The notes below the pieces were generated by a model. That model saw only the letters and a list, made by a program, of their open reading frames with translations, was not told where the DNA came from and ran no database searches. From Octopus sinensis (lineage: Eukaryota), in the NCBI RefSeq assembly GCF_006345805.1, contig NC_043001.1, positions 112,902,001 to 112,966,000 of the forward strand: a DNA stretch of 64,000 nucleotides, given 5' to 3'. Of this stretch, positions 1 to 64,000 are shown one piece after another; positions within the stretch are counted from its first letter, which is position 1, and every line of letters begins with the position of its first letter. A program made the position numbers and the translations under genes.

Positions 1-524
1 ATATCTATATATATATATATGTAAATATGTATGTATGTATGTGTATATATATATATATATATAATATATATGTAAATATGTATGTATGTATGTGTATATA
101 TATATATGTAATATGTATGTATGTGTGTATATATATGTAAATATATATATATATATATTATATATATATATATATAATATATATATATATTATATATGTG
201 TGTGTGTGTATATATATATGGTGTTGAGAGCTTACAGTATAGTTCGTCTGCTGCCCTGTTGTGATTGCTATTAGCCATATGGGTCATCTCTGACCAGTTG
301 AACTAGGTATGCCCAGGTAATGAACAAGATTACAGTTTTATTGTAGTATTTTTAAGAGAAATAATTTTCTCTCGGATTTTACTAATGATATTTTCCAAAA
401 ATATATAAAACATTTGTAACTGAAAATATTTTCACGGCACATTGTGTATCAAAAAGAATAATAATGTATAAAATGTCTCATTTAAAAGAACTACTGAATT
501 TTGTCTCTCTCTCTTACATTCTTT

Positions 525-564
<40 letters not shown>

Positions 565-2998
565 ACACATGCACACACTTAACTATTTTAAATATTTGGG
601 TAACTTACCTTTCAGAGACTATTGATAAAATAGATACCAATTCATATTCCAATTATGAATGGTTCGCCTTAGTTATGACATCATCATCATCATCGTCATA
701 TTTAACATCCGTCTTCCATGTTGGCATGGGTTAGTATATAAAAAATGCTTGTTCCAAGAAAGTGAGATTGTAGCTTGATGACAACATTCCTAGAGAGGTT
801 AATAAAATACTGATCTGTTCAGCAAGATAAAGAGTTCAAATTCTGTCAAGTTCCAACTTTTCACTTTACTGGAATTATTGAAAGAAGTAGCAATAATGTA
901 TAACGTGTTCACAGCTACATCAGATATTGCTTGTTGAAGTCATGGCTCGCTTCCAAGCAATCAATCAAACTACCTCTGATTTTACCTCACCAAAGCTGAC
1001 ACAAACTCCTTGACAACAACCAATACAAAATGATATTGCTATTGACCAGTCGAATTGTGCCTAATTCATCTAGCTTAACATTGTTTTGCTTGTCAGCTAA
1101 GTTGTGCTGAGGACTTCTTATGATTAAAGCATGTAGGGCAAACGTTCCAAATTCAATGATGTGGGTTTTTTTTTGTTGTTGTTTTTGCTATTGTTTCATA
1201 GCCTTGAATTGTTTATCAACAGGGTTTGTGCTGAAGGCTTCTTATGATTACAAAGCTCACAGAGCATACATTCCAAATCTAATCATGTGTTTTGTTGCTG
1301 TTATTTCCTAGTCCTTGAGTCAAACTCTCACACTCCAGTTACGAACTGTTACAATTACTAATATCATTAATTTCTGTCACAAAGTATGAAAATCATTTTT
1401 CCATTGTTTGGCACCGAGTCAACTTCTGATTGGGTGGACTTATCATCACGAAGGCATCCCATTTGTAACCATGTTTCTCTTTATAAGTATCTAATTACAT
1501 TATCCAATCATCGTCATCATTGTCATCATCATTGTAATCATCAGCATTGCCACCATTCTAATGTCCACTTTTCCATGCTTGCATGGGTCTGATAAAATTC
1601 ATTGAGTTAGATTTTCTATGGCCACGTACCTTGATATTTAAGAGAATGGGTGAAGTTTGAGGTAAATTTGGCTTTGCTGTTCCTAGCAAATTTAGTAACC
1701 ACCTGTTGATGTTAAATGCTATATTTAACTTGTGAAATACATTGAGAAAATACTGAAACCAACATACTTGACCAAAATCCTTCTGGACCTGAATTCTTTG
1801 TTCTGCTAACAAACTACACATTTATCTCTTAAGTCTTCAACTTTTTTTTAACTATATTTTTAAAAAGAGTATGCCACCCATATGTTATACTTAATTTTCA
1901 AGAATATTTAGAAATGTGAAATTTTTATAAAACCACGGTATATTAAGGTGGTGTTTGACACCAAAGTTAATTTACCACAAAGGTTTATCTTGTGAAATCA
2001 TACTACATTTAAGCGAACAAAGGAGATTCTATATGGTCACCTGATCTGTTGTTAGAAATAGCTGAGGAAAATCTTTCAAAATCACACCCACACATCTTGA
2101 AAAAAGGTGAGAGATATTTGATGATGTAGTCCCTGATAGACATAATGCCTAAAATATGAGGGTTTTATGGTTGAAATATTTTTGATCATAGCTTCTTCAT
2201 GCATTATTGAAATTTGAATTGAAATGTAAATTTAAGTATATACACTTTAAACATGGGTGACTGTCTTGGATAAGTTTATACTGAAATATCTGGGTTTTTT
2301 TTGTTTTTTTTCTGCCTCTTTCTTGTTTCTTTTCCTTGTCCTGATTATCTGTTTCTTTCTTTTCAATGTTCCTCCCACAGTTTTTCATATTTTCTACTGA
2401 TATCTCCCTCTGGCAATGTCTTTATATTCTAACAAGTTAAAAACTCATTCCTTTTTACTCAATGACATTTAACTACAGCTAAAAAAAAAAAAGTTCTGGA
2501 AAGAATTAACTTATATTATTGGAAGGAATATACCAATCTTCATGGATTTAGTTAATGGAAACTGCGTGGAAGCCTGCCAAAAGAATAATTCCTGTTTTTG
2601 GGTGATGGATTAAATCCATCACCTAGTTTAATAACACCATCTGGCCATTTGGTACCATCAACAGAGAACACCTGCAATAATTGTGGCATTACCCCCTCCA
2701 CTCTGGCTAAGTGGATAAAAAAACAACACTTTTTTATGTCAACTAGTTATCTTTTACTTAATTCTTCCCATGATTATTTCTTGTATCATTCAATGGTTAT
2801 TCTATCTTTCATCCAGTGGTTATTACAACCTGGTGCTATCCTGTACTTACTCCCTATCTAAAATCATTAATTTCCTCTGTCCAGTCATTATTCCTTTAGA
2901 AGATCTCATGCATTTCTTTCCTGTCCCAATGTCTTATAGATATCTCCTCCTTATCTTCTTCAATTGTTCTTCACTCAAATATATGTATTGAGGAGAGA

Positions 2999-3225
2999 AT
3001 GACAAGCTGGCAGAATTGTTAGCACACTGGGCAAAATGCTCAGCATCATTTCGTCTGTCCTTCATGTTCTGAGTTCAAATGCCACCAAGGTTGACTTTGC
3101 CTTTCATCTGTTCAGGGTTGATAAAATAAGTACCAGTTGAATGCTGAATGCTGGGGAGGTCAATCTATCCCCTTATCCTCTCCCCCAGAATTGCTGACCT
3201 TGTGCCAAAAATTGAAATCACTATA
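2999..3225 (+). mobile_element. SINE-B, diverged copy
   Basis: AGCTGGCAGAATTGTTAGCAC head, GAGTTCAAAT B-box and GACTTTGCCTTTCATC...GATAAAATAAGTACCAG central domain, shared with 13536-13737. Confidence 0.8.
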
Positions 3226-3231
3226 TCTATT

Positions 3232-3480
3232 GATTGCCATATTTCGGTCATATTATGCGGAGAAAATCCCTGGAGAAGGACATCCCTGCTCGGAATGGTC
3301 AGTGGCAAGAGAGGAAGAGGCCAACCAAGAACCCGTTAGCTTGACACCATCAAGAGTGATACCGGAATGAACATAGCCAATCTGAAAGAAGCAGCCCAGG
3401 ATAGAACTGACTGGAGGACACTGATCCAACGAGTAACCGAGAGTCGACTTTGACTGAGCGGATAGATTGATAGATAGATT
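3232..3480 (+). mobile_element. RTE (BovB-like) LINE 3' fragment, inactivated
   Basis: Reads YFGHIMRRKSLEKD/LLGMVSGKRGRGQPRTR*LDTIKSDTGMNIANLKEAAQDRTDWRTLIQRVTESRL across a frameshift and a stop, typical of an RTE ORF C-terminus. Ends in a (GATA)n-like tail. Confidence 0.85.
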
Positions 3481-3629
3481 GAGGGATCTTGTACAGTCCA
3501 CAAAATTACATACTACCAAATAGCAGCTAAATCTCCTTCGAACCCTACCCACTACAATCTTAAAATACAATAACACATTGGACAACATACTCTGGGCTAC
3601 ATAAAAGTTATTTCAATTTGATCAGGTTT

Positions 3630-4001
3630 GGAAGCACTCCGTCGGTTACGACGATGAGGGTTCCAGTTGATCCGAATCAACGGAACAGCCTGCTCGTGAA
3701 ATTAACGTGTAAGTGGCTGAGCACTCCACAGACACATGCACCCTTAACGCAGTTCTTGGGGATATTCAGCGTGACACAGAGAGTGACAAGGCCGGCCCTT
3801 TGAAATACAGGTACAACAGAAACAGGAAGTAAGAGTGAGAGAAAGTTGTGGTGAAAGAGTACAGCAGGGATCACCACCATCCCCTGCCGGAGCCTTGTGG
3901 AGCTTTTTAGGTGTTTTCGCTCAATAAACACTCACAATGCCCAGTCTGGGAATCGAAACCGCGATCCTATGACCGCGAGTCCGCTGCCCTAACCACTGGG
4001 G
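3630..4001 (-). mobile_element. SINE-D, slightly 5'-truncated, with 10-bp TSD
   Basis: tRNA-like head on the minus strand (CCCAGTGGTTAGGGCAGCGG...GGTTTCGATTCCC). GATCAGGTTT at 3620-3629 and 4002-4011. Confidence 0.9.
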
Positions 4002-4744
4002 GATCAGGTTTAACTTGCAACTAAACAACCACCAGTTGAACTCAGTCCTTATAAACTCCAGTTGTTCCCACATCCAATCAATCTTCTCTAATTGTTCTCC
4101 TTTCTTGTTAATGTCATTCATTTATTCCTCGCCCCTCTCCTATTCCCGTTGTATTCCGCCCTCTTCAGCTCCTCCCAGTTGTTCCTTTCCTAATCTACTC
4201 CGATTACTTTTTTCTTCTGTTTTCTTCTCCACATTTTCCATCTCTCTGTCATTTTAGTCATCATTCTGCATTTTTTTGTTGTTGTTGTTGTTGTTTATTC
4301 AAGCAGATTGTTTTGTTATTTCATTCTTCATTTCACCTTGTTTTGTTTTTCATATCTACTACCACCACCACCACCACCACCAACAACAACAACAACTACA
4401 ACAGCAACAACTAGTGATAAGGTTCTTCTAGCTTGGTATTTAGGCTTATTAGAAATAATAGCAAAACATTCCTCACAATCAAATCATCTCTTTGGCAATA
4501 GAGAATAAATACATTGGACAGTAAACTCCCTGATACACAAGGGAATTGGTTGGTCATGACTGGAATGCTTTTTATCATATATGTCTGCTTGACCAGTGTT
4601 GACCTGGGGCTAAACTACTACTTACTGCCCCTTAAAAGTCTGAAGTCACTGCCATGCAGCCTCCTCCTCCTACTACTACTACTACTGCCACTGCCACCAC
4701 CACCACCACCACCACCACACCAACCACTACACTACCTACAATAC

Positions 4745-4777
<33 letters not shown>

Positions 4778-6526
4778 ATACTTCGTTTCAGTTTTCAGTT
4801 AAACCACAAATTTTAGCCCTTCTTTTACATTTCTTCTCTTTTTTTTCTTCAGTTCTTTCCATTTTCTTTCCCTTTCCCTTCAATTCCCAATTCTTGCAGT
4901 TATCCACCTCAGTATTATGTATCTCTTTCTCTCCTTTCTCTCACTCCCTCTCCTTCCCTCTTTTATTTTTTTCTTCTTCATTGCATGCATATGTCTATGT
5001 CTGTGTATGATGTGTCTGTGAGAGAGAGAGATCTATGATTCAGGCATGGCCTATAATTATTATTAATATTTGTAATAATCATGATTGTAACAATAATAAT
5101 TATTATTATTTTAACTATTATATACTTAGAAGAATGAAATGGGGGGGGGGGTAGAGAGAGACATGTTTGGAAATGTAGCCAGTTAAGTGTCGGGGTGGGG
5201 GGGGAAAGAAAAGGAGGAGGAGCTGGAAAACAAAGAAAAGAAGAGAAAGCATTTTAAAAGAGAAAAATAAAAATATAAAGTGAAATAAAAACAGGCTCCA
5301 AAAAATAGTAAATGTTACACACACACACACACACACAGACATACACACACACACACACACACACATACTGTGGCTGTTGCTGCCGCTGTGGTTTGTGTTG
5401 GTGATGGTGTGTCAGTTTTGGATTGGCAGTGGTGTGAGATATGGGCGAGATATGAGAAAGAAAAGGGGTCCAAAGATCAAGAAAATTTCCTTTGCAATGA
5501 ATCATTCATGTCATATTTCCCTGACAGTATTGGAAAAGGGGCTCCGCTCCCCGCCCCCACTCTCTCTCTCTCTCTTTTCCCTCCTTCTGTCTGTCTGTCT
5601 GTATCTCTTGCTTACTCTCCCCCCCTTGCATATCACCTCCACTCCACCCCACCCCTCGGGTTGCCTTGCTTTTGCCCTAACCCATCCTCCCTCCTTCCAT
5701 ACGTTGCATATTCACATTTGGAGAGGTTCCCAGACAAATATTATTATTAACATGACCAAGATTAATAATGCTTTGTGGGATTTTGTTTGGGAGTGATGCT
5801 ATGATTGTGGTTGAGGTGTGTGTGTGTGGAGGGGTAAATGGCGGGAGTGGTGGTGGTGGTGGAGGTGGTGGTGGTGGTGGTGGTGGTGGTTAGTGTGTGC
5901 AGGCATGTTAGAAGTAGCCTTGGTAATAATGGTGGCAGCGATGGCGATGATGATGGCAATGATGATGATGATGATGTGGATGAGGAGGGGTTAGTGTATG
6001 TTCATAATATTTTGGAGAAATTTTTTTTTGCGGAATCCCCTCCCCCCCCCACCACCATCACCACCACTCTTGTATCATTTTGTTTAATTTAAAAAGAAAA
6101 AAAAAATTTTTTTCTTCTTGTTATTATTTTTGTGTTCATGTTTTGATAATTGCTGCTTCTGACTTGCGGTCTGAAATTGATGTGTTTGTTTATTAATTTA
6201 TTGTGTGTAACTTCTTGTGTTTGTTGTATATGCATGTCTGAGACTGTATGTGGCAGTACTTGTGTACGTGTGTGTGTGTTTGTGTGCAAGGAGAGAGAGA
6301 GACAGAGAGAGACAGAGATAATGCATTTGTTGTTTTTATTGCTAAGTGAGACCATATCAAAAATCATATTTTTTAGTGTCTTCATATGCAAACATGCAAC
6401 TTGTATATTATGTGTTATAATTGTTCTATTACTTGCGTGCGTGTATGCTATGGTTGATGGCTCATACATGCATCCTTTTGAGTGTTATTATATCTATATA
6501 TATATATATCTATTATATATATTATA

Positions 6527-6574
<48 letters not shown>

Positions 6575-6575
6575 G

Positions 6576-6607
<32 letters not shown>

Positions 6608-6659
6608 ATATATATACCCTCTCTCTCTTTGGGAGAGGCACAAGCAACCTACACGCCAC

Positions 6660-6822
6660 ATATGCACACACGGCAGTAACTTCCACCTACCGAATTCAAT
6701 CACAAAGCTTCGGTTGACTCGGGGCTATAGTGGAGACACCTACCCAAAGTGCCACCAGTGGGACTGAACCAAAACCATGTAGCTAGGAGGCAAGCTCCCT
6801 AACCACACAGCCATGCCCGCCT
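6660..6822 (-). mobile_element. SINE-A 5' half, diverged
   Basis: Similar to the head and central region of 20966-21373 (GGGACTGAACC, AACCACACAGCCA). Confidence 0.7.
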
Positions 6823-6908
6823 ATTATATATATAATATGTATATATATATATATGTGTATATATATATATATATGTATATATATTATGTATATATTATAG
6901 ATGTATAT

Positions 6909-6963
<55 letters not shown>

Positions 6964-7027
6964 TATATATATATATATATATACTATATTATATATAGAT
7001 ATATATATATATATATTATATATATAT

Positions 7028-7086
<59 letters not shown>

Positions 7087-7134
7087 TATATATATATATA
7101 TTTATATATATATATATATATATATATCTATATT

Positions 7135-7315
7135 ATAATGGAAGGTTTACAAAAAAAAACGAAAGACGAGGCAGTGGAGTACAAACAAACAAATGTATTA
7201 GTATGGCGCTCAGGAATGAAATAGAACAAGTCTTTTACGTTTCGAGCCCGCTCTTCCACAGAAAGATACACAGAAAAAAAAAGGAGAGAAAAAAATGTGT
7301 GTAGGAGCTAATGAT
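7135..7315 (-). mobile_element. (TA)n-embedded module with a hammerhead-like motif (putative Penelope-like terminus)
   Basis: Minus strand of 7231-7266 reads TCTTT-CTGTGGA-A-GAGC-GG-GCTC-GAAACGT-A-AAAGA: stem I, variant core, stem II and a GUA site. (TA)n on both sides. Confidence 0.55.
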
Positions 7316-7829
7316 CTATATATATATATATACTATATATAACATGCACAAGAGCAAATTCAAAACAAACCATGGAAAAAACACGTAAGCATGTTTGTGT
7401 GTGTGTGTGTATACACACGCACACGTGTGCTCATGCGTGCATCTTCATAAGTGTGTGTGTGTGTAGGTATGTGTGCCTACTTGTTGCTATTGATTGCATC
7501 TCCTTTAGTATGTATGTTTGTTTGCCTAGTCTATGTGTTTGTCTATGCAGTTTTAGGGATAGGATGTGTGTGTGTGTGTATACTGTTTGTTATCAACCCC
7601 AGGTCATTTCTGGTGTATTTTCATTATATATATTCACTGTCTGTGTACTATGTTTTTTCCATATTCCTAGTGGTGGTGGTGATGGTATTTTTTTATAGTT
7701 TTTTTTTATTTTCTAAGTCTGTTGTACCTCTGATTTTGTATGTATTTGGTGAGTATTTAAATGGTATGAGTGAGTTATTGAGTACCTGTATGTGTTGTGA
7801 CTATTTCTGTGAGTAATTTCCCTCTCTCT

Positions 7830-8101
7830 TGCTCTCTCACACACACACACACACAATCACACACACATTTACACTGACACACACACACACACACACACAT
7901 CTACACATCCACACACATCCACACACACACACACACACACCACACACACAATCACACACACACATACAATCACACACACAGACACACACTCACACACTCA
8001 CACATCTACACATTCACACACACACACACAATCACACACACACAATCACACACATACAATCACACACAATCACACACATATTCACACACACACAGACACA
8101 G

Positions 8102-8135
<34 letters not shown>

Positions 8136-8172
8136 ACACACATTCACACACATGTACACACACATGTACACA
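7830..8172. repeat. Compound (CA)n microsatellite
   Basis: Directly visible. Confidence 0.95.
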
Positions 8173-8689
8173 CAATGTGGATTAATTTCTATTTTTTCCT
8201 AATTTGAAGTTCCTTATCATTTGGTTCATTTATAGCCTTTAAATACTTTTATTTTATTTTATTTCTTATTTTTTTAGTTTTTTTCCATATTATTCTCATC
8301 TCTTGCCAACTGCATGTCTGTCTGTCCGTCCGTTACTCTGTATGTCTGTCTGTCGAAAAGTTTGTTTCTTAGCTTTGGTATGTTGACAGGAATATCGGTT
8401 ATAACTAAGCTATTTGGAAGTCATCAGCTAACTATTATATTTCACATAGCCGTACATATTCGCCCCACCCTTAACCTGTTTGTGTGTGTGTGTGTTAGTG
8501 TACTTGTGTGCACATGTAGAATGCATATGTACATGGACACGAGAGTAGAAATTGAGGGAGAGGAAGAGATGAGATACATTAAAAAAAAAATGGTTAATGG
8601 TCCCAAACTGCGATAGTTACAGCTCGGAGAGATATAATGTTGCTTTTATTTGTGTAATGTGAGTGTATGTATACACGTTATGTACATGT

Positions 8690-8731
8690 GTTTATATATG
8701 TATATACATGTTCATATATGTATTTTATCTA

Positions 8732-8795
<64 letters not shown>

Positions 8796-9090
8796 ATATA
8801 TATTATATATATGTGTGTATATATATATATGTGTGTATATATATATGTGTGTATATATATATATGTGTATATATATATATGTGTATATATATATATGTGT
8901 GTGTGTATATATATATATATAATTATATATATATATATACATGCACATAATTATACATGTACACATGTGTACGTATATGTATACACATACATGTGTAAGC
9001 ATTATGATTATATAAACACTTGTGTCTACAAACATCTGCATGCACATACATTTATATATGTATATATATATATATATACACATACACATA
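8690..9090. repeat. Compound (TA)n/(TG)n microsatellite
   Basis: Directly visible. Similar tracts at 1-220, 6490-6615, 6825-7135, 16320-16580, 47920-48190, 50670-51105, 57330-57480 and 61960-62650. Confidence 0.95.
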
Positions 9091-10087
9091 TAGATATATC
9101 TTCTCATACATGTATGTTTACCTGTGTATGATCTGTGTTTGTGTATGTTATGTTTTCAGTTTTTTTTTATATCCTTTTCTCCTTATCTTATTTCTATTTT
9201 GGATTTTATTATTATTCATTCATTCTGTACCATTTGAAAACAACAGAAAATGAAAAACATCCTAAAATTCTTCATGAAAAGAACATTCCCTTAATGAGCG
9301 ATGTTTCTTATACTATGGACCACTTTCTATTTCCCCTATTAGCTATCACTGATCCTATTTATGCCTTCTGAGAATGAATTCTTTTAATTAGTTGTGACTA
9401 ACCAAACTGTTTTTTTCCCCTCCTAATTGGTGCTATATTGATGTTACTTTGTTAATGTTTTCTGTCATTAGCTGTTGTTGATGTTACTCCTGAATGAGTA
9501 TTATTTCTTATAATGAGTTAGAACTGATTCATCTCTTTAAATGTGTAATTGGACAAGTCATTTATAAGTTATACTTTCTACTTTGTGGTTATCATTAACG
9601 TTATGTAATGCGTATCGTATCTTTGATTTCTTAAGGAATATCATCTCTCATTCTCGTTCATACTCAGGTGTATGTTGCTTTAATTTAGAGCTGCTTCTGT
9701 CCTAATTAGTAATAGGCTAAAAGTGGTACTCTTCTTACAGGTATAAGCAGGATAAATGTTGCTCACAAGTAAGTTCACACACACATGCATACACAAACAC
9801 ATATACTCGCATAAACGCACATGCATACACACCTAAATCAGCTTTCCATGTTCATGTGGGTTAAATGGATTGCCACTAACTGTCTGACTCAGTTCTTATT
9901 CAGAGTTCCTGCTCTTTTAGATGAGTTAGTGGCCTGTGTCTCACTGTTTCATTCCATTTTAGCATGGCTTCTATAGCTGGATACTCTTCCTAATAATGCC
10001 ATTCACTTCATAGAGGCAACTAAATGTAATTTATCATAGCACCAGCATTAGAGAGCTTACCTTGTCCCCTGCAAGACTAGAAAGTTT

Positions 10088-10474
10088 TCTACTCCTTTTA
10101 TTCTTGTATTTGTTTCAGTCATTTCATTGTGGCTATGCTGGAGCACTGCATTGAAGAGTTTTAGTTGGACAAATCAACCACAGAACTTATTTTGATTTTT
10201 AAAGCCTAGTACTTATTCTATCAGTCTCTTTTTGCTGAACTGCTAAGTTACAAGGACTTATACACACCAATACCAGTTGTCAAGCAGTAATTGGGGCACA
10301 AACACAGTCATAAAGACATGCATACATAGATATATACATACATATACGACGGGCTTCTTTCAGTTTCCATCTACCAAATCCACTTGCAGCTATAGTAAAA
10401 GACACTTGTCACACAGTGGGATTGAACTTGGAGCCATGTAGCTGGGAAGCAAGCTTATTACCACACCTGTGCTT
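10088..10474 (-). mobile_element. SINE-A, older diverged copy
   Basis: Colinear with 12241-12665 but with many substitutions. Confidence 0.8.
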
Positions 10475-12240
10475 ATGTTGCATTTGTTGAAGGAAACAAC
10501 TGAGTGGCGGGGTCAATAGAAGAAAGAGAGAGAGAGAGAGAGAGAGTAATGACTCAAGAAGAGAGTATGAGTGTGAGGGGAAAAAATGAGTGATAGGAAG
10601 GAGTAATGGAAAAGAGACAGTAAAAGGCAGCTCCGTGGCTGACCAATTACTAAAGTTATTAATTCATAGTCTTGTTAATAATGTTGCTAGACTTCGTAAC
10701 CATGAACAAATTAAAAAAAAAAAAAAGAAGAAACACTTCTATTTAGTCACTCTGCTTGATAGAAATTGCAACCAAGTTTCCCACAGATCATTTATTGCCA
10801 TTCTATATGATGGGATGGCCATGGTTACAATGTCTTAGATCATATGTCCATTTGCTTAGGGCTAACCAGATATATGCTCAAAAGATATATGTACAGCATC
10901 TGTTGTACATTCAAGGAGCAACTTGAAAGATATGATTTGTCACTTGAGTCACTTGAAAGATATGATTTGTTTAAACTTTGAAAGATCTGTCACAGTTGTT
11001 AGTATTAGAGTAACAGGTAAAAATGTCTTGTGGTTTTTTAGTTACATTACTTTTACTTCCTGATTTCTAATTTCACTCGAGTCAACTTCGTCTTTCATCC
11101 TTCAAAGATTTATAAATAGCAGTCAAGTACTGGGGTTGATCTCGTAGACAGGTTTTTCTTTTGAAAAATGGGTGGCCTTGTGGTCTATATTAGAAACACT
11201 TACTTAAACATTTAGCTCTCTCACACACTTCTTAATGATCCAAAGCTGTTCATGATTTTGAAGTTTATTATACTGGGTTAAATTAGGACAGATGAAACTT
11301 AAGTTTTGACTCATTGAAATTGTAGGATATCTTAGAGACTGGGTTAAAAGGGACTCTACAATAGCCTTATCATCGTTTGTTGCTGTCATCATCATCACAA
11401 ACAATAACAACAACAGTACTAACCAAAAAGGGGCTCTACATGGTTGCTTGACCTGTTAGTAATAGCAGCTGAATCTCTTCCACTTTGCACCTTGCTCTCT
11501 TAAAGAAAGACAATTTTTTTAAAAAAGGGTATTGTGTTCCTGAAATATAGGATTAAGGATGGTCATAGTTGGAATGTCTTTGATCATAAATCTGACCTGG
11601 GGTATAAATAATGACAACAATAACAAAAACACAAAAAACTTGTGACGCTTCAAAAATGAAATTAAAGAGAAAGGATAATGGATTATATATAGATAAAAAT
11701 TACATTATTTTTATATGTCTATGTTCTATAAATACTTCACCTTCATCTTGGCTTTGAGTTATGATTCAGAATATATCTTGAACATGATATAATGTATGAT
11801 GTGTGAAGATGACATTGGGTAGACAACCTGAAGTATGTTCACTGTGTTGCCATTGATTGAACATAAAAATAAAAATGGAAGCATTTCCTAGCAATACAAG
11901 GTATATAAAGTGTTAACATATTTGATGTTTTGATTACATGAAACATAAAAAAATTATTAGAAAGAGTTATGCAATGGTCAATGTGTAATATGTTAATTAT
12001 TTCAGCTAATGTAGGAAATATTTCATACACCTTTTTTGCCTAATTATCCCTCCTTAGTAAACCATATACTTTGCTATACTTTCTGAACTAGGGATGAAGT
12101 AACCATCATATAAATGTATTATATTGTACTGGAGGAGGCATGGAAATCAACACTTTTTGAGAATAAAGTGTACTTACTATGCATGTAGTATTTGAGTAAT
12201 TTATAGTGTGAAATACGTATATTGGAATGTTAGAGGACAT

Positions 12241-12451
12241 TACTCTTTTACTTGTTTCAGTCATTTGACTGCGGCCATGCTGGAGCACCACCTTTAGTCG
12301 AGCAAATCGACACCGGGACTTATTCTTTGTAAGCCCAGTACTTATTCTATCGGTCTCTTTTGCCGAACCGCTAAGTGACGGGGATGTAAACACACCAGCA
12401 TCGGTTGTCAAGCGATGCTAGAGGGACAAACACAGACACACAAACATATAC

Positions 12452-12500
<49 letters not shown>

Positions 12501-12665
12501 TACGACAGGCTTCTTTCAGTTTCTGTCTACCAAATCCACTCACAAGGCTCTGGTCGGCCCGAGGCTATAACAGAAGACACTTGCCCAAGATGCCATGCAG
12601 TGGACTGAACCTGGAACCATGTGGTCGGTTAGCAAGCTACTTACCACACAGCCACTCCTGCGCCT
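12241..12665 (-). mobile_element. SINE-A, full length, with internal (CA)/(TA) microsatellite
   Basis: Reverse complement of the 20966-21373 copy, from the TACTCTTTTAC tail to the CAGCCACTCCTGCGCC head. Confidence 0.92.
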
Positions 12666-13535
12666 TTGAAATTTTTTAATAAATATTTGTGGATTGCAAT
12701 ATTGTTTTGTGTTGGTGTATGTTATCTAAAAGATATGGCACAAAATTAAATAAGTATGAGATTATAATGGCAAAAAAAGGTTTTGTTAATTGTTACCCCT
12801 TTATGATCAGAGAGCTTAGTTTCTGCATTGATTGGCTAGAAATGGGAGGCCACACTTCCCTCTCTGTTCACATATCATGTTGTCTTAGAAATAAATGACA
12901 TATCTGGATGTGTGTGTATGTGTGTGTGGAGAGAGAGAAGAGGGAAGGAGAGATATATTTACAGATGGAATACTTTTGAGTGTAAAGTCTGCTGGATCAG
13001 GACTTTTTTGGAGACTAAAAAGCAACTTTGGATTCATCATATATATTTTTTTGTATTTTATTATCCCTTAATTAATTCCTCACCATTAGCTGTTACTCTG
13101 ATATATCATCTTTCTTAACAAAGCACCATCATTATCAATCTTATTAGCATTCTTATAATTACCTATACAGACCCTTTATCAGCATCTCACAATCATCATG
13201 CCACAACTGATAACATCTCACTCAATGTTCTCATACAAACACTTCAATGGTTAACCTTCGCACAACTGGTATCTTGCTTCCTAATTATTAACTTCGTTAC
13301 AGTTGCTTTCATGATTTTGACTAACCTCATTAACTCCATTAACAATGTATCCATCGTGCCCTCCACTGTGGCAATAACGAGCTCTACTCTTTGGCTTGGG
13401 TAATCTTAGTTACCTCCTTCTAATATATTCATGTATTTATTGATAAGTGCATATATTTTATATGCTAATGATCTATAAGTGTGCGTGTGCACGTGTACAC
13501 ACACAGACACACACGCATGTACATGCACATATATA

Positions 13536-13737
13536 TATTTCTTTACTGCCCACAAGGGGCTAAACGGATTAGGTTGATTACATCGACCCCAGTGCGAAAC
13601 TGGTACTTTATTTATCGACCCCGAAAGGATGAAAGGCAAAGTCGACCTCGGCGGAATTTGAACTCAGAACGTAACGGCAGACGAAATACGGCTATGCATT
13701 TCACCCGGCGTGCTAACGTTTCTGCCAGCTCGCCGCC
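13536..13737 (-). mobile_element. SINE-B, full length, young
   Basis: Minus strand: GGCGGCGAGCTGGCAGAAACGTTAGC (A-box), GAGTTCAAATTCC (B-box), central GTCGACTTTGCCTTTCATCCTTTCGGGGTCGATAAA, 3' GTAAAGAAATA. Confidence 0.9.
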
Positions 13738-14577
13738 TTTAATGCACATATATAAACACATATATAGACACACACATATATAAACACACACATATATGTA
13801 TGAATGTGACCATACATTTACATGTCTATCTCATTTTCTCCCTCTCTCCTCTCCATTTCTCCCCTCCCTCTCTCCTCTCTTTCTTCCTCCTCTTCTTCTC
13901 TCCCCCAGATCTATCATCACTATGTATAAATGTGTATATGAACAAGCGTGTGCATGCTTGTATTGTGTTGTGTGTGTGTGTGTGTGTGTGTGTGTGAGAG
14001 TGTGTATATACATATTTGTAATCATATTTGTAAGTACTGATTTTTCTTCTCGGTACACATTTATGTGTTTATGATGATGATGATGATGATGATGATTGTA
14101 TCTGTATGTATGTATGTATGTACGTATTTGTAAAAGTATTTATATTTTATAATTGAAAAGCCATCAATATTTTGTCAGATTTTCCTGAATCATTGGTGGA
14201 AAAAAAAAAAAAAAAAAGGCTAAAAGAATTTACTCATAAATGAAATTTATTTATTCTTTTGCTTTCTTTCCTTTTCTTCCCATGTTTCCTGTATTTATAT
14301 ATTTTAAGAAATAAGTTATCAGTCATCTTAAACTCTGAATGTCTGTCAATTTAGCACCTCATCTTCTTTCATTGGCCAAACTTCCACAACTTCTCCAAAT
14401 ATTGACATATTCAACCTTTGCCCCAACCCAAACCTAATTTAATTTCAGTGCTATTTGCCACTTGAATTGACTCAAGAAAGAGAAATATTTAAGTTAATTT
14501 TTGTTTTCATATTTTCGGGTATTTTATAAATTAATAATGAACCAATACACACACACACACACACACACACACATTTT

Positions 14578-14765
14578 CATTCTTTTATTTGTTTCATTTA
14601 TTTGACTGCAGCCATGCTGGAGCACTTGTCTTAAAAGGTTTTAGTTAAAAAATTTATTTACCCCACTACTTACTCTTTGTAAGCCTAGTACTTATTTTAA
14701 TGTTCTCTTTTGCTGAACTGCAAAGTTATGGGAACATAAGCTCACCAACCTTGGTTGTCAAACTA
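14578..14765 (-). mobile_element. SINE-A 3' half, diverged
   Basis: TTTGACTGCAGCCATGCTGGAGCAC...AAGCCTAGTACTTATT motifs. Confidence 0.7.
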
Positions 14766-14851
14766 ATAACATCTCCTTTTTTGATGGTGTTGCTCCTTTA
14801 CAATCATCATATGATATCAAGATAAAGGGGGATACAAACAGCAACATACAC

Positions 14852-14885
<34 letters not shown>

Positions 14886-14920
14886 CATGTATATACACAC
14901 ATACGCACACACATATATAT

Positions 14921-15128
14921 AGTAAATCCCCCAAAAAAGAACAAGCATAAAAAAACACAACAATGCATGGGCGTGATACATGTAAAGTATTAGTAGACAA
15001 TCAAGGAAGGAAAGAAAGATGGTTTAATGTTTCGAGCAGGACACACTTCTTCGGAAATAGAGGAGAGTCCAGTAGAAGGGAAGACAGTGGAAGAAAATTG
15101 CCAACAGTTCACACGTGGTTACATTTTG
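14921..15128 (-). mobile_element. (TA)n-embedded module with a decayed hammerhead-like motif, homologous to 51105-51313
   Basis: Minus strand of 15022-15058 reads ATTT-CCGAAGA-A-GTGTGTCCTGCTC-GAAACAT-T-AAACC. Flanking sequence aligns with the 51.1-kb copy. Confidence 0.55.
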
Positions 15129-15514
15129 ATATATATATATACACATATATAGTATAGCACTCAAAACAAATATAGAGGAGATTTAAAACCAATTACCAGC
15201 CACTGATTCTTATAGCAAGAACCTTGGAGAATTTCCAGGTGTAGAAACAAAAAACTTTAGAGTAAATAAACTTAGCAAAGATTAACATTTTGCTTAGAAA
15301 GTTTTTGTAAGTATGAAAGAAGGCCGGACCTTGATGTCACTAGGATGTCAATATGCAGAAAAGATGCTCAGCTCAATATGCAGAAAACTAGTTGGTAGAA
15401 ATTCCATGCAGTGAATTATGTTTTATTTTATACTATCACATGTCTCAGGCTAAGATCATAATTGGATTAGAACTGATTTGCACTACTCATTGTTGTGAAG
15501 TTCATGGTTTAGTT

Positions 15515-15765
15515 CAATGGTTCTCAACCGGGGTCCACATGGCCCTTAGGGGTCCACATCGCCCTTAGGGGCCCATATAAGAATCTGTTGTTAAAATTTA
15601 TCAATAAATTGACTATACTTGTAAAGTACACAAAATTTTTTAATGATTACTTTTATACAGTTTCTAATAATATCTAATTATAAAACTCTAATAGGACTTT
15701 TTTTAACATTGAATGACTTGGAGGGTCCATCTTAGTAAAATAGGAATCAAATGGGTCCATATTCT
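15515..15765 (+). mobile_element. hAT-type MITE, left part, truncated by or interrupted at a SINE-A fragment
   Basis: CAATGGTTCTCAACC terminus. Body similar to 46068-46321. Right TIR not found. Confidence 0.7.
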
Positions 15766-15769
15766 TTTA

Positions 15770-15975
15770 CATTTTTTTTTTTACTTGTTTCAGTCATTTG
15801 GCTGTGGCCATGCTGGAGCACTGCCTTTAGTCAAAGAAATTGACTCCAGGACTTTGTAAGCCTAGTACTTCTTCTATCAGTCTCTTTTGCCAAACCACTG
15901 AGTTTTGGGGATGTAAACACACTAATATCGGTTGTGAAGCAATGGCAGGGGGACAAAAACACACACACAAATATA
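15770..15975 (-). mobile_element. SINE-A 3' half
   Basis: TTACTTGTTTCAGTCATTTGGCTGTGGCCATGCTGGAGCAC. Confidence 0.75.
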
Positions 15976-16326
15976 ACATATATATAAATAAGCATAAGAT
16001 CGTTCAATCATATGCCTCAATAGGTTTTCGCAAGCAAAGTTCATTGTTCAATGAATGAGGAGTATATATAAATGGGCTCATTATACCCACTGGCATAGGC
16101 CATGAGCTATGGTCCCACTTGGCTTCTTGGGTCTTCTCAAGCACAGCATATCTCCAAAGGTCCCATGTGTGTGTATATGTGTGTGTGCGCGTGTGTGTAT
16201 ATTGCTACGATGATCCGGTTCTTGACTGAAGATTGAGGGCTTCGAATGTCCCGTCCGTGTTTTTTGTATCGTCTTCTAAGTGTTTTGCGTTCTTGTCCCA
16301 GTTTGTATTTTTCTACATATAATAAT

Positions 16327-16378
<52 letters not shown>

Positions 16379-16535
16379 ATGTATATGTATGTACATATGT
16401 GTGTGTGTATATGTATGTATATATATATATATATGTGTATGTATATGTATGTACATATGTGTGTGTATATGTATGTATATATATATATATATACATGTGT
16501 GTATATGTATGTATATATACATGTATGTGTATATA

Positions 16536-16566
<31 letters not shown>

Positions 16567-17321
16567 ATATATTTTATATACGTAAATTTTTTGACAGATA
16601 TCTTGTTTTAGGCATAAAATTGTCTTTATTCTTTTTAACCATTCTTTGCAACTCAAAACTTACCAAACAATTTTGATTTAAATTTCGTAACAGTTAAAAT
16701 TAGAAAAGGAAGAACGATGAAATTAGTTCTTAAATGGAAGTTGACGTCAGTGATTCAGTGAGAGAAATAAGATAACTGTGTTTACGGATTTTAAATATTC
16801 CAGTTTTTAATGAGCTCTTTGAATTTAGCTAAAGTATAGAATCTTTGCTAATTTCTAAATTATCTAAATTGTATTAATTCTTCTTTTGATATTGGTATCT
16901 TTGACCTATGCTTCAAGAATTTTCTTGTGTATATGTTTATGTGTGTTTGTGTATGTGTGTGTGTTAATGTCATGGTTCAAAGAACTGAGTAAACAAGGAG
17001 AAAATATGCTCAATACATATTGGTTTTATTACTATCAATGAAGGCACATGGCTCAGTGGTTAGAGTGTCAGGCACTGCAAGTAATATAGTATAATTAGTG
17101 TGACACAGCATTTACTAGCATAATCCACTTTTATTTATTTATTGCTTTATTCATTTAAGATACCATTTGGGGTTTGGATTGTACCTTGAATTTTAGCACC
17201 TCAAGAATAGTATGCATATAATAGTCAACCTTTGAAATTTAGCCTACATACCTTGTTCCTGGTCTAAAAAAAATCATATGTTAATCATCATTTAATGTTT
17301 GTCTTTGATACCTGTATAAAA

Positions 17322-17500
17322 TGCACTCTGTCCACTCTGCTGGGTGGTTGGTATTAGGAAGGGCATCCAGCTGTAGAAACTGCACCAAAACAGACACACA
17401 AGTCTGGTGCAGGCTCTTGCCTTGCCAGCTCCTGTCAAACTGTCCAACTCATGCCAGCATGGAGGGTGGATGTTGGACAGTGATGATGATGATGATTGGC
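17322..17500 (+). mobile_element. Family C (ATG)n-tailed retroposon, diverged 3' part
   Basis: GGAAGGGCATCCAGCTGTAGAAAC core, CATGCCAGCATGG, (GAT)n tail. Confidence 0.8.
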
Positions 17501-18712
17501 ATGAGTTGGATGATTTGACAGGATGCAATAAGCAAGAGAACTGTGCTGAACTTTGACACAGTTTCTATGGTTGGATGCCCTTCCTAGTGCCAGCCACTTT
17601 ACAGGGGTCTACTGGATTATTCTTTCACAACACAGTGCTAGTGTGTCACCAAGTAACTCATAAAACAAATTGACCCCTTGACTGAGTGGGGTAGTAGTAG
17701 AGATGGGATTGGCTTTATGCCAGATGTTGAAAGGTTAAAAATTATGATAGAAGGACAAGCACAGGTGTCTTTCTGCAGGGATATCTGTGTCTAACACCTC
17801 ACCACACAAGACAGGTAGGAGAGTTAGGAAGAAGACAAAGTTGGTAGGGAGAAGGTGTCAGGGTGTACTTGTAAGATACGAGTAGGTAAGTAGAAGTGAG
17901 AATATGGATTGAAGATTGGGAAAACGTAGATGGAGAAGCAAGTAGGCCAAAACTTCTTTGTAAAAATATATAATAAATATAGAGATATATATATATAAAC
18001 AAATTTTCTCTTTCTCTCCATATGTGAGATATATGTGTGTGTGTGTGTGTGTATTTATGTGTATGTATGTATGTATCTATCTATATCTGTCTGTCTGTAT
18101 GTATGTGTGTATATATATATATATATAACTAATCAGAATTTCTGAGAACCTCCCATTTCCAGTTTAAATGCTTAGCTCTGTTGTAATCAGGGCCGGTGCA
18201 ATCTTATCTTTAATCTTGATGAATTTCCCAATAAATATGAAATAATCAGTGAAAAAAGAAGGTATCTCTGAGTGGGGTGGGGTGGGAAGGGAATTTGAAT
18301 TATATATGAAAACCTTAAAAAAAAAAAAGGAGAAAGAAAATCTGTAAATGACTGAAGTAAGATCTAAAGATTGAACATGCTTCAAGGTTTGCTTACTCAC
18401 ATTTAGCAGTGTGTTGAATCAATTTTCAAAATTAATTAAAAACTAAGAAAAGAAAAAAAAAAACAAGAACTTGTTGTACTTAGATTTTCCAAAGCAATGT
18501 TAAATGTTTTTGTTTTCTTTTTTTTTTTTTAATTATTTCATCATGTGGAATAATTGGGTTTTTTCCCCCTCATTTATGTTTAAGCTCTTAGATTTGTGTT
18601 GTGTATCTGTATATAAAGTGCGAATATGTAAATCACTATGTATAGGAAGATGTTAGTGCTAAATTTTTTTTAAAATCTGACTGACAAGTATCTAGGGCAA
18701 ATACGATATATT

Positions 18713-19270
18713 TATTTCTTTACTACCCACAAGGGGCTAAACACAGAGAGGACAAACAAACGGATTAAGTTGATTATATCGACCCCAGTGCATAACTGGT
18801 ACTTATTTAATCGACCCCGAAAGGATGAAAAGCAGAGTCGACCTTGGCGGAATTTGAACTTGGAAAGTAACGGCAGTCGAAATACCTATTTCTTTACTAC
18901 CCACAAGGGGCTAAACATAGAGAGGACAAACAAGGACAGACAAACGGATTAAGTTGATTATATTGACTCCAGTGCATAACTGGTACTTATTTAATTGACC
19001 CCGAAAGGATGAAAGGCAAAGTCGACCTCGGCGGAATTTGAACTCAGAGCGTACAGTATATTACTCCTTTCTACTATAAGCACAAGACCTGAAATTTATG
19101 GGAAGGCGCTAATCTGGGGTCGACTCCTCAGATCCCAGTGCTCAACTGGTACTTCTTTTATCGACCCCCAAAAAGATGAAAGGCAAAATTGACCGCGGTA
19201 GAATTTGAGCTCAGAATCTAAAAACAGATGAAATGCAGCTAAGCATTTTGTCCATCTTGCTTATGATTCT
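18713..19270 (-). mobile_element. Three SINE-B units in head-to-tail tandem
   Basis: TATTTCTTTACTACCCACAAGGGGCTAAAC starts at 18713 and 18887. A third, older unit spans about 19057-19270. Confidence 0.88.
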
Positions 19271-20965
19271 ACCTGCTCCACTACTTTCAAATACACCATA
19301 ATAAACAGATTTAGTCCCACCCAAAATTCTCTCCTTTTATTTCTCTTTCACTTAAGTGCAATAGAGGTATTTCAGGATTTCACATTAACACTGTTGGAGA
19401 GTAATTGTTTTATAGCTTGATATAAATTATTAGTTGATATTAAAGTTAACATCATCAATATCATTTTATATTCTGTTTTTTTTTTTCATGTCAGCATGGG
19501 TGAAGTAGATGTCACAGCATCTAGGCTAATGGTTATCAAATAGTGCACCATGTGAATCTAAAATAAATTTAAAGCCTTCTAAAAATCTATATTGATGCTT
19601 AAATAAAATTTAAGGCTTTCCTTTACATGTGAAATGCATCAGAAATTTTTAACTTGTCATGATAACAGTGCTAATAATTTTTACTTTGATCATCAATATT
19701 CCTTGAAGTAAACAAAAAGAAAAATTGGGAACCACTGCAATGTTTGAAGTTGCTTGTGTCATTTTTTTTTTTTTTTTTTGGTATTTTTATGGTTGGTTAC
19801 CCTTCCTGTGACCAGTCACTTGAAAGTATAGACCAGGTGCATTTTATCATGCTATTAACACTAGAGAGGTGGTCTTCAGTGGTTTTAAAATGTCCACTCT
19901 ACCCTGCATAGCTATTTTTATTCAGAGTTACTGTGCTTCTAGACAGACTGCATATGACAAGCTTTGCAAATCTTGCATCTTTTCTGTTTCTGCCATCTAG
20001 TTATATATAAACTAAATGTAATTTAGATCTCTAAACTAAATGTAATTATTCATGTTTTATATTCAAGTATTGTTATTATATTGAATATTTGTATTTTTGA
20101 AGTTGTTGAAATTGCATTAGAGTAATTCAACTAGAAAGTAGCAGGCTCTAAAAATATTAAATTGAGAGAAAAATATATCTGCTTTAGCTTTTGTACAAAT
20201 CTGTGAATTTGCTGATCCCACTAACATTTTTTTATGTGTATGGGGAAAAAATAAAGTTTTTTGTTGAGCCCCAAGCTAATTTTAATTGAGTAGATCCATG
20301 AAGGATTAGAGGATTTCCAGTTGTGACCATCCGATACTTTTGTAGGCGGTGTGTATCCAGAACTGCATTATCCAATATGTCCTTTGCTTTTTAAGACAGT
20401 ATGGTGTGATATGACGGAGATTTAGCTGCTATTTCTTACATATCAAGTGACTGTGTAAAGGCTTCCTTGTGTGCACATTTACCTATGCAAAGTTTTATAA
20501 TGTCTGAACCTGGACTGTCTTCACATTCTAGGCCCCTGGGCAAATCAGTGCACTTGGTTGTATAGTATTTAATGACAGCAAGCCTCAGCATATATTGGTC
20601 AGAATTGTGCCCCTAGACCTGAGAAGCCCCTGGGCAAATGTCCAGTGTGTCTGTGCCTTAAGATGGCTCTGATTTGGACCAATATACAGGGTGGTCAATT
20701 TGTCAATATGCAGTATATGTCAAGGATTTGGTAGTAGTCTCTGACACTGAATACCATGCTGTAGGTTTATTTACACCACCACATAGCACTTTTTTACACT
20801 GAAGAATGGTATCTCTCTGCTGGTACCAGTTTAGCATCTACATACACATTGCACAATTATTTTCATACTAATTAACACAACTCTCTGCACACATTTTCAT
20901 ACTCATGTATTTTCATGCAATCATTATTATGTCAAAGAATGCATTTGTTGTAAAACATTCACATA

Positions 20966-21373
20966 GGCGCAGGAGTGGCTGTGTGGTAAGTAGTTTGCTA
21001 ACCAACCACATGGTTCCGGGTTCAGTCCCACTGCGTGGCACCTTGGGCAAGTGTCTTCTACTATAGCCTCGGGCCGACCAAAGCCTTGTGAGTGGATTTG
21101 GTAGACGGAAACTGAAAGAAGCCCGTCGTATATATGTACATATATATATGCGTGCGTGTGTTTGTGTGTCTGTGTTTGTCCCCCTAGCATTGCTTGACAA
21201 CCGATGCTGGTGTGTTTATGTCCCCGTTACTTAGCGGTTCGGCAAAAGAGACCGATAGAATAAGTACTGGGTTTACAAAAGAATAAGTCCTGGGGTCGAG
21301 TTGCTCGATTGAAGGCGGTGCTCGTGCATGGCTGCAGTCAAATGACTGAAACAAGTAAAAGAGTAAAAGAGTA
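20966..21373 (+). mobile_element. SINE-A, full length, with internal microsatellite
   Basis: GGCGCAGGAGTGGCTGTGTGG (A-box), GGTTCAGTCCC (B-box), CACCTTGGGCAAGTG (CORE-like start), internal (TA)/(TG) tract, (TAAAAGAG)n tail. Confidence 0.92.
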
Positions 21374-21682
21374 TACGATCTGCAAACATTTATATTCTCA
21401 TGCGTATACATCTATGTATATATACCTATTCTTAACTCTCATATTTTATATATGTTCAGTAATATTACCAGGGTTCTTACATTCTTTCCTGGAATGTCTA
21501 CGACTGAAATTTCATGTTGGGTGTGAACCTCAGATAAAATTAAATTATTAATGAGTACAGTAGCACATGCATAAAAACACAATCTTCTTTTTCAAATAAT
21601 GCGATTCTTTAAGTTATCTTTCCCTTGGTCCTTTTCCTGTCTGTCATTCATTCATTCATTTAATAAATATTATATATTTATA

Positions 21683-21984
21683 TCATCACGTGACCGACCA
21701 GTCCATCAGATGTAGTTACACATCGCTGGTCACAATGCGTTCGCATTGTTTTAGCCTTCGAATGACGCCACCCCGCTGGCTAAGCGAGCAGGCCAACAGA
21801 AGAAAGAGTGGGAGAAAGAGTGGTGAAAGAGTACAGCAGGGATCACCCCCCCCCCTGCCGGAGCCTCGTGGAGCTTTAGGTGTTTTCGCTCAATAAGCAC
21901 TCACAACGCCCGGTCTGGGAATCGAAACCGCAATCCTGCGACCGTGAGTCCGCTGCCCTAACCACTAGGCCATTGCGCCTCCAC
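21683..21984 (-). mobile_element. SINE-D variant: same head and central domain, different 3' tail
   Basis: About 21800-21984 aligns with the 3630 and 39235 copies. 21683-21800 is unrelated to their tail. Confidence 0.85.
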
Positions 21985-21992
21985 ACACACAC

Positions 21993-22044
<52 letters not shown>

Positions 22045-22077
22045 CACACTTTCACTCTTACATCTGTTATACTCTTT

Positions 22078-22114
<37 letters not shown>

Positions 22115-22636
22115 TATTTATCTCTGTATCTGCTCCTTCTGTTACTCTTGCCTACTTTTTTCTTTCTTTCCCTCTCTTGTTTCACGCTCTCTATCCTCTT
22201 ATACTTGATATTTGATCTCAGTTTCTCTTTTACTACTACATTTAGTAGTGAGGTTAAACATCTAACCATTTCTGTCTTTCTTAAATGTTCTGGCATTTTT
22301 CAGAACCAATCCATATATGAGAGAGACAGGAGGGGTAGAAAGAAAGCAGTTGATTCCATTAAATCTAAGTCTTAAAGGAAGTAGACAATTCCATAGTTTC
22401 AAAATTGGTGTGAAGCCAAAATTTGATAAACCTCTGCTTTCTCACATTGAGCTGTTATAACCATAATAAGCGGAGGAAATGGAATTATGAGGAATATGCT
22501 CCAAAGGAGCCAAAGTCTGGAAACATTTCTTTCACTTTTTCTTGTTACTAAATGCATGTCTATGGAATTATATATGTCTTTTTAATGGATTGGATGGGAT
22601 TACAAATTCAAACATTTAAATATATAGTGTGTACCA

Positions 22637-22726
<90 letters not shown>

Positions 22727-23700
22727 TGTACATGATAAATGTATTATAAAACTGATTTGAATGAGAGAAGCAGTAGACAGTATCTGTTGTAGAATTTGTA
22801 TTTGATGATAATTTTGAATTTTACCATGGTAGTATCATTGCTCTACGTATATTGTTTTAGTTATATATATAAAATGAAAATATTTATATCTTTTATTTCA
22901 TGCTCTAATGATTAGGATATTTTTGCACATCTAGGTATTTTACATAAATACTGAATGGCATTTTGTAATTCAATGATTAATTTCAAAGAGAATATTGTTA
23001 TAGTTATTATTCTTTTTGAAGGTTGGTTTTCGTTGCCTAGGGACTTCATGTTTTGACGTAAGAGTTCGGCTCAACTTTCATGAGCAAGTGTTTATGACTT
23101 GGTAGCCTGTATCATGCTTTTTCTGATTGTTTTAGGTTTGCCTGTATAGTCAAGAGCTAAGACTAAGACATCTTCTTGGCCCTGCACTCTTGATTCAGTT
23201 GAATATCATGGGTGTGTGTGTGACAGCTTGGTGGAAAGAGGGCTGCATCCAGTAGTTGGTTGGTAGTCATTTTCAGCTGAATTCACAACATGAAATGATG
23301 TGCCTTGCTCAAGGAGATAACATGCTGCTCATTTCAGAAACTGAACCCTTGACTTTAGGATTGTCAGCTCAACACCTTAACCACTAGGTCATGCAACTTC
23401 TCATGTTTTGTAGTACATACATCTCACTTATTTCTATTTTTCTTCTTAATTCCTATGGTATGAGATTAGCATCAATTTTATTAACTATCACCTTTTGTTT
23501 GGTTGAAATTGAAAAATTTCTCACAAAAGAATATTTTTGTATTATGATGACATCGTTGAGATTTTGTTGAGGCTCATTAAAATATAAAAACCCAAACTTT
23601 AGAATGGGGATTATGAAATTATGTACCAGTTTCTCATTTCATTATATATTTATATTTATATTCTGTCTAATGTGTCATTTTATTTTTTTATTGTGTTCAG

Positions 23701-23930
23701 GTAAATGGACAAGATCTTTCACAATCGACTCATGAAGAAGCTGTCGAAGCTTTTCGAAGTGCAAAAGAACCCATTGTGGTAGAAGTACTGAGGAGAGCAA
23801 ACAAGGCTAAAATGAAAAGTCGGTCTCCAACGATGGTATCCGTTGGAACACAGACCGAGGAGGAGATTTTCTGCAGCAATGAGAGTCCTCCCACACCACC
23901 ACCTGGATTTTATGCTTTCAATGGCTCTGG
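23701..23930 (+). CDS. PDZRN3: Internal coding exon of a PDZRN3/PDZRN4 (LNX3/4, Slip1)-like PDZ-RING protein: C-terminal half of a PDZ domain plus linker
   Basis: Translates without stops as [77 protein letters not shown]. This matches my recollection of vertebrate PDZRN3 (VNGxDLSxATHxQAVEAFxTAKEPIVVQVLRR...GTQTD). Pyrimidine tract and TTCAG acceptor end at 23700, CTAAT branch-like motif at 23667-23671, GTAAGT donor at 23931. Phase 0 in, phase 2 out. PDZRN3 versus PDZRN4 cannot be resolved. Confidence 0.92.
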
Positions 23931-24696
23931 GTAAGTAATCACAAACATTTTATTTCATTTTTGTTTCTTTTCAGTTTTTTTATGAAATGACTTGGTTGTG
24001 TGCCTTTAAAGGGTGAGTCGGAGGCCTTTAAAATGGTCATGACCTTTGCTCTTCTTTCTCTGAGACAGATGGAAATGAAGAAAGGAGATATTGAATGGAC
24101 TGGATATCTGGTCTGAATACTTAAAATAGTGGACAATGTGAAAGATACACCAGAACAAGAATTGTTCCTTCTGACAAGTTTCCACACAGTTTCCGTCTAC
24201 TTTGTTTTACTCATAAAGATCTTTAGTTGACCTGAAGCTAGAAGACACTTGTTGAAAGTGCTGCATAGTAGAGGTGAAACAAAAATCATGTAGCTGTAGA
24301 GTGAACTTCCCAACCACATAATCATACCTGCGCATAAAGCTTTCTTTAAGCTACTAAAAGATATTTGAAAGCAATGAGAAACACATTTAATCATGATAGA
24401 TGAGCACCATTCTTCCTGTTTCTGTTTGTTATTGATAATCACTTCGAAGTTTAACTCTTTAGTATTTGAACCAGCCATATCTGGCCAAGATATTCTACCC
24501 ATTCAATGTTCAAATCAACCACATACGACTTCTCTCACCTATCCCACAATGTAATTCTAAAAATAAACAATCATGACATCAAAATCTTGAAGCTACAGTT
24601 TAATGCATGCTTAATTCAAAACAATGTAAATAAATGAGGATTACATTTGATGGAGCAATCTGAATGCTAAAGGGTTAAGGAGTAAGTTTCTAACAA

Positions 24697-25125
24697 ACTC
24701 TTTTACTCTTTTACTCTTATACTTGTTTCAGTCATTTGACTGCAGCCATGCTGGAGCACCGCCTTTAGTCGAGCAAATCAACCCCGGGACTTATTCTTTG
24801 TAAGCCCAGTACTTATTCTATCGGTCTCTTTTGCCGAACCGCTAAATGATGGGGACGTAAACACACCAGCATCGGTTGTCAAGCAATGCCAGGGGGACAA
24901 ACACAGACACACAAACACATACAGACACATACATATATATATATACATATATACATATATACGACAGGCTTCTTTCAGTTTCCGTCTACCAAATCCACTC
25001 ACAAGGCATTGGTCGGCCCGGGGCTATAGTAGAAGACACTTGCCCAAGATGCCACGCAGTGGGACTGAACCCGGAACCATGTGGTTGGTTAGCAAGCTAC
25101 TTACCACACAGCCACTCCTACGCCT
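24697..25125 (-). mobile_element. SINE-A, full length
   Basis: (ACTCTTTT)n tail through GCCACTCCTACGCC head; highly similar to the other young copies. Confidence 0.92.
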
Positions 25126-26310
25126 AATTCTGTTTTGATGTCCTCAATGTCTCAGTTTCACTTACATTGAAAATGCTTTTAGAAAAGACTTGAATGTCAC
25201 AATTCCCTTCTCTAAACTCATTAAAATCAATAGAACTGATTGTCTTTTGATGACTATCTCTGATCATAAAAAGCAAGGTACTTTATTCCTTACCATATTC
25301 TTCTCTAGCAGTGGATTAGTTGATACATTAGAGCAGAGGTTCTCAAACTGGGTACTCATATCACTAGGGGTACACAAGAGAAATCGCAGGGGAATTTTTA
25401 GTCACAGCCTACTAAGTGTGGCATGTGTGTCTTGGACATATGTGGAGAGTATTTTCTTGTTCCCATTCACTTGTTGTTGGGTAAAAGATATTCAGCAATG
25501 TTGATAAACCAAAAATAGATTTGATGCAGAACTGTCAGTTAAGAATGGTTGTGAGTGTGCCTCTCTGAAATTGTACTAAAAATTGAGTTAGTTGTTAGAA
25601 GGTGCCAAACTAATTCATCTCATTAAAAATATCATTAAATTAAACAAAATTGATTTCATATATAGGTGCAAGGCCAGAAATTATGGGGATGTGGAACAGT
25701 TGACTATACTGACCCCGATAATTTTGTCTAACAACTTAGTGTCAATCAAGTACAGGAGTTGATCAAATAAGTGGAATCACCGTTGCACTTGTATATCCTA
25801 TTTATTTTCTACCATTTAGCTACCATCTTGCTAAGAATAACAAATGGTACCTTATTCATTCTGGGAATGATTAACTGTTTGATTTATAGTTTAGGTAAAG
25901 AAACGAAGCAGGCATCTGGATGGTGGATTGCCATTTGCAAATGTCAGTTACTCTATTAAATGTGACTATTTTATGAGGTGGAAAGGTACTCATTTTAGTG
26001 GTTGTGGAAAAAATAAAAATAAAACCAAAATTTGGTGAGATTTAAAGAACTTTATGCTAACTCCATCATGTTTGGCTATAATTGATATTTAATGTCGGTT
26101 TCATAAGAATTAAGTCTTGAAGGCATTTCCCATTCATATTAAATGCTTTTGGAAGAGGTTTGGCAATCACAATTCCTTACTTCCTTTTACCTATAAATCT
26201 GGGTGGGGATATGAGTCTACTGAAAAAGCAAAGTAACATTTGTCGTGTAGACAAGCAATTGGTGGTGGTAGGAAAACGGTAGAACTGGTAGAGTGTCAAG
26301 AAATATCTAT

Positions 26311-26722
26311 TACTCTTTTTACTCTTTTACTTGTTTCAGTCATTTGACTGCAGCCATGCTGGAGAACCACCTTTAGTCGAGCAAATCGACCCCGGAACTT
26401 ATTCTTTGTAAGCCCAGTACTTATTCTTTCGGTCTCTTTTGCCGAACCGCTAAGTGATGGGGATGTAAACACACCAGCATCGGTTGTCAGGCAATGCTAG
26501 GGGGACAAACACAGACACACAAACACACACACACATACATATATATATATACATATATACGACAGGCTTCTTTCAGTTTCCGTCTACCAAATCCACTCAC
26601 AAGGCATTGGTCGGCCTGGGGCTATAGCAGAAGACACTTGCCCAAGATGTCATGCAGTGGGACTGAACCCGGAACCATGTGGTTGGTTAGCAAGCTACTT
26701 ACCACACAGCCACTCCTGCGCC
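26311..26722 (-). mobile_element. SINE-A, full length
   Basis: Same tail-to-head structure as 24697-25125. Confidence 0.92.
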
Positions 26723-26875
26723 CATTCTGGTACTTCGTTACATACTTCTACAGTTTGTCTTCAGATCTCATAGGGGTCAACTTAAATTTTCATTCTTCTG
26801 AGGTTAATAAAGCAATGTATGAGGGTCAAATGAATCAACTATACACATGAACGTGCACACACACACACACACACA

Positions 26876-27092
26876 TGAGGAGGTGCTGAAAAGTCCCCAG
26901 CTTTAAAGGTATCGTAAAAGGCTTGGTTGGAGGCCCAAACTTCTGAATTCTTTTACAGGGCTTAGAAAAACTGAAGGACCGCTGTAATAAGTGTATAAAT
27001 CTGAGAGGGGAATATGTTGAATAAGATCATAATTAACTGATCATCCTGTATTTTCTTTTACTAAAAGCCAGGAGCTTTTCAGCATCCCCTTT
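26876..27092 (+). mobile_element. Mariner-derived non-autonomous element retaining the transposase C-terminus
   Basis: Imperfect TIRs GAGGAGGTGCTGAAAAGTCC / GGAGCTTTTCAGCATCCCCT. Internal QGLEKLKDRCNKCINLRGEYVE* at about 26956-27024 resembles mariner C-termini. Confidence 0.8.
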
Positions 27093-27100
27093 TATATATA

Positions 27101-27340
27101 TACAGGGTGCAGTGAATAAATTGTCGTCTAAATTATACAAAAATTAAAATAACACTGACATCTCATTTTAACAGACATATTTACCAAAATTACATAAAAG
27201 TATCTTGAAATACTGAAGAGTAAATTTATTCAATAAAATTACCATTGACTTCAACCATGGCCTCCAGACAGCTTTGGAATCTCCTGCAACTCTTCTGGAT
27301 GGTCTCCTTGTTTTTAAGTTGGTGAATGCTGCCAAAATCC
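27101..27340 (-). mobile_element. Tc1/mariner superfamily (maT/DD37D-like) transposase 3' remnant with terminus
   Basis: Minus strand ...ETIQKSCRRFQSCLEAMVEVNGNFIE*. TA-CAGGGTG terminus at about 27101. Confidence 0.7.
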
Positions 27341-27730
27341 TTGCCTTCAGTCCATTTTTGGTGTGTTACAAAGAGTTTTGTTGGTGTCTTGCTTAACTCT
27401 GCCCCACACATAATAATGAAGGGGGCTTTGTAACTCACATATGGCAAAAAAAGAAGAGAAATAATGAAATCACACAGTCTTCGGTTAATTATGGACGTAC
27501 GTTTCTGGATTAGAATCATAAGACTCATTTCCTTTATCGACATAAAATTCCCTATAAATCTAGAAATGCTAGGAAAACTCACCTCCATATGTGAGTTACA
27601 AATATTGTTGTCTGTTGAGACTTATTTTTGTAGTAAAGGGAAATAGAAGTCTTTTGGCTGCTATTTCTAAAATTTTTGGTATGTGGTTAAGCAACTTGTT
27701 GCAAATAACCCATATTATTATAAATATATA

Positions 27731-27769
<39 letters not shown>

Positions 27770-27770
<1 letters not shown>

Positions 27771-28038
27771 TTTATTTAAAGCAGCAGAAAATTCAACAAA
27801 ATCTGTTACTCTGAGTTTCTCGTTGCCGTTCATCAGACAGTTTTTGCTAGAATGGAACCGATATATCAATTGATATATCGGTTCCATTCTAGCAAAAACT
27901 GTCTGATGAACGGCAACGAGAAACTCAGAGTAACAGATTTTGTTGAATTTTCTGCTGCTTAAAATAAAGCATATTACTCTATCACTGGTATTTGAGTACT
28001 CTTTTTTCCACCTTGTTTCACATTTATGTGTTTACTCC

Positions 28039-28040
<2 letters not shown>
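27770..28040. mobile_element. Inverted-duplicated, hammerhead-bearing module inserted in (TA)n (putative Penelope-like inverted pLTR)
   Basis: Palindrome 27770-27969 centred on 27869/27870, with 1 mismatch in 100 bp. The right arm continues about 70 bp. (TA)n on both sides. Confidence 0.7.
27894..27941 (+). ncRNA. Minimal type I hammerhead ribozyme motif (mirror copy at 27798-27845, minus strand)
   Basis: AAAA-A-CTGT / CTGATGA / A-CG-GCAA-CG-A / GAA / ACTC-A-GAGT / A / ACAG-A-TTTT. All three stems and both core strands are present. The stem II closing pair is an A.A mismatch. Confidence 0.65.
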
Positions 28041-28088
<48 letters not shown>

Positions 28089-29559
28089 TAGATAGATAGA
28101 TATATACACACTTTTCTCCCAAATTTACACTTATGCATATGCTAAAGCTTACTATTAGAAACATAGTTATCGAGTTTGTTTGATATCTTGCATTGCTTAT
28201 CTCAGTAATAATAATGGTAGACATTGTCATTATAACACTGACTACCCCACTGTTATCTTCATCACTATCATTGCCATCACCATCATTACTGCAATCATTA
28301 CTGACATTATTATCATGATCACCTGCACCATAATCACCATCATTACCACAACCACCATCATTACTACTTCCACATTAATGATCATCAACATCATTACTCC
28401 TACCTCATCATCATTGTATACTGTTGATATTGTACTGAATCAGAATATCTCCTATTGTTTCCATCGGAGTTACCACTACACCTTTCAAAGCTATTGTTAA
28501 TGGAAAGGCATTGTAATTATCATCGCATCTTCCTTGACATCATTTTCATATCTTTACTTCCATTCTGGGTTGGATGCGTCTGCACTGGTGCATAATTTCA
28601 TTATTTTTGATTCTGTGTTAACTCTGGTCTGTGAGGTCCAGATGCGCTTAAATCTTATCATGATTAAGACTCCATTGTCTCAATAACGAGATCTCGGAAT
28701 GATCTCAATTTGATACAACCTGAATATAAGGATTCTCAGTCAAAGATGGTAAGTTCAAGCTAAAAGAAGGATCAAGCACAAGACTGCTATTATTTCTATT
28801 GCAAGATTCATATCAGTGTAACCTCACACACATACATGCACACACACACACACCAACTAATTAATATATTGAACAATGTCTTTAAATAAGATTGTATACA
28901 GTTTTGCTAGTTAATAATCTTTTGTCGATTTGTGTGCCTGTATGTGTGTAGATATGTATTCTAATATTTCACTTAGACATTCACTCATAAAGTCTGTATG
29001 TTTTGAAAATTTAACATTCCCAAGTAAAGTGCACTTCATATTCAAGATGAAGCTAGAGGATGTTATCCTGGTACTCAACTAAGAGTCCACCACATCCTAT
29101 AACAGAAACAGCTGTAAGGTAATGAAGTTCAGTACATAACATTTGCTTTTTCTGGTGTCATCTCTTTCTTTCTACGTAGGTATATATATATATGTATGTG
29201 TGCAACAGCAAATGCCCACAATCGCATATGTGCATATTCATATAGAATTAATTCTTTGCATCCAAACTCTGTAAAAGACGTCGATTTTTACTGCAGGATC
29301 CTGAACAGTTAAAGTGTTCTTCAAAATCCATAGCAGTAAAATGATTGAACTATATTTATTCTCTATCAAAATATATGCTGGGGGTCTTAATCTTAAGCTT
29401 TAGATCTCTCAAAGAACATTTATTCGAGTTGGGGGTGAGGTAGTTCACAAATTGTGCCAGATGCAATTTGTGTGTATGGAGACATTTAGATGCATGTGCT
29501 TCCTACTCAAGTTTGCTACATAGAGATTCTGCCTTCCTAGATTTCTAGTGAATTGTTGT

Positions 29560-30090
29560 ACTCTTGAGAAGATGTGCCAAGCTAAGTAAAACATGACCAT
29601 CCATACACACAGGCATGTCCTTTGCTGGTGCTGGTGTCATGTAAAATGCAGGCCTGCGCCGGTCGCCCTGTGCTCCGCCGCGTCACCGTGCCCGATATCG
29701 AAAGAATGAGCCGAAGTTCGCTGTACCGCCCACGTACACACATGGACGTACCCGCGACCGATGCCGGAAGGCTGTCATGAGATACACGCGGTCGATACAG
29801 TGACGTGGTCCATTCCGTAAATTCCCGAAAGATGACAACTGCGGCTAGTATAGGTAGGGGCTGCCAGCGGCAGGCTTGCTTGGTGCTGTGTAAACATGAC
29901 TGCACCACTGGCATGTAAAAAGCACCCAGCACACTCTGTAAAGTGCTGGGCATTAGGAAGGGCATCCGGCTGTAGAAACCATACCAAATCAGACATTTGT
30001 AGTCTGGACAGCTCTCTGGCTGGCCAGTTCCTGTCAGACTGTCCAATCCATGCCAGTATGAAAAAATGGATGTTAAATAATGATGATGTT
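29560..30090 (+). mobile_element. Diverged family C element interrupted by a GC-rich foldback insert
   Basis: The left flank matches the extended 5' part seen at about 44390-44450. The right flank has GGAAGGGCATCCGGCTGTAGAAAC and an (ATG)n tail. Confidence 0.7.
29648..29879. other. CpG-rich imperfect rod-like inverted repeat of unknown origin
   Basis: About 60% GC and about 26 CpG by hand count. Multiple complementary blocks share one symmetry axis. Bounded by GCAGGCCTGC and GCAGGCTTGC. Confidence 0.75.
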
Positions 30091-30540
30091 GACTTGATCC
30101 AGCCTTTTACTTAGACTTTGGTCACTGCGAATGTTTTGATTTCACTATTCGTATTTCTGTTTCATGTAGTGACACATCTGGAAATCCAATCTGTGTAGTC
30201 AACCCAACAGAGCCCTTAACTTGTTATATTCACTTCATAGACAACACCATCACTTTGTGAAATAACAGTGCTAATTACATCACTGGTTCTCAGTAACATC
30301 TGTGATACTTGATTATTTTAATGTAGAATTAAGTTATTTTGAGACAAATGGCATACTATTTAGAGTAGGAATTCAAAAGCATTCATAATATCTGGGATAA
30401 ATTGCAAGTGCAGAAGAACCTGTCAGGGTGCGTCTGTACTGAAAATTCATAAGTAGGTTGTATTAAATAACTGTTTTGGCTTTAATATTTAAACAGATTT
30501 TATTTTCATATGGGTTCTCAACAGACACCTTTGGACTTGA

Positions 30541-30810
30541 ATCATCATCATCCTCATCCTTTAACGTCCGTTTTGCATGCTAGCATGGGTTGGACGGTTT
30601 TGACTGAGGGCTGGCAACCAGATGGATGCACCAGGCTCCAGTCTTGATCTGGCAGAGTTTCTACAGCTGGATGCCCTTCCTAACGCCAACCACCTCGAGA
30701 GTGTAGTGGGTGCTTTTTACGTGCCAGTCAGGTGGCACTGGCAATGACCTCGCTCGAATCTTTTTACATGTGCCCACCGTCACAGGTGCCAGTGAAGCGA
30801 CATTGGTGGG
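30541..30810 (-). mobile_element. Family C retroposon
   Basis: (CAT)n tail, CATGCTAGCATGG, CTGGATGCCCTTCCTAACGCCAACC, internal repeat units. Confidence 0.88.
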
Positions 30811-31044
30811 CAAAATGTCTTCCCATGTGGTTGCGGTTTCTCATCTGTACTTTAGACAGTTGGTTTCTTTTGACTTTGGACAAAATCTTATAGTTTCAAA
30901 GGAAAGGAATGATGTGCTGCCCTTTTTGTTTCCTTTTTGTGATTAGCAGCATAAATGGAGATACTTTGAATTATTGAAACCTGGTTGGGGAATGTCAACT
31001 AACTAAGAATTGAACCTTTTCGAAATATAATTGTTGCTACAAAG

Positions 31045-31500
31045 GTAGTGAACTGGCAGAATTGTTTGCATGCTGGGTAAAAATGCTTAGCAGCATTTTG
31101 CCTGTCTTACCTTCTGAGTTCAAATTCCACTGAAATCACTTTGTCTTTTATCCTTTCAGGGCTGAGAAATTAAGTATTAGTTGAGTATTGAAATCAATGT
31201 AATTGAGTTACTCTGCCCCCCCCCCAACCAAAAAAAATTACTGGCCTTGTACCAAAACTTGAAACCAATATTCATGACTTTAAGGCAGCAAACTGGCAGA
31301 ATTGTTTGCATGTTGGGCAAAATGTTTAGTGACATTTTGCCTGTCTTTATGTACTGAGTTCAAATTCGACCTAAGTCAGCTTAGCCTTTTATCCTTTTGG
31401 GGTCAGTAAAATAAGTACCATTTAAGTACTGGGGGTGATGTAATCGACTTACACTCTCCCCCAGAATTGCTGGCCTTGTGCCAAAATTTGACACCAGTGT
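31045..31500 (+). mobile_element. Two diverged SINE-B copies in tandem
   Basis: AACTGGCAGAATTGTTTGCATG occurs twice (about 31051 and 31290), each followed by GAGTTCAAATTC and the central domain. Confidence 0.8.
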
Positions 31501-31589
31501 AATTGTTGCTGCTGCTTACAAAAAGAATATTTAATGATAATAAATGTTTCTAGCTTTTGACATGAGAAGTAGGATATAGTCTGTTAGCG

Positions 31590-31866
31590 TCGCCTTGACT
31601 GGCTTCCGTGCCGGCGGCACGTAAAAAGCACCAATCCGATCGTGGCCATTGCCAGCCTCGCCTGGCACCTGTGCCAGTGGCACGTAAAAAGCACCCACTA
31701 CATTCACGGAGTGGTTGGCGTTAGGAAGGGCATCCAGCTGTAGAAACACTGCCAGATCAGACTGGAGCCTGGTGCAGCCTTCTGGCTTCTCAGATCCCCG
31801 GTTGAACCGTCCAACCCATGCTAGCATGGAGAACGGACGTTAAACGATGATGATGATGATGATGAT
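31590..31866 (+). mobile_element. Family C retroposon with about 2 internal repeat units
   Basis: Core and (GAT)n tail as in the other copies. Confidence 0.9.
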
Positions 31867-32377
31867 AATATCGGTTATATAGTCTATTAGATTTATCCTC
31901 ACTCCCATCCTCCACATGAATGATACTCATTATTTCATTGCTCTGAAATGAAAAGACGTGTATTCCGAAGATATTCAAACACATTTCTCTGGATACTGAT
32001 GGTACTTCAGTCAACCACTTCATCTGCATCTCCTTCAATAAAGCAGCATTTCACTGTAATTAACTACCGTGTTAATTGATAATTGACATTTTTCTTTAAT
32101 TTACCAAACTTTTCAGCTCAGTTTTTGGACATCTTCTACATCATTGTTGTTTGACCTGCTAGAAATATCAACCAAATCTCCTTCAAACCATACCCTACCA
32201 TCTTAGAAAAATACCATGTCTGATATTCTAGTCTCGGTCATACTAGTCTAGGAAAAAAAAAAAAAGAAAATAAAAAAGGATTGCATGGCTGAGTGGCTTT
32301 CTTCATTTGTCTGTTGGATCAGTATTGACTTGGGGACTAAACAACTATTGATGATATATAGTAATATATGGCCCGTA

Positions 32378-32740
32378 GCACCATCCATTCGTGGCTGTTG
32401 CCAGCCTCGCCTGGCCCCCCGTGCCGGTGGCACGTAAAAGCACCATCCGTTCGTGGCCGTTTGCCAGCTCCGTCTGGCACCTGTGCAGGTGGCACGTAAA
32501 AAGCACCATCTGATCGTGGCCGTTGCCAGCCTCGCCTGGCACCTGTGCGGGTGGCACGTAAAAAGCACCCACTACACTCACAGAGTGGTTGGCGTTAGGA
32601 AGGGCATCCAGCCGTAGGAACACTGCCAGATCAGACTGGACCTGATGCAGCCTTCTGGCTTCACAAACCCCAGTTGAACCGTCCAACCCATGCTAGCATG
32701 GAAAGCGGACGCTAAATGATGATGATGATGACGATGATAT
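32378..32740 (+). mobile_element. Family C retroposon with a ~62-bp tandem array
   Basis: GCCAGC unit starts at 32400, 32463 and 32525, followed by core and tail. Confidence 0.9.
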
Positions 32741-33801
32741 ATTGACCATATATGGTAATAAAAGTAATTTGATTACTATTTTTAACTGGTTCTAAGATAA
32801 AGAAATGTTTAGTTTTGCTTTTTTTTTTGTTAAATATTTCCTTTTTTTTTTTGCCCCCTTTCTTTTTCCCCAACACTGATAACTATATCAGGAATATATT
32901 AGTATCTATTTCTCTGATGGGTAGATTGAGCAAATTGTCTTGTTTAATGACACAGCATCAACACAACAGATACCAACAGAATTATTATATTTACAACTAC
33001 TGAAATATCTCCCCCCCCCTTTTTTTTTCTATCTGTAATGCTTTTTTATCTACAGCCAAAGAATATTGTTCATGTTAGTTTCAAAGTAACCACTTCTCTA
33101 CATATCAATAGCATGTTTACTATCATGTTTATTGAATTTCAGTCAGATGGTAATACAGGCATGTACAACCAACCAACCAGTCAGAAGTGAGGATACTTCA
33201 TTTTTTCTTTCTTTCCCCCCCTTTTTTTTTTTTCGAGAAGTGAAAAGAAATAATAAAATCTAAAAGACATCAAATGTAAAACTAAATTCTGTGTAATACT
33301 GAGGATATGGAGAGAATATTCTCCATGGATATTATATATTTTTTTCTTCCAATTTTTTTTTTTTTAGTTTCTCCTTAGGCAAGGAAGGCTTTTTGGAAAG
33401 CCACTTGCTCTACATAGCTACATAGCTTAAGACCGTCTCTCATCACTTCACCACCTGCATGAATGGCCATTTGAGAAGATGCTTGAGCTAAAACAATAGC
33501 AAACAACACTTACCATTCACAAAACAACCACTATAATGATGATGATGATGATGGTAATAATGATGATGATGATGATGATAATAATAAAATACATCTAACA
33601 ACTATGACAAGCAAATTAGTAAATGGTCCTTTAGAAATGTTACCTTTAAGGTCAGTTAATAACATTTCAAATTCAATCTGCAGTATATTATGTGCATCTG
33701 TTGATTAATTCCTTGAGATTATACAAAACGCCATCACAGCAAAGCCTGAAGGCTGCATGTGTTGGTTGGAGCGGATGTTTAGGAGAGGGTTACTAGAATG
33801 A

Positions 33802-33854
<53 letters not shown>

Positions 33855-33947
33855 TGTATGTGAGAATGAGCGAAAGAGAGAACATGTTTTAAAATAAGAC
33901 GAGAGTGAGACACAGGCTGAGAAAATGTAAAGAGAAAGGGAAAAATA

Positions 33948-33986
<39 letters not shown>

Positions 33987-34202
33987 AGAGAGTGAAAGAG
34001 GGAGAGAGAGAGAGGGAGGGAGTGAGGGAGATGCTGAAGAAGGGCAAAATATACAAAAAAAAAACAAAGATAAGTAGAGATGAAATAAAATAATCAAAAT
34101 TAAAGAGAGGTAAATAGATAAAGATAGATTGTTTGGGGATAAAAATGAAAGAAAATAAACGGAAACAGTGTGCGTTTATAATGTGTGTGTCATTGATGTA
34201 TG

Positions 34203-34205
<3 letters not shown>

Positions 34206-34242
<37 letters not shown>

Positions 34243-34423
34243 CATACACATGTACACGTATATACATATACAGGTAAATGATGAAGAGGAATGGTGAGGG
34301 AAGAGGGAGGTCTTCGTTATGTTACATCAACAGATGATGTGACCATAGATGCTAATTAGAATGTTTCTACCCAACTACATCATATACATCATTTGTTAGC
34401 CATGGGTGTATGTTGTTGTTTCG

Positions 34424-34454
<31 letters not shown>

Positions 34455-34945
34455 CATGTGTGTGTGCGTGTGTGTGTGTGTGTGTTTGTATGTGTGTGTG
34501 GCTTGAGGACATTATCATCAGTGTCTAAGGTTTGTTTAATAATACTCAGGAATTTATGAAGGATCTTACTGACCTTGTTACCATGGAAACTCCTTTGCTG
34601 TAGTCTCTTGTTGTTGTTGTTGTCATTGTGGTTGATGATGTTTTAGCAAGAATATTCAGGAGAGAAAGAAAATCAGATTGCAATTTTTTTCTTACCTTGT
34701 ATATTTACATAACCTGTACGTCACACGTGTTTGTGCATATGTCTCTCAGTGCTCTGTGTGTATGTATGATTCTCTGTGTGTATGTGTTGGTTGTTATATA
34801 TATATATATATATATATATATTTAGTACAAGACTCTACCAGTATCAAAGCTAAATAATATCAATCAAATATTCCATAATGATAATGAACATCATCTTGAT
34901 ATTGACACAAGTATTTAAAAAACATCAAGTAAACGAAAGCACATG

Positions 34946-35039
<94 letters not shown>

Positions 35040-35765
35040 CACACACACATATATACATACACATGTACACGTATATACATATACAGGTAAATGATGAAGA
35101 GGAATGGTGAGGGAAGAGGGAGGTCTTCGTTATGTTACATCAACAGATGATGTGACCATAGATGCTAATTAGAATGTTTCTACCCAACTACATCATATAC
35201 ATCATTTGTTAGCCATGGGTGTATGTTGTTGTTTCGGTGTGTGTGTGTGTGTGTGTTGTGTGTGTGTGTGTATGTGTGTGTGTATGCATGTGTGTGTGTG
35301 TGTGTGTGTGTGGCTTGAGGACATTATCATCAGTGTCTGAGGTTTGTTTAATAATACTCAGGAATTTATGAAGGATCTTACTGACCTTGTTACCATGGAA
35401 ACTCCTTTGCTGTAGTCTCTTGTTGTTGTTGCTGTTGTTGTTGTCATTGTGGTTGATGATGTTTTAGCAAGAATATTCAGGAGAGAAAGAAAATCAGATT
35501 GCAATTTTTTTCTTACCTTGTATATTTACATAACCTGTACGTCACACGTGTTTGTGCATATGTCTCTCAGTGCTCTGTGTGTATGTATGATTCTCTGTGT
35601 GTATGTGTTGGTTGTTATATATATATATATATATATATATATTTAGTACAAGACTCTACCAGTATCAAAGCTAAATAATATCAATCAAATATTCCATAAT
35701 GATAACGAACATCATCTTGATATTGACACAAGTATTTAAAAAACATCAAGTAAACGAAAGCACAT

Positions 35766-35845
<80 letters not shown>
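34206..35845. repeat. ~815-bp near-identical tandem duplication bounded by (CA)n tracts
   Basis: CAGGTAAATGATGAAG at 34271 and 35084. The unique sequence differs by about 2 substitutions plus microsatellite length. Confidence 0.95.
34577..34590. promoter_or_regulatory. Candidate RFX X-box (duplicated at 35389-35402)
   Basis: GTTACCATGGAAAC matches the X-box consensus GTTNCCATGGNAAC. Motif match only. Confidence 0.4.
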
Positions 35846-35943
35846 TTGTGTATAGAAACATGTACCACATGATTAGCTGCTACACAGAACCAACTAATAA
35901 TGTTCATCAAATGAATTGTGTGTTTAGCTATGTTATATATATG

Positions 35944-36014
<71 letters not shown>

Positions 36015-36589
36015 GAGAGAGTACTGTAATGCATAGAATAGTTATTGGTTATATTTCTGTAAATATGCTTAGTCCTGCTGTGAAGAAATGCTTTTGGTTG
36101 ATCTCTAATTAGTGACTAAAATATTGTAATCTTTGAATGTCTCTGGAGTCTTTGTAAACTAAGTATACTTGTCATGCATTAAAAAGAGGCATCTTAATAA
36201 ATATTCTCATAATATAGAATGTGTAGTTATTGATTTGGCTGCTATGTCGTGCAGGTTGATTGACCACGCAAATGTTTCCTCAGTGGTTTGGTTGAAGAGG
36301 TGCATGTACTACCTATTCAGGAATTTTATTGTTTCAGCTGAATAGAACTTTATTTCTATGTTGTCTCAGTTTATCTGGCTGTGAAGTCATCTGACAATAT
36401 ACTTAGAGCAGTGGTTCCCAAACTATGAGTCGCGACCCACAGATGGGTTCCCAAACTATGAGTCGTGACCCACAGATGGGTTCCCAAACTATGAGTCGCG
36501 ACCCACAGATGGGTTCCCAAACTATGAGTCGCGACCCACAGATGGGTCACAAACGGAATCCTAGTGGGTCACAAAAAGTTATAAAATTA

Positions 36590-37190
36590 CGCATTATCGA
36601 TTTATCCGAAGAGTCTTCCTTGAAAATGACTTTTAACACCCGAAAATTGGTACAGTTCTAGGCGTCTCTTCAAACCTCGTACCCAATCATTTCCATCGAA
36701 GCATTAAAAGTACTTCTCCCTTTCACATCTCTCTCTATATAAACGGCAGTTTGTCTGTCTGTGTGTCTGTGTGTCTGTCAGGTTGTACCCTCACCCTGAC
36801 CACGGCTTTCAACCGATTCTGATGAAACTTGACACACACATAGCCCAATGTCATAATTCAAAACTAACGCAGTGAAAATTTTGAAAAGTTCCCCCAGTTC
36901 TGAAAAAAAATCGATAAATTCGACATGGGTCGAGAATCTAGGACTAGATTGAGATTAGTCGTTGCCTACTAGGGGCGCTTACATACCCGGGCAACGCCGG
37001 GCTATGCTGCTAGTCATCTTATATTTGTGAAGTTGGATTTTCAGCAATGGTTGGGATTACAAGCAAATATCGAAATAAACTGCAACTCTCAAATTCTTTA
37101 CGCCTGAAACTATCACGCATTGAACCTGATGTTAATTCTATTATTGAGCGTAGCAAGAAACAGGCTCATCCTTCTCACAGGCCTCACTGA
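36590..37190 (+). pseudogene. hAT transposase C-terminal dimerisation-domain remnant split by a Helitron
   Basis: Removing 36728-37013 restores the frame: IDLSEESSLKMTFNTRKLVQF*ASLQTSYPIISIEALKVLLPFT|SSYICEVGFSAMVGITSKYRNKLQLSNSLRLKLSRIEPDVNSIIERSKKQAHPSHRPH*. Confidence 0.9.
36728..37013 (+). mobile_element. Non-autonomous Helitron 1
   Basis: 5' TC, (GTCT)-type microsatellite, 3' hairpin CCCGG-GCAACG-CCGGG, CTAG end. Inserted between host A and T with no TSD. Confidence 0.9.
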
Positions 37191-37198
37191 AGATGTAA

Positions 37199-37564
37199 TC
37201 TTTATATATAAAAGTAAGGTTGTGTGCTGTCTGTCTTCTACGATTTAGATCCCTAACTACTCCCACATTTTGCGGTGCAGTTTAACCAAAACCGGGTATC
37301 TTATCGTCGTGATTCATATCGAGCCCTTCTGGGTATTAGCGCGCGTCTACGATGAGTCTACGATTTAATGCATTTTTTTCGCTATTATATACGGGAAGTA
37401 ACTCTCTAAAAATGTCTACGATGAGTCAACGATTTAAAAAAATTTACCATCACTTTTTTCCATTTTTAATGCAATTTTTTGCTATTTTTTGGCTATAACT
37501 CTCTAAAAATGCTTATATAGTTATTTCCCTTACAAACCCGAGCAACGCCGGGCGATACTGCTAG
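37199..37564 (+). mobile_element. Non-autonomous Helitron 2
   Basis: 5' TCTTTATATATAAAA, 3' CCCGAGCAACGCCGGG hairpin, CTAG end, A|T insertion site. Confidence 0.88.
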
Positions 37565-37689
37565 TCTGAAATAAATTTGTTACTTTCATTAATGTTTTTA
37601 CTCAGTAGAGTTAAGTGGGTCGTCATAAACTGGTGTGATAAATAGTGGGTCGCAACTCTAAAAAGTTTGGGAACCACTGACTTAGAGTA

Positions 37690-37810
37690 TATTCTTTTCT
37701 ACTCTAGGCACAAGGCCTGGAATTTTTGGGGTACTTAATTTATCGATCCTGAAAGGATGAAAGGCAAAGTCAACCTCAGCAGAATTTGAACTCATAATTT
37801 AAAGACAGAC
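37690..37810 (-). mobile_element. SINE-B fragment
   Basis: GAAAGGATGAAAGGCAAAGTCAACCTCAGCAGAATTTGAACTC. Confidence 0.75.
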
Positions 37811-37827
37811 AATGTGTATCTTTATGT

Positions 37828-38204
37828 GTTTATCCGAATCGTGGCCGATGCCAGCACCGCCTCGACTGGCTTCCGTGTCGGCGGCACATAAAAAGCACCA
37901 TCCGAATCGTGGCTGAAGCCAGTGCCGCCTCGACTAGCTTCCGTGCAGGTGGCACATAAAATGCACCAATCCGACCATGGCCGATGCCAGCCTCGCCTGG
38001 CACCAGTGCAGGTGGCACGTAAAAAGCACCCACTACACTCATGGAGTGGTTGGCATTAGGAAGGGCATCCAGCTGTAGAAACATTGCCAGATAAGACCAG
38101 AGCCTGGTGCAGCCTTCTGGCTTCCCAGATCCCCGGTCGAACCGTCCAACCCATGGAGAACAGACGTTAAACAATGATGATGATGATGATGATGATGATG
38201 ATGC
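37828..38204 (+). mobile_element. Family C retroposon with 3-4 repeat units
   Basis: Repeated GGCACATAAAA..CACC..TCCGA units, core, (GAT)n tail. Confidence 0.9.
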
Positions 38205-39234
38205 ATTTCAACAAAAATATGGTAGCAAATGGATTAAATCTAGATTTACTTCTCACATACTGCTTTTTCTATATTTTCTGAAATTTCAGTCAATCAATTT
38301 TATCAAAGTTTTCTCTTACTTGTTGCTTAGAGAGGGTTTTTTTTGCCATCTTAATTACTTGAATAATTTTCAATTGAGTGAAGTTTTTCAACTCTATTAT
38401 ATATGCGAAACCCTATGATATTCTGATTTTTTGTATGTTTGTTATAAATTATAAAAAAAGACACAAGTTGACCTCTACATTGTATTTGAATAGTTCCTTC
38501 TTTTCTTTTCTTTAACTACCATTATGTAATTATGTCAGTGCGTTATTAGTCTCAGAGAGTTTTTGACTATCAGTATGTTTGGTAGCTATGAAGAATGAAA
38601 AAAGCTAGTGGTTTCAGGCTCTAACCTTCTGCTGAATCTTTTTGTACTTCTGTATTTTTTTCATTTGCTTTCTCTCTGTTTTTGTATTAAAGTTTTTGTA
38701 TTAAAGTTTTTGTATTAAAGTAATATATGACCACTAAACATTTAATTATATTTTATTCATTCAATTATTTCTAATTTACATCCTTCTTCATTTTTAATTT
38801 CCTGATAGTGTTAGGCCAATTTCTGTATACATTCTTATTGCTGTATGTGTTTTTTTTTTTTTTTTTTTGTCTTGTCATTTTGCTATTCAGATATATAGCA
38901 AAATTTATGTGAAGAAACTGAAGTAAAAGTAATTAATATGCTTCTTCCAATACCATTTTTGTAGCAGTGATTTTTAACTCATTATTTATAGGCATAGCAC
39001 ATGAAGCAATTAAGAAAACACACACAGTTTTGTTAATCTGAGTTGGAAGGACAGTGTTATTTGCTTTCATAATAAGCCTCCCTAAATTGGAATGAACGGA
39101 CAGTGTTAAATGATGTTCATGTTTAATTTGAATTCAAGTTAATTGGTGGAACTAGATATGTAGTGAACCAGAGAAAGATGATTGTCAAAGGAAGTTGAAC
39201 TGAGAAATATGCTTCATTTGTGCTTTTGGAGAAT

Positions 39235-39624
39235 GGATGGAAGCACTCCGTCAGTTACGACGATGAGGGTTCCGGTTGATCCGAATCAACGGAACAGTCT
39301 GCTCGTGAAATTAATGTGTAAGTGGCTGAGCACTCCACAGACACGTGCACCCTTTAACGTAGTTTTCGGGGATATTCAGCGTGACACAGAGAGTGACAAG
39401 GCCGGCCCCTTGAAATACAGGTACAACAGAAACAGGAAGTAAGAGTGAGAGAAAGTTGTGGTGAATGAGTACAGCAGGGATCACCACCATCCCCTGCCGG
39501 AGCCTCGTGGAGCTTTTTAGGTGTTTTCGCTCAATAAACACTCACAACGCCCGGTCTGGGAATGAAACCGCGATCCTATGACCGCGAGTCCGCTGCCCTA
39601 ACCACTGGGCCATTGCGCCTCCAC
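39235..39624 (-). mobile_element. SINE-D, full length, with 10-bp TSD
   Basis: TTTGGAGAAT at 39225-39234 and 39625-39634. Head GTGGAGGCGCAATGGCCCAGTGG on the minus strand. Confidence 0.93.
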
Positions 39625-41525
39625 TTTGGAGAATAAAGCATTATAGTTATGAAGTTACATGCATTAAAGTAATTTCAGTTGAATATTGCATAGTTAACAT
39701 CTTCAAAAGGAGGCCCCGGTTTTATTGTGGTCGCTGAAAAAGGGGCAGAGAAGACGGTGAAGACCAGTTAAACTATTATAAGCTTGTGGGAGTGGCTGGA
39801 GTATTTGTGAGCCTAAATTTGCTTCAGTCTGCTTCTGTTTCATTATGACTAGTGGGTTAATGAGTAGTGAGTTAAGGTGTTGGGTTCTTTCATGTCCTGG
39901 GGGTGGGGTGGGGTGGGGATATTATTATTGGGTAATAATAATCTTTATATTTGTTACTCTCCTCTTTTTCTTTTTCTTATATCACTACTACTGCCATCGC
40001 TGGCACTGTGACTGTTACCATTACCATCACCATAAATGCTACACTTACTACTACTACCACCACCACCACCACCACCATGATCATTGTTACCAACACCATC
40101 GCTCATCACCGCTCCCACCATCACTTCCTTTGCCACCCCTACCATCATCTAACCATCACTAACACCATCCTACCATCATCGCTAACACCATCATCATCAG
40201 TGACACTGTTACTACCATCATCATCATCATCATCATCTCTATTGTCATCACTACCACTGTCACCACTTACCATTATCATCACCACCACCACCACTACCCA
40301 CCACTACTAATTACCATGGTCACCATTAACTTTCACAATTGTCATTAACTGCCATAACCACCACCATTACTTTCACCACTACCACTATAATTTCTATCAT
40401 CCACCACCATCACCACCACCACCTCCATTACCATCACCATCATCACTATATATACATATCTATATACCAACAGCATACCCAGAAGTTTTCTGTTTTTTCT
40501 CATAATAACTTGAGGGTGCTGAGATAGCTTATTTACTTTCTCAACATCAGTTCTGTTTGGAGTTTGGTATTCAATCAAAACAGTGAAGAAAGGTTATAAG
40601 GGGCTATGCAAATATAAAAAAAATGGAAGAAATTACTCCCTCCTGGTTTTATGTTTGCATCCAGTAATTTGTTGCTACAGGCTCACACTGAATAAATTAA
40701 AGTTTTTAAATACACAAGAGCATTTGACCATATGAAACTCAAGTGCACTCGAACACAGTAAGAACACATTAAACTCATTTACACTGTTTCACTTTGATTT
40801 CAGTAATTTCCTATGCACCATAAATATGTTCTCTACGCTAAGTCTTTGAACCTATTAAAGATGTTTTAATACATAAGCTCTGACCGAACTCATTAAGCAC
40901 ATGTTGATCAGGAATAGTTTAGACACGTTAGATTCATAAGCAACATAAGAAGCATTGGAGACATACACGTTTGGAATGCCGAGGTTTAAGTACTAACCAC
41001 ATGTTCCAGAGTTCAAACATTTGTCTAAAACTATTTTGGCATGTCCCTGTGCAACCTCAGTTATTTTGTGGTTAGCATATTCTGCTTTTCCCTCATCGCT
41101 GAGTGAAAGTAATACTATTATTGCAATCAAAACAATTAACTCTTACAACAGATTATTTTACTAGTATTTATTCAATTAATATTTGTGTAAGGGACTGCCA
41201 AGTTGATTCTTTGTAAACTAAGCATACTTGTCATGGTAGGATCTGGATTAGTGACATAAGGTGGAGTGAAATTAAATACGGACTGTGCCAATCTTCTGTT
41301 CTTAGAGTAATGGTAATCTTAAAGGATATCTCTCTCAAATGCAATATCAAATGTATAAACTGGTGGTGCCATTGATACCAGCATGAGAAAATATCATTAA
41401 AAGCAGAGTTAAAAAAAACAAAGAAAAGAATGGTAGCACAATACTGGTGGTACCCCAGCATGGCCACAACCTTCAGGCTGAAACACATGACAGAATAAAA
41501 CAGACATGCATATATACACAAATAT

Positions 41526-41557
<32 letters not shown>

Positions 41558-42509
41558 ACCACATGTATGCATATATATATTTGTGTAATAAACCCACCAT
41601 TGATTTCATGTTAAGAAAAATAGAAAAATATCTTAATATCTTTACAAATTTTCAGGCCGATTACATGAAACCAATGGTAGCCTTAATACACAAATAAAGA
41701 AATTCTATCCACCAGTGCAGTGTTGAGCACTCATTTTCATCATTCGACATTCATGTGTGTGTGTGTGTGTATAAATATATATATATATATATATATATGA
41801 AACGGGAAAATATTTGGTATATGTATAAATATATACAGCACATTATTGAGCACATGCATGATGATTACTTTGATACACGAACACTTCTAACGTATATGCA
41901 GTTGACATATATGAGAACATACCATTAAGAACATTGTGCATTACTGTATACTTGAACAAGCCGGACTTTATAAGAGACATCATAAATTTTTGACCAAAGG
42001 GTCATTTGCGGCTCATAAATGCATCGAATACAGGATCCCTTTGAAAACAAAGGAACCACACATCATACGAAGAAAGAAGTAAGGTTTAGTGAATTACTAA
42101 CCACATAACCCCCCCCCCTTCTCCTTTCTTCTGTAGCAGTAAAACAAAATTATATACATTACTGAAAAGCTGGACATCCTATCTTTATCTTCTATTTAAG
42201 TCAAAACTATATAGGTGTACTGTACAAGAAGGCCACTGTTACTGCTTGCTATTCTGCTGTATTTCTTATTTCTCTCTCAACCAATCTTCAATTCAGCAAT
42301 GACCTGGTAAAGAGATAAATGACCATGGACACTGCCATTTATTTCTCATGATCTAACAGATAAAATAGTGTTGGCAGAAAATTTGACAGCCTTTTTCTCC
42401 AACTAAATCAAGACAGCCTTCCTGTTGAGCCAAAATTTCTCCACCATCCCTCTTTAATATCTGATGGTTTTTATGAGAACTCTTGTCAAATGTTCCCATG
42501 GAACTGTTG

Positions 42510-42547
<38 letters not shown>

Positions 42548-42648
42548 ACACACACACACATTCACATGATCGATATAATCTCTTTCCTCCTTGATAGGAA
42601 GTGACTTAAATGCGTGTATCTGTGTTTGTATTCTATTTATATAAATAC

Positions 42649-42684
<36 letters not shown>

Positions 42685-42704
42685 CTGTGTGTGTTTGAGA
42701 GAGA

Positions 42705-42735
<31 letters not shown>

Positions 42736-42924
42736 TGATGGAGTGAGAAGGAAAGGTGTAAGCATGTGTGCTTATTTTATTTTCTTGTTAGTTTGTTTTT
42801 TGGTTTCCGCAATACAGCAGAACACGTGTTTTATAAACACTGATATTGTTGTTTCTATTCCTTGCTAAGAACACCTGTAACTTTCTACTATTTGATATGC
42901 ACAATCCGATTTTTGGGGGTAACT

Positions 42925-43226
42925 GATTAACACCACCACCACCACCACCACCACCACCGCTGCCTTCAATGCTACTGCTGATACTACTACTACTACTACT
43001 ACCACCACCACCTTCATTACCACCAACACCACCACCACCACTACCACTGCCTTCAATGCTACTGCTGCTACTACTACTACTACCACCACCACCACCACCA
43101 CCATCCTCATTACCACCACCACCACCACCACCATCCTCATTACCACCACCACCACCACGACCACTACTACTACTACTACTACCACTACCACCACCACCAC
43201 TACCACTGCCTTCAATGCCACTGCTG

Positions 43227-43257
<31 letters not shown>

Positions 43258-43310
43258 CACCACCATCCTCATTACCACCACCACCACCACCACTACTACT
43301 ACTACTTATG
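42925..43310. repeat. Compound (CAC)/(TAC)n array with higher-order unit
   Basis: GCCTTCAATGCYACTGCTG recurs three times within the triplet repeats. Confidence 0.9.
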
Positions 43311-44007
43311 TTGAAGTATTACTACTGTTAGCCATCTTGTAAAGCTCAGTATTTTTTGAGATCTGTCCTCACTATTTATTCCTGCGTCTTCGCTTAACTT
43401 TTTGCTTAGCTCTGTTTTCTTTAACTCTCCCTTGATCTTGACATGGTGTTCTCTTTTCCTCTTGTCTCTCTCTCTTCCCTGGCATTTATCATCCACACAG
43501 GCACAAACACACCAACTTGGAGCTACGATAAGAAAAGCTTCTGTTATGAAATGTCATTTTTAAGGTCTAACAATTCTGTATAAGGTTTATACTGGAGAAG
43601 TTAGTTATATTACTTACTAAACCTCACTCTGATTTCTCAGTCATTTTCAAGATTAATTGAAACACAAATGTGTGTGTGTGTGTGTGTGTGTGTAAGAAAA
43701 TGAGATCACTAAGGAATAAACAATCTACTATAATAATACTCTTGTGTTTTTCTCCATCACTACATATGAATGAGAAAGGAAGGGTTGATAGATGAATAAG
43801 GAAGGAAGGGGTGATGGCAAACTGGTAGTGGGAGTGTTTCTACTCTGTGTGAGTATGTGTGTGTGTGTATGTAAAAAGGAGGTATGTGAATGTTTGTGTG
43901 TACATCAAAAAACAACCACTAGATAATATTGACAAGTGTATTAATTCGATTTACCATCCATATTTATATAGAAAATACTACAATTAGCCGGATAGTTATC
44001 TTATAAA

Positions 44008-44128
44008 CTTCATTAGCTTGCAGTTGTTTCTATTATAAGATGAGGATGCAGTAGACTCATAGTTGTGTGCTGAAGCTATCAGGTGTTACTCTGCATCTTA
44101 TAGCCGAAACAGCTGTAAGCTAATGAAG
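44008..44128. repeat. Foldback (MITE-like) element with ~35-bp imperfect terminal inverted repeats
   Basis: 30 of 35 positions are complementary between the arms. A related remnant lies at about 29090-29130. Confidence 0.75.
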
Positions 44129-44258
44129 ATAATCATTTTCATATTACTGCTCTGTACACAACTAATGCTTCATTCGAAGTTTATGTATATTGGGTTCTAC
44201 ACCAGGTTGTCTCACAATGCCTAAGTAAAATATACATACATAGAGGAAATTGTAGTGG

Positions 44259-44640
44259 ATGCTGGTGTCATCTAAAGATCACCTTTCGAGCATGTTGGGT
44301 CTCACAGAGGCAAAGTGGCTGAGTTCCTTTCAAGTGTTGGGCCTCATGGAAGCAGTGACTGAGACCTTTGGCATTATGTTGTGCTTGAGAAAAAGACCCA
44401 TCAAGCTGAGCAAAACCACAGTCATGGCAGATGCTGGTGTCACACAAATGGCACCTGTGCCAGCGGCATATAAAAGCACCCACTACACTCTCAGAGTGGT
44501 TAGCTTTAGCTAGAGCATCCAGCCATAGAAAAGCATGCCTGATCAGACTGGAGTCTGGTGCAGCCTTCCAGCTTACCTGCCCTGATCAAACTGTCCAACC
44601 CATGCCAGCATGGACAATGGACATTAAATGATGATGATAA
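44259..44640 (+). mobile_element. Older family C copy with extended 5' region
   Basis: Core and tail diverged. The upstream GACCTTTGGC...GCTTGAGAA segment is also seen inverted at about 16100-16165. Confidence 0.75.
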
Positions 44641-45689
44641 TATATATATTTTTTAACTTGCATCTGCTGCATATTGTTTTTTTTTTTGATTCAGCTATTG
44701 TTTATATTTTTCTGTTACAGTCAATCCCCACTTGCGTTCCACTGTAACACCATTATTTTTTTTTATAACAGTTACCCAATCAACTTCAAAAGGTTATTTG
44801 TTGAACAAGTACCCTTAAATGCTTATACACATTTACTCAATTTATAAAATTTCTCTGCTAGTCTGTTTTATTACAACTGTGTGATGAACAGTCACTTGAA
44901 ACTCTGAGTAACACTTCATGAGTTTTTTTTTTCGATTTTATTCATGTAGTACATGTGTGTGTGTATTTGTGTCTGTCTTCCATCACCACTTTGACAACTG
45001 GTGTTGGTTTACATCACTGTAACTTAGCAGTTTGGCAAATTAGACCAATAGAATAAGAACCAGGTTTTTTCATGACTACACTTTCCAATATGACCTCCCT
45101 TTCCACATTTTTTTTTATATGTAGCAATGTGTGATTTAATGGAAATCTGGCTGCTATATCTAGCAAGTCAATAGACCGTGTAAAGGCTCCCATGATACGT
45201 TGCAATCATCCCTGCATGGATTAAAATCCAGTTTGTTTGACACTCTGGTCTAATTGTTTGTACTTATTTGATAGGCTCCCATTGAGATGATAGTCTAAGT
45301 CAACATTATGGAAGGGTTGAGCTGTGAAAATAGGTAACAAACACATTTGGCATTGGCGGTATTTATATTTGGCATCTGTCTCTGCACTAATTCAACTGTT
45401 CTTCTTTACACACAACCTTGCACATGGGGAGAATACTTAAATGACATGGACTATCTAGATTTTTCAGTATGGTGCTGTTGTTGTTTTTATATACGTAGTA
45501 GTATTAGGTGTAATGTTGTAGTGTTAACTCTTTCATTACTGTTCTGATGTTGGGGTACATCATTTTAGTTTTGATTAATTTTGAAAATGGTAAAGAATTT
45601 AGTAAAATAATTTTGTCATTATTAAGCTAGTGTTTGAAACATAAATTATCATGGAATTTTAAGGGGTGTTTCTAATTTAGCAAGGCACC

Positions 45690-46390
45690 TTTATTGGTGA
45701 CACATATGAGGCACCCTACCTGTGACATGTGTGAGGTACCCTTGCCAGTGACTTGTTTGAGGCACCCATGCCAGTGGCACATTAAAGGTACCTGTGCTAG
45801 TGACACACAAAAGGCACTCATGCTGGTAACATGCAAAAGGCTCTTGTGCAAGTGACACATAAGAGGCACCTGTGCTAGTGACACATAGAAGGCACCTGTG
45901 CCAGTAACATTTTAAAAGAACCTGTGCCAATGACGCATAAAAGACACCCAGTACATTTTGTGGGGTGGTTGGCATTAGGAAGGGCATCCAGTTATAAAAA
46001 CCGAGACAAAACAGACTGGACCCGGTACAGCTCTCTGACTTAACAGTTTCAGTCAAATCGTCTGACCCAGTGATTCTCAAACAGGGTTCATATGACCTTT
46101 GAATGTCATATAAGATCAGGTTAAAATTTAGGAACGTTAAATTGCTTATACTTCTATAATACACAAAATATTTTAACAATTTTTTTTAAACAATCCCTAA
46201 TAATATTTAATTATAAAAATATGGTAGGATATTTTTAAACATTGAATGGCTAGGAGAGTCCACCCCAAGTAAAATAAGGACTTAAAGGGGTTCATAGGTA
46301 AAAAATGGTTGAGAACCACTGGTCTAACCTGTGTCAGCATGGAAAATGGGTAGTAGATGATGATGATGGTGATGGTGGTGGTGGTGATGA
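45690..46390 (+). mobile_element. Old family C copy with a ~26-bp subunit array, interrupted by a hAT MITE
   Basis: Repeated GGCACCTGTGCTAGTGACACAT units, GGAAGGGCATCCAG core, tail resuming after 46329. Confidence 0.75.
46068..46321 (+). mobile_element. hAT MITE with 8-bp TSD
   Basis: CAGTGATTCTCAA / TTGAGAACCACTG TIRs. GTCTGACC / GTCTAACC TSD (7 of 8). Confidence 0.88.
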
Positions 46391-47314
46391 CTTTAAAATA
46401 GTAAGTTTATATCAAAGAATCCTAGGTGGTCTCAAGTGGGCTGATATCAAAGGGTTCAATTATCAATGAACTCAGAATTTATTTTGGTTCACAGTTTGAA
46501 GCATTTGTATTATTTTTGATCTTTTGGAAGAATTTAATATCCATAATTCACCATTTACCCTTCATGATATTAATGTTCAGGGGTATACTGTATGTACAGT
46601 AATATTGATACTGACTATTATTGTTGTTTAGTCTCAGAGTCAGTAGACCTTATGATCAAGAGCATTCCAGTCATGACTATCCTGCCTGTTTTTAAAGACA
46701 CGGTTTACTCTAGACTACATCACTCGTATGTGGCTTTTTATTTTAAAGATAATACTGTAATTTGAGGGACACTTAACTGCTACTTTCAGTAGCTCTAGTG
46801 ACCATATAATAATCTCCGTCATTGCTTAGTATCATAGAATAGTAGTAGCTAGTATTCTAGTATTGGGTCCACAGTCTGGTTTCAGTATTTAGTTGGAAAT
46901 GGTTTATTTAGTTTGTCAATGTCATTAGAAAATGATTCAACATCATAGTATCCCATTCTTCCTCTTTGCCTCCGAACCTTCGTGACTGCAAATTTTATGT
47001 TTGTAAATTTGTCTTGTCTCTGTATTTTATTCAACAGACTAATTCATTGCTATAAAATAACGTTTACTTCACCAGAACAGACTAGGACTAATTATAATTA
47101 CTATGGGATCATATCACTGTAAAGGTGAAATTTGAGCTGTGTTCAAAACATAGTGGTGGATTGTATGTGACGAGAGCAGATGCTCTGATCTGGTTGGTGA
47201 TTTCTCATTGATTTAGTGTAGATTATTGTTGTTTAGTCCTTACTGCTACTGCTGCTTCTACTTGTGATATTGGTTGGTTTCACTGATGGTTCTCATACTA
47301 TGATGTATAGCTAT

Positions 47315-47810
47315 GTCATAATTGGACTGATGGATAGACACATCGTAACTGGACTCTTGGATACATATATTATCACTGGACTCTTGGATACATATATTAT
47401 AACTGGACTCTTGGATAGATATATTATAACTGGACACTTTGGATATATATAATATAACTGGATTGCTGGATAAATATATCATGACTGGACTTAATGATAA
47501 ATACATTGTAATGCTATTTGATATCCATATGGATACAGATACAGCATAACTGGACTGATGGATGGTGATACATCCTATCTCTACTGATGGATAGAGATAC
47601 AGCCTAACCGCATCAATGGACTGCTAGATAGATACATCATAATTGCACTGCTGACAGATGCATTATAACTGGACCAATGGATAAGATACATTGTAACTGG
47701 ACAGATACATCGTTGAGTAAATAAATAACATCGTAAGTGGACTGATGGATCATAACTGTACTGATGAATTCATACATCATAAATGCCACATCATAACTGG
47801 ATTAACAGAG
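47315..47810. repeat. Degenerate 27-bp minisatellite
   Basis: Unit approximately ATTATAACTGGACTCTTGGATACATAT. Best preserved at 47340-47460 and decaying distally. Confidence 0.88.
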
Positions 47811-47942
47811 ATGATTTCAATGTATCTCTTCTGGTCCATGGCCCATGCCATGTTCCTGTCAACAGGTATTTAATGATTTTTTTATAGTATGATTACCACA
47901 GCCTTTACTGTCTTGTCATAAATATACACACACACACACACA

Positions 47943-47979
<37 letters not shown>

Positions 47980-48097
47980 CATATATATATACACACACAC
48001 ATATATATTTATACATATATATAAATATATATATATATACACATATATATTTACACATATATATATTTATACATATATATAATATATACATATATAT

Positions 48098-48193
<96 letters not shown>

Positions 48194-48669
48194 TATTAAA
48201 AAGTACCACTATTACTTGATTACACTTAACAAAATTGTGTTTAGTGTTCTTCTGAATGATATTGCTGTCTTTGAGATTGTTCATTGAACGGTGAAAACAT
48301 TCCTCCTTCCTTCCTCCACATTTTTATCAATTTAATTTAAGTAATGCTTCTTCTTCTTTTTTTGTTTTGTTCCTTTTTTCTTTTCTTTTATAGTATTTAT
48401 TTATTTATTCACTCATTCATTCATTTTCTGTGTCTATTTCCTGTTTGTTTGTTTATTTATTCAATGTGCTTTCCTGTTAAAAAAATCTGGATGGGGGTAG
48501 GGGCCGCCTGTAATATTTACATATACATTCTTTTGAGTTATTTTTATTATTATTTTTATTATTTTTTTTTTCCGGTGGCAACGTTGGGTGGGGGATGGGT
48601 GCTGAGAGGTGTTGCATGGTATAGTTAGCACAGTATCTAATTGTGTTGTCAATTTTTTGTTGTTGTTGT

Positions 48670-48685
48670 TACTATTATTATCATA

Positions 48686-48721
<36 letters not shown>

Positions 48722-48935
48722 TTATTATTATTATTATTATTATTATTTATTATTTTTTATTTTTTATTTTTTTTTATTATTATTATTATCTATTTATTAT
48801 TATATTATTTTATTATTATTTTTATTATTATTATTATTGTTATTATATTTTATTATTATTATTTATTATTATTATTATTACTATTTTTTATTATTATTAT
48901 TATTATTATATTATTATATTATAATTATTATTATT
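48670..48935. repeat. (TAT)n microsatellite
   Basis: Directly visible. Confidence 0.95.
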
Positions 48936-49607
48936 GGTGTTAGTATTTTTATTTATATTTATCAGAGCATGTTTCCAGATTTCTATATGAGTGATGTGTG
49001 CAATTCTTTTCTCTAACCTCCCTCTCTTTCTCTCTGTCTGTCTGTCTGTCTCTCTGTCTCTCTCCGTTATATTTTATTTTTTTTTTTAGTATACTTTGAA
49101 AAAATATCTTTATTGTGGCAAATGTTGCTATGAAAGGCTTTGTTATTTTTAATTTTCTTCATTTGAGGAAGTTTAGTAGCCAGTAAGGATGAATGGTGGG
49201 GTAAAAACAGAATGCTAGGAAAATAAATAAACTGGTCTTTTAAATTTTTCTATAAATTATTTTTGTGCATGATTTATATAGGTATATATATTCAATGAAC
49301 CCTCATTAAACTGTACTAATGGGGAGTCAAAGTTGCCCATTTTAGCTGATTGTCTGAATTACCTCATAGTAAATTTTAATATGGTGTAAACGTATGATGT
49401 TGGAAATACATGCTGAATATGATAAGCCATAAGAAAATTGCACCATTAAAAACATGTCATCACTCGTGAGGGATAATAACTAGGTAGAATGTACCCTGCT
49501 TTTGCTAATTGTTTTAGGTGTATGTGTAGCTGTGAGCAGACATAGATACCATCTTAGGTTTCCTGTTCTTTAACCCAGCTGGTCATCGATGTAATAACTT
49601 CTTCAGA

Positions 49608-49932
49608 GACGGCCGTTTGCCAGCCTCATCTGGCACCTGTGTCGGTGGCACATAAAAACACCATCCGAGCGTGGCCGTCTGCCAGCCTCGTCTGGCACCT
49701 GTGTCGGTGGCACATAAAAAACACCATCCGAGCGTGGCCGTTCGCCAGCCTCGTCTGGCACCTGTGTCGGTGGCACATAAAATCACCCACTACACTCTCG
49801 GAGTGGTTGGCGTTAGGAAGGGCATCCAGCTGTAGAAACACTGCCAGATCTGACTGGCCTGGTGCAGCCTTCGGGCTCCCCAGACCCCAGTTGAACCGTC
49901 CAACCCATGCTAGCATGGAAAGCGGACGTTAA

Positions 49933-49965
<33 letters not shown>
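49608..49965 (+). mobile_element. Family C retroposon with a 62-63-bp array
   Basis: GCCAGCC at 49619, 49681 and 49744, then core and (GAT)n tail. Confidence 0.92.
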
Positions 49966-49967
<2 letters not shown>

Positions 49968-51039
49968 GACAAGGTCTCTTCAAGAATTCTGTCTTTTGCA
50001 ACTCTTACATGCTTCCTTGTACCAATGGATAATAAATAATTCAAAATTTGCATCTGTTATTTTTTCAAAGAAAATTAAGTGAATTTGTCCTTACTTTTAT
50101 GTATATCTTAAACAGTTTGCTTTTTAACACCATAATCTTCATAAAACCTCACCGCTAAAGCAGCAGTCTCTAACTTCCTTATAAGTTCCAGTTTCTAGTT
50201 CGCAGACAGAATCACATACTACCTTTTTACAGTATATTAATTAGTTCACCTTGAAGACATAATGTAGAATGCAAGGCTGACAGATGCATAAGAACAAACC
50301 AAAAAAAAAAAAAAAAGAGAGACAGAGAGAGAGAGCAATACAACTTGTATTGTGAATGATAGTTATTATCATAGTGCAACCATGCTGAACCTACCAGTCA
50401 GCAATTTCATGTAGATGGAATGAATGCCTTAGTACACTATAGTATAGTGATGGTTTATCTGTACTCTAGAGTAATGTTGGTGGTGTATACATACTTTATA
50501 TCAGTATTTGATGGTATCAGCTGTATAAACTGTAGTGTCTTCAAAACCAACTGCTGAAAGCAAAAGATTTCAGTAATTTCAGATCTCAGCAGTGAAGCAT
50601 GTGCACCTCAGTTGGTTTGACTTAGCAGTGATCAGTGTCTGTCTGTAGATAGATGGATGGATAGATAGATATTGTATATATATATATATATAATATATAT
50701 ATATATATAGGGGGAGAGAGAGAGAGAGTGACAGCCTGCTGGATACCCCGAAGGTGTTTTTCTTCATTATTAGCATCACTATTTTCTCTCTTTCTCTGTG
50801 TGTGTGTGTATATATATATATATAATATATATATATAATATATATATATATAAAAACATATATATATATATATATATAACCATATATATATATATATAAA
50901 AACATATATATACATATATATATATAACCATATATATATATATATATATACATAATATATATATAAACATATATATATACACATAATATATATATAAACA
51001 TATATATATATACATACATACATACATACATACATATAA

Positions 51040-51094
<55 letters not shown>

Positions 51095-51104
51095 CATATA
51101 CATA

Positions 51105-51309
51105 CATGTGACCGCATGTGTACCGTTGGTGATTTTTTTTCCTCCGTCTTCCTTCTTTGGATCTTTCCTTTTCCTATGTTTCTGACGAAGAACTCCGCTA
51201 GAAACGTTAAACCCTCCTTCTTTCCTTCTTTCCTGGGCATCCAATAATGCTATACTTGTTCCACGTCCTCGTGTTGTTGTGTTTTCTCTTTGTGTTTTCA
51301 TGTTTGGAT

Positions 51310-51313
<4 letters not shown>
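51105..51313 (+). mobile_element. (TA)n-embedded module with a hammerhead-like motif
   Basis: 51178-51212 reads GTTT-CTGACGA-A-GAACTCCGCTA-GAAACGT-T-AAAC. Core and stem I are intact; stem II is decayed. Confidence 0.6.
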
Positions 51314-51348
<35 letters not shown>

Positions 51349-52479
51349 TGTTAAGACTAACTGGAGCGAATATAATTTGTGAATTTCGGGAATTTTGTCA
51401 AACCATATCAATTCCACTACATATTTCTAACTGCAATTCGATTAATATAAATTAACTAGATTGAAACATCTTTTGCCTTTACCATTTGGCTTTAAAAGCA
51501 AATTCAACTCCTTAATGCAGTGTATTTATGTTTTAAAAAAATGAATTAGTTGATATTATTGGAGTTATTTACCTTGCTTCCTGTTATTCAACCTTAAAGG
51601 GAGATTTTGGCTTACAGTTGCAAGGCTAATTTCAGATAATTGGAAATTTTTCCAGTTCACTGTTTTGTGCTCCTTATTGTGTGACTACTACATGTATTTG
51701 TGCATATCCTTTTTTTTTGTGCCTCACACTGTATATTTTTTTATCTCCTGACTTCTTGGCTAATTTGTCTCTTATCTCACTTAAGACCACCACAGAAGTG
51801 TGAGATAAGTTCCATACCAATGACCACATATTGCATTTACCACACTTAAATTGATAATGCCGGTCAATCTACACTAGTTATATTGATGATATCAGTGTCC
51901 ACTAGTTACATTAATCATGCAAATGACCTCCACCACAGTCCATTGGTGTGTTGCTGATATTCTTATATACCTCAGCTATTTTCCTGATATTAACACATTC
52001 TTGCGCCAGACGGCTATCTACCTCCATGTCTGTCTTTGGTTTTTTGTCCTTCTCTATTTGTTTGTGTGATTCTCTCCTTTGTCTCTCATATGTCTGTTTA
52101 TCTACTGTCTTTGTTTATCTAAATAGCAATCTGTCTATCGATATCTATCTGTAGTATTTCAGCATCTTTCTGTGTCTGTCTGTTCATGTATTTATCTCCG
52201 TTTCTTCTTTGTCAGTATGCCTGTCTGTCTCTGTGTATGCCTATGCATCAGTCATATAAACCTACGTTCTTCTGTTTACCGTTTTTATATTCTTACATGT
52301 TTATTTTCTCTTTTCTCTCGCCTATTACATGCCTTAAGGTGTTAGAACTGATTGTTCTGACTATAAATCCTATCACTGTGCATGCCATTTGTGGCAAAAA
52401 TCAATGAAACATTGTTCCACTGCTTTCCACTGTCATCATCCTCCCTGTTTTTTGTTTTTTTTTTGTTGAAGGCAATAGC

Positions 52480-52526
<47 letters not shown>

Positions 52527-53025
52527 TAGCAACGGCAAGAGATTGTTGCTCTAGCAAAGATTCTTATTCCCTTTGGTTGGTTTTAGGAGAAAATAATGAT
52601 GCCGAAGGTCCTTATAATACAATATGTTCCCTGCCTTAGTGTGGCATCGATGCTGTCTTGGTGATCTTTGGTGGGTGGGTGGGTGGCTGGCTGGTTGTGG
52701 AGATGAGAATGAATTACTAAACTCCTGCATTCTTTTTCTTTGTCTATAATTATTTACTGTGCATTTTATTGTATTTATTATTGGAATAAGGGAATCTCCT
52801 GAAAGATTTTCATTGGTTGTATTGACCTTTTTCAATTTTTCTTCTTTTTACCCTTGTTTTCATGACTTTGCTATTTTCTGGTAACATTATTCTGAATATT
52901 TCTTTCCGAAATGGCGATCGTTTTCTTCACTCTGTATGTAAAGAACGACCAAATGTTGTTCACATTTTCTATTTTTTATTGCCTTACTGAAGAATTTCCA
53001 TATTAATGTACCTATAATGTTTCTT

Positions 53026-53067
<42 letters not shown>

Positions 53068-53219
53068 TTGAGATTGTGTGATAATGTTGTTGAATGTCAG
53101 GTGTGTGTTGTTTGTCTGTTGGGATTTGAGTTTGAACTTTCGTCTCTCACTTTGTGAATATGCTAAGAGAATGAGAAAAGTGAGGAAAAGAATGTGGGAT
53201 ATAATCAGAGAGAGAGAGA

Positions 53220-53258
<39 letters not shown>

Positions 53259-53671
53259 TGAAATAAAGAAACTGAAAGAAAAAATATTTGACAAAATAGC
53301 AATGTATAATATCTATAAGCAAAAATATTGAAAATAGTGGTGTACATACATTCATATAAACAAGGTCTATGCCAGCGAAAGAAACCATTAACAAATGAAT
53401 ATGTATGTAATATTGCATGTTTCATAATTTTTATGTCCATTTTGACAGTATTCTATGGTTGGATACTTTTCCTGTTGCCAACTCTTGTTTTTCAAGTATG
53501 GTTCTCTTATTCTGCTGGTCTTTCACATCATGTTCAAAACTGCTCAACTGCAGGATGTAGTTTTTGCAGGTGACATAAACACATTACTGTCACACAAACA
53601 GTGATATGCAGAAATAAACATTTTTGCATGCTTATATGCACACAGATGCGCGCATGCACGCGCTTGTGTGT

Positions 53672-53850
53672 GTGAGGGACTTCTGCAAAGTTCCTGGCTT
53701 ACAGGGTTTTGCAAAAGACCTGGTTGACAGCTCAACCTTCCACGCTTTTTTAACAAGGCTTAGAAAAGCTGAAGGACCACTGCAATAACTGTGTGAATTG
53801 GAGAGGGGAATACGTTGAATAAAATCATAATTAACTGATCTTCCTGTATA
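53672..53850 (+). mobile_element. Second copy of the mariner-derived element
   Basis: QGLEKLKDHCNNCVNWRGEYVE*, with downstream ATCATAATTAACTGATC shared with 26876-27092. Confidence 0.75.
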
Positions 53851-54087
53851 TATAACTTCTCCATGTTTTGTATGTAAAACCCAGCATTTGTGACAGACTT
53901 TATATAAGTAAGAAACAGAAACTGGACAGGCTCTGAAAACCAGTATTGGACAAAAATAGGAAGCATTGACCAAAGGAGAAGCAAGTGACTGAATTACATC
54001 TGATATAAAAATGGTCATCAAATATCTTTATGGTCAGAATTTTCTACTTGTGGGAACTAAAGGTGGTAGATAATCCTTTGCCTAGAT

Positions 54088-54513
54088 CAGGGGTTCTCAA
54101 CCATTTTTTTTTATCTATGACCCTTTTGATTGCTATTTTATTCTGATGGACGCCCATAACCAATATATATATATACATTGATAGAAAGAAAGACCCTTTA
54201 ACATCAACACTGCATCTCAGAACTGCATCATGTAAATGTGCACTCATACACAGATTAAAGTAACAAGTTTGGAGTATAAAGTGATTGCGCAAAGTTGAAA
54301 AATGATATTTTTATAATTAAAAATTAGGAATTGTATAGAAAATTGGCTCTTCAGACCTTAGTCAAACTGTCCAACCCATGCCAGCATAGAAAACGGATGT
54401 TAGACAATGATGACAATTTTGTGTATTGTAGAAGTATAACCAAACACAAACTTTAACAACACAATCTTATGTGGGTCTCCAAGGGCCATATGGACCCTGG
54501 TTGAGAATCGCTG
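54088..54513 (-). mobile_element. hAT MITE with perfect 8-bp TSD, containing a family C 3' fragment
   Basis: CAGGGGTTCTCAACC / GGTTGAGAATCGCTG. GCCTAGAT at 54080-54087 and 54514-54521. Confidence 0.88.
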
Positions 54514-54754
54514 GCCTAGATTAACAGCTCTACCATCTGGCATTTTGGGTGTCTTTAGCAAGTGCTCTTTGTTGCAAGTGTTCAAGGGAAGTCTTTGGTT
54601 GAGTACAGCAAAACCAATCGGTCTCAAGCAGGCTGCAGCAAGACAACTGCAAAGCTTTGTATCTGTTTACCTGCTTAGCTCATCATTTCCTCTCATCTTA
54701 ATCAGAACATAGTTGAGGTATGACAGTCACCTTGAGTGTGTCAATTCCCACAAT

Positions 54755-54955
54755 CATCATCATCATTGTTCGACCGTGGTCGAGACAATGGAATTTACCA
54801 TGCTACGCCAGACTTCACGGTCCATCATGGCATTACGGAGGTCCTGTTGCTGGATGCCTGTATCACTGGAGATTACATCAGGGTAGGAGAGTGTGCGCCC
54901 TCTGGTATTGCGAGCAGATGGCTTCCAGAGGAGTAAGAGTAGAAATTACTTCTTT
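54755..54955 (-). mobile_element. 5'-truncated RTE LINE, same family as 59974-60409, with 10-bp TSD
   Basis: Nearly identical to 60208-60409 in reverse. TTCCCACAAT at 54745-54754 and 54956-54965. Confidence 0.92.
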
Positions 54956-55879
54956 TTCCCACAATGCCTAGGCATATGTTTGAGTATCTGTGCCTTGCAG
55001 CACAGATACTCAAACATGACTGGTGCCAAACTGTGAGTGCATCTGCATATTATTCCACTGCTTAGTCACTCTATTACTTGAAGAGTTGCATACACTTTGA
55101 GAAATAATTCTATACTCCTCATGATTCGTTAAAAGTCAGTTCCTATGTGTGCTGAGCATTTGCTGTGTTCTAATCACAAAGATGGGTCCAATCTCTGCCA
55201 GCATAGAGAATGGACATTAAAGGATGCTGATGATGATCCCAAGATGTCATTATGGTAGACCGTTATAAATTCCACAACTATACTGAGGTATGTGTCAATT
55301 TTCCTAACCACTGCTTTACCTCCATGGTGAATTTGTTATTCACTTCAATGATTCTTTGTAGCTTTATACTTAAATACATACATGAACATATGTGATACAG
55401 CCGTATATAAATGTAACACATTTCCATCTACATTGATTAACATAATTTTGGACAGATTGTATAGGGAAATGTTTTCTATAAATATGGAAATCTGTGTGTT
55501 TGTGACCAGGTCTTTGTTTAGTTATATGGGTGCGCTTTAAGTTATGCATACGGTTGAATAAATGTATGAATGACTTGACTTTTGCCATAACCTTTAGAGG
55601 TGATTAAGTGTAGTTCTCTTTGAAGTTCTATCTATTACTGGTACAAATGAGCTGAACTCATTTTACCACTTCACTGCCAGGTCAGATGATCATAGCACCT
55701 GGCTAGTACTTAGACAGTTAATCCTCACAGTACCTAACCAACCTCAACATTGCTTTACTCTGTTAAACTCATAGGAGTGTTTCATGATGGTCCATTGACT
55801 ATAATCAGCAGTCTTTGAATAAATTTCATTATGAAGACAGTTGATATTGCCAACAACAACATCAGCAATCGCAATAATT

Positions 55880-56293
55880 TACTTACTTACTTTTTACTTT
55901 TTTACTTGTTTCAGTCAGTTGACTGCGGCCATGCTGGAGCACCGCCTTTAGTCGAGCAAATCGACCCCGGGACTTATTCTTTGTAAGCCCAGTACTTATT
56001 CTATCGGTCTCTTTTTGCCGAACCTTTAAATGACGGGGACGTAAACACACCAGCATCGGTTGTCAAGCAATGCTAGGGGGACAAACACACACACACAACA
56101 CACACATACATATACATATATACATATATACGACAGGCTTCTTTCAGTTTCCGTCTACCAAATCCACTCACAAGGCATTGGTCAGCCCGGGGCTATAGCA
56201 GAAGACACTTGCCCAAGATGCCACGCAGTGGGACTGAACCCGGAACCATGTGGTTGGTTAGCAAGCTACTTACCACACAGCCACTCCTGCTCC
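55880..56293 (-). mobile_element. SINE-A, full length
   Basis: Same structure as the other young copies. Confidence 0.92.
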
Positions 56294-57148
56294 TATGCCT
56301 CTGTCACTAATAAATATTGTATGGTGAGGGAAAACTCGCTGACGTCCACATACCTGTCTGGAAAGGTAAAAAAAAAGCATCTGTACTGATTGAACTAGCT
56401 ATAACACAGTATCAGCTCATTGAAAGTTTGTAATTAGCCCTGGGGAATTAGTTTAGTTGATTAAAATAATACCAGTTCTTATTTTATTTTTCAACACTGG
56501 AAGCTTTAAAGACCTTGGTGAGATTTGAACACAGTTGCTGGGATCCGTAACTAACTATCACATGATGATGATTATAATTCCTTCTTTTATAATTATTTAT
56601 TTATTATAATAATAGCTGTTCATATTATTACTATCATCATCATCATTAGTAGCATTTTATTTGGACAAAGATATTTTTCTTCAGAACCTCTTACAAATAT
56701 TTATACATTTCCAAAACCTATTCACTATAAGGTAGCTGAACCTCCCTACTATGCTTATATGAGAAATCTGACATGACTTTGAAGGATTATGGAAATTTAT
56801 GGTAATTTGTGACTGGTAAATTAGCATTAATAACATTTTTTTTTCTTTTCATAGATATTGCTGTAGAGAAAGTTCATCTTTACGTCTTAAGAGTTAAGAG
56901 TTGAACTGGAGATAGGTACTAGATTTAAAAATTTGGGCATTTATATTTCCATTACAATAGGGTGAAAGAAGTTCTGTACTGAATAAGCACTAAGAAAAAG
57001 ATTGAATACGAATGCTTCAATGGAACATTGTCGAGATTGCTTTTTAATTTGTTCCTGAGATGGATTCTAAGTACATTTTACTGTCATTGTGTGTATGTGC
57101 ATATGCATATTCTTACCTGTATGCATGTCATTGCATGTGTATATTTAT

Positions 57149-57182
<34 letters not shown>

Positions 57183-57184
<2 letters not shown>

Positions 57185-57330
57185 CATCATCATCATCATC
57201 ATTTAGCGTCCGTTTTCCATGCTAGCATGGGTTGGACGGTTCAACTGGGGTCTGTGAAGCTGGAAGGCTTCATCAGGCCCAGTCAGATCTGGCAGTGTTT
57301 CTACGGCTGGATGCCCTTCCTAACGCCAAC
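57183..57330 (-). mobile_element. Family C 3' fragment
   Basis: (CAT)n tail to CCTAACGCCAAC, then abrupt (TA)n. Confidence 0.85.
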
Positions 57331-57433
57331 ATATATATATACATATATATATATACATATATATATACATATATTATATATATGTATATATATACATATA
57401 TATATATACATATATATATACATATATATATAC

Positions 57434-57477
<44 letters not shown>

Positions 57478-57704
57478 TGAGAACTAGAACATAAAGTGAA
57501 AACTTCTTAATGATACAAATACATAGGGGTGGTCTATAAGCAAGTAAATGTCTTCTTTGGTATTATTTGGTTGACTAACTCCTTGTGGAGTTGATATGGT
57601 TTGACAAAATTCACAAAACTTCCTAAAAGTGATACTCCTGCTAGACCACAGTTCAATGATTGAAAACAGTAAATGAATTTAAAAATTTATTTTGCAATAG
57701 GTAT

Positions 57705-57860
57705 ACACATAGCTGTGTGGTCAGAGGCTTGCTTCCCAACCACATAGTTTCAGGTTCAATCTCACTGCATGTGACACCTTGGGTTCTTTTATAACCTCAG
57801 ACTGATCAATGCCTTGTGAATGGATTTGGTAGACAGAAACTGAAAGAAGCCCATTGCATA

Positions 57861-57904
<44 letters not shown>

Positions 57905-58075
57905 TTTGTGTTTGTGTTTGTCCCTCATCACTGCTTGACAGCCAGTGTTGGTGTGTTTACATCCCTGTAGCTTAGTGGTTCAGTAAAGCGACCGATAGAA
58001 TAAGTACTTGACTTAAAGAATAAATCTTGGGGGTTGATTCATTCGACTAAAAACTCTTCAAGGCGGTGCTTCAGC
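57705..58075 (+). mobile_element. SINE-A-related older copy with internal (TG)n
   Basis: GGATTTGGTAGACAGAAACTGAAAGAAGCCC and CCGATAGAATAAGTAC motifs. Confidence 0.8.
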
Positions 58076-59199
58076 TAACAACCCTTTTTTCACTGTAACC
58101 AATATATTCTTGCAAACTTTGAGTATCATCATCATCATCATCATCATCATTATTATTCATTTTTACATTTATATGATAAGAAATATATTTCTTATCACTT
58201 TATGGCTTCTTAATACTGTTTGTTGTTGCTTAACCCTGACCAACTGTGATCAAGCATACCTACAATCAAAAGTATTCGAGACATGACTATTTTCATCTTT
58301 TCCTTCTAATCCAAACATTTAAGCTCAATACTTCCACTGGCTCAATACTTCCACTAGCTAAACAGCCATCATATATCATGCTAGTATGCGTTGGTCAGTA
58401 TTCCATAAAGTGCTGTCTGTTAGGTAATGTTTCTGTTATTGGTATTAAGCTCTTTTTCTGTCTCTTTCTTCTTCTGCTACAAGATGTACCTTTGTTCCTC
58501 AGAAGTTGCTATGTTGGCACACCACATGATAAAGTCACTAATTGTAAATACTATTCATATCCCAATTTATATCACTTTCTACACTTCAAACTACAATTGC
58601 ATTTCTATGTAATCTCATGTCAATTTTTTCAGGTGTGTGTGTTAAGTTCATCCACTAATTGCAAATGTAGGTAAGCTTCAAAAAAATACTATGGGTTCTT
58701 TCTTCCAATGAAAATCAAATGGAAGAAAATTGTAACCAAACTAATTTAATAGGAGTTTTAGAAAGATTGGACTGAACTGCTCAAATAGGTTTGGGATTTT
58801 GCTACAATTGTAGCTTAGCTGTCATATTTTGAGAACCAAGGAAAATAGAAGTAGCATGTTAATTAGGATAAGTGTTTGAGGAACTGCAATCAGTTATATC
58901 TGTGTATTGATTGTTAGTCTCCATAATCTGGATTGGGCAGTAACAAATCAATTTCTTTGGATTACATTTCAGAGATTATAATCTTTTACTTCTTTGGTCA
59001 GGAGTGTTCACGCAGATATTCAGCTGTTTTTTTTTTTTTTTCCAGAAGTCTGTTTTCACTTAAGTTAATGATTTGAGATAGTTGTAGATGGGTGGGCATG
59101 AGAAAACTCAACTACAATGAAACTGACAGTACCAACTACAGCAATACAACTACATTGCATTACTTAATCTTACACCATTTAATTAAATATTCTGATGTT

Positions 59200-59870
59200 G
59201 TATAACACTAGATATCATATGATATCTGGTTTGCTGACTGTATGGATTAATTCCAGCTCAGACAATATCAGTCCAAATATAATACTGTACAGCATGGAGT
59301 CTACCAAACAATGCTGTACCATCCAGTTGAATTTATGTGATATTTGGTGTGCTGAACATATGGGTTAATCCTAGCTCAGACTGACACACTAACTACCAAA
59401 CACTTCGGTACTTTCAGCATGAAGTCTGTCAAACAATATGGGACCACCTAATTCATGTGTTATCTGCTGTGCTGAACAAATGCATTATAATTCTAGCTCA
59501 AAGTGACATACTTGGAAGCACTCCGTCGGTTACGACGATGAGGGTTCCGGTTGATCCGAATCAACGGAACAGCCTGCTCGTGAAATTAACGTGTAAGTGG
59601 CTGAGCACTCCACAGACACGTGTACCCTTCACGTAGTTCTCGGGGATATTCAGCATGACACAGAGAGTGACAAGGCCGGCCCTTTGAAATACAGGTACAA
59701 CAGAAACAGGAAGTAAGAGTGAGAGAAAGTTGTGGTGAAAGAGTACAGCAGGGATCGCCACCATCCCCTGCCGGAGCCTCGTGGTGACATACTAACCTCT
59801 AAACAAAACTGTATAGCATGGAATCTAGCAAATCATGTGTTTACCAGACTTATGCATAGTAAATTTGATA
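59200..59870. repeat. Degenerate ~120-bp tandem repeat interrupted by a SINE-D
   Basis: AATYYYAGCTCA at about 59249, 59367 and 59489. GTGCTGAACA at 59349 and 59469. Confidence 0.7.
59513..59783 (-). mobile_element. 5'-truncated SINE-D with 10-bp TSD
   Basis: GTGACATACT at 59503-59512 and 59784-59793. Confidence 0.93.
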
Positions 59871-59939
59871 TATGATGGCTGTTTAGCTTGTGGAAGTATC
59901 GTTCTTAAATGTTTGAATTAGATACCTCCATGTGACTAG

Positions 59940-60620
59940 AGGGACATGGCTTAGTGGTTAGGGTATTGCATTGAAATCTTCAAAGCCACAGTTGAACCAA
60001 TTCTACTATATGGCTCAGAAACCTGGACGTTATCAAAGAAGCTTGAGAGGCGGTTGGATGGAACCTACACTTGCCTCCTTATGAGGGCTCAAAATCTCTC
60101 GTGGAAGCGCCATCCAACCAAAATGCAAATATATGGGAAACTACCACCTGTGTCATCTCTTGTGAAAGGTAGAAGAGTCCAGTTTGCTGGACATTGTTGT
60201 AGAGCTGAAAAAGAAGTAATTTCTACTCTTCTCCTCTGGAAGCCATCTACTCGCAATACCAGAGGGTGCACACTCTCCTACCCTGATGTAATCTCCAGGG
60301 ATACAGGCATCCAGCAACAGGACCTCCGTAATGCCATGATGGACCGTGAAGTCTGGCGTAGCATGGTAAATTCCATTGTCTCGACCACGGTCGAACAATG
60401 ATGATGATGATTGCATTGTAAGTTTGTGGTTTTGATTCTTGGCCCAGTGATTGATGCATTGTGTTCTTGAGCAAAACACATCATTTCATGTTGCTCCAAT
60501 TCACTCAGATGGCCAAAACGAGTAATCCTGAAATAGACAGGTATCCCATCCAGGAGGGAAGTATATACACTGCATAATCCGGTAAACTGGCCTTATGAGC
60601 CTATGGTCCAGAAAGGATCT
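59940..60620 (+). mobile_element. Old tRNA-derived SINE-E split by an RTE insertion
   Basis: TGGCTTAGTGGTTAGGG head before 59974. GTGTTCTTGAGCAAAACAC and ATCCCATCCAGGAGG follow 60418. A related minus-strand remnant lies at about 23250-23400. Confidence 0.65.
59974..60409 (+). mobile_element. 5'-truncated RTE LINE with open ORF C-terminus and 9-bp TSD
   Basis: Stop-free IFKATVEPILLYGSETWTLSKKLERRLDG...VQFAGHC...DREVWRSMVNSIVSTTVEQ* ending at 60401, then (TGA)n. ATTGCATTG at 59965-59973 and 60410-60418. Confidence 0.93.
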
Positions 60621-60678
60621 CTTGATCCTTTTGATAGGTTTACTGCTAGGATAGCTACCTACGTCTATATAGGAAAAC

Positions 60679-60899
60679 ATTAGGCTGAAGGTTTTTACTG
60701 GAGATCTGACTGATGTTACACAAGCACATTAGGGGTCCTGTATGTGGTTGTTCAGCTTGTTCGAAACAGCAGCCAAACCTCTCTTAAATTAGGCTGAAGG
60801 TTTTTACTGGAGATCTGACTGATGTTACACAAGCACATTAGGGGTCTTGTATATGGTTGTTCAGCTTGTTAGAAACAGCAGCCAAACCTCTCTTAAATT
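60679..60899. repeat. 109-bp tandem duplication
   Basis: ATTAGGCTGAAGG at 60679 and 60788, with about 3 differences. Confidence 0.92.
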
Positions 60900-61779
60900 A
60901 TCCCCTACTATGTTGAAAAAATAGAAAGGATACATTTGATAGTGTGGTCTTGGGTTCCCTGCACATAAGGAAAAGATGAAAATAGTCTGAAAATAGTCAT
61001 GTCTTGAATGCTTTTGATTGTAGGTATGCTTGATCACAGTTGGTCAAGGTTAAGCAACAACAAACAATATTAAGAAGCCGTAAAGTGATAAGAAATATAT
61101 TTACTTCATAACTTTTGATGTTTAGAAAAAAATAAAGGAAAAAACTTCCAAAAGAATGCAGAATTCTTGATATCATTTTTTACTTGAAATACCTCCTCAT
61201 TTACAAAAGTGTAAACAGGTTTCAGAATTGGTCTGTATTGCTATTCTTATAAAGGAAGCCCTCCCACTTCTTTCTCTGTTTCTTCTCATCTCCGCATAGA
61301 ATACAGTTCAACATTTCCTTCAGTACACACACATCGTTACTCTGATAAAATTCTCAAAACATATTTCATTTTGTTTTTCTCGTGTTTCATTTTTTTTTTG
61401 CCTTCTTTTTTTTTCTTTCTTCTATCTCTGATTCTGTCTATACTTTCTTTTTTCTCTTTCTTCCACTTAGTACTTTTCCTCTTTCTCTTTTTCCTTATTT
61501 CGATTTTTTATTTTTTTTTTTTATCATCATCTCAATTTGATTATTTGGTGACTGAAAAATACAGAAAAAAAAAAAAAAGAATTCAAAAGAGAACACGTAC
61601 AAATACAGATAGAACAACAAGAAGCACAAGAATTATTTTTGTTTAAATAGTTACTCTTAATACTTTTGACATTGAGGTATATTTATTTCTGCCTTCATTT
61701 TATTAGCTTCTATTTTATCAAATTATAGCTTTATCTTTCTACATTCCATTTATTGTGTACATATCTATTTGTCTGTCTG

Positions 61780-61845
<66 letters not shown>

Positions 61846-62057
61846 CTGTGTAGATGCATGTAGATGTACACACAGGTTTGCATGCACATTACATTAACAT
61901 GTTCTTAAAAGTGTACAAATACGTTTACACTCACAATACACTAAAAGGCATGTATCTTATATATGTATGTGTGTGGTGTATAATATATATACATATGATG
62001 TAGTGTGTGTGTGTGTGTGTGTGTGTGTATTATATAGTGTGTATGTATATGTATGTG

Positions 62058-62089
<32 letters not shown>

Positions 62090-62090
62090 G

Positions 62091-62143
<53 letters not shown>

Positions 62144-62342
62144 GTATATATATATGTATATATATGTATATATATATGTATATATATGTGTAATATCTTA
62201 TATGTATATATATATGTGTGATATATATGTGTATATATATATATGTATATATATATATGTGTATATATATATGTGTATATATATATATGTGTATAATATA
62301 TATATATATATTATATATAATATATTTATATATACATATATT

Positions 62343-62400
<58 letters not shown>

Positions 62401-62475
62401 GTATATATATATATATATATATAATATATAATATATATATATATATATACATATATTATATATATATGTATATAT

Positions 62476-62515
<40 letters not shown>

Positions 62516-62550
62516 CATATATATATACATATATATATATATATGTATAA

Positions 62551-62586
<36 letters not shown>

Positions 62587-63045
62587 TATATATATATATA
62601 TATTATATATATATAATATATATATATGTGTATATATATATGTATGTATATATAACTATGTCTGCATGCGTGCATTTCATTTTACCAATAATTTACGTAT
62701 TGATTTAACATAGGCTCAAAGATTTTGTGTGCGTGTGTCAGTGTGTCTCAGTGTGCATGTATGCATGATTGTAAGGCATCAATCAGTGTGCTGTATCGTA
62801 AAACAAATGTAAATACTAGTAATGTGGAAGAGTCTATGCACATGTGTGTATTGTATATGTAATAGGTTTGTTTGTGTACGGATGTTATGTAGATCTTTCC
62901 ACACAAAATTACTTATACACTATAAGTAATTTATTCATGTCATTTTCTGGTTATAGGATTTAAGTAAGTATTTAAGCAAATAAATGTCCATATTTCATTT
63001 TATACATACATACACATATACATACATATATATATATATATATAT

Positions 63046-63240
63046 ATGTGCCGGTGGTATGTAAAAATCACCCACTACACTCACGGAGTGGTTGGCGTTA
63101 AGAAGGGCATCCAGCTGTAGAAACACTGCCAAATCAGACTAGAGCCTGGTGCAGCCTCCATGGCTTCCAGACCCCGGTCGGACCGTCCAACCCATGCTAG
63201 CATGGAAAATAGATGTTAAATGATGATGATGATGATGATA
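63046..63240 (+). mobile_element. Family C retroposon, truncated inside the array, adjoining (TA)n
   Basis: GTGCCGGTGG...CACCCACTACACTC core and (GAT)n tail. Confidence 0.9.
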
Positions 63241-63306
63241 GACATACATATATGTACAAACATATATATATATATATATGTATGTAGATATATATATGTG
63301 TGTGTG

Positions 63307-63357
<51 letters not shown>

Positions 63358-64000
63358 TATACATGCCTACTTCCTATTTACTAATTTCACCTAGATATTT
63401 TCAAATTTATTTAATTGCTCTGTCTTTACTATTTTACTTCCCTGTCTTGAAATATTCCTATATAAAAAATCAAAAAATAAAATAAAAAACCTATCCATAT
63501 CCTACCTGTCTTATGCTTGAAACTGGCCAGATTAGGCCTCATACCTACTCTACAATGCCATTCCAAAAGAATATACAATCACATTATCCAAATCTCAAAG
63601 CTACAAGATAATATACATGATCCATTCAAAACAGTGTGAATCAATAAGTATTGAATTTGACATAGTTATCTGAGTGTCAAAAGGGTTAAAGCCACCTAAG
63701 AATACTTGCTGTTGTTGTGTAGCTTCAAGTTGGTCCTGATCGGGTAAATCTGTGGTGTATAAGTAGTTAGTTGACCAAATGACTAGCTGCCACCCACAGA
63801 TCCCTGCTGTTAATTTCATGGAGATTTCTACATACAGTTGTTAATGGCTTGATGTTCTGTGTCACAATATTATAAGCAGTAGAATTGTAAAGCAGTGTGT
63901 GTGTGCATGCATGTATGTGTATGTATGCATATATATATATGTTTGTTAAGTTAATTTTTTGGCGCAAAAAGCAAAAAGCAAGGCCATGTAGGGGGACATG

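What the first reader, a model, noticed from the sequence alone, without database searches (positions are those of the whole stretch)
29648..29879. Foreign-looking CpG-rich rod-shaped foldback (~222-nt unit between palindromic 10-bp direct repeats)
Seen: about 60% GC and about 26 CpG in an AT-rich, CpG-poor intron, single copy in the window, inside an old family C retroposon. Complementary blocks share one axis (position sums 59518-59527): GCCTGC 29652/29870, GCCC 29665/29858, GCCGC 29677/29841, GTCA 29682/29833, GAATG 29704/29811, an 18-bp block 29718-29735/29786-29803 (14 WC + 1 GU), and CATG 29741/29776. This gives a closing stem, a weakly paired central bubble (about 29686-29703/29816-29832), an inner stem and an apical loop. 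The boundaries are GCAGGCCTGC and GCAGGCTTGC, 222 nt apart. I found no convincing ORF and no hammerhead or HDV core. Inference: it may be an endogenised viroid-like or retrozyme-like circular RNA, a horizontally acquired structured RNA (the stem-bubble-stem plan recalls bacterial 6S RNA, and CCGATAT...AAGAATG and CTGCGGC loosely echo the E. coli sequence as I recall it), a young unknown MITE, or an assembly or synthetic insert.
Basis: partly seen in the sequence, partly recalled or inferred. Interest (0 to 1): 0.85.

Follow-up and report, generated by a model that had tools for sequence, protein, structure and literature searches.

The report
Young foldback insertion in an old SINE
A 212-bp, CpG-rich, non-coding stretch with two imperfectly mirrored halves was inserted fairly recently into a much older SINE in a probable intron, most likely as a small non-autonomous mobile element; no test run here supports a viroid-like or bacterial-RNA origin.

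Summary
At 29648-29879 there are 232 nt with 60.8% GC and 26 CpG (o/e 1.21; window 0.385).

All 26 CpG start at 29657-29868. That is exactly the 212 bp lying between GCAGGCCTGC (29648) and GCAGGCTTGC (29870), a 10-mer found nowhere else in the 64 kb.

The host SINE copy is old (72-76% identical to its relatives; 0-1 CpG). The 3' 10-mer can be read, marginally, as SINE sequence, so the 10-mers are probably a target-site duplication.

The two halves are inverted copies at about 70% identity (z 3.8-5.1; no shuffle reaches the score). However, folding energy is no better, or barely better, than shuffles. In addition, 16 of 29 arm mismatches are transversions, so nothing suggests a selected RNA structure.

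Searches found no source or relative:
- Rfam, tRNA scan and ribozyme motifs
- E. coli, plasmid and phage BLAST
- k-mer scans of three collections
- six-frame protein searches

Two unrelated repeats in the window are just as CpG-rich, so CpG richness here marks youth, not foreignness.

Best reading (about 0.42): a young MITE-like foldback element, with a 10-bp duplication as Mutator-like elements make. Copy number and empty sites could not be tested. Interest is low.

The parts
29648..29657 (.). 5' copy of the 10-bp direct repeat, GCAGGCCTGC (a perfect palindrome). Probably the duplicated copy of the target site.
   Evidence: The pattern is found only here and at 29870 in 64 kb (0.04 expected). 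Near matches with up to 2 mismatches occur at chance level and not in other SINE copies.
29658..29869 (.). The inserted element proper: 212 bp and non-coding. All 26 CpG start at 29657-29868. The two arms (about 29658-29763 and 29764-29869) are inverted copies at about 70% identity.
   Evidence: composition and CpG positions. (arms: 67 matches, 29 mismatches, 20 gap columns; z 3.8). (on-axis pairs). (no RNA family, tRNA, protein or SINE similarity).
29718..29803 (.). Inner part of the rod. The 18-bp block 29718-29735 pairs with 29786-29803 (14 Watson-Crick pairs plus 1 G:U), and the apical region lies between them.
29698..29829 (.). CGAAAG at 29698-29703 and again at 29824-29829. The two sit opposite each other on the rod axis (position sum 59527), giving a symmetric GAAA/GAAA internal loop in the + strand fold. 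This could be chance (roughly 0.1 by my own rough estimate, not computed).
   Evidence: Read directly from the sequence. GAAA positions.
29870..29879 (.). 3' copy of the direct repeat, GCAGGCTTGC. It can be read as host SINE sequence.
   Evidence: From 29871, CAGGCTTGCTTGGTGC aligns with CAGCCTCGCCTGGCAC of three other SINE copies (for example 31653-31668). The alignment needs a 13-nt gap for a net gain of only about 1.5 score units, so this evidence is marginal.
29585..29647 (+). Left piece of the old host SINE copy. SINE homology runs on to GTAAAATGCA, ending at 29650.
   Evidence: No CpG in 29590-29647.
29880..30095 (+). Right piece of the old host SINE copy, ending in its ATG-rich tail.
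   Evidence: 72-76% identity to 10 other copies. One CpG, o/e 0.09.
23701..23931 (+). Context: a coding exon (C-terminal part of a PDZ domain plus linker) 5.7 kb upstream. The insert is therefore probably intronic, and the + strand is the one transcribed with the gene.

Best explanation
This is a young insertion of a short, non-coding, non-autonomous foldback (MITE-like, terminal-inverted-repeat) DNA element of 212 bp (29658-29869). It sits in an old, CpG-depleted SINE copy inside a probable intron of a PDZ-domain gene.

Inferred mechanism:
- A transposase encoded elsewhere recognised the two inverted arms.
- It integrated the element at the near-palindromic target GCAGGCTTGC with a 10-bp staggered cut.
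- Repair of the stagger produced the flanking 10-bp duplication. One later substitution accounts for the 9/10 match.
- A 10-bp duplication lies within the 9-11 bp range reported for Mutator-like elements.

At this locus the element is probably passive. It is transcribed only as part of the intron, where its arms could form an imperfect hairpin of about 75-80 base pairs.

Shown: the boundaries, the direct repeat, the inverted symmetry, the lack of coding or known RNA content, and that the insert is younger than its host SINE.

Inferred: that the repeat is a target-site duplication, that the element is a DNA transposon, and the superfamily.
For: 1. The compositional boundary and the direct repeat coincide to the base. 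All 26 CpG start at 29657-29868, and the flanks have 0-1 CpG.
2. The 10-mer occurs only at the two boundaries in 64 kb, where 0.04 is expected. Looser matches are at chance level and absent from other SINE copies.
3. The 3' 10-mer aligns, marginally, with SINE sequence in three other copies. The left piece ends within the SINE unit. The insert itself has no similarity to the SINE.
4. The two halves are inverted copies: z 3.8-5.1, 0 of 1000 shuffles. Almost all predicted pairs fall on a single axis.
5. The host SINE has lost essentially all family CpG (o/e 0-0.09, against 0.56-0.75 in the other copies), while the insert has 1.21. The insert is therefore much younger than its host. Other young repeats in the window show the same CpG richness (13540-13740, o/e 1.34).
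6. There is no coding capacity, RNA family or tRNA.
7. There is no poly(A) or microsatellite tail on either strand, which argues against retroposition.
8. Literature: Mutator-like elements generally make 9-11 bp duplications (PMC4334395). In Octopus vulgaris, recently active insertions include 21 Mutator families, 49 unclassified TIR families and 65 single-insertion 'MITE' families of about 196 bp on average (PMC13282606).
Against: - No second copy could be found, so family membership, true termini and the duplication cannot be confirmed. No cephalopod genome or repeat library was searchable here.
- The arms are only about 70% identical, and the extreme termini match only 8/11. That is low for a recently mobile TIR element.
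- As RNA or as single-stranded DNA the element folds no better than shuffles.
- The alignment that makes the 3' 10-mer host-derived is marginal.
- An alternative reading derives both 10-mers from neighbouring, mutually similar parts of the SINE unit, with no duplication at all.
- No transposase gene or related terminus is present in the window.
Confidence: 0.42

Rival explanations
1. A young fragment of some other genomic sequence. Candidates are a 5'-truncated retroelement 3' end, a piece of an rDNA spacer, or a piece of a CpG island. It would have been inserted by target-primed reverse transcription or captured during repair of a staggered double-strand break. It is not a transposon unit in its own right.
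For: It is single copy in the window. The arms are only 70% identical and the termini are poor. Retroelement insertions make duplications of variable length, so 10 bp is compatible. LINEs and SINEs dominate recent insertions in Octopus vulgaris (PMC13282606). No family could be assigned.
Against: Inverted symmetry over the whole length is not expected of a random fragment or a LINE 3' end. There is no tail on either strand. There is no similarity to any LINE or SINE remnant in the window. No frame has a reverse-transcriptase or other protein match.
Confidence: 0.25
2. An assembly or contamination artefact: 212 bp of unrelated DNA spliced into the SINE by a chimeric read or a polishing error.
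For: There is a sharp compositional break. It is single copy, and no relatives were found anywhere.
Against: A 9/10 direct repeat made at least partly of host sequence flanks the insert exactly. Real integration produces this; chimeric joins do not. There is no match to plasmids/vectors, phages (a collection that should include the usual phage sequencing controls), E. coli, bacterial genomes or metagenomes. No adapter sequence that I know of is recognisable.
Confidence: 0.08
3. An older insertion whose CpG survive because the stretch is kept unmethylated in the germ line. It would be a small CpG-island-like regulatory element, such as an intronic promoter or enhancer derived from a mobile element, rather than a young one.
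For: CpG o/e of 1.21 is above neutral expectation. The direct repeat already carries one substitution in 10. The arms are strongly diverged.
Against: The surrounding intron and the host SINE are strongly CpG-depleted right up to the boundary. Other clearly young repeat copies in the window show the same CpG richness. Nothing here indicates transcription initiation.
Confidence: 0.08
4. A DNA copy of a rod-shaped structured RNA, either an endogenised viroid-like or retrozyme-like circular RNA or an unknown small RNA, inserted by a reverse transcriptase.
For: The - strand folds into an unbranched rod of 82 pairs (z -2.63, 1/200 shuffles). A symmetric CGAAAG/CGAAAG internal loop lies on the axis. 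A variable-length duplication is compatible with retroposition.
Against: - No ribozyme or any other Rfam family at E<=10, and no CUGANGA motif.
- It is a single unit, not tandem, and has no LTRs.
- Without the 10-mers, which are probably host sequence, the energy z is +0.29 (+) and -1.44 (-).
- 16 of 29 arm mismatches are transversions. Wobble-compatible transitions show no significant strand bias (4 against 9).
- No match in viral contigs.
Confidence: 0.05
5. A horizontally acquired bacterial structured RNA such as 6S RNA.
For: Only the stem-bubble-stem outline and the GC content.
Against: - No 6S or other bacterial family in Rfam at E<=10.
- No blastn match in 5,426 E. coli genomes, plasmids or phages.
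- The one 20-mer hit among 185,579 species' genomes does not extend beyond the 20 bases.
- Several arm differences sit at CpG/TpG or CpG/CpA sites, as expected of a sequence long resident in a methylated animal genome.
Confidence: 0.01

Closest known systems
MITEs / non-autonomous TIR DNA transposons, especially those derived from Mutator-like elements
   Same: Short (212 bp) and non-coding. The inverted arms make up the whole element. It is flanked by a direct repeat of 10 bp, within the 9-11 bp range given for Mutator-like elements (PMC4334395). The target is near-palindromic. It is nested in another repeat in an intron. Its size is like the roughly 196-bp 'MITE' insertions reported as recently active in Octopus vulgaris (PMC13282606).
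   Different: Only one copy is known. The arms are about 70% identical and the termini are poor. No autonomous partner or shared terminus was found. The GC and CpG content is unusually high for the host genome.
Foldback (FB-type) elements of insects
   Same: The element consists essentially of two long inverted arms. By my own recollection, not checked here, FB elements make a duplication of about 9 bp.
   Different: FB arms are long and built of tandem sub-repeats. No sub-repeats were found here, and the element is far shorter.
Retrozymes and viroid-like circular RNAs
   Same: The size class (about 200-400 nt), the rod-like predicted fold and the high GC content.
   Different: There is no hammerhead or other self-cleaving ribozyme. 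There are no LTRs or tandem units. The folding energy is not exceptional. The arm differences do not preserve pairing.
Bacterial 6S RNA
   Same: Only the outline: closing stem, looser middle, inner stem.
   Different: There is no sequence or covariance-model similarity. It sits in an animal intron and is flanked by a duplication of host repeat sequence.

Membership tests
MITE / non-autonomous TIR element | Terminal inverted repeats | tested here: met
   The arms are inverted copies over their whole length (z 3.8-5.1). They are imperfect, though: 70% overall and 8/11 at the extreme ends.
MITE / non-autonomous TIR element | Target-site duplication flanking the element | tested here: inconclusive
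   A 9/10 direct repeat of 10 bp lies exactly at the compositional boundaries and is unique in the window. That the 3' copy is host sequence rests on a marginal alignment. No empty site was available.
MITE / non-autonomous TIR element | Short and without coding capacity | tested here: met
   212 bp. There are no protein relatives in any frame.
MITE / non-autonomous TIR element | Multiple dispersed copies with the same ends | not testable with these tools
   One copy in the window. No cephalopod genome or repeat library could be searched. Protein-level searches that include some eukaryotic contigs found nothing.
Mutator-like superfamily | 9-11 bp target-site duplication | tested here: met
   10 bp, if the repeat is a duplication (PMC4334395). 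Chapaev elements make 3-4 bp with CAC...GTG ends (PMC4079192). That does not fit.
Mutator-like superfamily | Termini shared with an autonomous element that encodes a Mutator-type transposase | not testable with these tools
   Neither terminus (16- and 17-nt patterns, up to 3 mismatches) recurs in the window. I saw no transposase-like ORF among the window's long ORFs (read by eye, not searched).
Viroid-like RNA / retrozyme | Self-cleaving ribozyme (hammerhead, hairpin, twister, HDV-like and others) | tested here: not met
   cmscan against Rfam 15 at E<=10 finds nothing in the insert. No CUGANGA on either strand.
Viroid-like RNA / retrozyme | Tandem units, or LTRs carrying the ribozyme | tested here: not met
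   A single unit. The only direct repeat is the 10-mer.
Viroid-like RNA / retrozyme | Rod fold that is more stable than shuffled sequence and maintained by compensatory change | tested here: inconclusive
   Energy z ranges from +0.29 to -2.63 depending on strand and bounds. 16 of 29 arm mismatches are transversions. Covariation cannot be tested with one sequence.
Bacterial 6S RNA | Match to the 6S covariance models, or sequence similarity to bacterial 6S genes | tested here: not met
   No Rfam match. No blastn match to E. coli genomes.
SINE | Head derived from tRNA, 5S or 7SL with an internal pol III promoter, and a 3' tail | tested here: not met
   No tRNA. No 5S, 7SL or tRNA family. No A-rich or microsatellite tail on either strand.

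The most novel reading that the evidence does not exclude
The 212-bp unit is a genomic copy of a so far undescribed rod-shaped RNA replicon or small structured RNA of cephalopods that carries no known ribozyme. Its better-folding - strand would be the functional RNA. The insertion would record a recent reverse-transcription and integration event.
Probability: 0.04. Interest if true: 0.75.

Novelty: new member of a known kind. Interest (0 to 1): 0.2.

Why it matters
If the main reading holds, this is one more young non-autonomous element in a repeat-rich cephalopod-type genome. It is useful mainly in two ways:
- As a marker of recent DNA-transposon activity, possibly Mutator-like.
- As a clean example of how CpG content dates nested insertions in a methylated gene body.

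The imperfect hairpin it adds to an intron of a PDZ-domain gene could be a substrate for RNA editing enzymes, but nothing here shows that.

It would matter more only if the sequence turned out to have no relatives in its own genome, which would suggest horizontal arrival, or to give a discrete or circular RNA.

Tried and rejected
- **Rfam.** cmscan at E<=10 on 29400-30150 gave three weak snoRNA-like chance hits, all in the SINE flank and none in the insert. At gathering thresholds the whole window has no match.
- **tRNA scan.** ARAGORN found none.
- **BLAST collections.** blastn in 'distant' mode against plasmids, phages and E. coli genomes gave one chance hit at E 0.8 and otherwise nothing.
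- **Exact k-mer scans.** Five 18-mers in viral contigs found nothing. Two 20-mers in metagenome contigs found nothing. Two 20-mers in bacterial and archaeal genomes gave one hit. It does not extend beyond the 20 bases, and about one hit is my estimate of what chance alone would give in a collection of that size.
- **Six-frame protein search.** A six-frame translation of the insert, with X at stops, against 5.8 billion protein clusters found nothing at E<=0.01.
- **phmmer search.** The open - strand frame against 1.84 billion representatives gave six hits, with E-values down to 2e-14. All are 14-25-residue matches multiplied by 5-10 tandem repeats in the target. I rejected them as artefacts.
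- **Orthologous or allelic locus, by the neighbouring exon.** The PDZ exon finds only ORFs at 44-84% identity on other molluscan or invertebrate contigs. In the two contigs fetched, nothing but the exon aligns.
- **Orthologous or allelic locus, by flanking ORFs.** A composite of ORFs flanking the insert found nothing. The empty-site test was therefore impossible.
- **Chimeric retro-copy made together with the SINE.** Rejected, because the insert keeps its CpG while the SINE has lost its own.
- **Variant domain of the SINE.** Rejected. Smith-Waterman scores against five SINE copies equal those of shuffles.
- **hAT, Tc1/mariner, piggyBac, PIF and CACTA-type boundaries.** No matching duplication or terminal motif at any nearby boundary (read).
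- **Chapaev.** My recollection of a 10-bp duplication was wrong. The literature gives 3-4 bp (PMC4079192).
- **Full-text search of papers** for five 15-17-mers of the insert found nothing.

Full report
**1. The observation**

The stretch 29648-29879 (232 nt) is 60.8% GC and holds 26 CpG (o/e 1.21). The window as a whole is 35.6% GC with CpG o/e 0.385. This is the most CpG-dense 200 bp of the 64 kb.

blastn with 7-base words finds no second copy in the window. Only the flanks, which belong to a SINE, match elsewhere.

Position sums are 59518-59527, and the 18-bp block has 14 Watson-Crick pairs and 1 G:U.

The 10-mers GCAGGCCTGC (29648) and GCAGGCTTGC (29870) are 222 nt apart. The pattern GCAGGCYTGC occurs nowhere else in the window, where 0.04 occurrences are expected.

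**2. What is and is not beyond chance**

The inverted symmetry is real.
- The left half aligned to the reverse complement of the right half scores 14 for the 232 bp, against -10.7 +/- 4.8 for 1000 dinucleotide shuffles (z 5.1).
- For the inner 212 bp the score is 6 against -12.0 +/- 4.7 (z 3.8). No shuffle reaches either score.
- In the minimum-energy folds, 55 (+) and 73 (-) pairs lie on one axis. Shuffles give 8-9 +/- 11, reaching the observed value 1/500 and 0/500 times.
- The - strand folds as one unbranched rod of 82 pairs.

The stability is not exceptional.
- For the 232 nt, z is -1.25 (+) and -2.63 (-).
- Without the two 10-mers, z is +0.29 (+) and -1.44 (-).
- As single-stranded DNA, z is +1.41.

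The arms have 67 matches, 29 mismatches and 20 gap columns, about 70% identity. Sixteen of the 29 mismatches are transversions, which break pairing on both strands. Wobble-compatible transitions number 4 for the + strand and 9 for the - strand, which is not a significant bias.

This is the picture of a degenerate inverted repeat, not of an RNA structure kept by selection.

**3. Boundaries and host**

All 26 CpG start between 29657 and 29868. In 29400-30150 the nearest CpG outside this run start at 29425 and 29967. The compositional unit is therefore the 212 bp between the 10-mers, to the base.

I compared the two flanks separately with four other copies of the SINE.
- The left piece aligns up to GTAAAATGCA, ending at 29650.
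- The right piece aligns from 29871. Its CAGGCTTGCTTGGTGC matches CAGCCTCGCCTGGCAC in three copies, for example 31653-31668.
- That extension costs a 13-nt gap for a net gain of only about 1.5 score units, so it is marginal evidence.

The host copy is 72-76% identical to ten other copies in the window. It has 0 and 1 CpG in its two pieces (o/e 0 and 0.09). The other copies have o/e 0.56-0.75.

The insert has no similarity to the SINE. Smith-Waterman scores equal those of shuffles.

Near matches to the 10-mer (up to 2 mismatches) occur at chance frequency, 36 against 31 expected, and not in other SINE copies. The two 10-mers are thus unlikely to be merely two similar parts of the SINE.

I read the 10-mers as a target-site duplication of a near-palindromic target, with one later substitution. 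By my own estimate this is about 70% likely. The main alternative is that both are SINE-derived and similar by coincidence.

Boundaries proper to hAT, Tc1/mariner, piggyBac, PIF or CACTA elements give no matching duplication.

**4. Age**

The host SINE has lost essentially all CpG of its family, while the insert keeps 26. The insert therefore arrived long after the SINE, or it is shielded from methylation.

CpG richness is not a sign of foreign origin here.
- A copy of a second SINE-like family at 13540-13740 has 17 CpG (o/e 1.34).
- A single-copy stretch at 37240-37420 has o/e 1.82.

This also rules out a chimera formed together with the SINE.

**5. What it is not**

- Rfam 15 at E<=10 gives nothing inside the insert. 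At gathering thresholds the whole window gives nothing.
- There is no tRNA and no CUGANGA motif.
- blastn finds nothing in 5,426 E. coli genomes or in phages. In plasmids it finds only one chance hit (E 0.8).
- Seven different 18-20-mers have no match in viral, metagenome or prokaryotic genome collections. The one exception is a 20-mer hit that does not extend.
- A six-frame translation finds no protein among 5.8 billion clusters.
- One - strand frame is open across the insert. An exhaustive phmmer search with it returned six hits. All are short matches multiplied by tandem repeats in the target: 20 residues x10 in a satellite-like ORF, and 14-25 residues, repeated many times over, in bacterial repeat proteins. 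I reject them.
- Pfam finds nothing.
- There is no A-rich or microsatellite tail on either strand.

**6. Context**

An exon at 23701-23931 (+) has acceptor ttcag| and donor |gtaagt. It encodes the end of a PDZ domain. Its best database relatives are ORFs at 44-84% identity on other molluscan or invertebrate contigs.

The insert lies 5.7 kb downstream, so it is probably intronic, and the + strand is transcribed with the gene.

Neither this locus nor a close orthologue is in the searchable protein-derived collections. No empty-site comparison could be made.

**7. Most likely explanation**

The best reading is a young, non-coding, non-autonomous foldback (MITE-like) element of 212 bp. It would have been integrated by a transposase supplied in trans that makes a 10-bp staggered cut.

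Among cut-and-paste superfamilies as I recall their duplication lengths, that length fits Mutator-like elements, for which 9-11 bp is reported (PMC4334395). It does not fit Chapaev elements, which make 3-4 bp with CAC...GTG ends (PMC4079192).

A recent repeat annotation of Octopus vulgaris lists, among recently active insertions, 21 Mutator families, 49 unclassified TIR families and 65 single-insertion 'MITE' families averaging about 196 bp (PMC13282606). Such objects are therefore ordinary in this kind of genome.

Against this reading:
- Only one copy is known.
- The arms are 70% identical and the termini are poor.
- No partner element is present in the window.

My confidence is about 0.42.

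The rivals, in order:
- A young fragment of some longer unit, inserted or captured (0.25).
- An artefact (0.08).
- An older insert whose CpG are protected (0.08).
- A DNA copy of a rod-shaped RNA (0.05).
- Bacterial 6S RNA or horizontal transfer (0.01).

**8. Novelty and score**

The feature is real but most likely ordinary: a new member of a known kind, with its family unassigned. Interest is 0.2.

The most novel reading not excluded is a copy of an undescribed ribozyme-less rod RNA. I give it a probability of about 0.04.

Noticed in passing
window 23701-23931 (+): A coding exon with clean splice signals (ttcag|GT ... GG|gtaagt). It encodes the C-terminal part of a PDZ domain plus a Pro-rich linker. 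The best database relatives are ORFs at only 44-84% identity on ENA or Logan contigs, so the source species does not seem to be represented by this exon.
   Followed up: partly
window 30540-30800 (-), 31590-31860, 32380-32730, 37830-38190, 49500-49950, 63055-63235, 17317-17492, 44465-44638: Many copies of one SINE family with a variable number of internal units of about 60 bp (one to three or more), ending in (ATG)n-like tails. CpG o/e is 0.56-0.75 in the five copies measured (the first five coordinates listed), against 0-0.09 in the host copy of the finding.
   Followed up: partly
window 13540-13740; older copies at 18758-19278, 3005-3138, 31041-31451, 37730-37810: A second SINE-like family has one CpG-rich copy (17 CpG in 201 bp, o/e 1.34). 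Young repeat copies in this window are therefore as CpG-rich as the finding.
   Followed up: partly
window 37200-37560: An AT-rich but strikingly CpG-rich single-copy stretch (o/e 1.82 at 37240-37420). It has an internal 51-bp direct repeat (37364-37414 and 37465-37511, 80%) and repeated tctacgatgagtc-type motifs. Its nature is unknown. It may be another young insertion.
   Followed up: no
window 59512-59784, 3628-3900, 39238-39510; 60207-60398 and 54766-54958 (inverted): Near-identical repeat copies (96-98%) point to recently active elements. The second pair is a near-identical inverted duplicate of the end of a 148-codon open frame (59955-60398). By eye that frame resembles a retroelement ORF tail, but it has no Pfam match.
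   Followed up: no
window 1-300, 6500-7200, 8700-9100, 48750-49000, 50750-51000, 62000-62700: Long AT-rich microsatellite tracts (GC down to 6-16%) punctuate the window.
   Followed up: no
L001 4717-4736: A 20-mer of the insert matches an alphaproteobacterial MAG exactly, but nothing around it aligns. About one such hit is my estimate of what chance alone would give in a 596-Gb collection.
   Followed up: yes
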